Part shown: piece after piece, positions 1 to 44,224 of the stretch
Layout of the letters: each line of letters begins with the position of its first letter
How positions within the stretch are numbered: position 1 is the first letter of the stretch
Assembly (NCBI GenBank): GCA_024695205.1
Contig: JAILIQ010000054.1
Location: 1 to 44,224, forward strand
Origin: Lachnospiraceae bacterium
Lineage (GTDB): Bacteria; Bacillota; Clostridia; Lachnospirales; Lachnospiraceae
Length of the DNA: 44,224 nt
Direction: 5' to 3'
Notes under the pieces: generated by a model
Seen by the model: only the letters and a program-made list of their open reading frames with translations
The model's database searches: none
Told to the model about the DNA's origin: nothing
Program-made: the position numbers and the translations under genes

Positions 1-1
1 G

Positions 2-838
2 CTTAAGCTGACAGGCGATGAGAAGCATCTGATGCAGATCCTCAGCCATATCATTTCAAATGCGATCAAGTATACCAAAACAGGCGGTATAACCCTTGAT
101 GTGAGCATGAAGATCCCGCAGGACGATCAGGTAACGATGATCTTTTCGGTTAAGGATACCGGTATCGGAATTGATTCGGGCGATATACAATATCTGTTTG
201 ACGCGTTTGAACGCCTGAATGAGAGAGAAAATGCCTCGATACAGGGAACCGGTCTGGGGCTTGCGATCACAAAAGAGCTGGTTGAACTGATGGGCGGAAC
301 GATCGATGTTGAAAGTGAACTCGGAAAGGGAAGCACATTTACCGTATCGATCACGCAGAAGATCGCCGATCCTTCTCCGGCAGGACCGTTCAACAAAGAG
401 GTCACAAGAGAACACGAGATCTACAGGGAAAGCTTTACTGCTCCCGAGGCCGAAATACTTATAGTTGATGATGTAGCAGTCAATATCATAGTCATCTGTG
501 AGCTCCTGCGAGAGACCGCGATAAAGATAGATAAGGCTGCCAGCGGGGATGAAGCGATCGCCATGTGCCGCGCCAAAAAGTACGACCTTATCCTGCTTGA
601 CCATAGGATGCCCAAGAAGGACGGCATCGAAACCTACAAGGAGCTTCGCGCGGATACTCCGGCCGGCATGAATACCGATACTCCGGTCATCATGCTCACC
701 GCCAATGCAATGCACGGTGTCGACGCGGAATACAGAAGGCTCGGATTTGCCGATTATCTGACTAAACCCGTTGACAGTGAGGAGCTTGAAGGGTCGCTGA
801 TCAGGCTGCTTCCCAAAGAAAAAGTCATCTTAAATTAA
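2..838 (+). CDS. Hybrid sensor histidine kinase / response regulator, C-terminal part (5' end outside the window)
   Basis: The frame is open from nt 2 (LKLTGDEKHLMQILSHIISNAIKYT, an N-box of HATPase_c). G1 DTGIGI and G2 GTGLGL follow, then a receiver domain (ILIVDD, LILLDHRMPKKDG, LTKP). Stop TAA at 836-838. Confidence 0.9.
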   Translation, partial: LKLTGDEKHLMQILSHIISNAIKYTKTGGITLDVSMKIPQDDQVTMIFSVKDTGIGIDSGDIQYLFDAFERLNERENASIQGTGLGLAITKELVELMGGTIDVESELGKGSTFTVSITQKIADPSPAGPFNKEVTREHEIYRESFTAPEAEILIVDDVAVNIIVICELLRETAIKIDKAASGDEAIAMCRAKKYDLILLDHRMPKKDGIETYKELRADTPAGMNTDTPVIMLTANAMHGVDAEYRRLGFADYLTKPVDSEELEGSLIRLLPKEKVILN

Positions 839-841
839 AAT

Positions 842-879
842 CAGAAGGGGTGTTGCACTAAAGTGCGGCGCCCCTTCTG
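842..879. terminator. Bidirectional Rho-independent terminator between convergent genes
   Basis: A 9-bp stem CAGAAGGGG / CCCCTTCTG has an inner GCAC/GTGC stem. A U-rich tail is present on the minus-strand transcript (TGATTTTAATT). Confidence 0.7.
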
Positions 880-890
880 AAATTCTTTGA

Positions 891-2291
891 TCACTTGATA
901 TCTATGCCCGAAGCGATCAGTTCTTCTTTGTACATATCGACCTGAGCCTGCATTTCATCATCGGAAATGAGTGTGACACGCCCGTTGTCGTATTCATTGT
1001 CGACCCATGCCTTGATCTTCTCGCATACGGGATGCTTTTTGCTGATCGCCTTGTCGAAGCTCAAATTGTAACGGCGGTTGATCCAGCATGCGATACCGGC
1101 GATGCCTGAAGAATTGTTGACGGAAACTGCAGCAGGGCGTCCGAGTATCTTCTCGGTATCGAAAATGTTGTAGATCTCCTCGTCCTTTAAAAGTCCGTCC
1201 GCATGAATACCGGCACGCGTCAGGTTGAAATTGCGTCCGACAAACGGGGTCATCGGAGGAAGATCGTAACCGGTTTCATTTACTATATAATCGGCCAGCT
1301 CGGTAATGACCTTCGGATCCATTCCGTTGAAATGTCCGCGCAGCGAAGCGTACTCCATTACCATCGCCTCGGTGGGAACATTGCCGGTTCTTTCGCCGAT
1401 GCCGAGCAGTGAGCAGTTTACGGCGCCGCAGCCGTACATCCAGGCGGTTGCCGCATTTACGACACCCTTGTAGAAATCGTTGTGACCGTGCCATTCAAGC
1501 ATTTCGCTCGGGAAGCCCGCATAATGCCTGAAACCGTATACCATACCGGCGATCGAACGGGGAAGCGAAACTCCCACATAAGGAATGCCGTAGCCCATCG
1601 TATCGCAGATCCTGAGCTTGATCGGAACACCGCTCTCTTCGGAAAGACGGGCAAGCGCCGTTGTAAACGGAATAACGAAGCCGTAGAAATCGGCTCTGGT
1701 GATATCCTCAAGATGGCAGCGCGGACGAAGACCTGCTTCGATACAGTCCTTTGCGATACCCATGTACTTATCGAGAGCCTGGGCACGTGTAAGTCCCATT
1801 TTGTTGAAGATATGATAATCCGAAGCGCTCATGAGCACGCCGGTTTCCTTTACGCCAAGGTCCTTTACAAGTTCGAAATCCTTCTTGGAGGCCCTGATCC
1901 AGGTCGTGATCTCGGGGAATTCATATCCGAGCTCCATACACTTCTCAAGCGCGTCCCTGTCTTTCTTGGTATAAACGAAGAATTCGGTCTGACGGATCAT
2001 GCCGTTCGGGCCGCCGAGGCGGTGAAGCTTTTTGTAGATCTCGACCATCTGCGCCGTCGTATAAGGGGTTCTTGACTGCTGTCCGTCGCGGAATGTGGTA
2101 TCCGTGATGAAAATGTCGTCGGGCATGTTGGCCGGAACCTTACGGTAGTTGAACGCTACCTTCGGAACCTCGGTATAGGGGTATATCTCGCGGAAAAGCT
2201 CGGGGTCCTTGACATCCTGCAGCTGGTAGGAATAGGGATCCTGCTCGAGCAGATTGGTATGAGGGTTCAGTAAAAGTGTATTTTTAATCAT
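891..2291 (-). CDS. HMGL-like (DRE-TIM) acyl-CoA:2-oxoacid condensing enzyme: homocitrate / Re-citrate / 2-isopropylmalate synthase family
   Basis: Contains the family signature ITDTTFRDGQQ, plus HGHNDFY and a TIM-barrel-like body. The start is set at ATG 2291 (MIKNTLLLNPH), preceded by GGAAAGGA. The ORF-track extension to 2447 has no RBS and runs into the promoter region. Substrate specificity cannot be read from the sequence alone. Confidence 0.8.
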   Translation of the reverse strand: MIKNTLLLNPHTNLLEQDPYSYQLQDVKDPELFREIYPYTEVPKVAFNYRKVPANMPDDIFITDTTFRDGQQSRTPYTTAQMVEIYKKLHRLGGPNGMIRQTEFFVYTKKDRDALEKCMELGYEFPEITTWIRASKKDFELVKDLGVKETGVLMSASDYHIFNKMGLTRAQALDKYMGIAKDCIEAGLRPRCHLEDITRADFYGFVIPFTTALARLSEESGVPIKLRICDTMGYGIPYVGVSLPRSIAGMVYGFRHYAGFPSEMLEWHGHNDFYKGVVNAATAWMYGCGAVNCSLLGIGERTGNVPTEAMVMEYASLRGHFNGMDPKVITELADYIVNETGYDLPPMTPFVGRNFNLTRAGIHADGLLKDEEIYNIFDTEKILGRPAAVSVNNSSGIAGIACWINRRYNLSFDKAISKKHPVCEKIKAWVDNEYDNGRVTLISDDEMQAQVDMYKEELIASGIDIK

Positions 2292-2366
2292 AATGATCCT
2301 TTCCGAACTTGCTTTTATCACCGGTTCACTTTGCCGATGTAATGTCCTAAAGTAATTGTACCTCAT

Positions 2367-2395
2367 ACAATAATTCAAAAAATCGCTTTTGTCAA
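2367..2395 (-). promoter_or_regulatory. Candidate sigma-A promoter for the synthase gene
   Basis: On the minus strand: TTGACA (2395-2390), a 17-nt spacer, then TATTGT (2372-2367). This would give a leader of about 70 nt. Confidence 0.4.
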
Positions 2396-2449
2396 GCGGA
2401 AGTTGTGGAAGCGGGGCCGGTGTTTCATTCCCGTCTTTGGCTGTCATAC

Positions 2450-2478
2450 TTGCTTTTAACGTAAAAATGACGTATAAT
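2450..2478 (+). promoter_or_regulatory. Candidate sigma-A promoter for the hybrid kinase gene
   Basis: TTGCTT (2450-2455), a 17-nt spacer, then a perfect TATAAT (2473-2478), about 70 nt upstream of ATG 2547. Confidence 0.45.
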
Positions 2479-2546
2479 TAAACTACTTATATCCTGTTTT
2501 TCCTAAAGCATCATTAAAACACAGATTGTAATAATGGGGACAGCTT

Positions 2547-4466
2547 ATGAAATATCTGACTTATTCCGAGGCGACCGTTTATCTTTCGGTAACCTTAACG
2601 GCGATGATATTCAATATACTGCTCTGTATCCTGCTTAAGATACTCGGAAGCGATGAGGACAGAAAGAGCGGTGGTTTCCGGAGACTGGCGACCGTAGTCC
2701 TTCTCGGAAGCATCCTGACCTGTGCGGCGGTATATACGCGCAGGGTCATAAATCCCGCGATCCCGCGGTATGTCGGTCTGCTTATGCATTTGTGCTCGAT
2801 CGGTGCAAATATACTGCTGACATATTATTTCGCCGGGTATGTAGAAAGCTTTTTCGGTACGAGCGGCCAAAACGGCGGTCTGCTTGCAAAGATCAATAAA
2901 TATATAGCCCTTGGCGGAGCGTTTTCGGTCATAGTATGCTTCGCGGTCATGCTTCCCGGAGTTGACATGACCGAGGAGAGCATAACTCTCCCGAAGGTCT
3001 ACCATTTTATTGCCGGATACGGCATCGAGATATATTTTCTGCTGTTTGCGCTCGTGTCCTTTGTCAGATTCGGAAAAACGCTTGATAAACGTGCTTTCTG
3101 GACACTTATTGCCGGATTTGCGGTCACGATAGCTGGTATCGTGCTTGAAAAGCTGAGCTTTATAGAGATCACCTGTAATTACCCCGGTGCTGTTCTGGGT
3201 CTGTATCTTTTCTATTTCGGAGCCGAGACAGCCGATTACAAGAAGCTCATCAGGACCATGAACGAGCTCAAGGAAGCCAAGGAGAAGGCAGATGCCGCCA
3301 ATGTTGCCAAGTCTGAATTCCTTGCTAATATGTCCCATGAGATCCGAACCCCGATCAATGCGGTGCTGGGCATGAACGAGATGATAATCCGCGAAAGCTC
3401 GGATCCTGCGATAGTCAGGTATGCACGTGACGTGGAAGGAGCAGGCAAAAACCTCCTTGCGATCATTAACGACATTCTCGATCTGTCCAAGATCGAAGCC
3501 GGCAGAATGGAGCTTCTCGAGGCACCTTACCGGCTGAGCAGCGTCCTTAATGACGTTGTAAATATGATATCCTTCAGGGCAAAAGCCAAGGATCTGGCAT
3601 TTGAAGTACGTGTGCATCGCGGGATCCCGGACAGCCTCTACGGCGATGAGGTCAGGATCAGGAGGATAATAGTAAATGTTTTGAGTAATGCCGTAAAATA
3701 TACGAAAAAAGGCAAGGTGAGCCTGGATGTCAGGGAGGTCCGCAGCGGATCAAAGACCGACCTGGTCATAGAGGTTTCCGATACGGGAATAGGCATCAGG
3801 GAAGAGGATATCGGCAAGCTGTTCAACAGATTTGACAGACTTGATATGATCAGCAACAAGACCGTTGAAGGGACCGGACTGGGCCTTGCGATCACCAAGG
3901 GACTGCTCGATCTGATGGGCGGAAATATCCGTGTAAAGAGTACATACGGCGAGGGCTCGGTATTTACGATAACGATCCCCCAGCGGATCATTGACGACGA
4001 ACCGATCGGCAACTGGCAGGAAAGATACGAAGAAACCCAGCGTGAGAAGGAAAAGCACAAGGAAGAATTCCATGCACCGAATGCACGGATACTTGTGGTC
4101 GATGATACTACGGTCAATCTGATCGTCGTAAAAAGCCTGCTGAAACGGTCCGAAATGACGATCGATACTGCGATCAGCGGTCAGGAAATGCTTGATATGA
4201 CCGGGCAGACAAAATATGATATCATCCTTCTCGACCAGCGCATGCCGCAGATGGACGGTATCGAGGCCCTTCACAGACTCAGGGAAAACACCGGCGGCCC
4301 CAATATCGATACTCCCGTTATCTGTCTGACAGCGGATGCCATCACCGGAGCGCGTGAGCGTTATATCGCGGAAGGCTTCACCGATTACCTGACCAAGCCG
4401 ATAGACGGTACCGAGCTTGAAAGGATGCTCGTCAGCTATCTTCCGAAGGAGAAGGTAACGTTGTAA
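2547..4466 (+). CDS. Hybrid sensor histidine kinase / response regulator with a polytopic N-terminal membrane domain
   Basis: About 6-7 hydrophobic helices in the first 220 aa. H-box SHEIRTPINAV, N-box NAVKYT, G1 DTGIGI and G2 GTGLGL follow, then a receiver domain (ILVVDD, IILLDQRMPQMDG, LTKP). It is a paralogue of the truncated gene at 2-838. Confidence 0.92.
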   Translation: MKYLTYSEATVYLSVTLTAMIFNILLCILLKILGSDEDRKSGGFRRLATVVLLGSILTCAAVYTRRVINPAIPRYVGLLMHLCSIGANILLTYYFAGYVESFFGTSGQNGGLLAKINKYIALGGAFSVIVCFAVMLPGVDMTEESITLPKVYHFIAGYGIEIYFLLFALVSFVRFGKTLDKRAFWTLIAGFAVTIAGIVLEKLSFIEITCNYPGAVLGLYLFYFGAETADYKKLIRTMNELKEAKEKADAANVAKSEFLANMSHEIRTPINAVLGMNEMIIRESSDPAIVRYARDVEGAGKNLLAIINDILDLSKIEAGRMELLEAPYRLSSVLNDVVNMISFRAKAKDLAFEVRVHRGIPDSLYGDEVRIRRIIVNVLSNAVKYTKKGKVSLDVREVRSGSKTDLVIEVSDTGIGIREEDIGKLFNRFDRLDMISNKTVEGTGLGLAITKGLLDLMGGNIRVKSTYGEGSVFTITIPQRIIDDEPIGNWQERYEETQREKEKHKEEFHAPNARILVVDDTTVNLIVVKSLLKRSEMTIDTAISGQEMLDMTGQTKYDIILLDQRMPQMDGIEALHRLRENTGGPNIDTPVICLTADAITGARERYIAEGFTDYLTKPIDGTELERMLVSYLPKEKVTL

Positions 4467-4474
4467 TGAATGTC

Positions 4475-4503
4475 TTGCATTTATACGACTGATGCGATAT
4501 CAT
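4475..4503 (+). promoter_or_regulatory. Candidate sigma-A promoter for pssA
   Basis: TTGCAT (4475-4480), a 17-nt spacer, then TATCAT (4498-4503). Confidence 0.35.
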
Positions 4504-4550
4504 TATAAAAGATGTGCTAATTTCTTTATCATTAAGGAGAAATTTCGAAA

Positions 4551-5243
4551 ATGATCGGCTTCTACAATTATACAATGTTGTTGACATATATGTCTCTTGT
4601 ATCTGCAAGCCTTGGCATCATGATCTCGTTAAGCGGCGGCGGACATCCGTTTCTGGGATGTTTCTTCCTGCTGTTTTCGGGTTTTTGTGACGCTTTTGAC
4701 GGCAAAGTGGCAAGGACCAAGAAAAACCGTACGGCTATGGAAAAGGAATTCGGAATACAGATCGATTCACTGTCAGATCTTGTCGCTTTCGGAGTGCTTC
4801 CCGCCTGTATAGGCGTCGCAATGATGAGAACTTCGCATTATTTTGAGAAGCTTTTCGACGGCAGCGATATCTCGATGGCGAGCAGGATCCTGAAAGTGAT
4901 CTGCTATACGGTGCTTGTGCTGTATGTGCTTGCCGCGCTGATACGTCTTGCGTATTACAATGTTACCGAACAGGAAAGACAGCAGACCGAAACAGGTGAC
5001 AGAAAGCATTTTGTCGGGCTTCCCGTTACGGCTTCGGCACTTATCTTCCCGTTCATCATGCTGTTCCATTATATCCTACCTGCCGATGTCACACCTATTT
5101 ATATGGTTGCGGTGCTTGTCACGGGATTCCTGTTCGTATTCAGGTTCAGGGTGCCGAAATTCGGTCTGAAGGGTGTTCTGGCCATGGTTGGTATAGGTAT
5201 TGTGGAGTTCATATTACTGGTCATCTGGAAGAGCCTGCATTAA
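4551..5243 (+). CDS. pssA: CDP-diacylglycerol--serine O-phosphatidyltransferase (CDP-alcohol phosphatidyltransferase family)
   Basis: Carries the motif D-x2-DG-x2-AR ... G-x3-D-x3-D (CDAFDGKVARTKK...GIQIDSLSDLV). It is a polytopic membrane protein with an AAGGAG RBS, and it sits next to psd. Confidence 0.85.
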   Translation: MIGFYNYTMLLTYMSLVSASLGIMISLSGGGHPFLGCFFLLFSGFCDAFDGKVARTKKNRTAMEKEFGIQIDSLSDLVAFGVLPACIGVAMMRTSHYFEKLFDGSDISMASRILKVICYTVLVLYVLAALIRLAYYNVTEQERQQTETGDRKHFVGLPVTASALIFPFIMLFHYILPADVTPIYMVAVLVTGFLFVFRFRVPKFGLKGVLAMVGIGIVEFILLVIWKSLH

Positions 5244-5286
5244 AGGTTCCCGGCTGACCGGAATAATCATAGGATACAAAATAAAA

Positions 5287-5339
5287 GCCCGGCCGCTCTT
5301 GTATACCAGGATATTTACAAGGGCGGGCGGGTACATTTT
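5287..5339 (+). terminator. Long imperfect hairpin followed by a T-run after pssA
   Basis: GCCCGGCCGCTCTTGTA (5287-5303) pairs, with a few mismatches, to TACAAGGGCGGGCGGGT (5316-5332). ACATTTTCC follows. Confidence 0.4.
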
Positions 5340-5452
5340 CCGGCAGATACAGTGATGCTGTAAGTTCATATCCGCCGGTATCATAGCCAAAAGCATTCGG
5401 CAAAGCGCAGAAGATGTGAGGTGTTAAGATTAACGACTGAAGAGGTCAAATT

Positions 5453-6277
5453 ATGAAAAAAGACAGTCTTGCTCTGAGATTTTTATATAATACCGTCCCG
5501 GGAAGGGTTCTTCTGAAGATCATGGCCGGCAGGGGTATATCCGTTCTGTGCGGCAGATTTATGGATTCGCCTGTTTCGTGCTGTCTGATCCCCGGATTTA
5601 TCAAAAAGAACCATATAAACATGGATGACTACGAAAGCGCCGAATTTCATTCGTTCAATGAGTTCTTCTACAGGCAGATCAGGAAAGAACGGCGTCCTTT
5701 TTCATCCGATCCCCTCGATCTGACGGCTCCGTGCGACGGACTGCTCAGCGCATACCGCATCAGCGGTGATACGGTGATACCGGTCAAGCAAAGCCTCTAT
5801 ACGATCCCCGAACTGCTTGGCAACGATCCCGCCGCATATTCGTATAATGACGGAATATGCCTGGTATTCAGGCTCTGTGTCGATAATTACCATCGTTACT
5901 GCTATCTCGATGACGGCATAAAGGGCGGAAACTTTTTTATCCCGGGAGAACTGCACACGGTAAGGCCTATAGCACTTGCAGCGCTTCCCGTATTTACACG
6001 CAACTGCCGTGAGTATACGGTTATGGAGACAGCACATTTCGGAAAAGTAACACAGATCGAGGTCGGCGCGATGCTGGTCGGCAAGATCGTCAACAATATG
6101 GGTGCCGGAGAGTTTAAAAAAGGCGAAGAAAAGGGCCGCTTCGAATACGGAGGAAGCACTGTCGTGCTCCTGCTTGAAAAAGACCGTGTGAAGCTGCCGG
6201 AGAGGTTATTTGACAACACCCGCAGGGGAATAGAGACTCGTGTGAAAATGGGACAGAAAATAGGACGCAGAGTCTGA
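5453..6277 (+). CDS. psd: Phosphatidylserine decarboxylase proenzyme
   Basis: The self-cleavage motif GGS-T (FEYGGSTVVLL) lies near the C-terminus. Length, RBS GAAGAGG and the pssA neighbourhood all fit. Confidence 0.88.
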   Translation: MKKDSLALRFLYNTVPGRVLLKIMAGRGISVLCGRFMDSPVSCCLIPGFIKKNHINMDDYESAEFHSFNEFFYRQIRKERRPFSSDPLDLTAPCDGLLSAYRISGDTVIPVKQSLYTIPELLGNDPAAYSYNDGICLVFRLCVDNYHRYCYLDDGIKGGNFFIPGELHTVRPIALAALPVFTRNCREYTVMETAHFGKVTQIEVGAMLVGKIVNNMGAGEFKKGEEKGRFEYGGSTVVLLLEKDRVKLPERLFDNTRRGIETRVKMGQKIGRRV

Positions 6278-6293
6278 AAAAGCGGTAAAAGCA

Positions 6294-7550
6294 ATGGATA
6301 CGATAATAAAAAAGATCGATACGGAAAAAATGTCTTCCGCTGATTTTGCGGAAGCGGCCCGGATATTAAGATCCGGCGGGCTGGTCGCATTTCCGACGGA
6401 AACGGTGTATGGGCTCGGCGGCGATGCAACAAATCCCGAAGCATCGGCCAGGATCTACGCCGCCAAGGGAAGACCTTCGGACAATCCGCTGATCGTTCAT
6501 ATCGCGGATGTGGAGGATCTGTGGAAGATATGCGGCATGGAAGCAGAGGAAGCCGCCGGCAGTGCGGAAGGCAGGGAAGATCGTTCGGTGGAAGAACGAA
6601 GCAGCAGTGATCGGGATGTTCCGGACGATGGCAGCAGCGATGATGATCATGCGACTTTGGACAGTTGCAATGACCGGGTAGTTTTGGACACTGGCAGCAG
6701 CGAAGATCGGGATGTTTCGAACAGTGGCAGTAAACGGCATATTATGGAAATGGCAAGGGCACTTGCCGAGCGTTTCTGGCCGGGTCCCCTGACCATGATA
6801 CTTCCGAGAGGTGAGATGATCCCAAGACAGACAACAGGCGGCCTGGATACGGTTGCTGTCAGATTTCCGTCACATCCTGTGGCGCAGGAGCTGATACGGG
6901 CAGCAGGGATACCGATCGCCGCTCCCTCGGCCAATCTGTCGGGAAGACCGAGTACCACGAAAGCGGAGCATGTGATCGAGGATCTGAACGGAAGAGTGGA
7001 TATGATCATTGACGGCGGTTCTTCCGAGATCGGACTTGAGTCTACGATCGTGGATCTGACCTGTGATCCCGCGCTCATACTCAGGCCCGGCTTCATTTCC
7101 ATAGAGGAATTACGTGAGATCCTGCCGGATATCGGGTATGATAAGGCGATCATTTCAAGGACCTTTGATCCGAATATCAGACCCAAAGCTCCGGGTATGA
7201 AATACAGGCATTACGCTCCGAAGGGAGACCTGACCATTTTTGAAGGAAAACCGGAAGCCGTTGTCAAAGCGATCAATGACGCGCTGCGGAGCCGGAAGGA
7301 AGAAGGACACAGCGTCGGAGTCATGGCCAGCAGCGAATTTGCCGGGAGTTACGAGTGTGGTAATATAAAGGTGCTCGGATCAAGAAGCCATGAGGATGAG
7401 ATCGCGTCGCATCTGTTCGATGTCCTCAGACAGTTCGACGCGGACGGGACAGAGTATATCTTCGGAGAATGTTTTACGGACGGCAGCCTCGGTGCTGCGA
7501 TAATGAACCGGCTGATCAAGGCCGCGGGTTACCATATCGAGAAAGTATAA
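6294..7550 (+). CDS. tsaC: L-threonylcarbamoyladenylate synthase (Sua5/YwlC type) carrying a 68-aa low-complexity insertion
   Basis: YrdC-domain motifs are present: LVAFPTETVYGLGGDA, RPSDNPLIVHI, FWPGPLTMILP and APSANLSGRPSTT. A Sua5 C-terminal domain follows (PGMKYRHYAP). The insertion spans nt 6537-6740. Confidence 0.88.
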   Translation: MDTIIKKIDTEKMSSADFAEAARILRSGGLVAFPTETVYGLGGDATNPEASARIYAAKGRPSDNPLIVHIADVEDLWKICGMEAEEAAGSAEGREDRSVEERSSSDRDVPDDGSSDDDHATLDSCNDRVVLDTGSSEDRDVSNSGSKRHIMEMARALAERFWPGPLTMILPRGEMIPRQTTGGLDTVAVRFPSHPVAQELIRAAGIPIAAPSANLSGRPSTTKAEHVIEDLNGRVDMIIDGGSSEIGLESTIVDLTCDPALILRPGFISIEELREILPDIGYDKAIISRTFDPNIRPKAPGMKYRHYAPKGDLTIFEGKPEAVVKAINDALRSRKEEGHSVGVMASSEFAGSYECGNIKVLGSRSHEDEIASHLFDVLRQFDADGTEYIFGECFTDGSLGAAIMNRLIKAAGYHIEKV

Positions 7551-7570
7551 GATCAGGGAGGTTTAAGAAT

Positions 7571-7996
7571 ATGATAGCATTAGGAAGCGACCATGCGGGA
7601 TATGCTTTAAAGCAGGCTGTTATGGAGCATTTGAAGGCAAGAGGGGAAGAGTTTAAGGATTACGGGACATACAGCGAAGAAAGCTGCGATTATCCCGATT
7701 TTGCGGAAGCCGTAAGTCAGGCGATCATCGGCGGGGAAGCCGACAGAGGCATCCTGATCTGCGGAACGGGGATAGGCATATCCATCGCCGCGAACCGTCA
7801 TAAGGAGATAAGGGCTGCGGTATGCGGGGACTGCTTCAGCGCCGAGGCCACACGTCTTCACAATGATGCAAATGTGCTCGCCATGGGTGCGCGTGTTGTC
7901 GGGGAAGGACTTGCGCTCAAGATCGTTGATACCTTCCTTGATACCGGCTTTTCAAACGGCGCCAACCATGTGCGCAGGATCGGAAAGATGTCATGA
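7571..7996 (+). CDS. rpiB: Ribose-5-phosphate isomerase B (RpiB/LacAB family)
   Basis: MIALGSDHAGYALK, GILICGTGIGISIAANR and RLHNDANVLAMGARV. The start is taken at ATG 7571, after AGGGAGG. The longer ORF-track start at 7469 overlaps tsaC. Confidence 0.9.
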   Translation: MIALGSDHAGYALKQAVMEHLKARGEEFKDYGTYSEESCDYPDFAEAVSQAIIGGEADRGILICGTGIGISIAANRHKEIRAAVCGDCFSAEATRLHNDANVLAMGARVVGEGLALKIVDTFLDTGFSNGANHVRRIGKMS

Positions 7997-8021
7997 CAGT
8001 AATACACAGACCGTGAATGAC

Positions 8022-8134
8022 GGCATAGCCATACAGTCCGGGCTGTGAAAGCCGGCCGGTCATAAAGAGCAGGCCGGAAAGCCGGCTGGCCATAAAGCGC
8101 AGTTAAGCCGGATGCGATAGCCATATTGTACAGT
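8022..8134. repeat. GC-rich imperfect direct-repeat element in the rpiB / esterase intergenic region
   Basis: GAAAGCCGG(C/T)(C/T)GG(T/C)CATAAAG(A/C)GCAG occurs at 8047-8072 and 8077-8102 (30-nt period), with a partial third copy (TAAGCCGG at 8104-8111). The element is flanked by ATAGCCATAC..ACAGT-type direct copies at 8025-8037 and 8117-8134. Several GCCGG-based hairpins are possible. Confidence 0.5.
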
Positions 8135-8190
8135 TAAGGAAGAGTATCACAGGATGTTATGTGATCAAACAGGATTTTGGAGGTTTTCTG

Positions 8191-9888
8191 ATGTTTGGGT
8201 TTCCTGTAATTATGATCTCCTATCCGGACGAAGCATCCGGATGGCAGAACGGAGTATATCATGAAAGAGTCCGCAGAGAAAGTGAGATCCCTGCGGAAGA
8301 AACATGCATATTTGCGAAGGAGGCTAAGTTAAACGACGTCATCGGTGCTGAGAGCACCACCGATGCAACCATCTGCCGTTCGCAGCTCTCTCGACAGGAG
8401 GTTAAAAGTGTTAAGTTAAAGACAAGAATGTGGACAGAAACGGAAAGCACGGGATTCGGGATCTATCCGTATGTTGACGGACCCGCGTTCGTTCTCGACA
8501 CAGGGATACGTGATGTTGAGATCAGTCTTGCCGTTTCGAATCCGACTGACAAGGAGATCAGGGTAAGCTGCTTTGCAAATGATATCCTGAAGCTGAACGG
8601 CGCCGTTCTTGAGCCTTTCGGGAAGGCGGAGTATAAATTCAGTCTGTGCAGTATCGAGGAAAAGACGATCATACAGCCTTTTGTACCCTCGGATGCGAAA
8701 ACAGCCGATCAGGCAGATGTTGCAGAGCTGGTCGTTGAGGACATATCATTTACATATCTTCCCGCAAAGGAAAAGAAGGAAAAGCCTACGATCTTTCTGG
8801 CATCCGACTCGACGGTACAGTCCTACGACAGATTTCATTATCCGCAGGCGGGCTGGGGCCAGGTGTTCTACAGATTTTTCAATAACGGCAACCTGACGGA
8901 AGAGCAGATGTCGCCGGACATGATGTATCCGCAGAATCATATTTACGAAACTCCGGGCGCGAACATAGAGAATCGTTCGATAGGTGCAAGGAGTTCGCGT
9001 TCGTTCATAAATGAAGGCAAGTGGGATATGCTGCTCGCGCGGACCGCCCCGGGAGATTTCTGCTTCATACAGTGGGGACATAACGATGCGACTGCGGTAC
9101 GTCCCAACCGTTATGTGGCACCGGCGGATTTTGCATGGTGGCTTAAGAAATATACCCGCTCATGCCGCGCAAGAGGCGTTGTGCCTGTTCTGGTAACGCC
9201 TATCGCAAGACGCAACTGTGACAACGCAAACGGTACTTTTGTCGCCTCTTTCGGCAAATACGCCGATGTCATGATCGCTCTCGGCAAAGAGGAAAATGTT
9301 CCGGTTATCGATCTGTGCGGACTTTCTGTAGACTATCTGAACAGCATCGGGCCGGAAGAATCAAAACTGATATACCTCTGGGCAGCGCCGGATGCTTATC
9401 CGGACAGCGCTTATGCGGGAGGAGTATCCGACAATACGCATCTTCAGGAATACGGCGCAACAATCTATGCCGGGCTGGTTGCCAAGGCGATCCTTGATTC
9501 GGACAATCCCGAATTCGATGTTTTAAGACCGCTGATCAATACTGAATTTGAGATCGCCAAACCCGCGCTCTGCGCAGATCCGATCCCTGCCGACTCTTCT
9601 GCGCCGCAGAATTTTGCCATGCAGGAACTGCATATTGAGAACAATGTGGCTTCCTTCCTGCTGACCTTCTCGGATGTCGAAGGAGCGGTAAAATACCGTG
9701 TTTACAGAAAAGGATCGGTTGATTTCCAGTTCTTCCCGCTCCGCGAGGTGACTGCGGAAGAAAAATCAACCGCGACGGTACTTCCGTTTACGATCCCTGC
9801 CGCTGATGTTTATGAAGTATATGTGGCGGCCGTGTTTGCCGACGGACAGGAAGGCGCACCGAGCCGTACGATCGAGTTCAGGGCATAA
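8191..9888 (+). CDS. SGNH/GDSL hydrolase, carbohydrate esterase family 12-like rhamnogalacturonan acetylesterase (YesT/RhgT-like) with an extra N-terminal beta-rich domain and a C-terminal Fn3-like domain
   Basis: SGNH blocks are present: IFLASDSTVQSY (I), GWGQ (II), IQWGHND (III) and DNTHLQEYGA (V). The start is set at ATG 8191, 7 nt after GGAGG; the ORF-track GTG at 8161 has no RBS. No signal peptide. Confidence 0.8.
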   Translation: MFGFPVIMISYPDEASGWQNGVYHERVRRESEIPAEETCIFAKEAKLNDVIGAESTTDATICRSQLSRQEVKSVKLKTRMWTETESTGFGIYPYVDGPAFVLDTGIRDVEISLAVSNPTDKEIRVSCFANDILKLNGAVLEPFGKAEYKFSLCSIEEKTIIQPFVPSDAKTADQADVAELVVEDISFTYLPAKEKKEKPTIFLASDSTVQSYDRFHYPQAGWGQVFYRFFNNGNLTEEQMSPDMMYPQNHIYETPGANIENRSIGARSSRSFINEGKWDMLLARTAPGDFCFIQWGHNDATAVRPNRYVAPADFAWWLKKYTRSCRARGVVPVLVTPIARRNCDNANGTFVASFGKYADVMIALGKEENVPVIDLCGLSVDYLNSIGPEESKLIYLWAAPDAYPDSAYAGGVSDNTHLQEYGATIYAGLVAKAILDSDNPEFDVLRPLINTEFEIAKPALCADPIPADSSAPQNFAMQELHIENNVASFLLTFSDVEGAVKYRVYRKGSVDFQFFPLREVTAEEKSTATVLPFTIPAADVYEVYVAAVFADGQEGAPSRTIEFRA

Positions 9889-9907
9889 TTTAAGGAGAAT
9901 ACGCTAT

Positions 9908-10567
9908 ATGGAAAACCTGATATACAGCAATCCGCTTTCGGGCGAGTCGGATATAAAGGATTTTGTACTTGAAGGCAGCGCCAAGATCTCATTTCCCGAC
10001 GGAAAAATGCGCATGGAAAATGCAATCGGTGCCGAAGCCGGGCAGAAGGCGAACTTTGTGCTGTGGTGCGACAGGACATTTCCCGACAATATAAGGATAA
10101 CCTGGAAATTCAGGCCTCTTCGTGAACCGGGACTTGCGATCCTGTTCTTTGCGGCAACCGGGATCAACGGTGAGGACATTTTCGACGCATCTCTTCAGAA
10201 GCGTACAGGTGAGTATCCGCTGTATCATCACGGTGATATCAATGCTTTCCATGTTTCCTATTTCAGGCGCAAGGAGCCGGACGAAAGAGCCTTCCACACC
10301 TGCAATCTGCGAAAGAGCTACGGCTTTCATCTTGTTTCCCAGGGCGCCGATCCGATCCCGGATGCCGATGACTGCACCTCCGACTATGATCTTGAACTTG
10401 TCAAAAAAGACTCATATGTCTCATTTTCGGTGAACGGTCTGCGCGTCTTCGAATTCACGGATGACGGCGAAACCTACGGCAAGCTTTTGCACGGCGGCAA
10501 GATCGGCTTCCGCCAGCTTGCTCCGATGATCGCGGAATACTCAGACCTGAAAATATACGGACTGTAA
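9908..10567 (+). CDS. DUF1961 family protein (YesU-like)
   Basis: A 219-aa protein. The motifs LAILFFAATG, HVSYFRR and CNLRKSYGFHLV match my memory of the YesU/DUF1961 family. It sits directly after the CE12 gene, as in the B. subtilis yesT-yesU pair. Confidence 0.7.
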   Translation: MENLIYSNPLSGESDIKDFVLEGSAKISFPDGKMRMENAIGAEAGQKANFVLWCDRTFPDNIRITWKFRPLREPGLAILFFAATGINGEDIFDASLQKRTGEYPLYHHGDINAFHVSYFRRKEPDERAFHTCNLRKSYGFHLVSQGADPIPDADDCTSDYDLELVKKDSYVSFSVNGLRVFEFTDDGETYGKLLHGGKIGFRQLAPMIAEYSDLKIYGL

Positions 10568-10632
10568 CTGTCCGTTATGAGCATCTTTTTTTACAGGAAT
10601 GATGATCGGATCGTCGTTTTGTGGTAATTGAT

Positions 10633-10659
10633 AAAGTCCCCGGCACTGCCGGGGACTTT
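10633..10659. terminator. Strong hairpin between convergent genes (bidirectional terminator candidate)
   Basis: Perfect 11-bp stem AAAGTCCCCGG / CCGGGGACTTT with a 5-nt loop. Confidence 0.65.
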
Positions 10660-10765
10660 GCTCCTTTATAAAATTAAAAATATAAGGTATTTATGTACAT
10701 TTTGGATCACCCTACGCGGATACACACAAAAACACAGTGGGGGAGAGCCCGGTACGCCGGTGTTT

Positions 10766-12310
10766 TCAGAGGTTATAGATCTCGGTATATTTGTCCGTGA
10801 TATATTTGAGGAAATCCTCCGGAGTGAACTCTCTGCCTGTCAGATCGCGGATCCAGTCGGCGGGGTCAAGCCGGTTGGCCTTGGCGAAAACATGCTCTTT
10901 CATCCAGGTATTGATCGTTTTAAAGTCGCCCGATCTTACGGCGGCATCGATATCGAAATCCTGTTTCATGAGGTTGTAATACATGGAATTGTACATGTTT
11001 CCGATCGCATAGGTCGGGAAATAGCCGAAGCCTGAGGTCCAGTGCACATCCTGAAGGACGCCTTCGCGGTCGGTTGCGGGTTCGATCCCGAGGTATTCGA
11101 GGTATTTTTCGTTCCAGCGCTTCGGAATATCGGCGATCGCTAGAGAACCGTCCACGATCTCCTTCTCGATCTCGTACCGGATAATAATGTGAAGCGTGTA
11201 AGTAAATTCATCGGCCTCCGTTCTGATAAGCGACGGTTCGGCGATGTTGAGCGCATAGTAGAGCTCATCCTCGCTAACCGGCTGAGTATGGCCGTCGCTG
11301 CCGCACATGACCTGGGGAAAGATCTCGCATACCTTCGGGTAGATCAGATGAATGAAGGCTTTTGAGCGCCCTATGCGGTTCTCGTAGAAGCGTGAAACGG
11401 ACTCATGCATACCGAGAGTCTTGTAATCCTGGATATGATGGTCGAAATCTTCTTCGGGCTGGAGCTGCTCGAAAAGGGCATGTCCGCCTTCGTGAATGAT
11501 CGAATACATGCTTGAGGCAAATTCGGTGGGATAATAATATGTAGTGACACGGGTGTCATCCTTGGCAAGACCGTTGGTAAACGGGTGCTCTGAGGTTGTG
11601 TATGCGCCTCTTGTGAAATCGAAGCCCATAACATCGAGCAGATAATCCGCCATTTTCTTCTGCTGTTCGTCGGTAACTTCTATATTCATGAAGTCACGGC
11701 GGATGGCTTTTTTGCTTGCGGTGATCTTCTTAAGCATGGGAATGAGCACTTCCTTGCAACGCTCGAATGTTGCATCGAGTCGTTTGCCGGTCATACCGCG
11801 TTCGTAATCGTTGAGCATCCTGTCGTACATTGACATGCCGGGCTCATCCTCCGGATCGTCTTCACGCAGTTCTATGATCTCTTTACCGACCCTGTCAACC
11901 GCTGCGAGCGAATCGGCGAAAAGCGCGAAATTGCTATCTTTACGGGCGTTGGTCCAGTCAACGAAAGCCTTGTTGTAGACCAGTGAAAATTCCATCTGTT
12001 TTTCCGGGCTGACATTTTTATCCTGTAAATAACCGCGATGCAGCTGCTTTACAAGGATCCGGTCGGGCTCGTCAAGTTCCTCCCTGTGCTCGTAGAGATA
12101 TTCGGAGGCCTCGATGAATTTGTCGTCCTTGCGTAGCTTAAAGGCCTCATTTCCGAGCAATGCCTCCACTTCTCCCTGTGCTTCCATGCCCTTCTCGGGA
12201 CAGATCGTTTCCATGTCGTAGCTGATGACCGCACAGGCATGATAGTATTTCTCTATCAGTTCCAGATTCGTGCGCAGCAGATCAAGTGCTTTTTGTGTTT
12301 CGGGTGTCAT
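10766..12310 (-). CDS. Carboxypeptidase Taq-type metallopeptidase (family M32)
   Basis: HEGGHALFE zinc motif, IRTEADEFTY and DVHWTSGFGYFPTYAIGN. The start is set at ATG 12310 (MTPETQK), after AGGAGG. The ORF-track extension to 12394 lacks an RBS. Confidence 0.88.
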   Translation of the reverse strand: MTPETQKALDLLRTNLELIEKYYHACAVISYDMETICPEKGMEAQGEVEALLGNEAFKLRKDDKFIEASEYLYEHREELDEPDRILVKQLHRGYLQDKNVSPEKQMEFSLVYNKAFVDWTNARKDSNFALFADSLAAVDRVGKEIIELREDDPEDEPGMSMYDRMLNDYERGMTGKRLDATFERCKEVLIPMLKKITASKKAIRRDFMNIEVTDEQQKKMADYLLDVMGFDFTRGAYTTSEHPFTNGLAKDDTRVTTYYYPTEFASSMYSIIHEGGHALFEQLQPEEDFDHHIQDYKTLGMHESVSRFYENRIGRSKAFIHLIYPKVCEIFPQVMCGSDGHTQPVSEDELYYALNIAEPSLIRTEADEFTYTLHIIIRYEIEKEIVDGSLAIADIPKRWNEKYLEYLGIEPATDREGVLQDVHWTSGFGYFPTYAIGNMYNSMYYNLMKQDFDIDAAVRSGDFKTINTWMKEHVFAKANRLDPADWIRDLTGREFTPEDFLKYITDKYTEIYNL

Positions 12311-12626
12311 AAATGTTCCTCCTGATGTAAATGAAGTGATCGCGCAGCCATATGGTATTCCGGTGATTTTCTGCGCATACGGACCGTCTCCCAAGGAAGG
12401 CGGGTTTTCGGGGCATTCCTGCCGTGAGGCCGTGAACGTTAACTTTTCTTTATCAGTATACCATAAATATGCCGGAAAAATCCAAAATATGATAATTGAT
12501 CGGATTTCCTATACAAAAAAATTTTATCGTGTTATATTTATAATGTCGACTGCAGGATATTTTACCGGAGCAGATCACAGGTGCGGCTAAAACCGGCGCA
12601 CCGATGTCTGAAATGAGAGGAATGCC

Positions 12627-13682
12627 ATGTTTTATCTGATAAAAGAAACTCTTTCACCTGTCGGCGAGGCGGAGTGGATAAGCTTATTCGCGGGCGTCCG
12701 GGACGATAAAAAGCCGGACGGAAGAGGAAGGCGCAAAAGGTCAAGAAAAGACGGTGCGTATACGGAACCCGCTCCGGAGGAAAGTCCCGCACCGGCTCCG
12801 GATACGGCAGGCCGGGAAGCGATGCCGCAGTATGTTGCGGTGCTTACACTGGATGAATGGCGCGAGCACAGGGACCGGTTTAATATGGGGATTGATATGG
12901 ATCCTGATATTAACGAGATATTTACGACCAAGGCCGAGGTCAATTATGACTCGCTGACGGGCTCGTTCTCGATTCCGGACAGGAAAGAGCTTGCTGCCGA
13001 GGACAGCAAGTTTTCGTTTGCGCTTGACGAGAAGGGTATCGTATTCATCGATAATACGGGTGTTGCCGCAAAGCTGATCGGAAATATCAGGCAGACCAAG
13101 AAATGGAGATTTCCGAGCCTTGAAAGATTTATTTACGATTTTCTCGACCAGATCGTAAAGGATGACTTAAGGATCATGGAAAAATACGAGGATGAGCTTG
13201 ATGCGATGGAACAGGCGATCCTGAACAATAAGGCCGAGGATCTTCCCTCGGGACGCTTAAACGACATCAGGAACGATATACGTTATCTGAGGATCCATTA
13301 TGAGCAGCTGATCGATCTGGGGCAGGAACTTGAAGAAAATGAAAATAATTTCTTCCTGATCGATAATCTCAGGTATTTTCACTCGTTTCTGAACAGGATG
13401 GCGAGGCTGCATGACGCGTCAACATCACTGCGTGATTACACGATGCAGATTCGCGATCTTCACAAAGCCCAGCTGGATGTCAAACAGAACCGCATCATGA
13501 CGGTCCTGACAGTGGTTACGACTATATTCATGCCTCTGACGCTGATCGTCGGCTGGTATGGCATGAACTTCAGATATATGCCCGAGCTCGAATGGACATG
13601 GGGCTATCCGGTTGTGATAGCCGCAAGTGTGCTGATCGTGCTTGGAAGCCTGATCTTCTTTAAGCGGAAGAAATGGCTGTGA
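12627..13682 (+). CDS. corA: CorA-family magnesium/cobalt transporter
   Basis: C-terminal two TM helices with the signature GWYGMNF. RBS GAGAGGAA. The N-terminal region contains a basic/Pro-rich low-complexity stretch (about nt 12699-12824). Confidence 0.88.
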   Translation: MFYLIKETLSPVGEAEWISLFAGVRDDKKPDGRGRRKRSRKDGAYTEPAPEESPAPAPDTAGREAMPQYVAVLTLDEWREHRDRFNMGIDMDPDINEIFTTKAEVNYDSLTGSFSIPDRKELAAEDSKFSFALDEKGIVFIDNTGVAAKLIGNIRQTKKWRFPSLERFIYDFLDQIVKDDLRIMEKYEDELDAMEQAILNNKAEDLPSGRLNDIRNDIRYLRIHYEQLIDLGQELEENENNFFLIDNLRYFHSFLNRMARLHDASTSLRDYTMQIRDLHKAQLDVKQNRIMTVLTVVTTIFMPLTLIVGWYGMNFRYMPELEWTWGYPVVIAASVLIVLGSLIFFKRKKWL

Positions 13683-13704
13683 TTATGGATTTGGGAGGCT
13701 TGAA

Positions 13705-14379
13705 ATGGCCGGGAAAATGACGGATTTTGACGGACCTCTGGTGCGCTCCACGCACAGAGTGTTCAATCTGATTTGGCTGAATATCCTGACAATATTGTGC
13801 TCTTTGCCGGTAGTGACCTTCGGGGCATCGTTTGCGGCACTGAATACGGTCGTTCTTAAGATGTCACGGGATGAAGAAGGCTATGTAACAAAAGAATTCT
13901 TCAGGGCCTTTAAGGTCAATCTTAAGGTCGGGATCAAGACATCTGTCGCGATACTGCTGTTTGTGGCGGTGGCATATGCGGATTTTTACGCGATCAGCCT
14001 GCTCGATGTATGGTTTGCCGACGTTGCGTGGTTCCTTCTTATCCTGTTTGTGATATTCTTTGTGATCACGGTCACATTTTTATTCCCGATAATGGCAAAG
14101 TTCGACGCGGGATTTGCCGATACGGTCAAGAACTCGTTTAAATTCGGTGTTTCGCACATTTTAAAAACGTTACTGATGTTTTTCCTGAACATCATACTGT
14201 GGGTTGTCAGCTATTATTTCCTGTTCCTCTCACCGCTTCTGTTCATCTGTGGTTTTTCCGCACCGGCTTATCTGGGAACGGGACTTTACAAAGAAGAATT
14301 TCGCAGGCTCGAGGAAAGCTTTTATTCTGCCGGATCCGGCAACGGCAGTGAAAAAGAAGGCCGGGAAGACAGAGGTTAA
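13705..14379 (+). CDS. DUF624 (YesL/YesV-like) integral membrane protein
   Basis: The N-terminal pattern FDGPLVR...NLIWLNILTILCSLPVVTFGASFAAL and the following FFRAFKVNLK are typical of DUF624. It has 5-6 TM helices. RBS GGGAGG lies 6 nt upstream. Confidence 0.75.
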   Translation: MAGKMTDFDGPLVRSTHRVFNLIWLNILTILCSLPVVTFGASFAALNTVVLKMSRDEEGYVTKEFFRAFKVNLKVGIKTSVAILLFVAVAYADFYAISLLDVWFADVAWFLLILFVIFFVITVTFLFPIMAKFDAGFADTVKNSFKFGVSHILKTLLMFFLNIILWVVSYYFLFLSPLLFICGFSAPAYLGTGLYKEEFRRLEESFYSAGSGNGSEKEGREDRG

Positions 14380-14383
14380 TATA

Positions 14384-15034
14384 ATGCTTGACAAAATATT
14401 CAATTTCGACAGTCCTCTTGTAAGGTTTGTCTTTCGCGTAAGGGATCTTTTTGTCCTCAATCTCCTGACGCTGGTGTGTATGATACCCGTATTTACCGCG
14501 GGTCCCGCCTTAAAGGCGCTGGCATTCACATGCCTGAAGATAGCAAGGGAAGAGGACGGAAGCATTGTAAGGACCTATTTTAAGAATTTCAAAATGAATT
14601 TTAAGCAGACCGTGCTGTTCGGACTGGTCTGCCTTGTGCTTGCGGCAGTAGGCTTCGGGGATATATTTGCGCTGTATTATTACAGGGAGCTTTTTACCGT
14701 ATTTATGATAATACCTGCCGTTATTGCCGTTATCGTCGTATTCGGGATACTTGTCTGGGCGATTCCGATGCAGGGCCGTTTCTTAAATCCGATCGGAACA
14801 ACCTTTAAAAACGCGTTCTGGGCGATGCTTGCCAAGCTGCCCAAAACCGCTCTGATGCTCATTTCATTTACTGTGATCCCTTCACTGTATTTCTTTGTTT
14901 CGGGCAATTTCTTCCCTTTGATCATTTTGTTCGGACTGTCGTTTCCGGCTTACCTGAACGCGATCATATATGAGCCGTTCTTTACCGAAACCGAAGAAGC
15001 GATACTTGACCGCGAGGAGAATTCCGGGGAGTGA
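14384..15034 (+). CDS. DUF624 (YesL/YesV-like) integral membrane protein, tandem paralogue
   Basis: Shares the pattern FDSPLVRFVFRV...LNLLTLVCMIPVFTAGPALKAL...YFKNFKMNFKQ with the gene upstream. ATG 14384 lies 4 nt after the upstream stop. The ORF-track start at 14204 overlaps the previous gene. Confidence 0.75.
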   Translation: MLDKIFNFDSPLVRFVFRVRDLFVLNLLTLVCMIPVFTAGPALKALAFTCLKIAREEDGSIVRTYFKNFKMNFKQTVLFGLVCLVLAAVGFGDIFALYYYRELFTVFMIIPAVIAVIVVFGILVWAIPMQGRFLNPIGTTFKNAFWAMLAKLPKTALMLISFTVIPSLYFFVSGNFFPLIILFGLSFPAYLNAIIYEPFFTETEEAILDREENSGE

Positions 15035-15072
15035 ATCTCTTTTTAATGTGGTCGTTTTTGCATACTTTTTTT

Positions 15073-15103
15073 AAAAGGCTGAAAAGACACAGCCTTTTTC
15101 TTT
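15073..15103 (+). terminator. Rho-independent terminator after the DUF624 pair
   Basis: Stem AAAAGGCTG / CAGCCTTTT with an 8-nt loop, followed by TTTTTCTTT. Confidence 0.7.
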
Positions 15104-15251
15104 GTATATAATCAACAATAAATTGAGGCAGTGCCTTTGGAAACATATACATTTTTTCATGTGTTTTCCGGGCTGATTAAGAATAATGACCAACTGAGGC
15201 GTTGAGTATCCAATATACTTGCGACACTGTGTACAAAAAACGGAGGCATTT

Positions 15252-18188
15252 ATGATCAGGGGAAGAAAGATGAGAAACGGATTTACGATCGTAGCCATGG
15301 TGCTGGCGATCGCAATGGTGATCCTCACCCTTGAGCCCTACGCCACGATCATGGCGGCTACCGGCGCGAAGCTGAAGGAAAAGTATGTCGGCTTTGAAGG
15401 CGTACCGGTAGAGTGGAAATACGGCGCGGGAGAGAATGTTTTCAGCTACAGGGACACAAAAGAGTCTTATACGGGCATCCCTTCGGCATCTTCCGAGATC
15501 GCGGTCGCTCCCGGAAGCATCAGGGACGAGAACGGACAGGCTGCCGTAACGGCTTTTGAACAGAAGGAAGCTTACTTCTCGGCAGGCGACGGGGAATATT
15601 TCGAATTTGATGTCGAAGTTCCCGAAACGGCCGTATATGCGATCGAATTTGATTACTATCTGCCCAAGGGCAGTTCGGATTCGGCGAAGAGAGCGCTGTA
15701 TGTCGACGGCGAGTATCCTTTTACCGAAGCCGGAAGCATCGAGTTTGCACGTTTCTTCAGGGATGAGGGCGAACCGGTCCTCAACAGTATAGGAGACGAG
15801 ACAAGACCCAAGCAGATCACCATAGACGGATGGAGGACTACCGGTCTTAAAGATACTTCGGGTATAACCTCCGAGGATTTCACGGTCCTCTTAAATGCCG
15901 GAAAGCATACGATCAGGCTTGTAACAATGAAGACCGGCATGTATATCTCAGGCATCAGGCTGTGTGCACCGAAGAAGGTCTTAAGCTATGCAGAGGTCAA
16001 ATCCGGGTATGCTGCGAAGGGCTACACGGAAGCACAGACCGCAACGATCAATTTCCAGGCCGAGCTTACGGCCACAGAGAAGAATGATCCTACACTTCGC
16101 CGTGAAAATGACGGTGATCCGTTCGTTGTCCCCAAGTCCGACGTAAACCGCAAGCTCAACGTAATGGGCGGTTACCGCTGGAGAAAGGGCAATCAGAGCA
16201 TCACATGGGAATTTGATGTTGACGCGGACGGTCTTTACAAGATCGGCCTGTATGTAAAGCAGCAGTGGAATGACGGCCTTCCGTCCTACAGACAGATCGC
16301 AATTGACGGAGAGGTTCCTTTTGAGGAACTGATGGAGTACAAGTTCGAATATGACACAAAATGGAAACTCCGTACTCTTTCGGACAGCAGCAATCAGCCT
16401 TTTGAGTTTTATCTTACAAAGGGCCATCATTCGCTGACCATGACGGCCAAGATGGGCGAGCTCGGCGATGTGCTCACATCCATCCAGGAAGATATCGTAG
16501 TCCTTTCGGACATGCTCCTTGATATCAACCTGATTGCGGGCAGCTCACCCGACCCCAACTACGATTACAAGTTTTTCGAGAAGATACCGGATATGAAGGA
16601 ACAGATGGAATATCTTCTTGAAAGCATGGAATACAAATATCAATACGTGAACGGTATGTCGGAGAAGACTCCGGCCATCGCCAACAACTTCCTGACCATA
16701 AAGGCACAGATACAGGAAATGCTTAACGATCCGTTCAGTATTGCCAAGAAAACAGGCGATCTGCAGAATTCGCAGAAGAATCTTTCCGACTGGTATCTGT
16801 CACTGCAGAACGAACCGCTTGTCATCGACAGCTTCTATGTTGGTCCGATGAGTGATAAATGGGTCAGCAAGACCTCCAATTTCTTCCAGAGGCTCGGCGT
16901 TACCTTCAAGCAGTTCATTTCTTCGTTCAGCAAGGATTATGACAATGTCGGCGGTGTTCTTTCCGAAGACGTCGTCGTTACGGATACGATCAATGTCTGG
17001 ATAGCCCGCGGTACCGAATGGGCCGAGGTTATCAAGGAAATGGCGGATGAGGACTTTACTCCCAGGACCGGCATCGCGATCAACGTGAACGTTCTTCCGG
17101 CTTCCCAGCTGAATGCCGGCAATGTCAACGCAATCATGCTTTCGATCACTTCCGGCAAGGCTCCCGATGTGGCGCTCGGCGTGGATATCACCTCTCCGGT
17201 TGAATTTGCGATCAGGGATCAGGTATATGATCTTTCGCAGATGGAAGGCTTTGACGAGGTCAGGGACCGTTTCGTTCCCGCAACGCTTACTCCTTACGAG
17301 TACCGCGGCGGCACATATGCGATACCCGAGACGATGAACTTCAATGTAATGTATTACAGGAAGGATCTTCTGAGCAAATTCGGTATAGATCTTCCGAATA
17401 CCTGGGAGGATATGTACGATTATGTTCTCCCCGCATTGTATCAGGAAGGACTTCAGTTCTACTTTGCAAGGGATTTCACACAGTTCCTTTATCAGAACGG
17501 CGGTGCGTTCTATACGCCGGACGGTCTGAAGTCGGCACTCGACACGCCCGAAGCATATCTGGCATTTAAGGAATATACGGAACTGTTTACCAACTACGGT
17601 GTTCCGGAGACGGCGAATTTCTATCAGTACTTCAGATCGGGCATCATGCCTCTCGGAGTAGGTGATTTCAATATGTACATGCAGCTGTCTGTTGCGGCAC
17701 CGGAGATCGCCGGAAAATGGGGCATCGTTCCCCTGCCCGGACATGTCATGGCAAACGGCGAGATAGACAGGACTGCGGGCGGTATTACCGAGAAGGGCGA
17801 TATCATCATGAAGCAGTCCACGAAGCCGAAGCAGAGCTGGGCGTTCTTAAAATGGTGGTCAAGCGCGGATGTTCAGACAAGATTTGCCAAGGAAGTTGAG
17901 GCAATGATCGGCGCCGAGGCCCGCTGGAATACAGCCAACAAGGATGCGTTCCTGAGCCTGTCCTGGAATACGGCCGATATCGAGACGCTTCAGGAAGAGT
18001 GGCGCTGGGCCAAGGAAATACCTACAGTCCTGGGCGGATATATGACAACGAGACATCTTACCAATGCATGGACCAGCGTGGTCATCAGCGGTATGGATAT
18101 TAGAGAGGCCATGGAGCGTGCAGTTAAGGACATTAACCGTGAGCTTGTTATGAAACAGGAAGAGTACGGAGTGATTTCAAATGACTAA
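15252..18188 (+). CDS. Giant (978 aa) TM-anchored extracellular solute-binding protein: duplicated CBM-like beta-sandwich modules plus a helical linker plus an ABC family-1 SBP domain
   Basis: ATG 15252 lies after GGAGG. There is an N-terminal TM helix (FTIVAMVLAIAMVILTL) and no lipobox. Internal duplication: EYFEFDVEVPETAVYAIEFDYY..ALYVDGEYPF..GKHTIRLV versus ITWEFDVDADGLYKIGLYVKQQ..IAIDGEVPF..GHHSLTMT. The C-terminal ~430 aa look like a sugar SBP (INVWIARGTEW..., WGIVPLPG). Confidence 0.75.
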   Translation: MIRGRKMRNGFTIVAMVLAIAMVILTLEPYATIMAATGAKLKEKYVGFEGVPVEWKYGAGENVFSYRDTKESYTGIPSASSEIAVAPGSIRDENGQAAVTAFEQKEAYFSAGDGEYFEFDVEVPETAVYAIEFDYYLPKGSSDSAKRALYVDGEYPFTEAGSIEFARFFRDEGEPVLNSIGDETRPKQITIDGWRTTGLKDTSGITSEDFTVLLNAGKHTIRLVTMKTGMYISGIRLCAPKKVLSYAEVKSGYAAKGYTEAQTATINFQAELTATEKNDPTLRRENDGDPFVVPKSDVNRKLNVMGGYRWRKGNQSITWEFDVDADGLYKIGLYVKQQWNDGLPSYRQIAIDGEVPFEELMEYKFEYDTKWKLRTLSDSSNQPFEFYLTKGHHSLTMTAKMGELGDVLTSIQEDIVVLSDMLLDINLIAGSSPDPNYDYKFFEKIPDMKEQMEYLLESMEYKYQYVNGMSEKTPAIANNFLTIKAQIQEMLNDPFSIAKKTGDLQNSQKNLSDWYLSLQNEPLVIDSFYVGPMSDKWVSKTSNFFQRLGVTFKQFISSFSKDYDNVGGVLSEDVVVTDTINVWIARGTEWAEVIKEMADEDFTPRTGIAINVNVLPASQLNAGNVNAIMLSITSGKAPDVALGVDITSPVEFAIRDQVYDLSQMEGFDEVRDRFVPATLTPYEYRGGTYAIPETMNFNVMYYRKDLLSKFGIDLPNTWEDMYDYVLPALYQEGLQFYFARDFTQFLYQNGGAFYTPDGLKSALDTPEAYLAFKEYTELFTNYGVPETANFYQYFRSGIMPLGVGDFNMYMQLSVAAPEIAGKWGIVPLPGHVMANGEIDRTAGGITEKGDIIMKQSTKPKQSWAFLKWWSSADVQTRFAKEVEAMIGAEARWNTANKDAFLSLSWNTADIETLQEEWRWAKEIPTVLGGYMTTRHLTNAWTSVVISGMDIREAMERAVKDINRELVMKQEEYGVISND

Positions 18189-19128
18189 AACTAGTAAGGT
18201 TCCGCAAATGAACATGTCGCTCGACAATGACTGGAGATCGCGGGCGAAGAGGTTCATACGGAAGAACTGGATCGGATACGCGTTTCTTGCGCCCTTTGTA
18301 ATACTGTTTACGATATTCATCGTAGCTCCGGTTCTTACGGCAATAGGCTTAAGCTTTACCGATTACAACATGATGCAGACTCCTCATTTTGTCGGAGTCA
18401 ATAACTACAAGCTGTTGTTTCTGGACGATGAGGTTTTCATCACCGCGCTTTCAAACACGATAAAATTCGCGGTCATCACCGGTCCTATCGGTTATCTGCT
18501 TTCCTTCTTTGCAGCATGGGTTATCAACCAGCTTAAATTTAAGCGGTTTTTCGCACTTGCGTTTTATGCTCCTTCTATTACATCGGCTGTTGCGATGTCA
18601 ACGATCTGGATGGTAGCCTTCTCAGGCGACAGACTCGGATATATCAATAATTTCCTGTTAAATCACGGATTTATTGATGAACCGATCCTCTGGAACACAG
18701 ACCCGACTTACATCATGGGCGTTGTAATGTTCATCCAGCTGTGGATGAGTATGGGTACAGGCTTCCTTGTATTCCTTGCTGGTCTGCAGAACGTTGACAG
18801 GTCGATGTACGAAGCTGGTGCCATAGACGGTGTCAAAAACAAGTTTCAGGAACTGTTCTATATCACACTGCCCGCAATGAAGCCCCAGCTGCTGTTCGGT
18901 GCGATCAATTCGATCACCGGATCCTTCGCGGTATTTGAGATCGCTGTTCAGGTGGCGGGCATGCCAAGCCCGAATTACGCAGGACATACGATAGTGGCGC
19001 ACCTGTTCGATTACGCTTTCATACGTTTCCAGATGGGTTATGCGTCAGCGATAGCGGTTGTGCTGTTCCTTATCACTTTCCTGCTCGGCAAGGTGGTATT
19101 CAGATTCCTGTCATCGAAAGATGAATAA
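18181..19128 (+). CDS. Sugar ABC transporter permease (MalF/LplB-like)
   Basis: Six TM helices and an EAA-loop region (YEAGAIDGVKNKFQELFYITLP). The start overlaps the SBP stop by 8 nt, which suggests translational coupling. Confidence 0.88.
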   Translation: MTKTSKVPQMNMSLDNDWRSRAKRFIRKNWIGYAFLAPFVILFTIFIVAPVLTAIGLSFTDYNMMQTPHFVGVNNYKLLFLDDEVFITALSNTIKFAVITGPIGYLLSFFAAWVINQLKFKRFFALAFYAPSITSAVAMSTIWMVAFSGDRLGYINNFLLNHGFIDEPILWNTDPTYIMGVVMFIQLWMSMGTGFLVFLAGLQNVDRSMYEAGAIDGVKNKFQELFYITLPAMKPQLLFGAINSITGSFAVFEIAVQVAGMPSPNYAGHTIVAHLFDYAFIRFQMGYASAIAVVLFLITFLLGKVVFRFLSSKDE

Positions 19129-19191
19129 AAGAAACTCTCCGGACTGTTTAAACCGGATAAGAAAACATAAGTCACCGGGAGATAGTGAATT

Positions 19192-20073
19192 ATGATAAAG
19201 ATAAAATGGTTCAAAGGACAATGGCTGCATATTACATTCGGCAAAACACTGCTGTATGTGGTCATGATCGCACTTGTTGCATTTACGGTCCTTCCGCTCA
19301 TATACGTGGTAGTTACCGCGTTCAAGCCGCTTGACGAGCTGTTCGTTTACCCGCCGCAGTTCTTTGTAAGAAGACCTACGACCAAGAACTTCTCGGATCT
19401 GGTAATAACACTGGGCAGCTCTACGGTGCCGTTTACCAGATATGCCTTCAACAGTATCGTTGTTACGATCTGCATCGTATTTCTGACGGTCTGCGTGTCA
19501 TCGCTGGCAGCATATTCGCTGGTAAAGTTCAAGCCCAAGGGCGGCAAGTTCATATTTGACCTGATACTTATGGCGCTGATGTTCTCGGCGCATGTTACCA
19601 GGATCCCGAGCTACATGATCGTAAACAAGCTGAACCTGATCAATACCTACTGGGCGCTGATACTTCCGAATATCGCAGTTGCGTATAACTGTTTCCTTAT
19701 GAGGCAGTTCATACAGCAGTATCCGGATGAACTGATCGAAGCCGCCAGGATAGACGGAGCCGGTGAACTCAAGATCTTCATCAAGATGGTAATGCCTGCG
19801 CTCGCGCCGGCATGGTCGACTCTGATCGTATTCTCGTTTGTGACCAACTGGAACGATTATTTTTCACCTTTGATCTACATCACAAGCCAGGCAATGAAGA
19901 CTCTTCCTCTGGCACTGCAGACGATAAGCGGAGGCGCTGCGGGCATGAGTGTCGGACGTGCGGGAGCTGTTGCCGCATCGACACTGCTCATGACGGCACC
20001 TACGGTAGTAATATTTACGATCATGCAGGGCAAGGTTATGGAAACAATGGCATATTCTGGTATTAAAGGGTGA
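19192..20073 (+). CDS. Sugar ABC transporter permease (MalG/LplC-like)
   Basis: EAA loop IEAARIDGAGELKIFIKMVMP and six TM helices. Confidence 0.88.
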   Translation: MIKIKWFKGQWLHITFGKTLLYVVMIALVAFTVLPLIYVVVTAFKPLDELFVYPPQFFVRRPTTKNFSDLVITLGSSTVPFTRYAFNSIVVTICIVFLTVCVSSLAAYSLVKFKPKGGKFIFDLILMALMFSAHVTRIPSYMIVNKLNLINTYWALILPNIAVAYNCFLMRQFIQQYPDELIEAARIDGAGELKIFIKMVMPALAPAWSTLIVFSFVTNWNDYFSPLIYITSQAMKTLPLALQTISGGAAGMSVGRAGAVAASTLLMTAPTVVIFTIMQGKVMETMAYSGIKG

Positions 20074-20087
20074 TACGGGAGGTTAGT

Positions 20088-22247
20088 GTGAAAAGGATTA
20101 GTCGAATATCAGCTTTGATGCTGGCATTCCTCATGACGGTCATGTTGATATGTCCGGTCAGGGCGGATGCGGCGCAGTCAGAGAGCTACGTTACCGGCGA
20201 CGATAACTACCGGCAGCCGGTTCCCGAATGCTATGTTGTTACCGACATCATCAATAACCTTCGTGGTTTTGAAGACAAGAACGGCACATTCAGAAAGCCC
20301 CAGGATCTTTTCATCGATGACAATGATTTTATCTATGTGGTGGATACGGGCAATAAGCGTATCGTCAAGATGAATCCCGATTTTGAGACTGTTGCGACAT
20401 TTAAAGGGCCCGGCAAGGCATTTGCCAATCCCCAGGGAATCTTCGTAGATGACGACGGCGACATGTATGTTGCCGACACGGAAAACAACCGGATCGTTCA
20501 TATGGATCCGGAGGGCGCTCTGGTGGAGGAATTTGTCAATCCCGAGAGCGAGCTTGACACGGGAGCTGTATTTACTCCCACAAAGCTTGTTGTAACCCAG
20601 ACAGGATATATCTACACCGTAAAAGGTGAGAATATCATGGCGATCGACGGCAATAACGGTTTCCGCGGTTTCTACGGACAGACCAACATCGGATACGACC
20701 TTGCGGAAGCGCTGTTCAGAATGTTCGCGTCGGAAAGGCAGAAAGCCGTTCACACCAAAAAGCTCGCAGCCTCATATATCAATCTTACCTACGGTAAGGA
20801 CGGAATGATCTATGCTACCAGCATGGAGCGCGAGGAAGGCGAGATCAAGAAGCTGAATTCGATCGGTACGAATATTTACCGTAAATACAAGACAGTCGGC
20901 AATTCGCTTCGTAACCCGATCACCGATTTTATAGAAAATAAGCTGTTAAAGACCGTCGTTGCCGGACAGAGCTTCAAATTCGGCGAGTACTTTGACGATG
21001 ACGGCAACTATATAGAACCTGTATTTGTTGATGTCTGTGTTGACAATAACGGCATCGTTACCGTGGTGGAGCAGCTCAACGGCAAGGTTTACCAGTACGA
21101 CCAGGACGGCAGGATGCTTGTTGCGTTCGGCGGACTCGGAGAGAAGAACGGAACATTTACAAGACCGAGCGCGATCGATGTCGACAGCAAGGGCAGACTG
21201 TACGTGCTCGACCAGATCAATAATAATATCCAGGTATTTGAGCCGACGGAATTCATCCAGTATATCCATGATGCGACTTCGGCTTACAATAACGGTGATT
21301 ACGCCAGATCCTACGAGCTGTGGAATACGGTCCTTTCGATCGATGAAAACTATACGCTCGCACATGTAGGTATCGCAAGAGCCTATTACAAGCAGCAGCA
21401 GTACAAGGATGCGATGGAAGAGTCCAAGATCGTGGATGACCGTGATGTTTACACGATGGCCTTCGACGAGTACAAATATGAGGTCCTCAGAGCTCATTTC
21501 TTCCCGATAATCCTTACGGCTGTCATTATCATTGTTGCGGTGTTACTGTTCATAGGCTGGTTCCACAGGTTCGGAACGAAGAAATACTGGGAATTCATCG
21601 AACACCGCAAGCCTAAGATGAGCATCGGCGACGGGCTGACATATTGCTTCTATGCGATATTCCATCCGGTAGATGCCATGGAGGGTATCAAATACAACCG
21701 CGACAGACTGAATACGGCGGTTCCGATCATCATATTTGTAACGGCTTTTGTTGTACGGATCGCTTACCTTTATGTTGTTCATTTTCCGCTGGCTTCGATC
21801 GAGACCGAGGATATCAATCCCTGGTTTGAAATGGTGAAGCTGCTGATAGTTCCGCTGTCATGGATACCCGCATCGTTTATGGCAACAAGTATTTCGGGCG
21901 GCGAGAGTAAAGTAAAGGAAATAACCTTTGCAAGCGCGATCTCGCTGGTACCTTTTATCGTTATCAATGTACCGCTCATGTTCCTTTCGAACATCATGTC
22001 GAAGTCACAGCGTTCATGGTACGGCGTATTTTCGACACTTGCGTACATCGGACTGTTCCTGATACTTCTTATAGCCATGATGGTGCTGAACAATTATACC
22101 TTCGGTAAAACGATCGGAATGATGTTCGTAGCGGCATTCCTGATGCTTGTGCTGTGGCTTGTAATGCTGCTGTGCTATGTACTGTCGGGACGTGTTATCC
22201 AGTTTGTAATGTCAATAATCGAGGAGTTCAGGATTAACTTCCTGTGA
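20088..22247 (+). CDS. Signal peptide + NHL-repeat beta-propeller + TPR-like segment + C-terminal Yip1-like polytopic membrane domain; function unknown
   Basis: GTG 20088 lies 5 nt after GGGAGG. The signal peptide is VKRISRISALMLAFLMTVMLICPVRADA. NHL-type blades include FIYVVDTGNKRIVKMNPDFE, DMYVADTENNRIVHMDPEG and GRLYVLDQINNNIQVFEP. A TPR-like segment follows (YNNGDYARSYELWNTVLSIDENYTLAHVGIARAYYKQQQYKDA). Then come one TM helix and a 5-TM Yip1-like block. Confidence 0.7.
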   Translation: MKRISRISALMLAFLMTVMLICPVRADAAQSESYVTGDDNYRQPVPECYVVTDIINNLRGFEDKNGTFRKPQDLFIDDNDFIYVVDTGNKRIVKMNPDFETVATFKGPGKAFANPQGIFVDDDGDMYVADTENNRIVHMDPEGALVEEFVNPESELDTGAVFTPTKLVVTQTGYIYTVKGENIMAIDGNNGFRGFYGQTNIGYDLAEALFRMFASERQKAVHTKKLAASYINLTYGKDGMIYATSMEREEGEIKKLNSIGTNIYRKYKTVGNSLRNPITDFIENKLLKTVVAGQSFKFGEYFDDDGNYIEPVFVDVCVDNNGIVTVVEQLNGKVYQYDQDGRMLVAFGGLGEKNGTFTRPSAIDVDSKGRLYVLDQINNNIQVFEPTEFIQYIHDATSAYNNGDYARSYELWNTVLSIDENYTLAHVGIARAYYKQQQYKDAMEESKIVDDRDVYTMAFDEYKYEVLRAHFFPIILTAVIIIVAVLLFIGWFHRFGTKKYWEFIEHRKPKMSIGDGLTYCFYAIFHPVDAMEGIKYNRDRLNTAVPIIIFVTAFVVRIAYLYVVHFPLASIETEDINPWFEMVKLLIVPLSWIPASFMATSISGGESKVKEITFASAISLVPFIVINVPLMFLSNIMSKSQRSWYGVFSTLAYIGLFLILLIAMMVLNNYTFGKTIGMMFVAAFLMLVLWLVMLLCYVLSGRVIQFVMSIIEEFRINFL

Positions 22248-22264
22248 TTTAAGGAGTAATCAGC

Positions 22265-24547
22265 ATGGGTGAGAAGATTAAGAGATTCTTTCTTGACCGG
22301 ATCGGATCGATCGTATTCCTGGTCATTATCGCGATCCTGCTCGTTATAGGTACGGGAAGGGTAAAAACGGCCAGATCCAATGCGATAACATACAGCGATG
22401 ATTATGAAGCGCCCGAGAAGGAAGCTGATCTGACAGGCGCCGGTGAATATGTATCGATAGCCGAAAATGGCAAGCTGGAGCTCCTGTACAACGATGTCAA
22501 GGGAGCAATACAGGTCAGAAATCTCGAAGACGGTTATCTGTGGAAATCGATCGTTGACGAAGAGGTTTATCCGAAGCTTTCCAGGGCAAATGCCCAGTGG
22601 AAGCTGAACATGCAGTCGGCGATACATATCAAGTATAATGACCTGAAGAAGCGCGATTCGGGCGTAAAAGAGCTTTACGCGGCCAAGGATTGCGGATATC
22701 TTTCATCTGAGTATATCGAAAACGGAGTTGCGGTAACATACGGATTCCTGGCACCGGGTATCTACATTACCGTTGAATATACGATAGATGGGGATGAACT
22801 TGTAGTGAAGATCCCGTACGAAAAGATACAGGAATATTCCAAATTTGCCGTAGCAAGCATTTCGGTTCTTCCCTATATGGGTGCCTGCGGCAATGAGAAT
22901 GACGGATATCTTTTCTACCCGGACGGAAGCGGTGCCATAACAGCTTTTGACAGAGTGGCGGAGCGTGCCGCGAATGTCAAGATGTCCAATTACTTTGTAT
23001 ATCTTAACCGTTCGGTTTCTTTTAACAATATATTTTTCCTGGATAATTACGACCGCTACACAGCTGCGATGCCGGTATGCGGTATCAAGAACGGCGACAA
23101 TGCGTTATTTGCCTATATGGCAGAGGGAGCCGGCAATTCATGCGTAACGGTTTATCCTTCGGGTGTTGTTGTCGATCTGAACCGTATCAGCTTCGATATA
23201 TTTACGAGAAATGTTTATAACGTGGACATGTACAATATCTCGAGCGGCAATGACGCCCAGGCGACCGGCGGACAGGTTCAGCGTGTAGACAAGTTTGTGA
23301 TCCCCGAGGATAAGGTCATCAGGTACGCGTTCCTTTCGGGTGACAAGGCCAATTACAGCGGAATGGCCGAGGTTTACAGAGAATATCTTATAAGAAACAG
23401 CCTTCTGAATGACTCGCAGGCCGCCGACAACGGCAAGCTCGCACTCAAGCTTCTTATGGGAACGACCAAGCCGGGTATTGTATTTGACGAATATATCACG
23501 ATGACCACTTACGATCAGGTTATCGAGATACTCGAAAGCCTTAAATCGAAAGGCATTTCCAATGTCGAGCTTGTTCTGAACGCATGGCAGAAGGGCTGGG
23601 AGGACTATGAAAACTGGGGTCCCGATTCGCATCTGGGCGGAAAGAAAGGCTTGAAGAAGCTGGCAGAGTATGCAGACGCCAATGCCGACCTGAATGTCTA
23701 TCTTGCAACGGATATGGTGATCGCCAATTCCGAGACGAGCGGACTCAACGAGGAAGAGGATGTTGCCTATAATGGTCTGAACATTGAGATCTCGGCAGGT
23801 TCGACCGACGGCAAGAACTGGTATCTGAGAAATCCTTATGCTATAAAGCAGGTGAACGAGGCATTCCTTAAGAAGCTTGAAAAATATGATGCTGTCGGTG
23901 TTGCATATATGGATCTCGGCAAATATGCCTATGCGGATTTCAACGAATGGCATCCCTACATTAAATCGGAATCGGTCAAAGAGCTGATGGGGATCTTTGC
24001 GGATACAAAGAAAACCGGCAGGCTGATAGCTTCGGCAGGCCAGAACCAGTACGCATTTGCCAGCAGTGATTACATTTATGATATGAAAGAGGATCCGTTC
24101 GGTCTGTCGATCACGGATTACGCGGTTCCTTTTGCACAGATGGTTCTGTCGGGAAGGCTTTCGTACTCTTCGGAAAGCGCAGGCAATCTTGCCTACGACC
24201 TCCAGACCCAGAAGCTTAAATGGATCGAATTCGGTTCCGCTCCGAGCTTTTATCTGACTTACGAATCGGCGCTGAAGCTTCGTAATACAGGCAATGACCG
24301 GTTGTTCAGTTCCACATTCTCGGACTGGGAGCCCGAAGTGGTAAGTGTTTACGATGAGTACAGAAGGAATTTCGGGAAGATCTTCGGGGTAAGGATGAAG
24401 GAACACGAGGTTCTCGGACCTGATTACAGAAAGGTGACTTACGAGAACGGATATATCGTTTACATCAACTATTCCGATAAGGAAGCGGTTATCGAAGGTG
24501 TGACCGTTCCCGCAAAGAACTATATCGTAACGGAGGGAGGACGCTGA
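22265..24547 (+). CDS. Uncharacterised 760-aa N-terminally membrane-anchored extracytoplasmic protein (resembles the family I remember as DUF5696; unverified)
   Basis: AAGGAG RBS. There is one N-terminal TM helix (IGSIVFLVIIAILLVIG) and no motif I can assign to a known CAZy family. The central and C-terminal part has an alternating beta/alpha character compatible with a TIM-barrel-like fold (inference only). Confidence 0.6.
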   Translation: MGEKIKRFFLDRIGSIVFLVIIAILLVIGTGRVKTARSNAITYSDDYEAPEKEADLTGAGEYVSIAENGKLELLYNDVKGAIQVRNLEDGYLWKSIVDEEVYPKLSRANAQWKLNMQSAIHIKYNDLKKRDSGVKELYAAKDCGYLSSEYIENGVAVTYGFLAPGIYITVEYTIDGDELVVKIPYEKIQEYSKFAVASISVLPYMGACGNENDGYLFYPDGSGAITAFDRVAERAANVKMSNYFVYLNRSVSFNNIFFLDNYDRYTAAMPVCGIKNGDNALFAYMAEGAGNSCVTVYPSGVVVDLNRISFDIFTRNVYNVDMYNISSGNDAQATGGQVQRVDKFVIPEDKVIRYAFLSGDKANYSGMAEVYREYLIRNSLLNDSQAADNGKLALKLLMGTTKPGIVFDEYITMTTYDQVIEILESLKSKGISNVELVLNAWQKGWEDYENWGPDSHLGGKKGLKKLAEYADANADLNVYLATDMVIANSETSGLNEEEDVAYNGLNIEISAGSTDGKNWYLRNPYAIKQVNEAFLKKLEKYDAVGVAYMDLGKYAYADFNEWHPYIKSESVKELMGIFADTKKTGRLIASAGQNQYAFASSDYIYDMKEDPFGLSITDYAVPFAQMVLSGRLSYSSESAGNLAYDLQTQKLKWIEFGSAPSFYLTYESALKLRNTGNDRLFSSTFSDWEPEVVSVYDEYRRNFGKIFGVRMKEHEVLGPDYRKVTYENGYIVYINYSDKEAVIEGVTVPAKNYIVTEGGR

Positions 24548-24551
24548 GAAT

Positions 24552-25514
24552 ATGGAAGAAGTTAAAAAGAAAAAGAAGCGTTCGCTCTCTCTGAGGACAA
24601 AGAACTCACTTAAAGGTCTGGTATTTGTTACACCGTTTATTATCGGACTTCTGGCCTTCTTCCTCTATCCGCTGTTCTTCTCGCTGAGGATCAGCGTTGC
24701 GGAGAAGGTTGAGATCCTGGGCATGAAGCTGTCGGGATTTACCCTGTATTCATTCAAGAGAGCATTTGTTGAGGATTCGGAGTTCCTGCCTACATTTGCT
24801 TCAACGGTAAAATATACGCTTACAACATTTCCCCTGACCATAGTTCTTTCGCTGATCATCGCGATCATCCTGAATAAGAACATCAAGGGAAGAGGATTAT
24901 TCAGAGTCATATTCTTCATCCCTTTCCTTCTCGGAAGCGGTGAGATCATGACACAGATCCTCAATCAGGGCGTTGACAGAGCGGTACTCAACATCATGGA
25001 CGGCAGGATCATTCCGTACAATGTTCTGAGTTATTTCGGAGCCAATATAGTTGATATCGTCCAGAATGTATTCGGAACCCTTGTTACGGTCCTGTGGCGA
25101 AGCGGTGTACAGATACTGCTGTTCCTTGCGGGCCTTCAGAGCATCTCACCGTCTCTTTACGAAGCGGCGAGGATCGACGGAGCGACCGAATGGGAGCTGT
25201 TCTGGAAGGTTACGATACCGATGATATCACCTATGATGCTGCTGAATCTCGTTTATACCATCGTTGATTCGTTCACGAGTCTTGACAATGAGCTGCTCGG
25301 TTATATCAAGACTTACGGATTTGCGAATGCGGAATTCTCCTACGCATCGGCACTCGGCTGGATATATTTTGCGTTTATCGGAGTTCTGGTCGCGATCATT
25401 TTCGGTATCATGAAGAATTATATGCATACAAGCGAAGTTGAGGAGGTAAGGAAGCGTGAGCGCAAACACAGAGTCATTACAATCGAAAAAGCACGCAGAC
25501 GGACTTTCGAGTAA
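24552..25514 (+). CDS. Sugar ABC transporter permease (MalF/LplB-like), second system
   Basis: EAA loop YEAARIDGATEWELFWKVTIPMISP and six TM helices. It starts 4 nt after the upstream stop. Confidence 0.88.
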   Translation: MEEVKKKKKRSLSLRTKNSLKGLVFVTPFIIGLLAFFLYPLFFSLRISVAEKVEILGMKLSGFTLYSFKRAFVEDSEFLPTFASTVKYTLTTFPLTIVLSLIIAIILNKNIKGRGLFRVIFFIPFLLGSGEIMTQILNQGVDRAVLNIMDGRIIPYNVLSYFGANIVDIVQNVFGTLVTVLWRSGVQILLFLAGLQSISPSLYEAARIDGATEWELFWKVTIPMISPMMLLNLVYTIVDSFTSLDNELLGYIKTYGFANAEFSYASALGWIYFAFIGVLVAIIFGIMKNYMHTSEVEEVRKRERKHRVITIEKARRRTFE

Positions 25515-26469
25515 GATGAAGCTTCGTATGCAGCTGTTTGCGAGAAAATATTTCACAAGCTCCGGAGTCAAACTGCTCCTTGTAAGGATCGTCATGTATC
25601 TGCTTGTATTCGGGCTTGCGTTCGTATTTATCTATCCGTTCCTGTATATGATCGTCAATTCGCTTATGTCGAATGCGGATCTGAACAGCAGCTCGGTACG
25701 CTGGCTGCCCACGGAGCTGAAATTCGAGAATTACGCGATCGCGCTTCAGCTGATGAACGGCAAGATATTTGCGAAGAATTCACTGATCGTTACGGTAGTT
25801 GCATGTATCGGCCATATCTTTTCCTGTTCGTTCATCGGATACGGTTTTGCAAGGTTTAATTTTCCGGGAAAGAACTTTTTGTTCATGTTTGTCATACTGG
25901 CGTTCATAGTTCCCACACAGACCCTGATAATCCCCTCGTACCTGACCTATTCGAACCTGAAATGGCTGAATACTTTCCTGCCTCTTACGGTTCCGGCATT
26001 CTTTGGATTCGGACTCAGAGGCGCGCTGTATATCTTCCTGTTCAGACAGTTCTTCCTGACGGTTCCTAAGAGCCTTGAGGAAGCGGCAAGGATCGACGGC
26101 TGCGGATTTATGAAAACCTATTGGAAGATAGTTTTCCCGCTTGCCCGCGCTACCATAGTTGTTGCACTTGTACTTGCGGTAGTATGGCACTGGAATGATG
26201 CCTATGAGCCGGGTATCTATATCAGCAGCCCGACCAAGCAGTTCCTGCCGCCCAGGATCAGGCTGATCATCGAAGCGACCAACGCTCTTCCCGATCAACA
26301 GCAGGAGATGCTGAGACAGTTGGGACTTGAAGACGGCGAAGACACGCTGAACAATGCGGTCGTTATGGCCGGTGCGGCAATAATCAGTGCTCCGGTACTG
26401 CTGTTCTTCGCATTTGCCCAGAGACAGTTCATGCAGGGTATTGAACGTTCCGGTATCACCGGAGAATGA
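25456..26469 (+). CDS. Sugar ABC transporter permease (MalG/LplC-like), second system
   Basis: EAA loop LEEAARIDGCGFMKTYWKIVFP. GTG 25456 follows AGGAGG but overlaps the upstream gene by 59 nt. An alternative start, ATG 25516 (MKLRMQLF), lies 1 nt after the upstream stop, so the 5' end is uncertain. Confidence 0.82.
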   Translation: MSANTESLQSKKHADGLSSKMKLRMQLFARKYFTSSGVKLLLVRIVMYLLVFGLAFVFIYPFLYMIVNSLMSNADLNSSSVRWLPTELKFENYAIALQLMNGKIFAKNSLIVTVVACIGHIFSCSFIGYGFARFNFPGKNFLFMFVILAFIVPTQTLIIPSYLTYSNLKWLNTFLPLTVPAFFGFGLRGALYIFLFRQFFLTVPKSLEEAARIDGCGFMKTYWKIVFPLARATIVVALVLAVVWHWNDAYEPGIYISSPTKQFLPPRIRLIIEATNALPDQQQEMLRQLGLEDGEDTLNNAVVMAGAAIISAPVLLFFAFAQRQFMQGIERSGITGE

Positions 26470-26773
26470 TGAATCTTTAAGTAAAATGTATTTTTCGGAT
26501 ATATCCCATTACGGAGGACCGGGTATCTGAAGAAGGTTCTTTAAGGAAACGGTATTCAGTCTTTCAAACCGGATGTATTCGTTAAATAAATGATGCAGAT
26601 GTCTGTGTCTAATATCACAGATCGCCGGAAACCGGTTGGAATACCGGAAAGGCGCAACTTTCCGGCAACCGTACGGCAGACCGTGTGGCACAATAAAAGT
26701 GCCGTGCAGTCTTCAAGGGGGAGATCTGTAAGACATGGCCATCAAAACCAAACTATTTTACAGGAGGCGTAAA

Positions 26774-28477
26774 ATGAAGAAATTGAGAAAGACCGTAGCT
26801 GTACTGCTCGCGCTTGCCATGATCTTAAGCCTTGCAGCATGTACAAAGGACACAGGATCAGAGAATCCTACCAATGCTCCTACACAGGAAGCTGCACAGC
26901 CTACCAAGGCAGAGCAAAAGACCGACGACGGCAATAAGACCGACGACGGCAACAAGACACCCGAAACTACTCCCGAGCCTACAGCGGAAGTACTTCCTCC
27001 TCTTGCTATCAGCGTTTCACTTCCCAGTGACAATGAGCATGTGGCAGACGGAACAAATGATGTTGAGATGCAGTATTATCAGAAGCTGATCGATGGTATC
27101 CAGGCTTATACCAATACCAATATCACATGGGAGTGGCTTGCACAGGCTACATACTATGATGATGAGCACCTCGGACTTAAGATCGCTACAGGCGATGTAG
27201 CCGATGTTCTCGTAGTCGGTAAGAACGCTGCTTTCCTTGATGCTGCAGAGAACGGACTCTTCTGGGATCTTGCTCCCTACATTGATGAGTTTGACAACCT
27301 TGCAACCATTCCTGAGGCAACAAGACAGAATGCTTCTTACAACGGTAAGATGTACGGACTTCCCCGTTCAAGAACACTGGCTCGTAACGGTCTCGGATAC
27401 CGTCTTGACTGGCTGAACAACCTTGGCCTTGCAGAGCCCACAACTTGGGAAGATTTCGAAGCTATGCTTTACGCATTCACTTACAACGATCCTGACGGAA
27501 ACGGTGTTGACGATACCGTTGGTCTTGGTCTTGATAACTGGGGCGGCGTATTCAACATCATGATGACCTGGTTTGGCGTTCCCAATGAGTGGGGTCTTGA
27601 CGCAAGCGGCAACCTTATCTACAAGGCAGAGACCGAAGAGTACAAGAATGCTCTTAAGGCTTTCCGTGAGCTCTATTCAGAAGGCGTTATCAACAACGGC
27701 GCAAACGGTATCCCTGATTTCCGTGAGGTTGATCCCGGTAAGGCAAGAGACCAGCTGTTAAGACAGAGTCTTGCAGGCTGCGGCGTACAGGTTCTTGACG
27801 ATCAGAGAAAGGTTGAGACCTACTTCGAGGATAACGGACTTTCAACAGCAGATGAGCCTATTTACACACTTCAGGGTTATGTTGATACAGGCAAGGGACC
27901 TCTTTGCTATCCTACAACCGGTATGAACAACATGATCGCTATTTCCACAAAGAACATCAAGACAGAAGATCAGCTTCGTCGTGTTCTTGGATTCCTTAAT
28001 GACATTAACGACGGCGAGATGCTCAACCTCATTGAGTATGGCTGGGAAGGCGAGACCTACAGGATCAACGATGAAGGCTATGTAGAGCTGTTCACCGCTG
28101 AAGAGCTTGAAGCAAACGGCGTTGGTTCGACCAAGTACAACTTTGGTTTCAACCAGGTTATCCCTTACTTCACAGCACCTGCAAATGCACGTCCTGTTGA
28201 TCGTAACCTTTACACATCAGCTATCACTATTCTTGAGCAGGAACTCTATGCTGAGGATATCCAGTACTGCGTACCTAACTACGGTGCAAGCTTTACTTCG
28301 GATACCTATGTAACTCAGGGTGCAGACCTTGACAAGATCATTGCTGATGCACAGCTTGCATTCATCGTTGGCGAGATCGACGAGAGCGGTCTTAACGAAG
28401 CTATCAAGACCTGGAAGCAGGGTGGCGGAGATCAGGTTACCAAGGAAATGAATGACCTTTACAAGGCAAGCAAATAA
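26774..28477 (+). CDS. Extracellular solute-binding lipoprotein, large LplA/YtcQ-like sugar SBP
   Basis: ATG 26774 lies after AGGAGG. Lipoprotein signal MKKLRKTVAVLLALAMILSLAAC (lipobox LAAC), followed by a low-complexity linker with KTDDGN KTDDGN. SBP-like body of 567 aa. Confidence 0.85.
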   Translation: MKKLRKTVAVLLALAMILSLAACTKDTGSENPTNAPTQEAAQPTKAEQKTDDGNKTDDGNKTPETTPEPTAEVLPPLAISVSLPSDNEHVADGTNDVEMQYYQKLIDGIQAYTNTNITWEWLAQATYYDDEHLGLKIATGDVADVLVVGKNAAFLDAAENGLFWDLAPYIDEFDNLATIPEATRQNASYNGKMYGLPRSRTLARNGLGYRLDWLNNLGLAEPTTWEDFEAMLYAFTYNDPDGNGVDDTVGLGLDNWGGVFNIMMTWFGVPNEWGLDASGNLIYKAETEEYKNALKAFRELYSEGVINNGANGIPDFREVDPGKARDQLLRQSLAGCGVQVLDDQRKVETYFEDNGLSTADEPIYTLQGYVDTGKGPLCYPTTGMNNMIAISTKNIKTEDQLRRVLGFLNDINDGEMLNLIEYGWEGETYRINDEGYVELFTAEELEANGVGSTKYNFGFNQVIPYFTAPANARPVDRNLYTSAITILEQELYAEDIQYCVPNYGASFTSDTYVTQGADLDKIIADAQLAFIVGEIDESGLNEAIKTWKQGGGDQVTKEMNDLYKASK

Positions 28478-28555
28478 GACGATCTGCGGAAATGTACTGC
28501 GTTTCACGTAAGATGGGTAACTGTTTGACCACAGTATAAAATAATGTGAAATGGA

Positions 28556-28588
28556 GGGCAGTATGCATTGTATGTATGCTGCCCTTTT
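28556..28588 (+). terminator. Strong Rho-independent terminator after the lipoprotein SBP gene
   Basis: A 13-bp stem GGGCAGTATGCAT / ATGTATGCTGCCC (two G-U pairs) with a 3-nt loop, followed by TTTT. Confidence 0.8.
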
Positions 28589-28640
28589 ATAAAAAACGAA
28601 AAACACAGATAAAGGCATGTAATATCGGGAGGTTTGGATC

Positions 28641-30959
28641 ATGGCACAGCTTGAAAAGCTTAATCGGGGTCTTGTTGCCGTAAATACAGGCGAAGGCATA
28701 TTTGTTGCGTGGAGAATGTTCAGGGAAGAGGCAAAAGGTGCTGTAAAAGAGCGTCTAACGGGTACCGATTACAGACTGTACAGAAACGGTGAGGCTATTG
28801 CGCTAGTGACCGATTCGACGAATTATCTCGATAAGGAAGGAAAAGAAGGAGATACGTACTGCGTGGCTCCTGTCTGTGATGAAGCTGCGGACGCTGCAGG
28901 GAGTTTCACAAAATGCCCCGACGGAAGATTCGAGGGTCAAAAGTCTGAGACTGCAGAGGTTATCAAGGGGGGAAAGAATTATCTTGAGATACCTCTTAAA
29001 AAACCCGAAGGAGGAGTAACTCCCGCGGGAGAGGAATTTACATATTCCGCAAATGATATGAGCATCGGCGATGTGGACGGAGACGGCGAGCTCGAATATT
29101 TTGTAAAATGGGATCCGTCCAATTCACATGATGTTTCCCACAGAGGATATACCGGGAAATGCTATATTGATTGCTACAAGCTTGACGGAAGATTGCTGTG
29201 GCGCCTTGATATGGGTGTAAATATCCGTGCGGGTGCGCATTATACACAGTTTATGGTCTATGATTTTGACGGTGACGGAAAGGCCGAAATGTCGGTCAAG
29301 ACCGCACCCGGAACGAAGATGACAATATACGGCGATGACGGAAACGTCATTTCCGAGAAATATATAACCTTGCCCGATGGCGGGAAATATAAGGTAAACA
29401 GATTCGGTGATACGGTATGCGATAACTGTACGGAACCGTATGCTACTAAAACAAGGGTATCGGATGTAACAGTTCCGGGAGAGGATACTTCGGAAGAAAA
29501 TGCATTTGCAGTCGAGCGCAGGGCAACACATGAAGACAATTATGTCTGCTCGGCACAGGATTTTTATGAGTATACCGTAAACCGTTTTATGAACTGGCGC
29601 GAACATGAAGAGGTCAAGGCGGGGCACTGGCCCGATACGCTTGAGGAATGCTTCGGTATTGATAAAAAATATGAATATCCTCTCTCAAGAGAAGATGCAT
29701 GCGAACTTACAGATTATTTCATGGATGAATTTGCGCCGAAGCGCGATGGGAAGAATAAACTGCGTGAGTTTGAGGGCTTTATTTACGAGGGTCCTGAATA
29801 TCTGACGATGTTCGCGGGAACGGGCGAGGAGCTTGAGACGATATTCTTTCCGGTACCCAGAGGCGATGACGGCCTTATGTGGGGCGATTACGTCTGGAGA
29901 CGCATGGAGCCCTGCAACAGAGTGGACCGTTTCCAGTCGGGTGTCGGCTATCTTGACGGGGAACATCCCTTCCTGCTTATCTGCAGAGGCTATTATACAA
30001 GAAGCACGATCACGGCATACAGATTTGTGAACGGTAAGCATGAACTGTATTTTAAGGTTGATTCGGGACATGTGCCGATCAGCAATCCTTTCGGTTCCCA
30101 CAGTGATGTAAACGGTACCGATCCTGTATACGGCTGCATTACGGGACAGGGAGATCACAGTCTCGCGGTAGCGGATGTTGACGGGGACGGCTGTGACGAG
30201 ATAATCTACGGCGCCTGCACGATAGATAATGACGGAAGCGTGCTTTACTCCAGTACCGATAAAATGCCCGACGGCAGAGAAGTCAAGCTCGGACACGGAG
30301 ATTCGATGCATGTCGCAAGGATTGATCCGGACTGGCCGGGATTCCAGATATTCAATGTATTTGAGGGAGCCTCGGGTGTTCCTTACGGATATGCATTAAG
30401 AGATGCCCGTACAGGTAAGGTCCTGTTCGGTGAGCCTGCCGACCGCGACCTTGGCAGATGTATGATCGGAGATGTCGTACCCGGGGTAAGAGGTCTTCAG
30501 GTATGGGTCGGAAAGATACAGGACTGCCACGGGAATGTGCTTGATGCGAAACTGCTCGGTACCAATGCCAATATCAAGTGGGCAGCGGATCTGAGCACTC
30601 AGGTGGTTGACGGAGTGGACTATGTCGGCGGAAAGCATGTAGGGATCATAGGTGACAATACTCACGGGATCATGCTTGAACCGAAGGGATGTGCTACCAA
30701 TAACGGTACGAAAGGCAATCCCTGCCTGATAGCCGATATTTTCGGTGATTTCAGGGAAGAGATCGTACTCAGGACAGAGGACAGCTCGGCAGTCCGGATT
30801 TATATAAATACGGAGATTACCGATCATAAATTATTTACGCTGCTGCACGATCCCATGTACCGCTGCGGAGTCGCATGGCAGAATAACGTTTATAACCAGC
30901 CGTGCTACACTTCATTTTACTATGCTTCGGATATGGATTTCAGGGATATTCTTGCATAG
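28641..30959 (+). CDS. Rhamnogalacturonan lyase, polysaccharide lyase family 11 (YesW/YesX-like), no signal peptide
   Basis: GDVDGDGELEYFVKWDPSNSHDVS..GYTG, NIRAGAHYTQFMVYDFDGDGKAEM, VADVDGDGCDEIIYGA, DIFGDFREEIVLRTEDSSAVRIY and HDPMYRCGVAWQNNVYNQP match the PL11 beta-propeller. RBS GGGAGG. The stop is TAG. Confidence 0.9.
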   Translation: MAQLEKLNRGLVAVNTGEGIFVAWRMFREEAKGAVKERLTGTDYRLYRNGEAIALVTDSTNYLDKEGKEGDTYCVAPVCDEAADAAGSFTKCPDGRFEGQKSETAEVIKGGKNYLEIPLKKPEGGVTPAGEEFTYSANDMSIGDVDGDGELEYFVKWDPSNSHDVSHRGYTGKCYIDCYKLDGRLLWRLDMGVNIRAGAHYTQFMVYDFDGDGKAEMSVKTAPGTKMTIYGDDGNVISEKYITLPDGGKYKVNRFGDTVCDNCTEPYATKTRVSDVTVPGEDTSEENAFAVERRATHEDNYVCSAQDFYEYTVNRFMNWREHEEVKAGHWPDTLEECFGIDKKYEYPLSREDACELTDYFMDEFAPKRDGKNKLREFEGFIYEGPEYLTMFAGTGEELETIFFPVPRGDDGLMWGDYVWRRMEPCNRVDRFQSGVGYLDGEHPFLLICRGYYTRSTITAYRFVNGKHELYFKVDSGHVPISNPFGSHSDVNGTDPVYGCITGQGDHSLAVADVDGDGCDEIIYGACTIDNDGSVLYSSTDKMPDGREVKLGHGDSMHVARIDPDWPGFQIFNVFEGASGVPYGYALRDARTGKVLFGEPADRDLGRCMIGDVVPGVRGLQVWVGKIQDCHGNVLDAKLLGTNANIKWAADLSTQVVDGVDYVGGKHVGIIGDNTHGIMLEPKGCATNNGTKGNPCLIADIFGDFREEIVLRTEDSSAVRIYINTEITDHKLFTLLHDPMYRCGVAWQNNVYNQPCYTSFYYASDMDFRDILA

Positions 30960-31100
30960 GACTTGCTGCTGCACAGGCAGGATTGTTCGCTCGTCGCTTT
31001 TTTCAGAGTTGAAAATACAGTCTGTTCCGTATATGGTACAGGCAAATGTTGTATGTGTTTATGAAAATGCTGATCAGGTGTATGTATCGGGTATCTGAGT

Positions 31101-33026
31101 ATGGAAAAAGATAAGAAAGTGCTGAAAAAGATCGCATTGATCATCTGTGCGTCAAACAATGAAAGACACCGCAATATAGTCACAGCCGTCCACTCGGAGC
31201 TTAAAAAAACAGGTGGATGTGTCCTGTATGTGCTGACGAATTACGGCGTTTTTACGGATCAGGATGATACCGATTATCTGCACGGTGAACCGGCCAACTA
31301 TAGCCTGCTCGACCGCATGGAACTGGATGGCTGTTTAATCGAATCTAATATCGGAAGCAACAAACTGGTGTGTATGCTTGCGGAAAAACTGAAAAGAAGA
31401 GGGGTTCCGACAGTTACAATAAATATAGACGTTCCCGGGATTCCGGCAGTACACCTTGATGCAAGAGACGCTGTCTATGAACTTATGGAACATCTCGTGG
31501 AGAAGCACGGGTGCAGACGGATCAATCTGGTGCTGAACGAAGGCAACAAAAGCATTTCGGATATGGCCGAGACAACCTACAACGAAGTGCTGGGGACATA
31601 TGGGATCCCATTGAACGAAAAACGTATTTTGAGCAGTCTGGTGGGCATCCAGATCGGCAGGCAGATATACGATATTTATGACAGAAGAGGCGTTATGAAG
31701 GATTGTGACGCCGTTATCTGCGTGCATGATGTCTGTGCGATCGGACTTATTATGGAGATCGAGAGCCGGGGAATGAAGGTTCCGCGGGATGTGAGGATCT
31801 GTTCACTGAACCACAGCAGCAACAGCATGGCATTCCGTCCGGATATCACAGGTATTGACCGCATGGACTCGGCAGCTGCCAGGAAGGCATGCGATTTACT
31901 GATAAAGCTGATAAACGGTGAGAGTGTTCCGGCGGTAACTTTTTACAAGAGCAGACCGATCTACAGAAGAAGCTGCGGCTGTGAATACCAGCTGTCTTAC
32001 GAAGACGATACGGCAGGTGTATACCAGAATATCATTTACAATAAGGTTGAAGCCGCAAGCCAGATCAGCAGCACCATGCGGTTCAGCGATATGCTGGAGA
32101 CGGTTGAAACCATCGGACAGCTGAGCGGAAGCATAGACAGGATGATGAGCGGACTTGGCATTTCGGGCTATTACTGCTGCTTCAATGAGAGTGATATCGA
32201 CTATATCATGAGTGACAAAGCCGATACCAAGACAAGCTCCGATCCTCCTTATGAGGACGTTATGAGGGTCATCGCAGGCAGAACACAGGGAGGAACGGTA
32301 TTTGCCGGTGATACGGATTTTCCGGCAGAGGATATCGTTCCCGTAAAACCCGGAGCAGGCGATATGCTGATCATATATCCCGTACATTACAAAAACAGGG
32401 ATTTCGGATATATGGTCATCCAAAATGACTATACTCCGATCAATGTGTACAATTACCGGATCTGTCACGACAGTCTCGGAAGCAATATTGCAAACCTTCA
32501 CCGGCAGATGATCTTAAGAAGCAATGTAAAAGCCCTCGAGGAACTGCATATGAGGGATCAGATGACCAATCTGCATAACAGACACGGTCTCGTGAAATTC
32601 GCTCCTCAATTTGCCGCAGATAACCTTTATTCTGTCGGCTTGATAGATATGGACGGATTAAAACTGATAAATGATACTTACGGGCATCTGGCAGGAAACA
32701 ATGCTATATGCAACCTGGCAAATGCGATAACAGAAGCTGCCGGTAAGGAAGATTTCGTAGCCAGATACGGCGGAGACGAGTTCCTCATACTATCGAAAGA
32801 ATCAGAAGGATCTTATTGGATCGGGCTTGAAAATGCTATAAATGAGCGTCTTAAAGCTGCTGTATGCAAACAGAAGCTGCCGTATGCGCTCGGAATGAGT
32901 CTTGGATTTGCGATCTCGACTCCGCAGAACCCCTTGACACTGGATGCCGCAATAGAGGAGGCTGACAGAGAAATGTACGTTGAGAAAAACAGGAAAAAAG
33001 GTAAAACAGAAAACAAGACAGAATAA
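31101..33026 (+). CDS. Cytoplasmic periplasmic-binding-protein-type (LacI-like, HTH-less) sugar-binding domain + unknown middle domain + GGDEF diguanylate cyclase domain
   Basis: The N-terminus KIALIICASNNERHRNIVTAVHSELKK ... DAVICVHDVCAIGLIMEIESRGMKVPRDVRI resembles a LacI/RbsB-type PBP1 core, without a DNA-binding HTH or a signal peptide. The C-terminus NRHGL...DMDGLKLINDTYGHLAGN...RYGGDEFLIL is an intact GGDEF domain. Confidence 0.8.
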   Translation: MEKDKKVLKKIALIICASNNERHRNIVTAVHSELKKTGGCVLYVLTNYGVFTDQDDTDYLHGEPANYSLLDRMELDGCLIESNIGSNKLVCMLAEKLKRRGVPTVTINIDVPGIPAVHLDARDAVYELMEHLVEKHGCRRINLVLNEGNKSISDMAETTYNEVLGTYGIPLNEKRILSSLVGIQIGRQIYDIYDRRGVMKDCDAVICVHDVCAIGLIMEIESRGMKVPRDVRICSLNHSSNSMAFRPDITGIDRMDSAAARKACDLLIKLINGESVPAVTFYKSRPIYRRSCGCEYQLSYEDDTAGVYQNIIYNKVEAASQISSTMRFSDMLETVETIGQLSGSIDRMMSGLGISGYYCCFNESDIDYIMSDKADTKTSSDPPYEDVMRVIAGRTQGGTVFAGDTDFPAEDIVPVKPGAGDMLIIYPVHYKNRDFGYMVIQNDYTPINVYNYRICHDSLGSNIANLHRQMILRSNVKALEELHMRDQMTNLHNRHGLVKFAPQFAADNLYSVGLIDMDGLKLINDTYGHLAGNNAICNLANAITEAAGKEDFVARYGGDEFLILSKESEGSYWIGLENAINERLKAAVCKQKLPYALGMSLGFAISTPQNPLTLDAAIEEADREMYVEKNRKKGKTENKTE

Positions 33027-33055
33027 AACAGAGAACCGTCCCCTGTCTTATGCAT

Positions 33056-34063
33056 TTAGTCCTTCGGTACCTGCGCCTGCATCCAGCCGGCATACTTAAG
33101 GATCGAGGATTTTTCGGCCTTGGAGATATCCTTGCGGTAATCCGAAGGCGTAACGTTCATAATGGCCATAAAATGCCTGTTGAAGCTTGAAATGGAGCTG
33201 AACCCGACCCTTTCCGAAACAGAGAGTATCGAATCTTCGGTCATGCGAAGGAGGGTACAGGCTTCCTGGATCCTGGTCGTGTTCAGGTAATCAAGCGGGT
33301 TGGTCTGCATTATTTCCTGAAATACCCTTCTGAAATGGGTAAGGCTTAAGTGGCACAGATCCGCAAGCATTTCGACGGAGAAATCCTGCCAGTAATTTGT
33401 ACGGATATAATACAGCGCCGGAGCGATGATCAGAGTGTTTTTCAGCTTCAGATCGGAATCTTTGACACCCGTCTCGGGTATGAGCTGCGAAGGGATATTA
33501 TCCTGGTTTTTACTCTGAGGATGAAGCTTCTTATCGGCATTATAGACCCTCAGAAACTGCATGATAAGGGAAAGGAACAGTCCGGTTACCGAGAACTGGT
33601 AATTAAGAGGCTTTTCCTGAAGTTCTTTTATGATCTGTTTTACGGTGCTGTCGATATCGGGATGATCTGCGCCAGACATGATCATACGGCTGTTTTCAAG
33701 CATTTCGCGGCACAGTTCGGCATGGGGGAACGCATCATTAAAATACCTCATGAGCAGCTCATAAGGGTCGAAGAACAGATAACTCCACAGACTCGACTCA
33801 CCGGGAGAAGAATACGTGGTATGGGGAACGTGCCTCGACATAAATGTAATGTCACCGGCGCGAAAGGCATGCTTTTCCCCGTCGAATTCCATAAAGCCGC
33901 TGTCGGTATGACAGATGCCGATCTCCGTGCAGTTATGAAAATGCAGTCTTCCGGAACGCTTATCGGAAATATGCCAGTTTTCGCCGCTTAAAAGGATCAC
34001 GGGAAAGCCTATGGGGAGTTCATAATCTCGGTATTCTATGATCGGATTCTTTTGCTTGGGCAT
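33056..34063 (-). CDS. AraC/XylS-family transcriptional regulator (cupin-like sensor domain + HTH_18)
   Basis: The C-terminus LADLCHLSLTHFRRVFQEIMQTNPLDYLNTTRIQEACTLL...GFSSISSFNRHFMAIMNVTPSDYR is a typical double HTH. The start is preferred at ATG 34063 (MPKQK), preceded by GGAGA. The ORF-track start at 34075 has no RBS. Confidence 0.85.
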   Translation of the reverse strand: MPKQKNPIIEYRDYELPIGFPVILLSGENWHISDKRSGRLHFHNCTEIGICHTDSGFMEFDGEKHAFRAGDITFMSRHVPHTTYSSPGESSLWSYLFFDPYELLMRYFNDAFPHAELCREMLENSRMIMSGADHPDIDSTVKQIIKELQEKPLNYQFSVTGLFLSLIMQFLRVYNADKKLHPQSKNQDNIPSQLIPETGVKDSDLKLKNTLIIAPALYYIRTNYWQDFSVEMLADLCHLSLTHFRRVFQEIMQTNPLDYLNTTRIQEACTLLRMTEDSILSVSERVGFSSISSFNRHFMAIMNVTPSDYRKDISKAEKSSILKYAGWMQAQVPKD

Positions 34064-34226
34064 TTTTATCTCCATGCTGCGGTTGTTACGGGCAGCGTAT
34101 GATTTTTATTTATCATTTTTCATTTTAACACAATATGGTTGTTTTTGCACATATTTTTTAAAATTTTGACATATTCAGGTATGGATTTGTTGTGAAAAGA
34201 TTTATTGCGGAGGTCTCAGACGGCAA

Positions 34227-35111
34227 ATGATCTTTGGAATGACAGTTTATCAGATGCTCTGGTTTTTTATGATCTATTCGGTTCTCGGATGGGTGATCGA
34301 AGTTGCTTTCCATGCTGTAACACTTGGAAAAGTCGTAAACAGAGGGTTCTTAAACGGCCCGCTGTGCCCGGTCTACGGATCGGGAGTACTGATGGTTCTT
34401 GCGGTGGTCTATATAGACGGAAAACTATTCGGATTTGAGACGGAGCTGGAAAATGCAAGTACCGCGGGATTGTTCGTCATAGGTATCATATTTGCGACAC
34501 TTATCGAACTGATCGCCGGTTTCGTACTTGACAAGCTGTTCCACGCCAGATGGTGGGATTACAGTGAAATGAAATTCAACCTGAACGGCTATATATGTCT
34601 GGAATTCAGTATTATATGGGGCCTCGCGATAGCGTTTGTACTGCGCGTTGTACAGCCGGTATTCAGGAATTTTGTCGATCGGATCCCGAAATATGCTGGA
34701 TGGCTGATGCTGGCGGTTATGTATGTTGTATTTCTGCTGGACATAGTGATCACCGTGCTGACGGTGCTTAAATTCAACCGCAGGCTTGAAAAGATGCGTG
34801 AGATAGAAGCGGCCATAAGAAAGATAAGCGACGGCATGTCGGAGATCATAGGCGAAGGAACCATAAAAACCGTTGAAAAGATAGGGGAAGAGCAGCAAAA
34901 GGCAGAACGCCACAAAAAAGAATTTCTTGAATCCGTGGAACGGGAAAAAGACCGTATTGATGAGAAACGAGCGGAAATGGAGAAGGAATACGAGCATCTG
35001 CGCAAGAGCATGATGTATCACCGCCTGTTCGGAATAGGCAGGCTCCCGGGTGCTCTGGCCGGGAAGGGACATATGAAATATCAGGATATACTGGATAAAC
35101 TGAGAGGATAA
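34227..35111 (+). CDS. Polytopic membrane protein of the family named 'putative ABC-transporter type IV' (PF06541-like) with a charged coiled-coil C-terminal tail
   Basis: FFMIYSVLGWVIEVAFHAVTLGKVVNRGFLNGPLCPVYGSGVL is the characteristic N-terminal motif. There are about 5 TM helices, then roughly 100 aa of K/E-rich helix. The start is uncertain: the GGAGG lies 13 nt upstream of ATG 34227. Confidence 0.65.
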   Translation: MIFGMTVYQMLWFFMIYSVLGWVIEVAFHAVTLGKVVNRGFLNGPLCPVYGSGVLMVLAVVYIDGKLFGFETELENASTAGLFVIGIIFATLIELIAGFVLDKLFHARWWDYSEMKFNLNGYICLEFSIIWGLAIAFVLRVVQPVFRNFVDRIPKYAGWLMLAVMYVVFLLDIVITVLTVLKFNRRLEKMREIEAAIRKISDGMSEIIGEGTIKTVEKIGEEQQKAERHKKEFLESVEREKDRIDEKRAEMEKEYEHLRKSMMYHRLFGIGRLPGALAGKGHMKYQDILDKLRG

Positions 35112-35249
35112 ACTGTAAAAGCCGGACCCTGCGGTATCATGCCGGAAATATAAATTTGGTCGTTATTGCACAGTATTTTAGGTGGTGCGAAAGGATTATT
35201 GAGGCGCGGAATGTTATCATATTTATGATGGTATAAAGGAGAGAGCGGG

Positions 35250-35768
35250 ATGGATGATGAATTAAGAGATGAGATCCTTGAAGCGGTTGAAGATGCACTC
35301 GATTCGGTAAAAGAGGATCTGGCAGAGGAACTGACCGGTCTGATCGAGGATAAGCTTGATGAAGCGCTTCTTGACGATATTTCCGAGGAGATCGCGGACA
35401 GGCTTGAAGAGAGGATCGACGAGGCGATCAATGATTCCATAAGCGAATTCTTTGCAGAAGGAATAGAAGAGTATCTTGAGGCTCACCAGTTCATCTTAAA
35501 TGACGGTACTGTAGTCCAGTCACGCCACAGGACCAGAGTTCTCGCTCCCGATAAGAAAAAGCTCCTCAACTGCTACGGCGGACTGAGAGTTCAAAGTACG
35601 GAAAAAAACGGCGGTAACGAGACTGCCCGTGGATGGGGACTGGCCGTACAGACCAGGATCTCATGCTGGGAAGTAATAAGCGTCTATGAGCGTGAAGAAG
35701 ATGCGATCGCTGACCTGATGAAGGTGGAAAATGCGATAACCGAGGGCGCCGAGCTCGTTGAGCTGTGA
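35250..35768 (+). CDS. Hypothetical protein: extremely acidic helical N-terminal half and a small globular C-terminal half
   Basis: Good RBS (AAAGGAGAG). The first ~80 aa are D/E/L/I-rich (DEILEAVEDALDSVKEDLAEELTGLIEDKLDEALLDDISEEIADRLEERIDEAINDS). No recognisable domain. Confidence 0.55.
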   Translation: MDDELRDEILEAVEDALDSVKEDLAEELTGLIEDKLDEALLDDISEEIADRLEERIDEAINDSISEFFAEGIEEYLEAHQFILNDGTVVQSRHRTRVLAPDKKKLLNCYGGLRVQSTEKNGGNETARGWGLAVQTRISCWEVISVYEREEDAIADLMKVENAITEGAELVEL

Positions 35769-35780
35769 AAGGGGTAACTG

Positions 35781-38700
35781 ATGATCTCTCTGTCGGGTGA
35801 GTGGAAAGTATATTTAAACGGTCCTGCCGGTGACGGCGCCGGTACGGGAAAAATGATCGATCTGCCCGGAACGGTGGGCGGAGCCGGACTTGGCGAAAAA
35901 ATAAGCAGAGACACCGAATGGTTCTCGGGTCTTTATAACCCGTTCTGGTATGAGCGTGAGGAATACAAAAGCGGTACCGGAGAGGATTTTAAGGTGCCTT
36001 TTCTGTCACAGCCGAAGACTTACTATGCCGGAAAAGCCGTATATGAGCGGGATTTTGTGACAGACGGCGCAGGAGCAGGTGATAACGACGGCGCAGGAGC
36101 AGATTGTGACAATGGCCCGGAAACAGACCGCAACGAAGGCTTGAAAGAAGGCAGTAACAATGGTCCGGAAGAATGCGGGGATTCCTTCAATATTGCTGCT
36201 ATGGAGAGTAATATAAAGCGGGAATGGTACCTGTTTATAGAACTTACAAAATGGCGTGTCAGTGTTGAAATCGACGGAAAGTTCATCGGAGAGGATGAAT
36301 CCCTGTGTGCTCCGTTCCTGTTCGGACCTGTGATGCTCGCAGCCGGCACTCATCATATAAAGGTTACGGTCGACAACTCAATGCTCTATCCATACCGTCC
36401 CGACGCACATTCGGTTTCGGACTGTCTTGAGGCAGGCTGGAACGGTATGGCGGGAAGGATCGGGCTGATCGGGGCAGCCGAAAAAGAAAAGCTCATTTCG
36501 GACAGAAAGATATATGCTGCGAAGCATCCCGTCAGTGTTGAGGTTGTCGGAAGAAATATAGTTGTAAACAAAAAAGCCGAATACATGCGCGGAACCCATT
36601 TCGGGGGCGGATTCCATGAAACTTTGTATCCGCCTTATGAAAGGCCGTATTGGGACCGGCTCATGAATACAGTTAAGGAATGGGGATTTAATTTTATACG
36701 TTTCCATTCGTTCTGTCCTCCCGAGGCTGCATTTGCCGCAGCCGATGAAGCGGGGGTGTTCCTGCAGGCTGAATGCGGAATGTGGAATGTATTTGATCCT
36801 GAAGATTGCGGAATGTTCGACGTTCTGATGAAGGAGACCCGTAAGATCCTCGAATGGTTCGGTCATCATCCGTCATTTATCATGCTCTCGCCTACCAACG
36901 AGCCCGGCGGACAGTGGTACGAGCCTCTTAAAAAATGGGTCGTTCTGGCAAAACAGATAAATAAAGAGCTCGGGTACGAAGGCCGCAGGCTGTTTACAGC
37001 ACAGTCGGGATGGTTTTATGACGTTCCGCCGGCGGAGATTACCGGCACTGATTATATATATTTTCACCGGTCGGCTTATGGTCCGATACACGGTGGAATG
37101 ATACGAAACCGCTGGGGCTGGAGGGGCAGGGACTATACACCTTCCCTTGAGGGCTGCAGATTGCCCGTACTTGCGCATGAGATGGGACAGTGGTGCGCAT
37201 ATCCTGATTTTGGCGTGATCGACAAGTTTACCGGTGGCATCAGAGGCGGTAATTACGAGATATTCAGGGATAATGCCGCAGAGAACGGTGTTCTGAAATA
37301 TAACAAAGAATTTGTATATGCCTCGGGAAGAGCACAGCTAAGGCTTCTTAAGGAAGACTTTGAGGCGAATTTCAGGACCAGGGAGATCACAGGCTTTGAG
37401 TATCTTGATCTGCATGATTATCCGGGCCAGGGTACTGCGCAGGTTGGGATCCTGGATGCGTTTCTGGACAACAAGGGATATGCTACACCTGTAGAATTTA
37501 AGACTTTTAATTCTCCGCTGGAGATCCTTTCAAGGATCGACGGCTATGTATATAAGAACACAGACAAACTGAAGGCTTCATTTGAGATATGTAACTTCAG
37601 CGGAGCGGATATTTGCGATGCGCGCCTGGAGTTGAACATCTGTGCATATGACGATGAAGATGAGCGAGAACAGCTCATTGACGCAGCTTATGCCGCAGGA
37701 TGCGGCGGAGCTTCAAGGTCGGGAGACCGGAAGCAGGTGTTCAGCGGTATTTTTGAGATCGCAGACACTCTTGCCGGGCAGAATACATTTGCAGGAAGCT
37801 TTGAAGCGGATCTTTCGCTTATATGTAAGAGTACCGGGGCGCTGCTCACAGCTTCATTAATTGATAAGGATAACAACTGCCGTTCCGTAAATTATTGGGA
37901 TCTGACGGTATTCGCGGAAGAGAAATGCAGGACGGATCCAGGTGATGCCGGTAAATCAGAAGATAAGGTATATTATGTGCGGACTCCGGAAGAAGCAAAG
38001 AAACTGCTTGATCTGGGCAAAACAGTAGTATTCAGTCCATACCTGTCGGATATGGATTTTGAGTGTCCTCCGTCCGGGATCCGAAATATATTCTGGAATG
38101 CCCAGATGGGGCCGTCCTGGTCAAGACCTCTTGGGATCATTGTTGATACGGACAACCCGATATTTAAGCATTTTCCGACCGGAAAAGCCGGAGGATGGGA
38201 ATGGGAGGATATCCTTGAACATGCAAGAGGACTGAATTTCAATCCCGATCACGCCAATATTGTACGCGTTGTTGATGACTGGAACCGTAATTTCCCGTTA
38301 TCGCTTATATTTGAAGGACGCGTCGGATGCGGAAAACTCTTATTCTGCTCTGCAGATCTTGAGGGCGGATATGCCGAAAGGCCAGCGGCCGCAACACTTA
38401 AAAATGCGCTCATTTGCTATGCAGGATCAGAAGAATTTGATCCGGAGCAGGAGATAAAATGGGATGATGTCTGCAGGCATCTGAAACCCCTGTACAGAGG
38501 GATGGATATCATCGACAGTGTGGAGCTGACCGGAGGGAATGACAAGACCGGCTGTCCGAACCGGGCGGGGAATGAGAAGGATAAAACCGGATCAGGGGAT
38601 GAGACGGATCCTAAGAACAGGGATCTTTCGAAAGAACTTGAGAAGCTCACGGATATCAATCCCAACATTCCTTTCAGATACGAGCCTGAGGAGTTTCCTG

Positions 38701-39110
38701 TAAGCTTCAGGATAAAGCTTAACAAACCGGTTGATATTGAAAGACTCTATGTACTTCCGATCCAGAATGACAGGGACTTTCCCGGTGTGATCAGAAAATA
38801 CGGGATTAAGGTCAACGGCAGAGAGTTTGGCGGTGAATGGAAGAACGGATTTGAGACACAGTATTCGGATCTTATTTGCGAACATGCCGATGAGCTTGTA
38901 TTTACTGTTTATTCAACATATTCCATGGGAACTGCAACGAGATGGTATGAGGAAAAAACAGGCTATTACAGGAGGACCGCAACGGAACCGCTGCTGATCA
39001 CGGCAGCTTCCCTGGGAATCGAATATAAAGGCGCGGACGGATTCCGCAGAAACGATGACCTTTTCTGGAAGGGCGAGGTCGTAAGACTTAATGTGACAAT
39101 AGAACAGTAA
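35781..39110 (+). CDS. Glycoside hydrolase family 2-like enzyme (1109 aa, cytoplasmic) with low-complexity insertions and a possible C-terminal discoidin/CBM32-like domain
   Basis: The N-terminal sugar-binding-domain pattern is LSGEWKV...DLPGT. TIM-barrel elements are NFIRFHSFCPPEAAFAAADEAGVFLQAE, an acid/base-like LSPTNEPGG and a nucleophile-like LAHEMGQW. No signal peptide. Substrate not assignable. Confidence 0.7.
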   Translation: MISLSGEWKVYLNGPAGDGAGTGKMIDLPGTVGGAGLGEKISRDTEWFSGLYNPFWYEREEYKSGTGEDFKVPFLSQPKTYYAGKAVYERDFVTDGAGAGDNDGAGADCDNGPETDRNEGLKEGSNNGPEECGDSFNIAAMESNIKREWYLFIELTKWRVSVEIDGKFIGEDESLCAPFLFGPVMLAAGTHHIKVTVDNSMLYPYRPDAHSVSDCLEAGWNGMAGRIGLIGAAEKEKLISDRKIYAAKHPVSVEVVGRNIVVNKKAEYMRGTHFGGGFHETLYPPYERPYWDRLMNTVKEWGFNFIRFHSFCPPEAAFAAADEAGVFLQAECGMWNVFDPEDCGMFDVLMKETRKILEWFGHHPSFIMLSPTNEPGGQWYEPLKKWVVLAKQINKELGYEGRRLFTAQSGWFYDVPPAEITGTDYIYFHRSAYGPIHGGMIRNRWGWRGRDYTPSLEGCRLPVLAHEMGQWCAYPDFGVIDKFTGGIRGGNYEIFRDNAAENGVLKYNKEFVYASGRAQLRLLKEDFEANFRTREITGFEYLDLHDYPGQGTAQVGILDAFLDNKGYATPVEFKTFNSPLEILSRIDGYVYKNTDKLKASFEICNFSGADICDARLELNICAYDDEDEREQLIDAAYAAGCGGASRSGDRKQVFSGIFEIADTLAGQNTFAGSFEADLSLICKSTGALLTASLIDKDNNCRSVNYWDLTVFAEEKCRTDPGDAGKSEDKVYYVRTPEEAKKLLDLGKTVVFSPYLSDMDFECPPSGIRNIFWNAQMGPSWSRPLGIIVDTDNPIFKHFPTGKAGGWEWEDILEHARGLNFNPDHANIVRVVDDWNRNFPLSLIFEGRVGCGKLLFCSADLEGGYAERPAAATLKNALICYAGSEEFDPEQEIKWDDVCRHLKPLYRGMDIIDSVELTGGNDKTGCPNRAGNEKDKTGSGDETDPKNRDLSKELEKLTDINPNIPFRYEPEEFPVSFRIKLNKPVDIERLYVLPIQNDRDFPGVIRKYGIKVNGREFGGEWKNGFETQYSDLICEHADELVFTVYSTYSMGTATRWYEEKTGYYRRTATEPLLITAASLGIEYKGADGFRRNDDLFWKGEVVRLNVTIEQ

Positions 39111-39143
39111 AAAGATATCATTTTCAGATTACGGGGTTTGAAC

Positions 39144-40985
39144 ATGAAATTACACAGATTAATGGGGAATACAGGATATACGACTTTCGGCTGTATGTGG
39201 GAGAAGGGTATTTGTGATCAAAAATCCGACTACGTTTGTAGAAATTCCGATGGCGAGAGTATTCCCATTCAATCAAGAATAACGGCCCTCTGGCCCGACG
39301 GTTCGGTCAAATGGACCGCACACACCGCAGATTCGTTAAAATGCGGCAATGATATCATTGTTTTGCCTTTGGATGCGCTTGATGCGGACCGGGTTCCGGC
39401 TTCGGAAGGCGGAACGGCGGTTGAGTGTGCTGATGAAGGCGGAACGGTTGATAAGTGTGCTGTGGAAAGCGGAACGACAGGTAAGCCCGGAGTGCATTCC
39501 GGAACGACAGAGGGAATGCGGCTTACAAAGCAGGATGACGGCTTCTGCATCTTGAACGGACAATTGATAATAAAGATACCGTTTTCCGGTGACTGCCTTA
39601 TATCCGAAGTTTTTGAATATAACGGGGATACCATACATGATGCGGTATCAGATACTCCTGAGTGTCCGAATGCCTCGGAACATCTGGATTCTTCAGAATG
39701 CACAAACGCAGCAGGGCAGAACAGTAAAGGTTCGGCGGATCTTCGGACGGTTGCCCGCAGATTCCGGCCTGACCTTGTCCTTACCGGTCCGACCTGCATC
39801 AATGGGAATCCCGCATGGGAGGAGAGACATTTTTCAGGCCGCATCGACAATGTGACGGTTGAGGAAGAAGGACCGTTGATGTGTGCCTTCAGATTTGACG
39901 GAACTCATATCGATAAGACAGGTGTAGAAAGATTTCGCTTTGTAATAAGGCTTAAGGTTTTTTATAACAGCAGGGAATTAAAGTTTACCCATACATTTAT
40001 TTACGACGGAGAGCCGGAGAAGGACTATCTGAAAGCCCTTTCGGTGGTGTTTGAGATGCCTGCATGCGGTGAAATGTACAACAGGCACATCAAATTTGCG
40101 ACCGATCACGGAACCTTCCATGAGTCGGCGATGACAATGATCAGCTGGCGGCCCCGCGTGCCGAAGGATCTGCATGCGGCGCAGATGAGAGGAGAACTGC
40201 TCAAGCCCGAAGGAGATGAGCTTGCCGCAGTCAATAAGATCATGGAGGACATACCTTTCTGGGATACTTATGATCTGTGCCAGGACAGCGATTCTCATTT
40301 TGAGATCAGAAAAAAGCTTGAAGGCGACGATCTGTGCTATATTGACGCTTTGAACGGAAACAGGGCCAAGGGTGCCGCATTTGTGGGAACCACTGCAGGC
40401 GGAGTCATGTTTGCGATAAGGGATTTCTGGGAAAAATACCCTTCGGGATTTACGATCGAAGGGCTGACCCGGGACAATATAACTGTCCGCATGCATCTGT
40501 GGTCACCCGAAGCAAGACCGTTTGATTTCAGACATTATGCAAGACGCGGATATAATCAGGTCTGCTATGAAGGCTATGATTATAAGGGCGCGGATCCGTA
40601 CGGTATCGCATGTACGAATGAGCTGAGTGTGAAATTCACGCAGCCGGGCATGGTCCCGGGAGAGAAAGCCGGTGGCGGACACAGCGATCAAATATACAGG
40701 ATATGTGTAACAGACGCAGAGCTTCTGCAGTATGCCTCGGACGTCAACACGACAACACTGTTTGTCGGCGATCCGGAGTATTACCATGATCTGCGTGCAT
40801 TCGGCTACTGGTCGCTCGTAAAGGATGCGGAAGCTGCAGGGATCGATCCTGCGCTGCAGTCCGAAATGCCGGGAGACCAAAACGGAACAGATCTGCAGAA
40901 GAAGCTTGAGAAGGATCTGGCACGCTGCTTTGAATTTTATAAAAATGAAGTTGAGCAGCGCAAATGGTACGGAATGTTCAACTAG
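39144..40985 (+). CDS. N-terminal fragment of the YetA-like gene, as an ORF caller would report it
   Basis: The ORF ends at TAG 40983-40985. It contains a 30-nt tandem-repeat insertion at 39405-39515. Confidence 0.6.
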   Translation: MKLHRLMGNTGYTTFGCMWEKGICDQKSDYVCRNSDGESIPIQSRITALWPDGSVKWTAHTADSLKCGNDIIVLPLDALDADRVPASEGGTAVECADEGGTVDKCAVESGTTGKPGVHSGTTEGMRLTKQDDGFCILNGQLIIKIPFSGDCLISEVFEYNGDTIHDAVSDTPECPNASEHLDSSECTNAAGQNSKGSADLRTVARRFRPDLVLTGPTCINGNPAWEERHFSGRIDNVTVEEEGPLMCAFRFDGTHIDKTGVERFRFVIRLKVFYNSRELKFTHTFIYDGEPEKDYLKALSVVFEMPACGEMYNRHIKFATDHGTFHESAMTMISWRPRVPKDLHAAQMRGELLKPEGDELAAVNKIMEDIPFWDTYDLCQDSDSHFEIRKKLEGDDLCYIDALNGNRAKGAAFVGTTAGGVMFAIRDFWEKYPSGFTIEGLTRDNITVRMHLWSPEARPFDFRHYARRGYNQVCYEGYDYKGADPYGIACTNELSVKFTQPGMVPGEKAGGGHSDQIYRICVTDAELLQYASDVNTTTLFVGDPEYYHDLRAFGYWSLVKDAEAAGIDPALQSEMPGDQNGTDLQKKLEKDLARCFEFYKNEVEQRKWYGMFN

Positions 40986-40994
40986 GGCGATTTC

Positions 40995-42041
40995 ATGCAT
41001 ACCTACGATCCGGACAGGCATGTATGGCGCTATGATGTGGGTGGTTACGCGTGGGACAATACCGAGCTCGTACCGACACTGTGGCTGTGGTATTACTTCA
41101 TGAGGACCGGAAGAGCCGATGTATTCAGGCTTGCGGAGAAGCTGACACGCCATACATCAGAGGTCGATGTCTATCATATCGGCAAATACAAGGGCATGGG
41201 TTCGCGCCACAATGTTATCCACTGGGGCTGCCCGTGCAAGGAAGCACGTATCGCGATGGCCGGACACCACAGGTTTTATTATTACCTGACAGGTGACAGG
41301 CGGCTTGAAGATATATTTGACGAACTTAAGGACAATGAGGAGACCTTCTTAAACCGCGATCCGCTCGGTGATTTTTATCCGAAGGAAGCGATGGTCGAGC
41401 CTTCTCATGCAAGGAGCGGGCCTGACTGGTCTTCACTGTGTTCAAACTGGATGACGCAGTGGGAGAGGACAGGAGATACAAAGTACCGCGACAAGATCAT
41501 GGTTGGTACGGAAGATATTGAAAATGCACCGTTAAAGCTTGTTTCGGGACCTGATTTTGAGTTTAATCCGAAAACACTGCATTTAAGATATATTGGGGAA
41601 CGTACCACGGGAGGGACTCATCTTCAGATCTGCATGGGTGCCCCGCAGATCTGGACAGAGATGGCGGATCTGCTCGATGACGATGAATGGCGCGATATGC
41701 TGGCTCAGTACGGAAGATTCTATTTCCTGCCCGATGATGAAAAGCAGAAGGAATCGAACGGACTGATAGGCGACAGACAGTTTACGATCCCGATGTTTGC
41801 ATGCGGGATAGGAGCGTATGGCGCAGCAAGACTTAAGGATAAAGAGCTGGCCGAAAGAGTGATAAAAACTTTGCTTGATGCCCAATACAAGGATTGTGAC
41901 TCGGAAGGCTTTGTGGCACATACAGTAAAGGATGCCGGCAATAACGGCGAACTTGCCGAGATTCCCTGGATCTCGACCAACCATGCGGCTCAGTTCTGCC
42001 TGAACGCGATCATGGTGATGGAATTTCTGGAAATGAAGTGA
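40995..42041 (+). CDS. C-terminal fragment of the YetA-like gene, as an ORF caller would report it
   Basis: Same frame as the upstream fragment, with no RBS of its own before ATG 40995. The conserved-looking sequence continues from codon 40986. Confidence 0.55.
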   Translation: MHTYDPDRHVWRYDVGGYAWDNTELVPTLWLWYYFMRTGRADVFRLAEKLTRHTSEVDVYHIGKYKGMGSRHNVIHWGCPCKEARIAMAGHHRFYYYLTGDRRLEDIFDELKDNEETFLNRDPLGDFYPKEAMVEPSHARSGPDWSSLCSNWMTQWERTGDTKYRDKIMVGTEDIENAPLKLVSGPDFEFNPKTLHLRYIGERTTGGTHLQICMGAPQIWTEMADLLDDDEWRDMLAQYGRFYFLPDDEKQKESNGLIGDRQFTIPMFACGIGAYGAARLKDKELAERVIKTLLDAQYKDCDSEGFVAHTVKDAGNNGELAEIPWISTNHAAQFCLNAIMVMEFLEMK

Positions 42042-42046
42042 ATTCA

Positions 42047-42104
42047 GTAACGGATCGGTGACGTAACAGATCAGTGACGTAGCGGATCGGTGACGTAACA
42101 GAGC
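42047..42104. repeat. 16-bp tandem direct repeat (about 3.6 copies) upstream of rhaB
   Basis: GTAACGGATCGGTGAC / GTAACAGATCAGTGAC / GTAGCGGATCGGTGAC / GTAACAGAGC. Each full unit contains GATC. Confidence 0.85.
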
Positions 42105-42133
42105 TCCGGAGCAGTTGATCAATGCAGCAACGG

Positions 42134-42150
42134 CTGCGGATGATCCGCAG
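42134..42150 (+). promoter_or_regulatory. Short hairpin between the repeat array and rhaB
   Basis: CTGCGGA-TGA-TCCGCAG (7-bp stem, 3-nt loop) followed by TTAATG. It could be a weak terminator or processing element, or an operator palindrome. Confidence 0.3.
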
Positions 42151-42186
42151 TTAATGCGGTAAAATAACGGGATCACGGAGGTGCGG

Positions 42187-43593
42187 ATGAATCATTACCT
42201 TGCAGTGGATATCGGTGCTTCAAGCGGGCGCCATATTCTCGGAAGCATAGAGAACGGAAAGATGACCGTTGAGGAGATATACAGGTTTCCGAACGGGATG
42301 ATCGAAAAAGACGGTCACAAATACTGGGATACAGAGGCGCTTTTTAAGCATATCCTGGCGGGCATGAAAAAATGTGCCGAAATCGGGAAGATCCCGGCAA
42401 GCATGGGGATAGATACGTGGGCTGTCGATTATGCGCTGATCGGCAAGGATGGCGAACTTGTAAGTCCTGTATACGGGTATCGCGACAGCCGGACCGAAAA
42501 TATCGGCAAAGAGGTTTATGAGCGTATTCCGCTTGACGAACTGTATGCAAGGACCGGAATACAGAAACAGCCTTTTAACACGATCTATCAGCTTGCGGCG
42601 GCGCTTAAGGAAGAACCGGAGAGTCTTGAAAAGGCTGAAATGATGCTGATGATCCCCGATTATTTCCACTATCTGCTCACGGGATGCGCGGTTACCGAAT
42701 ACACAAATGCCTCGACCACACAGCTGCTTGATCCCGGAAAATATGACTGGGATCTTGAACTGATCGAAAGAGTCGGGATCCCGAAGCATTTATTTACGAA
42801 AATAGCTGAACCGGGTACGGTTCTTGGAGATCTTAAAAAGGAGATCGCCGATGAAGTCGGTTTTAACTGCAAGGTGGTGCTTCCGGCAACCCATGATACC
42901 GGATCTGCTGTGGTTGCGGTGCCTGCCGGAGAATCAGACGATTATAACGTTCTGTATATTAGCTCGGGAACCTGGTCACTGATGGGAACGGAGCTTATGA
43001 AGGCAGATACTTCCGCCAAGAGCATGGAGAGAAATCTTACAAACGAAGGCGGATATGAGCACAGATTAAGATATCTGAAAAACATCATGGGATTGTGGAT
43101 GATCCAGTCTGCAAAAGCCGAGCTGGTGCCCGATATGAGCTACGGCGAACTGTGCGAGGCTGCATCGAAGGAGACGATCCGTTCGATAATCCCCGCCAAT
43201 GACGGCCGGTTCTTAAGTCCCGCAAATATGACCGAAGAAGTTAAGGCAGCCTGCAGAGAGAGCGGGCAGCAGATACCCGAAACACCCGCACAGGTCGCAG
43301 CGGTCATCTATAACAGCCTGGCTGCATGCTACGCCGAAACCCTTCGCGAGATAGAGGAAATGACCGGAAAGCATTATGACTGCATACACGTGATCGGCGG
43401 CGGGTCAAATGCGGATTATCTGAACAGGATCACGGCGAAGGCCTGCGAAAGGACTGTATTTGCCGGACCTTCTGAAGCTACCGCGATCGGTAATCTGCTG
43501 GTACAGATGATCGCGGGTAGAGAGATTAAGGGCCTGAAGGAAGCCAGGAAGCTGGTATTTGATTCATTCGATATACGGGAATATGCGATCTGA
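42187..43593 (+). CDS. rhaB: Rhamnulokinase (FGGY carbohydrate kinase family)
   Basis: Collinear similarity to E. coli RhaB across several motifs: AVDIGASSGRHILG, GIDTWAVDYALIG, YRDSRT, MIPDYFHYLLTG, EYTNASTTQLLD, THDTGSAVVA, SSGTWSLMG, TNEGGYEHRLRYLKNIMGLWMIQ and IHVIGGGSNADYLN. ATG 42187 lies 5 nt after GGAGG. Confidence 0.93.
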   Translation: MNHYLAVDIGASSGRHILGSIENGKMTVEEIYRFPNGMIEKDGHKYWDTEALFKHILAGMKKCAEIGKIPASMGIDTWAVDYALIGKDGELVSPVYGYRDSRTENIGKEVYERIPLDELYARTGIQKQPFNTIYQLAAALKEEPESLEKAEMMLMIPDYFHYLLTGCAVTEYTNASTTQLLDPGKYDWDLELIERVGIPKHLFTKIAEPGTVLGDLKKEIADEVGFNCKVVLPATHDTGSAVVAVPAGESDDYNVLYISSGTWSLMGTELMKADTSAKSMERNLTNEGGYEHRLRYLKNIMGLWMIQSAKAELVPDMSYGELCEAASKETIRSIIPANDGRFLSPANMTEEVKAACRESGQQIPETPAQVAAVIYNSLAACYAETLREIEEMTGKHYDCIHVIGGGSNADYLNRITAKACERTVFAGPSEATAIGNLLVQMIAGREIKGLKEARKLVFDSFDIREYAI

Positions 43594-43654
43594 GGATTTA
43601 TGGAGAGAGCTGATATATATGATATGGAAGTCCATAAACTATACGGAAAACTGT

Positions 43655-43756
43655 AAATCATAGATGACCGCAAACCATAGAAAATTGTAAACCATAGAAA
43701 ACCGTAAACCATAGAAAATTGTAAACCATAGAAAACCGTAAACCATAGACTATAGT
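43655..43756. repeat. 17-nt tandem repeat array (6 units; degenerate copies extend to about 43631-43830) in the rhaB-rhaA spacer
   Basis: AAATCATAGATGACCGC, then AAACCATAGAAAATTGT / AAACCATAGAAAACCGT alternating twice (a 34-nt higher-order unit), then AAACCATAGACTATAGT. Confidence 0.9.
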
Positions 43757-43876
43757 AAAAAATATAAGTCATAGAAAAAAGGCTTAAACCATCGGAAAAA
43801 CTGCTGACCGTAGAAAGACATAAACCGGAAATAATTTTAACTTATATGGTAACCAGAAATTTGCTAACGACATGTG

Positions 43877-43944
43877 TAGAAAACAATAAAATAGAAGGCA
43901 CATCATAGAAAATACAAAATAGAAAATACAAAATAGAAAACACA
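43877..43944. repeat. 14-nt tandem repeat array (about 5 units) ending at the rhaA RBS
   Basis: TAGAAAACAATAAA / ATAGAAGGCACATC / ATAGAAAATACAAA / ATAGAAAATACAAA / ATAGAAAACACA, followed directly by GGAGGAG. It shares the ATAGAAAA core with the 17-nt array. Confidence 0.85.
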
Positions 43945-43956
43945 GGAGGAGAAGGT

Positions 43957-44224
43957 ATGAGCTACGCAGAAGCAAAGGAAAAATACGCAAAACTTGGAAT
44001 TGATACGGACAAGGCGATCGAGACACTTAAGAAAGTGCCTGTAGCACTGCATTGCTGGCAGCTTGACGATGTCAAGGGCTTTGATCAGGACGGTCCGCTG
44101 ACAGGAGGTATCCAGACGACAGGTAACTATCCGGGCAAGGCGATGACACCTGAACAATTATTTGCTGATTATGAGAAGGTTTTCGAACTGACTCCGGGTA
44201 CCAAGAAGATCAATATCCATGCAA
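43957..44224 (+). CDS. rhaA: L-rhamnose isomerase, N-terminal 89 codons (3' end outside the window; absent from the ORF track because there is no stop)
   Basis: MSYAEAKEKYAKLGIDTDKAIETLKKVPVALHCWQLDDVKGFDQDGPLTGGIQTTGNYPGKAMTPEQL...KKINIHA is collinear with E. coli RhaA (SMHCWQGDDVSGF...LTGGIQATGNYPGKAR...LNLHA). RBS AGGAGGAG. Confidence 0.92.
   Translation, partial: MSYAEAKEKYAKLGIDTDKAIETLKKVPVALHCWQLDDVKGFDQDGPLTGGIQTTGNYPGKAMTPEQLFADYEKVFELTPGTKKINIHA

Follow-up and report, generated by a model that had tools for sequence, protein, structure and literature searches.

The locus considered here raises the question of why genes for two sugar ABC importers should enclose two genes for surface proteins that fit no standard importer, and whether all of them serve a single purpose. 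It lies in a 44,224-nt stretch of DNA from a Lachnospiraceae bacterium (assembly GCA_024695205.1, contig JAILIQ010000054.1), here called the window. A sequence-only reading of this DNA had proposed a cell-surface device that captures or processes pectic glycans and feeds both importers. The answer at which we arrive, and to which we give an even chance of being correct, is that the block constitutes one co-inherited functional module for the capture, trimming and import of glycan at the cytoplasmic membrane of Bacillota; in this window, the substrate is probably fragments of rhamnogalacturonan-I (RG-I).

Organization of the block

The block is operon-like. As had been described earlier, eight co-directional genes are present between two terminators, both of which fold well (Table 1). 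The junctions were also as reported, ranging from an overlap of 8 nt to a gap of 63 nt apart from the 304 nt that precede the last gene, but this account fails at B1/B2 if B2 begins at its GTG codon. This start has a ribosome-binding site (GAGGAGG) and agrees with independent gene calls in relatives, and it results in a 59-nt overlap with B1. A promoter-like site at 15084-15112 (AAGACA-17-TATAAT) overlaps the terminator of the DUF624 pair and, judged from its sequence, would drive the cassette. Terminator-like sites inside the block are weak, and their frequency is not above that in shuffled sequence. The structured spacer preceding the lipoprotein SBP gene, for which an Rfam search returned no match, varies in length among relatives and is possibly a transcript-processing or stability element.

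Table 1. Positions in the window of the block, its genes and the features next to it.
Feature	Position	Strand	Evidence
First DUF624/MusI-family membrane protein of a tandem pair	13705..14379	+	Pfam DUF624 E 3.7e-13; NCBIfam MusI_fam E 6.9e-27
Second DUF624/MusI-family membrane protein	14384..15034	+	Pfam DUF624 E 5.3e-14; MusI_fam E 8.1e-32
Intrinsic terminator closing the DUF624 pair	15073..15098	+	Pattern scan; -12.8 kcal/mol, z -3.4
Eight-gene block	15252-28477	+ (all genes)	Between two terminators
Giant membrane-anchored SBP, 978 aa	15252..18188	+	SBP_bac_1 E 1.5e-19
Permease A1 (MalF/UgpA-like)	18181..19128	+	BPD_transp_1; UgpA E 1.6e-26; EAA-type motif EAGAIDG
Permease A2 (MalG/UgpE-like)	19192..20073	+	BPD_transp_1 E 7e-16; UgpE E 1e-37; EAARIDGA motif
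NHL/TPR/multi-TM protein	20088..22247 (alternative start GTG 20070)	+	NHL E 3e-17 (3.2e-17); TPR matches
Type-II membrane-anchored DUF5696 protein	22265..24547	+	Pfam DUF5696 E 5e-137
Permease B1 (MalF-like)	24552..25514	+	BPD_transp_1; EAARIDGA motif
Permease B2 (MalG-like)	25456..26469 (alternative start ATG 25516)	+	BPD_transp_1 E 1.6e-17
Structured spacer before the lipoprotein SBP gene	26470..26773	+	304 nt; MFE -99.3 kcal/mol, z -5.15
Lipoprotein SBP, 567 aa	26774..28477	+	SBP_bac_1 E 5e-9; lipobox LAAC
Intrinsic terminator ending the block	28553..28586	+	15-16 bp hairpin, -23.5 kcal/mol, z -5.7, then UUUUAU
PL11 rhamnogalacturonan lyase	28641..30959	+	RGL11_C E 4e-160

Conservation of the gene order

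The core order giant SBP, A1, A2, NHL-Yip1, DUF5696, B1, B2 was found in 81 of 81 related loci examined, with no exceptions. The unique loci, 79 in number, were sampled from two directions by means of conserved peptide motifs and one tblastn search; 56 possess the full core in canonical order, and the remaining 23 are cut by contig ends and are still in order. The cassette occurs in Lachnospiraceae, Oscillospiraceae, Epulopiscium, Limnochordia and Paenibacillus, that is, in at least four orders and two classes, and the same order is seen on replicons of Paenibacillus cellulosilyticus and Butyrivibrio fibrisolvens at a DUF5696 identity of 26-29%. Two cultured carriers with complete genomes, B. 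fibrisolvens D1 and P. cellulosilyticus KACC 14175, bear it on accessory replicons. The junctions are tight or overlapping, and overlaps of the Yip1, DUF5696 and B1 genes appear in the RefSeq annotation.

The sequence-only reading had called for a homology search and a comparison of neighbourhoods, and was prepared to give up its proposal if the two non-transport genes were not co-conserved with transporter genes. The identical gene order in every related locus examined is the opposite outcome, since these two genes are strictly co-conserved with both permease pairs. The giant-SBP/Yip1/DUF5696 neighbourhoods that it had placed in Clostridia and Paenibacillus do exist, as evidenced by RefSeq naming the genes exactly so, and it was right that no function had been assigned: none has been published for the cassette, of which we found no mention in the literature. 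Each permease pair does resemble a standard MalFG-type pair, and in the window an SBP is encoded near each, as would be expected of two independent, ordinary CUT1 importers with two unrelated surface-protein genes placed between them by chance. However, an order that is invariant in 81 loci over this taxonomic range and down to 26% identity, and in which the second SBP is dispensable and the middle genes never are, makes such an accident hardly credible.

Permease pairs and the lipoprotein SBP

All four permeases have kept the EAA-type ATPase-coupling motif, and their best NCBIfam matches are UgpA/UgpE, GlcT/GlcU and MalF/MalG. B1 is a paralogue of A1 (24% identity by blastp), as B2 is of A2 (27% identity). 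Family-1 SBPs are thus encoded with MalF/MalG-type permeases containing an EAA loop, the characteristics of CUT1-type systems (TC 3.A.1.1). The ATPase gene had been noted as missing; indeed, no ABC ATPase gene is present in the window, and its absence is a consistent feature of the cassette, an ABC ATPase gene being found in one of 92 sources. In P. cellulosilyticus, which is not among these 92, ugpC lies directly upstream of the cassette.

The lipoprotein SBP belongs to the large AlgQ/Smon0123-like class, its relatives in the PDB being 3omb (E 2.6e-16) and AlgQ1/AlgQ2 (about 1e-8), the last two of which bind uronate or large oligosaccharides. The system of Sphingomonas sp. A1, composed of AlgQ1/AlgQ2 and AlgM1M2SS, shares this large SBP class, whose ligands are long acidic oligo- or polysaccharides destined for ABC import; it differs in having a single permease pair, its own ATPase and a Gram-negative periplasm, and in having no CBM-bearing SBP, Yip1 or DUF5696 protein. 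The lipoprotein SBP gene adjoins B2 in 47 of 67 loci, and no second SBP gene was found within 10 kb in Limnochordia, in the loci L054 and L056 and in some other lineages. This eighth gene had been counted as a member of the block; it falls outside the universal core and is a lineage-specific add-on, the partner of permease pair B. A simple two-importer picture leaves unexplained why, in Limnochordia and some others, pair B has no nearby SBP of its own.

Giant SBP and NHL-TPR-Yip1 protein

The giant SBP is type-II anchored by a single N-terminal TM helix (aa 9-27), after which come two CBM6/35-like beta-sandwiches, a helical bundle and a C-terminal CUT1-type SBP domain. This domain (aa ~590-880) is matched by SBP_bac_1 or SBP_bac_8 and is closest to Lin1841 (5ysb, E 5e-20); its relatives in the PDB are sugar SBPs. 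When an AF2 model of aa 36-572 (pLDDT 81.8) was compared using Foldseek, the matches were 2w1w, 2w47, 2cdo and 7ehg (CBM35/CBM6), with TMt values of 0.56-0.69 over ~170 columns, revealing the beta-jelly-roll fold of CBM6/CBM35 in the modules. Pfam CBM_6 and CBM35 gave no match to the giant SBP, the sole match being a borderline GH115_C (25.1 bits), and a profile search of PDB sequences with aa 40-560 returned none. The modules are, from the model, predicted to be CBM6/35-like in fold only.

The NHL-TPR-Yip1 protein is built from a signal peptide, a six-bladed NHL beta-propeller, a TPR stalk, one TM helix and a five-TM Yip1-type domain, with its TM helices at aa 471-699. Pfam NHL matched in three stretches, in keeping with a six-bladed propeller of NHL repeats, and the PDB profile search placed the propeller closest to those of the PknD sensor and Pizza (E 1e-57), with TRIM71 also matched. 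The earlier Yip1 assignment finds no footing in the window copy, which has no Pfam Yip1 match even at E<=10, but it stands only through the orthologues: Yip1 (PF04893) matches 18 of 36 aligned orthologous TM domains (best E 9e-15), no other family does, and RefSeq names orthologues "YIP1 family protein". In L051-L053, L055, L057 and B. fibrisolvens the NHL and Yip1 genes are separate rather than fused, the separate Yip1 gene of L051 scoring 38.4 bits against a cut-off of 28.6. That the NHL-TPR and Yip1 parts are joined in one protein at some loci and encoded by neighbouring genes at others suggests an interaction between them.

ABC transporters that need a small polytopic membrane protein include MusEFGK2-MusI of Corynebacterium, in which MusI is a DUF624 protein, and YknWXYZ of Bacillus subtilis, in which YknW is of the Yip1 family. 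The cassette is similar in that DUF624/MusI-family genes and a Yip1-type domain are encoded with an ABC transporter. Unlike YknWXYZ, a MacB-type exporter, it encodes sugar importers, and its Yip1 domain carries a large extracellular NHL-TPR ectodomain.

Since the propeller is closest to the domain with which the kinase PknD senses outside the cell, and many of the loci have AraC regulators or YesM/YesN-like two-component systems on their flanks, the NHL-TPR-Yip1 protein and the giant SBP might together be a sensor that reports extracellular glycan to such regulators, transport being secondary. We regard this as very unlikely: no cytoplasmic output domain could be recognised in the Yip1 protein, the regulators are outside the invariant core, and the window, which lacks the divergent AraC gene that its relatives have (where they do not have a two-component system), nevertheless holds an intact cassette.

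DUF5696 protein as a candidate glycosidase

The DUF5696 protein has a single N-terminal TM helix. Foldseek matched its AF2 model (pLDDT 86.9) to ZgGH129 (5opq, E 8e-35, TM 0.63/0.72), NagBb (5wzn, E 1e-27) and GH101 (about 1e-18); NagBb is an alpha-N-acetylgalactosaminidase and ZgGH129 a 3,6-anhydro-D-galactosidase, both of GH129. The model displays a three-domain fold with a (beta/alpha)8 catalytic barrel, as in GH129 and GH101. In the model, as in these two families, the barrel is partly broken and stands between an N-terminal and a C-terminal beta-sandwich, with TM-scores of 0.6-0.7; the GH101/GH129 barrel has been described (PMC8106489). When PDB sequences were searched with a profile of diverse DUF5696 members, the matches were NagBb (E 3.5e-6, over 130 residues) and ZgGH129 (E 1e-3); a narrower DUF5696 profile gave E 0.6-0.9 against GH129. 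Pfam matched no family besides DUF5696. These results lead us to regard the protein as distantly related to GH129 and outside that family as it is defined. In contrast to GH129, with which its identity is about 14%, it is membrane-anchored, extracellular and always encoded between ABC permease genes.

Residues D220, D558, D618 and E655 are invariant in 53 DUF5696 sequences of 29-100% identity, and several aromatic residues and Asn/Arg are likewise invariant across very distant members. The nucleophile of ZgGH129, D486, aligns in a low-confidence HMM alignment with D550, which is Asp in 28 of the 53 sequences; the invariant D558 sits 8 residues further on. No conserved acidic residue was observed after barrel strand 5 in these 53 sequences. 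The modelled fold leads us to predict that the protein is an ecto-glycosidase, with D558 and D618 as the residues likeliest to form its catalytic pair. If it is an enzyme, it represents a new glycoside hydrolase family related to GH129/GH101. DUF5696, of which we found no mention in the literature, comprises about 5300 clusters at 50% identity, among which members outside the cassette context could exist.

A different role for this protein would be that of a non-enzymatic receptor, a glycosidase fold that docks on pair B and replaces a classical SBP, with the lipoprotein SBP a later addition. Such a receptor would suit the absence of a dedicated SBP gene from within 10 kb of pair B in Limnochordia, L054 and L056, the invariable position of the DUF5696 gene directly ahead of B1 (with which it often overlaps), a membrane tether of the same kind as that of the giant SBP, and the poor conservation of the residue aligned with the GH129 nucleophile. 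We nevertheless consider it unlikely, as invariant acidic, aromatic and Asn/Arg residues across distant members form a pattern typical of an active site, and the giant SBP could serve both pairs. To our knowledge, moreover, a TIM-barrel receptor is not found in any type I ABC importer.

Flanking genes and substrate

The RG-I and rhamnose genes to which the sequence-only reading had drawn attention are real, and include those for the PL11 lyase, a PcRGLX-like lyase, a GDSL esterase, a DUF1961 protein and an FGGY kinase. With ABC genes, PL11, the PcRGLX-like lyase and an AraC gene, the window has the composition of a Gram-positive polysaccharide utilisation locus. Upstream of the first terminator, the DUF624 pair is YesL/YesV-like, an accessory of sugar ABC importers; the likely start of its second gene is ATG 14384 and not TTG 14204, the sequence MLDKIFNFD... 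beginning at codon 61 of the long ORF. In 22 of 47 loci, the 3 kb upstream of the giant SBP contain a DUF624 gene; the pair is cassette-associated and outside the core. The PL11 lyase, having no signal peptide (N-terminus MAQLEKLNRG...), is presumably cytoplasmic. PL11 is a clade-specific downstream partner, a lineage-specific add-on whose gene lies no more than 5 kb from B2 in 27 of 51 loci; distant loci adjoin GH38, BNR_2, GH43 or unrelated genes, and the flanking enzymes vary by lineage. The proposal of pectic-glycan capture or processing thereby divides into two parts. Capture and processing gained support from the CBM6/35-like and GH129/GH101-like folds, but "pectic" is not a property of the core; since the second SBP and PL11 are lineage-specific, the term applies to the Lachnospiraceae clade only.

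In the RG-I locus of B. subtilis, the importers YesOPQ and YtcQP-YteP are energised by MsmX and accompanied by YesL/YesV (DUF624), YesT, YesU and the PL11 enzymes YesW/YesX. The two loci have in common CUT1 importers composed of an SBP and two permeases, with no ATPase gene in the locus, and homologues of the B. subtilis neighbours (DUF624, PL11, GDSL esterase, DUF1961 and AraC regulator) are all present in the window. The B. subtilis locus, however, has no CBM-bearing anchored SBP, NHL-Yip1 or DUF5696 protein, and its two importers belong to different operons instead of sharing a single fixed cassette.

A core that is kept despite very different neighbouring catabolic genes would also be explained by a conserved substrate of the cell's own making, and in Limnochordia the core adjoins genes of outer-membrane biogenesis (BamA, Skp, LpxD). 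A role in recycling or remodelling the envelope or an extracellular glycopolymer of the cell itself, in place of foraging for dietary glycans, is in our opinion decidedly unlikely, given that most loci have catabolic neighbours (PL11, GH43, GH38, BNR_2, AraC or YesMN-type regulators), that DUF624 partners are typical of nutrient sugar importers, and that accessory replicons carry the cassette in the two cultured strains.

A model for capture, trimming and import

For the glycan-import module that we favour, the following sequence of events can be proposed. The CBM-like modules would keep a polymer or a large oligosaccharide bound at the membrane, and the SBP domain of the giant SBP would load permease pair A. 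The DUF5696 protein would cleave or debranch the bound glycan outside the cell, and its product would enter via permease pair B, helped in Lachnospiraceae by the dedicated AlgQ-like lipoprotein SBP. The NHL-TPR-Yip1 protein may be a scaffold or an extra binding subunit that keeps the ecto-proteins beside the two translocons, and a shared ATPase of the MsmK/UgpC type, usually encoded elsewhere, would power both pairs. In this window, breakdown of the RG-I fragments would be completed inside the cell by the PL11 lyase, which has no signal peptide, and by enzymes of the rhamnose pathway.

Utilisomes of the Sus type in Bacteroidota combine SusC/SusD with surface glycan-binding proteins and surface glycosidases around a TonB-dependent outer-membrane transporter. 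The logic is alike, in that a binding protein, a surface enzyme and a transporter are encoded together and, in the case of the cassette, would act as a unit for capture, cutting and import. The cassette differs in relying on ABC importers of the cytoplasmic membrane, with different proteins, a different membrane and no homology. A more far-reaching possibility, which we offer tentatively and think rather less likely to be true than false, is that all seven or eight proteins form one membrane supercomplex, a Gram-positive counterpart of the utilisome in which depolymerisation is physically coupled to the import of two products. The Yip1/NHL-TPR scaffold would then hold the CBM-bearing receptor and the GH129-like ecto-enzyme over two ABC translocons, and in lineages without a second SBP the DUF5696 enzyme would hand its product straight to pair B. 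Were this so, DUF5696 would become the founder of a new glycoside hydrolase family, and a first role in bacteria would be defined for Yip1 proteins, as subunits of ABC importers.

Should the parts act together, they would make up a new design of ABC sugar importer, in which a CBM-bearing receptor and a Yip1 subunit accompany two translocons, and would give Gram-positive bacteria an analogue, at the level of the membrane, of selfish glycan uptake. Among Lachnospiraceae of the rumen and gut the cassette is common, and it is found in soil Paenibacillus as well; these bacteria are major degraders of plant fibre.

Organization of the cassette

The co-directional eight-gene block described from sequence alone was borne out by the ORF listing and by Pfam/NCBIfam scans, through which the domain identities, topologies and coupling motifs of its products were observed. 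The first gene encodes a giant solute-binding protein (SBP) of 978 aa, which has a basic N-terminus and a single TM helix (aa 9–27) and in which SBP_bac_1 is limited to the last ~400 residues. It is followed by permease pair A (A1, MalF/UgpA-like; A2, MalG/UgpE-like), by a 719–725 aa protein with a cleavable signal peptide, NHL repeats, a TPR segment and one TM helix plus approximately five more, and by a 760-aa protein with one N-terminal TM helix that matched Pfam DUF5696 (E 5e-137). Permease pair B comes next (B1 vs A1, 24% identity; B2 vs A2, 27%), and the last gene, located 3' of a 304-nt spacer, encodes a lipoprotein of 567 aa with the lipobox LAAC, hereafter the second SBP. All four permeases retained the EAA-type ATPase-coupling motif, and no ABC ATPase gene was found in the entire 44-kb window. 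The terminators on both flanks of the block fold convincingly, and inside it, terminator-like sites did not exceed their frequency in shuffled sequence. The predicted folding of the spacer is far above that of shuffled sequence, and the corresponding gap measures 33–400 nt in relatives; an Rfam scan of the whole window, spacer included, gave no match.

Synteny across related loci

Related loci were sampled in three independent ways, namely a genome scan with DUF5696 motifs (59 loci), a scan of metagenomes with NHL-Yip1 protein motifs (29 loci) and whole-protein tblastn against annotated plasmids (two loci). Synteny was counted by tblastn of every window protein, keeping non-overlapping best assignments. 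The full series of giant SBP (N- and C-terminal parts), A1, A2, NHL, Yip1, DUF5696, B1 and B2 was observed in order in 56 of 79 unique loci; the remaining 23 end at a contig edge and are in order as far as present, and none of the 79 deviated. The taxa covered were Lachnospiraceae, Acetatifactor, Lachnoclostridium, Epulopiscium, Oscillospiraceae/Ruminococcaceae, Acutalibacteraceae, Limnochordia and Paenibacillus, and the lowest DUF5696 identity in this set was 29%. The same order was present at 26–29% identity on annotated replicons of two cultured strains, Paenibacillus cellulosilyticus KACC 14175, with locus tags HUB94_RS00490–00525, and Butyrivibrio fibrisolvens D1, whose copy is on pNP243 with locus tags WAA20_RS20510–20545. 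Independent gene calls in a common gut species confirmed it. Junctions between Yip1, DUF5696 and B1 frequently overlap by 1–4 nt.

The sequence-only reading had mentioned a recurring neighborhood of this kind, and it does exist, carrying the RefSeq names "extracellular solute-binding protein", "YIP1 family protein" and "DUF5696 domain-containing protein". That reading had also held that dissociation of the two middle genes from transporter genes would speak against it; the reverse was found, as the two were never separated from them in the sampled loci. On this synteny evidence an interpretation as two unrelated importers was rejected, and the suggestion that the cassette genes are coincidental neighbors is hardly credible, being effectively excluded by the same data.

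Other parts were variable. The second SBP lies immediately 3' of B2 in 47 of 67 loci, 27 of 51 loci have a PL11 lyase no more than 5 kb away, and 22 of 47 have DUF624 genes in the 3 kb upstream. These three are hence lineage-specific accessories, and the invariant core comprises seven genes, with an eighth wherever NHL-TPR and Yip1 are not fused. Flanks of distant loci contained AraC regulators, YesM/YesN-like two-component systems, GH38, BNR_2, GH43, DHDPS and unrelated genes. An ABC ATPase-like ORF was seen in one of 92 sources. Among the cassette copies examined, only that on the P. cellulosilyticus plasmid (L092) has a UgpC/MsmK-type ATPase gene of its own, which precedes the giant SBP gene by 37 nt and makes this locus a candidate for identifying the ATPase behind both permease pairs. 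In locus L029 a different, 581-aa ATPase-like ORF lies downstream. In the Limnochordia loci L051–L053 (diderm Bacillota), an outer-membrane biogenesis cluster comes after the cassette, and a second SBP is not nearby.

Giant SBP and NHL/TPR/Yip1 protein

Residues 36–572 of the giant SBP were modeled (pLDDT 81.8), giving a helical bundle preceded by two beta-jelly-rolls. The latter matched CBM35 and CBM6 modules (TMt 0.56–0.69), and CBM membership of the protein was not detectable at the sequence level; the SBP domain is nearest to Lin1841, a sophoro-oligosaccharide binder. Two homologs, P0356 and P0360 (1064–1071 aa), carry a Cys-rich, zinc-ribbon-like insertion of ~40 residues (CxxC...CPxCGG) in the first CBM-like module, located in an extracellular protein.

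The TM domain of the window NHL/TPR protein did not match Pfam Yip1 even at E<=10; among the 36 aligned orthologous TM domains, Yip1 was the only family matched, by 18 of them. Separate adjacent genes encode NHL-TPR and Yip1 in Limnochordia, Oscillospiraceae, B. fibrisolvens and L057, a MAG fragment labeled Bacteroidota. Because the two parts are fused in some loci and split in others, gene structure suggests that they act together. The propeller is nearest to NHL propellers of the PknD-sensor type; we consider it improbable that this protein and the giant SBP form a sensing device.

DUF5696 protein

An AlphaFold2 model built with 34 homologs (pLDDT 86.9, pTM 0.86) showed, after a TM helix, a (beta/alpha)8 barrel between an N-terminal and a C-terminal beta-sandwich. 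A Foldseek search against the PDB placed both GH129 enzymes at the top (ZgGH129, E 8e-35, TM 0.63/0.72; NagBb, E 1e-27), followed by GH101 endo-alpha-N-acetylgalactosaminidases and then GH36, GH31 and GH97. A Pfam search of the protein at E<=5 matched no GH family, and a narrow DUF5696 profile gave no more than marginal matches to PDB sequences. When distant orthologs were added, the profile matched NagBb at E 3.5e-6 and ZgGH129 at E 1e-3 via three collinear stretches. Because the diverse profile reaches both enzymes, the relation to GH129 is, at the level of sequence comparison, probably one of distant homology beyond shape alone.

Across 53 sequences (29–100% identity), D220, D558, D618 and E655 were invariant and D645 nearly so. 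The ZgGH129 nucleophile D486 falls opposite D550, which is Asp in 28 of the 53, in a weak HMM alignment of ambiguous register; the invariant D558 lies eight residues further on. D558 and D618, which follow strands 4 and 6, lie 60 residues apart, a spacing that may resemble the GH31/GH36 arrangement. The protein is likely to be catalytically competent, and DUF5696, with 5302 clusters at 50% identity (E<=1e-3), is probably a new glycoside-hydrolase-like family.

Proposed mechanism and substrate

We infer glycan binding, catalysis and complex formation by a module that would work as a single apparatus at the cytoplasmic membrane. A complex glycan would be held by the CBM-like modules, and perhaps also by the NHL propeller, and trimmed extracellularly by the GH129-like DUF5696 protein; the products would enter via two different MalFG-type channels, both driven by a shared MsmK/UgpC-type ATPase, with the Yip1 membrane domain and the TPR stalk as scaffold. 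A physically coupled supercomplex with hand-off from enzyme to channel is a more tentative extension, which we think possible but rather doubtful. An HMM made from the second SBP found a relative a few kb off in some Paenibacillus and Clostridia loci, and gave no match up to 10 kb away in the Limnochordia loci or in loci L054 and L056. How pair B is served in such lineages is left unexplained by the single-apparatus reading, and we therefore keep the alternative, unlikely as it is, that DUF5696 itself is the receptor for pair B.

For the single apparatus in this window, the substrate probably consists of rhamnogalacturonan-I (RG-I) fragments, because the neighboring genes encode RG-I enzymes and because the second SBP belongs to an AlgQ/Smon0123-like class of large binders of acidic oligosaccharides. 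The PL11 lyase lacks a signal peptide and would therefore depend on imported oligosaccharides, which we also count in favor of RG-I. Recycling of an envelope glycan is quite an unlikely function in comparison. The earlier proposal of a surface device for pectic glycans is partly supported, namely in co-conservation and in a predicted capture/processing role; its term "pectic" holds for the Lachnospiraceae clade only.

As transport machinery the cassette encodes standard CUT1 components. Additional membrane subunits are already known from other ABC systems, namely MusI (DUF624) and YknW, a Yip1-family protein of an exporter. The capture-cut-import logic resembles that of Bacteroidota utilisomes, to which the cassette has no homology. 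A full-text literature search found no paper on DUF5696 or the cassette neighborhood; what is undescribed is the fixed combination of an anchored SBP with CBM-like modules, two permease pairs, an NHL-TPR/Yip1 protein and an anchored protein of GH129-like fold.

Surroundings of the cassette

The cassette is set within an RG-I/rhamnose locus. Its gene context has a parallel in the B. subtilis yes/ytc loci, and the gene content of yes is mirrored by the GDSL esterase-like, DUF1961, DUF624 pair and PL11 genes. The nearest homologs are in rumen Lachnospiraceae MAGs, and a metagenome assembly contains a 100%-identical contig.

Features of the window and of related loci
Sequence	Position (strand)	Feature	Details
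Window	8161-9888 (+)	GDSL esterase-like (YesT-like)	longest ORF; ~80 nt overlap with next
Window	9806-10567 (+)	DUF1961 (YesU-like)	longest ORF
Window		DUF624/MusI-family genes	tandem pair directly upstream of cassette
Window	15035-15251	217-nt spacer	terminator and promoter-like site
Window	15252-28477 (+)	eight-gene cassette	
Window	26470-26773 (+)	spacer B2/second SBP	-99.3 kcal/mol, z -5.15
Window		PL11 lyase	directly downstream of cassette
Window	31101-33026 (+)	Peripla_BP_3 (LacI-type sugar-binding) and C-terminal GGDEF diguanylate cyclase domain	just 3' of PL11 lyase
Window	33056-34075	AraC gene	
Window	35250-35768 (+)	172-aa protein	very acidic
Window	35781-39110 (+)	1109-aa protein	
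Window	39138-42041 (+)	PcRGLX-like rhamnogalacturonan lyase	ORFs 39138-40985 and 40995-42041
Window	40983-40985	in-frame TAG	in PcRGLX-like gene
Window		FGGY kinase	RG-I/rhamnose locus
L002	1403-2524 (-)	divergent AraC-family regulator, 373 aa	between DUF624 pair and giant SBP
L051-L053	about 14000-20400	SpoIVB-like peptidase, BamA (Omp85/POTRA), Skp (OmpH), LpxD	after cassette
L092	1777-2886	ugpC-type ATPase	HUB94_RS00525

The real DUF1961 start probably lies later than that of its longest ORF. The divergent AraC-family gene listed for locus L002 is a feature of close relatives and is absent from the window, where the counterpart is a spacer only; the window AraC gene was ruled out as its ortholog, the similarity being confined to the HTH region. 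The 172-aa and 1109-aa proteins, encoded 3' of an AraC regulator/CmpB-like membrane gene and 5' of the PcRGLX-like lyase, had no Pfam match even at E<=5. In the lyase gene a single TAG divides the reading frame and the match to Pfam domain 3 continues across it; possible explanations are a pseudogene, a sequencing error and read-through. The Peripla_BP_3-GGDEF protein may connect sugar sensing with c-di-GMP.

Follow-up and report, generated by a model that had tools for sequence, protein, structure and literature searches.

What does an extracellular beta-propeller do when it is joined, in one polypeptide, to a polytopic membrane domain of the Yip1 family and encoded within a sugar-importer operon? 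The question is raised by a gene on contig JAILIQ010000054.1 of a Lachnospiraceae bacterium (GenBank assembly GCA_024695205.1); the stretch analyzed, positions 1 to 44,224 of this contig, is referred to below as the window. A preliminary description of the window had presented the gene as an unusual fusion, possibly a transporter accessory, gating or assembly factor.

Architecture of the NHL-TPR-Yip1 protein

The gene lies in a plus-strand ORF (20070..22247) whose likely start codon, GTG 20088, yields a 719-aa product. The GGGAGG motif is located 6 bases before this GTG, which itself follows the stop codon of the upstream permease gene by 14 nt, and the start matches both the 719-aa database gene call (P0001) and the coordinates of the preliminary description. 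The encoded parts are, in order, a signal peptide, a six-bladed NHL propeller, about two TPR motifs, a TM anchor, a cytoplasmic linker and a 5-TM Yip1-family domain (Table 1). The ORF, profile searches, an AlphaFold2 model and hydropathy confirmed the extent of the gene (20088-22247) and the domain order that had been claimed for it, and the proposed topology, in which an ectodomain is followed by a TM helix, a short cytoplasmic loop and a polytopic domain, is supported by hydropathy and the distribution of Lys and Arg residues: the hydrophobic helices are arranged as 1 + 5, with a K/R-rich loop after the first. One TM helix is predicted to anchor the ectodomain, comprising the propeller and the ~2 TPR motifs, on the outside of the cytoplasmic membrane.

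Table 1. Features of the NHL-TPR-Yip1 gene and of the surrounding cassette (window coordinates)
Feature	Position	Strand	Basis or occurrence
Giant SBP, 989-aa ORF	15219..18188	+	in all related loci
Permease pair A, 315 + 293 aa, BPD_transp_1	18181..20073	+	Pfam, synteny
Shine-Dalgarno GGGAGG with start codon GTG (20088), NHL-TPR-Yip1 gene	20076..20090	+	
Signal peptide, aa 1-26/28, VRA-DA, Sec/SPase I type	20088..20171	+	hydropathy
Extracellular six-bladed NHL beta-propeller, aa ~34-386	20187..21245	+	Pfam, AF2, Foldseek, tblastn
TPR region, ~2 motifs, aa 388-451	21249..21440	+	Pfam, family profile, AF2 helical hairpins
Conserved extracellular juxtamembrane helix, motif D..(G)Y(S/T).AF.EY(R/K)	21441..21497	+	deep alignment, profile consensus
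Single TM anchor, aa 471-492	21498..21563	+	hydropathy peak 3.19; C-termini of split proteins
Short K/R-rich cytoplasmic linker, aa 493-515 (~23 aa)	21564..21632	+	hydropathy, C-termini of split proteins, alignment
Yip1-family 5-TM domain, aa ~516-719, and stop codon	21633..22247	+	profile search, Pfam matches of relatives, alignment, hydropathy
DUF5696 (PF18952) protein, 760 aa	22265..24547	+	Pfam, 458 bits (cutoff 25.6)
Permease pair B, 320 + 337 aa, BPD_transp_1	24552..26469	+	Pfam, synteny
Second SBP, 580 aa, lipoprotein, lipobox LAAC	26735..28477	+	in most but not all related cassettes

The signal peptide reads MKRISRISALMLAFLMTVMLICPVRA, is followed by DA and carries no lipobox. Its sequence, with a predicted cleavage site before DA, and hydropathy agree with the cleavable-looking signal peptide of the preliminary description, and an N-terminal hydrophobic segment is common to all deep homologs in the alignment. 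The Cys residue in its LIC stretch was rejected as a lipoprotein Cys, because position -1 is occupied by Ile and the family consensus does not retain the Cys.

The gene is transcribed, as contigs from bovine-gut metatranscriptomes span parts of it with 0-1 mismatches. In one RNA contig (run X26), an apparent joint between positions 19668 and 22046 coincides with a 10-mer shared by the two sites, CTGATACTTC; it was therefore rejected as a deletion variant and is regarded as an assembly or alignment artifact.

A Yip1-family membrane domain

Hydropathy, the K/R distribution and the helices of the model indicate that the C-terminal domain has five TM helices and a cytoplasmic N-terminus. Its motifs are HP, HFPLA, E..K...P...W, TSI..GE, P(F/Y)I, (M/L)N.YT and E(F/I)R. 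The Pfam Yip1 profile (PF04893) gave no match to the C-terminal 255 aa of the window protein at E<=10, and the close homolog P0119 stayed below threshold (26.0 bits, cutoff 28.6). However, a profile of the family matched the standalone proteins P0155, P0162, P0169 and P0187 with E values of 4e-35 to 2.5e-27, and these proteins pass the Pfam Yip1 cutoff (34-57 bits against 28.6) and align end to end with the Yip1 domain of the window protein. Moreover, the fused relatives P0141, P0149, P0274 and P0278 pass both the NHL and the Yip1 cutoffs, and a fused Paenibacillus homolog is named 'YIP1 family protein' in RefSeq. Thus, membership in the Yip1 family is supported transitively, through profile matches to relatives that pass the Pfam cutoff; the earlier assignment of a Yip1-like domain holds in this sense and in the number of TM helices, but not by a direct Pfam match. 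A sequence search of the PDB with the Yip1 module yielded no relative, and a word-indexed homolog search with the C-terminal 260 aa returned 13 fragments only, all from close relatives, with standalone Yip1 proteins missing from the result.

The domain shares with the eukaryotic Yip1/YIPF proteins (PF04893), members of the same family by the transitive argument, the five TM helices, the cytoplasmic N-terminus and a C-terminus that lies across the membrane. However, YIPF proteins have a long cytosolic N-terminal region and act in ER-Golgi trafficking with Rab GTPases, whereas the bacterial module begins with no more than a short linker and is coupled to an extracellular propeller; a Rab system is absent from bacteria.

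Fused and split forms of the NHL-TPR/Yip1 pair

An exhaustive HMMER search with a profile of the C-terminal module recovered 1043 representative clusters. Among the best 149 of these, ~54 are fused and 77 standalone; the fusion is thus common rather than unusual, as it had been described, and the family, common as it is, is not one that has already been characterized. In split relatives, an NHL-TPR-TM protein of ~475-500 aa is accompanied by a separate Yip1 protein of 206-227 aa: the TM helix corresponding to aa 471-492 forms the C-terminal anchor of the former, and the gene boundary falls in the linker. In the sampled loci, the standalone Yip1 gene has an NHL-TPR-TM gene immediately upstream, with overlapping stop and start codons (4 nt in L041, L043 and L047; 22 nt in Butyrivibrio fibrisolvens D1, where the pair is WP_167562697 and WP_073386912 and DUF5696 is WP_073386913), and the split pair is predicted to be translationally coupled in many relatives. 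Given this adjacency and overlap, the window gene is, as far as gene arrangement tells, a Rosetta-stone fusion of an obligate NHL-TPR-TM/Yip1 pair and one of its common forms. Furthermore, fused and split forms interleave in a rough neighbor-joining tree of the 200-aa Yip1 domain, and fusion or fission seems to have been repeated during evolution. A scan of metagenomes with P0155 detected two loci only, both with distant fused forms. From the pattern of fused and split forms, the NHL-TPR and Yip1 parts are predicted to form one unit.

An apparently invariant glycan-uptake cassette

Whether fused or split, the pair appears from the compared loci to sit in one invariant gene order: giant SBP, permease, permease, NHL/Yip1, DUF5696, permease, permease. 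This order is kept in 36 of the 38 loci from species-representative genomes, the other two being a fragment at a contig end and a propeller-only match, and it recurs in loci L039, L040, L045 and L047, down to 25-27% identity. The cassette was found in Lachnospiraceae/Butyrivibrio (Clostridia) and in Paenibacillus (Bacilli), including the cultured Butyrivibrio fibrisolvens D1 and Paenibacillus cellulosilyticus KACC 14175. From the permease preceding NHL/Yip1 through DUF5696 into the next permease, the genes are tightly spaced or overlapping. The SBPs and the BPD_transp_1 permease pairs on both sides bear out the sugar-importer setting of the gene; permeases and SBPs do adjoin it, as had been noted, but the unit of interest is the whole cassette, including DUF5696 and the ~1000-aa SBP.

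The giant SBP has a CUT1-type SBP fold at aa ~590-967. The N-terminal extension in front of it, ~590 aa long, includes a borderline match to a GH115_C-like beta-sandwich, and a hydrophobic anchor or signal is present at the N-terminus. In rumen metatranscriptomes, no other transcript of the region comes close to that of the second SBP in abundance. A scan for promoters and terminators gave counts not above those in shuffled sequences; upstream of the giant SBP, a terminator-like hairpin (15073-15098) and a promoter-like site matching 10/12 positions (15084-15112) suggest an operon start.

The DUF5696 protein combines an N-terminal TM anchor with a predicted extracellular beta-sandwich and a (beta/alpha)8 barrel (AF2 pLDDT 88). 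In Foldseek, its model matched 5opq/8rzk (E 3e-33, TM score 0.72, 12-14% identity); the fold is also GH36/GH31-like, and a sequence search of the PDB with DUF5696 matched zero chains. The three-domain fold resembles that of the GH129/GH101 enzymes (the 3,6-anhydro-D-galactosidase ZgGH129 and the alpha-N-acetylgalactosaminidase NagBb), and invariant carboxylates are found in the barrel (D220, D558, D618 and E655 are invariant in the alignment), but at this low identity the likeness is one of fold. DUF5696 thus models as a GH129/GH101-like glycosidase, predicted to be anchored outside the cell.

The DUF5696 gene always directly follows NHL/Yip1, often with overlapping stop and start codons, a position that would also suit a biogenesis or retention factor, in which the NHL-TPR/Yip1 pair helps to insert, fold or keep DUF5696 or the giant SBP at the membrane and stays outside the working transporter. 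TPR modules are commonly chaperone or assembly adaptors. In addition, eukaryotic Yip1 proteins act in membrane trafficking (PMC6682643). Such a role would leave unexplained why the linkage to both permease pairs is just as strict, and we consider it very unlikely.

The flanks of the cassette vary between genomes, with GH43 in Butyrivibrio and flavin oxidoreductases in Paenibacillus. In the window, it is embedded in a rhamnogalacturonan-I/pectin locus encoding a cytoplasmic PL11 lyase, a PcRGLX-like lyase, a GDSL esterase, DUF624/YesL and an FGGY kinase, and the cargo here is therefore probably a pectin-derived oligosaccharide.

The ectodomain resembles binding modules

Pfam NHL (PF01436) matches the protein in three stretches with 62 bits (cutoff 20, E 3.2e-17), and the AlphaFold2 model (pLDDT 78.3) predicts six four-stranded blades, interrupted at aa ~196-228 and 267-299 by inserts that are helical or of low confidence. 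The number of blades is as the preliminary description had it; the canonical (Y/I)V(V/A)D..N.RI motif, noted there as repeated, is present in three blades, the remaining ones being divergent. The TPR-like helical segment was substantiated by a 13-sequence family profile, which, searched against the PDB, matched a consensus TPR chain of several repeats (E 2e-25) and CTPR3 (E 4e-14) over profile positions 16-68; with the excised single segment, Pfam matches were borderline (TPR_2, 27.2 bits against 27; TPR_19, 25.3 against 25).

The Foldseek result for the whole model is dominated by the propeller and was headed by the six-bladed NHL domains of TRIM71, Lin41, Thin, Brat and Pizza6 (E ~1e-16, TM score 0.75-0.80). 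The best structural matches are thus binding-type NHL domains: those of TRIM71/Lin41, Brat and TRIM2/3 are binding modules rather than enzymes, although these are eukaryotic domains that bind RNA or protein in the cytoplasm and share only 14-21% identity with the window protein.

This ranking bears on the possibility that the propeller is a surface enzyme of the SMP-30/gluconolactonase/Vgb type (lactonase, lyase or esterase) that acts on the glycan or its products, with Yip1 as a mere anchor. Several polysaccharide lyase families are beta-propellers, the surrounding locus is a pectin locus, and the streptogramin B lyase 2qc5 is among the fold matches. Homologs carry the database name 'SMP-30/gluconolactonase/LRE family protein', and the Pfam SGL family (SMP-30/gluconolactonase) matches above its cutoff (32.9 bits against 26.3), with weak matches to Vgb_lyase and Phytase-like. 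However, the SGL match covers profile positions 143-232 of 246, two blades only, as is expected between families of one propeller clan, and no enzyme model in NCBIfam came near its cutoff. A scytonemin-type protein was ruled out because such matches fell far below threshold (ScyF, 79 bits against 350). Furthermore, across homologs at 25-39% identity, the deep-conserved propeller residues are the structural Asp and Gly of NHL blades, and a conserved His/Glu/Asn metal-site set was not found among them. Finally, with a one-helix anchor already in place, a conserved 5-TM partner would be superfluous as an anchor alone. An enzymatic propeller is therefore, in our assessment, unlikely.

A bacterial parallel in layout is Mycobacterium PknD, the parent of the designed Pizza proteins, in which an extracellular six-bladed NHL domain is carried on one TM helix; the NHL sensor domain of PknD was matched by tblastn with 30% identity over ~140 aa. 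Together with the fold match to the Pizza proteins and the conservation of the juxtamembrane helix, in which Y455 and A458 are invariant, and of the cytoplasmic HP motif, this layout would be compatible with a ligand sensor or gate, where the propeller binds an extracellular glycan, much as the PknD sensor domain is presumed to bind a ligand, and signals through the TM helix and Yip1 to the adjacent ABC permeases, for regulation rather than scaffolding. However, PknD has a cytoplasmic Ser/Thr kinase, and Pfam and hydropathy analysis revealed no such signaling output in the window protein: its cytoplasmic part consists of the ~23-aa linker and the Yip1 loops, the place of the kinase being taken by the Yip1 membrane bundle, and a TPR segment between propeller and membrane is a feature of its own. 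Regulation of these loci is apparently covered by separate HK/RR or AraC genes, and we know of no type I ABC importer whose gating depends on a distinct polytopic protein. The sequence data fit scaffolding equally well, and signaling by the propeller seems improbable to us.

A putative accessory subunit of the uptake machinery

The best-supported reading of the NHL-TPR/Yip1 unit is the transporter-accessory, assembly or scaffolding role already suggested in the preliminary description. We infer that the unit may be a putative non-catalytic accessory subunit, for scaffolding or assembly, of a multi-protein glycan-uptake machine, a proposal to which we give about an even chance. The closest functional parallel comes from Bacillus. 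According to two reports (PMC4887032, PMC4338810), YknW, a Yip1-family protein, is the fourth component of the YknWXYZ ABC transporter and modulates the assembly of the YknXYZ exporter, so that bacterial Yip1 proteins are not, as had been stated, essentially uncharacterized. YknW of B. subtilis/amyloliquefaciens is, like the domain in the window, a polytopic prokaryotic Yip1-family protein without a catalytic motif, and both are encoded within ABC-transporter operons. However, the partners of YknW are a MacB-type exporter and membrane-fusion protein, and it lacks an NHL/TPR ectodomain partner, whereas the window gene is found with importers of the CUT1 type, the giant SBP and the GH-like DUF5696 protein; the two are relatives at the family level only.

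By analogy with the effect of YknW on exporter assembly, the Yip1 bundle would dock onto or organize the ABC permease dimers in the membrane. The propeller and TPR segment, both of them modules for protein or ligand interaction, may hold above the transporters the anchored GH129-like DUF5696 protein, the giant SBP or both, or else their glycan substrate, and oligosaccharides freed outside the cell could be handed directly to the importers. Given the invariant gene order, a complex with both importers and the new putative glycosidase family is predicted. In its strongest form, a single supercomplex in which NHL-TPR/Yip1 bridges two distinct ABC sugar importers, the multidomain ~1000-aa SBP and the putative DUF5696 glycosidase, the proposal amounts to a Gram-positive 'utilisome'; we advance this version tentatively and regard it as possible but doubtful. 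As in the Bacteroidota SusCD 'utilisome' and in Gram-positive PULs, the genes for a surface enzyme, binding proteins and a transporter lie together, and their products are proposed to work as a unit, but the components of the cassette are entirely different, and the physical complex is hypothesized here from genes.

Implications

The putative NHL/Yip1 accessory pair is conserved and common, and a description of the system was not found in the literature on DUF5696 and on Yip1/NHL proteins with SBPs, PULs or Butyrivibrio. Plant-glycan uptake in gut and rumen Firmicutes is far less understood than the Sus-like systems of Bacteroidota, and a strictly conserved module of 7-8 genes, shared by Lachnospiraceae of rumen and gut and Paenibacillus of soil, brings newly into view three components without assigned function, namely the NHL-TPR protein, the Yip1 protein and DUF5696. 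If the supercomplex proposal is correct, prokaryotic Yip1 proteins would gain a general role in organizing ABC-transporter assemblies. The module also offers a tractable bacterial entry to the biochemistry of Yip1, which is still unclear even in eukaryotes.

The NHL-TPR-Yip1 gene and its expression

The gene under study starts at a GTG codon located six bases past GGGAGG; the upstream permease gene stops 14 nt before it. The same GTG opens the database gene call P0001 (719 aa; residue numbers refer to this protein throughout), so that the boundaries proposed in the preliminary description proved exact. A database homologue search yielded more than 120 full-length homologues (61-81% identity, nearly all 715-730 aa), mainly from Lachnospiraceae MAGs and from gut or rumen samples. 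Contigs from bovine-gut metatranscriptomes map to the gene with 0-1 mismatches, for example at 20368-20556, 21250-21400 and 21552-21750, and in the same runs the downstream gene for the second solute-binding protein (SBP) is covered 50-175x; this unevenness argues that the signal derives from RNA rather than from contaminating DNA. The gene is real and transcribed.

In three of these metatranscriptomes, the rest of the cassette is covered ~0-10x, and the higher coverage of the second SBP gene reflects either a strong internal promoter, transcript stabilisation or reads from related strains. RNA contigs of metatranscriptome run X26 seem to join position 19668 to 22046; both sides of the joint contain the 10-mer CTGATACTTC (19659-19668 and 22058-22067), and the joint is thus most likely an artefact.

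Features of the window in and around the NHL-TPR-Yip1 cassette
Feature	Position	Product (aa)	Remarks
Two tandem DUF624 (YesL-like) membrane-protein genes	13705-15034		Directly upstream of the cassette
Terminator-like hairpin	15073-15098		3' of the DUF624 genes
Promoter-like site	15084-15112		10/12; 3' of the DUF624 genes
Giant SBP	15219-18188	989 (ORF)	CUT1 binding fold only at ~590-967
ORF of the gene under study	20070-22247		+ strand
NHL-TPR-Yip1 gene	20088-22247	719	P0001
DUF5696 gene	22265-24547		Pfam 458 bits
Second SBP	26735-28477	580	Lipoprotein
PL11 rhamnogalacturonan lyase	28641-30959		Begins at catalytic-domain sequence, without signal peptide
LacI-type/GGDEF protein	31101-33026	641	Periplasmic-binding-protein-like sugar-sensing domain and diguanylate cyclase domain
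Extremely acidic ORF, then ORF without Pfam match or signal peptide	35250-39110	172; 1109	Between CmpB-like membrane protein and PcRGLX-like lyase
PcRGLX-like gene, first ORF	39138-40985	615	
Single in-frame TAG	40983-40985		In conserved WYGMFN*GDFMHTYD
PcRGLX-like gene, second ORF	40995-42041	348	

A strictly conserved gene cassette

The window's neighbours were compared by tblastn with 38 species-representative genome loci holding an NHL-Yip1 protein, which cover Acetatifactor, Lachnotalea, Lachnoclostridium, other Lachnospiraceae and a few Clostridiales and Oscillospiraceae. Within contig reach, 36 of the 38 loci display the order giant SBP, permeases A1 and A2, NHL-Yip1, DUF5696, permeases B1 and B2, usually followed by the second SBP and often by a PL11 lyase; the giant SBP (968-1001 aa) comes first at all related loci. 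The remaining two are a contig-end fragment (L035) and a propeller-only match in a Dehalococcoidia genome (L038). The sugar-importer operon suggested earlier is borne out, with two permease pairs and SBPs flanking the gene.

The order is kept in relatives at 25-27% identity (loci L039, L040 and L045), in loci where the NHL and Yip1 parts are separate genes and in two cultured organisms. In RefSeq, Paenibacillus cellulosilyticus KACC 14175 encodes a UgpC-type ATPase, a 986-aa SBP, two permeases, a 719-aa 'YIP1 family protein', DUF5696 and two permeases, and Butyrivibrio fibrisolvens D1 a HK/RR, GH43, a 977-aa SBP, two permeases, an NHL protein, a YIP1 protein, DUF5696, two permeases and two SBPs. 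The genes are tightly packed: in the window, 14 nt precede the NHL-Yip1 gene, 17 nt separate it from DUF5696, and DUF5696 is 4 nt away from permease B1; 4-nt overlaps are seen in other genomes. An order shared by Bacilli and Clostridia when identity is down to about 25% usually goes with products that interact physically, as those of the cassette may do. DUF624 genes also lie upstream of the cassette in many related loci.

Domain architecture of the NHL-TPR-Yip1 protein

The hydrophobic N-terminus is a cleavable-looking signal peptide, as first described (MKRISRISALMLAFLMTVMLICPVRA|DA), with no lipobox; its Cys is not conserved. Pfam identifies NHL repeats (62 bits; cutoff 20), and an AlphaFold2 model built from a 48-sequence alignment (pLDDT 78.3, pTM 0.67) contains six four-strand groups between residues ~49 and 386, where ~205-223 form a helical insert and 267-299 one of low confidence. 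The best Foldseek matches in the PDB are six-bladed NHL domains, namely TRIM71, Lin41, Thin, Brat, TRIM2/3 and the designed Pizza6 (E 1e-13 to 1e-16; target-normalised TM 0.74-0.80). The proposal of about six blades stands; the canonical motif noted there as repeated is present in three of them (FIYVVDTGNKRIV, DMYVADTENNRIV and RLYVLDQINNNIQ), the others being divergent. The database label 'SMP-30/gluconolactonase' corresponds to a partial match over two blades.

An enzymatic propeller is the less likely reading: in the deep homologue alignment, the conserved propeller residues (D73, D86, T131, G173, F192, G260, D315, D338, G341 and D375) occupy structural NHL positions and include no conserved metal-binding set, a pattern that favours binding rather than catalysis.

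The TPR region scores 21 bits in Pfam within the full protein and is borderline as an excised single sequence (TPR_2, 27.2 against 27; TPR_19, 25.3 against 25). A profile built from the matching segment of 13 homologues (23-47% identity) matches a multi-repeat consensus TPR chain (E 2e-25), CTPR3 (4e-14) and natural TPR proteins including CTR9, CDC27 and HOP. Together with four helices at 388-448 of the model, these matches correspond to about two TPR motifs, in agreement with the helical pair originally noted. The juxtamembrane helix that comes next is conserved and carries the motif D..GY(S/T).AF.EYR; homologues sharing 25-39% identity all keep Y455 and A458.

A single very hydrophobic helix (471-492), a loop with 9 K/R (490-545) and five more helices, according to the model and hydropathy, reproduce the membrane layout initially proposed. 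The topology predicted from the positive-inside rule has the ectodomain and the C-terminus outside and the linker in the cytoplasm. The Yip1-like character of this part holds only indirectly. The protein's own C-terminus has no Pfam Yip1 match even at E<=10, but an exhaustive HMMER search of representative clusters with a Yip1-module profile recovered 1043 clusters at E<=1e-3 (391 at <=1e-10, 35 at <=1e-30), among them standalone proteins of 207-215 aa (E 4e-35 to 2.5e-27) that pass Pfam Yip1 (34-57 bits; gathering score 28.6). These match residues 510-719 end to end and share the motifs HP, HFPLA, E..K...P...W, TSI..GE, P(Y/F)I, MN.YT and E(I/F)R. The fused relatives P0141, P0149, P0274 and P0278 exceed the Pfam thresholds for NHL and Yip1 alike, and the fused Paenibacillus homologue bears the Yip1 name in RefSeq. 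Yip1 membership is thus supported transitively, not directly.

Fused and split forms

The fusion had been considered unusual; it turns out to be one of two common forms. Among the best 149 representative clusters of the Yip1-module search, 77 are standalone (180-250 aa) and about 54 are fused (at least 600 aa, with the match at the C-terminus). At every informative locus, the standalone Yip1 gene is directly preceded by a gene whose stop overlaps its start and whose 473-498-aa product has a signal peptide, NHL propeller, TPR region and C-terminal TM anchor. NHL and Yip1 proteins measure 484 and 207 aa at locus L041 (overlap ATGA), 473 and 215 aa at L043 (TTGA), 474 and 227 aa at L047 (4 nt) and 498 and 206 aa in B. 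fibrisolvens D1 (22 nt). By this comparison, the window gene is a Rosetta-stone fusion: it unites two genes that are translationally coupled elsewhere, with linker 493-515 corresponding to the gene boundary. A rough neighbour-joining tree of 139 Yip1 domains shows the two forms intermingled throughout, in 62 runs along the leaf order. This hints that fusion and fission have occurred more than once, which is easy to imagine where a stop overlaps the next start.

Some fused relatives reach 805-912 aa (L045 9001-11739; P0274; P0149), with large inserts of up to ~200 aa that separate propeller blades 1 and 2. The DUF5696 protein paired with the L045 relative is likewise enlarged (910 aa).

The DUF5696 neighbour and the pectin locus

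An N-terminal TM anchor or signal is present in all seven deep DUF5696 homologues. No sequence relative was found in the PDB, and the AlphaFold2 model (pLDDT 88, pTM 0.88) is a beta-sandwich plus TIM-barrel resembling GH129, GH101 and GH36; its best matches are the GH129 enzymes ZgGH129 (E 3e-33, TM 0.72) and NagBb (1e-27), then GH101, GH36, GH31 and GH97. Homologues at 25-32% identity all keep D220, D558, D618, E655, H714, R315, R372, W441 and W688. Judging from the predicted fold, DUF5696 most likely acts outside the cell as a glycoside hydrolase anchored in the membrane, and it is a candidate new family.

The giant SBP is about twice the usual size. Its binding fold is of the normal CUT1 type, with Lin1841 as best PDB match (E 4e-21); the ~590 aa in front of it are conserved and give a borderline match to a GH115_C-like beta-sandwich. 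The wider window is a rhamnogalacturonan/pectin locus (two DUF624/YesL-like genes, GDSL esterase, DUF1961, PL11 lyase, PcRGLX-like lyase, AraC regulator and FGGY kinase). The cassette flanks differ in other genomes, and its substrate therefore probably varies. The PL11 lyase is presumably cytoplasmic, which would imply import of fairly large RG-I oligosaccharides. For the TAG that breaks the PcRGLX-like gene (rhamnogalacturonan exo-lyase-type), possible explanations are a nonsense mutation, a pseudogene and an error of assembly. The 172-aa and 1109-aa ORFs also belong to the pectin locus, as does the LacI-type/GGDEF protein, which may link sugar sensing to c-di-GMP.

A putative transporter accessory

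The protein belongs to the NHL and TPR families and, by the transitive evidence, to Yip1. It has no kinase, which distinguishes it from PknD and rules out a PknD-type sensor. To our knowledge, YknW is the sole bacterial Yip1 protein studied. It is reported to modulate how the YknXYZ ABC transporter assembles and to affect YknX in its oligomeric state (PMC4887032, PMC4338810). The NHL-TPR/Yip1 pair would likewise be an accessory, and we give about even chances to its being a non-catalytic scaffold or assembly subunit. Within the membrane, its Yip1 bundle would contact the permease dimers. The two interaction modules, propeller and TPR, would be positioned directly above the membrane and would keep the anchored DUF5696 enzyme, the giant SBP or both in place, or bind the glycan. 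Ligand-dependent gating or sensing is an unlikely role, on a par with an enzymatic propeller, and biogenesis or retention of DUF5696 or the SBP is somewhat less likely still. Under the scaffold reading, extracellular hydrolysis would be linked to uptake.

Databases already list the family under generic names, so the fusion itself is no discovery. We found no paper that names DUF5696 or PF18952, nor any that connects sugar ABC importers with Yip1 or NHL proteins. We regard the pair as a putative Yip1-type accessory of an ABC transporter. What is new is the predicted GH129-like fold of DUF5696 and the recognition of NHL-TPR and Yip1 as an obligate pair in a strictly conserved cassette with two importers, a giant SBP and DUF5696.
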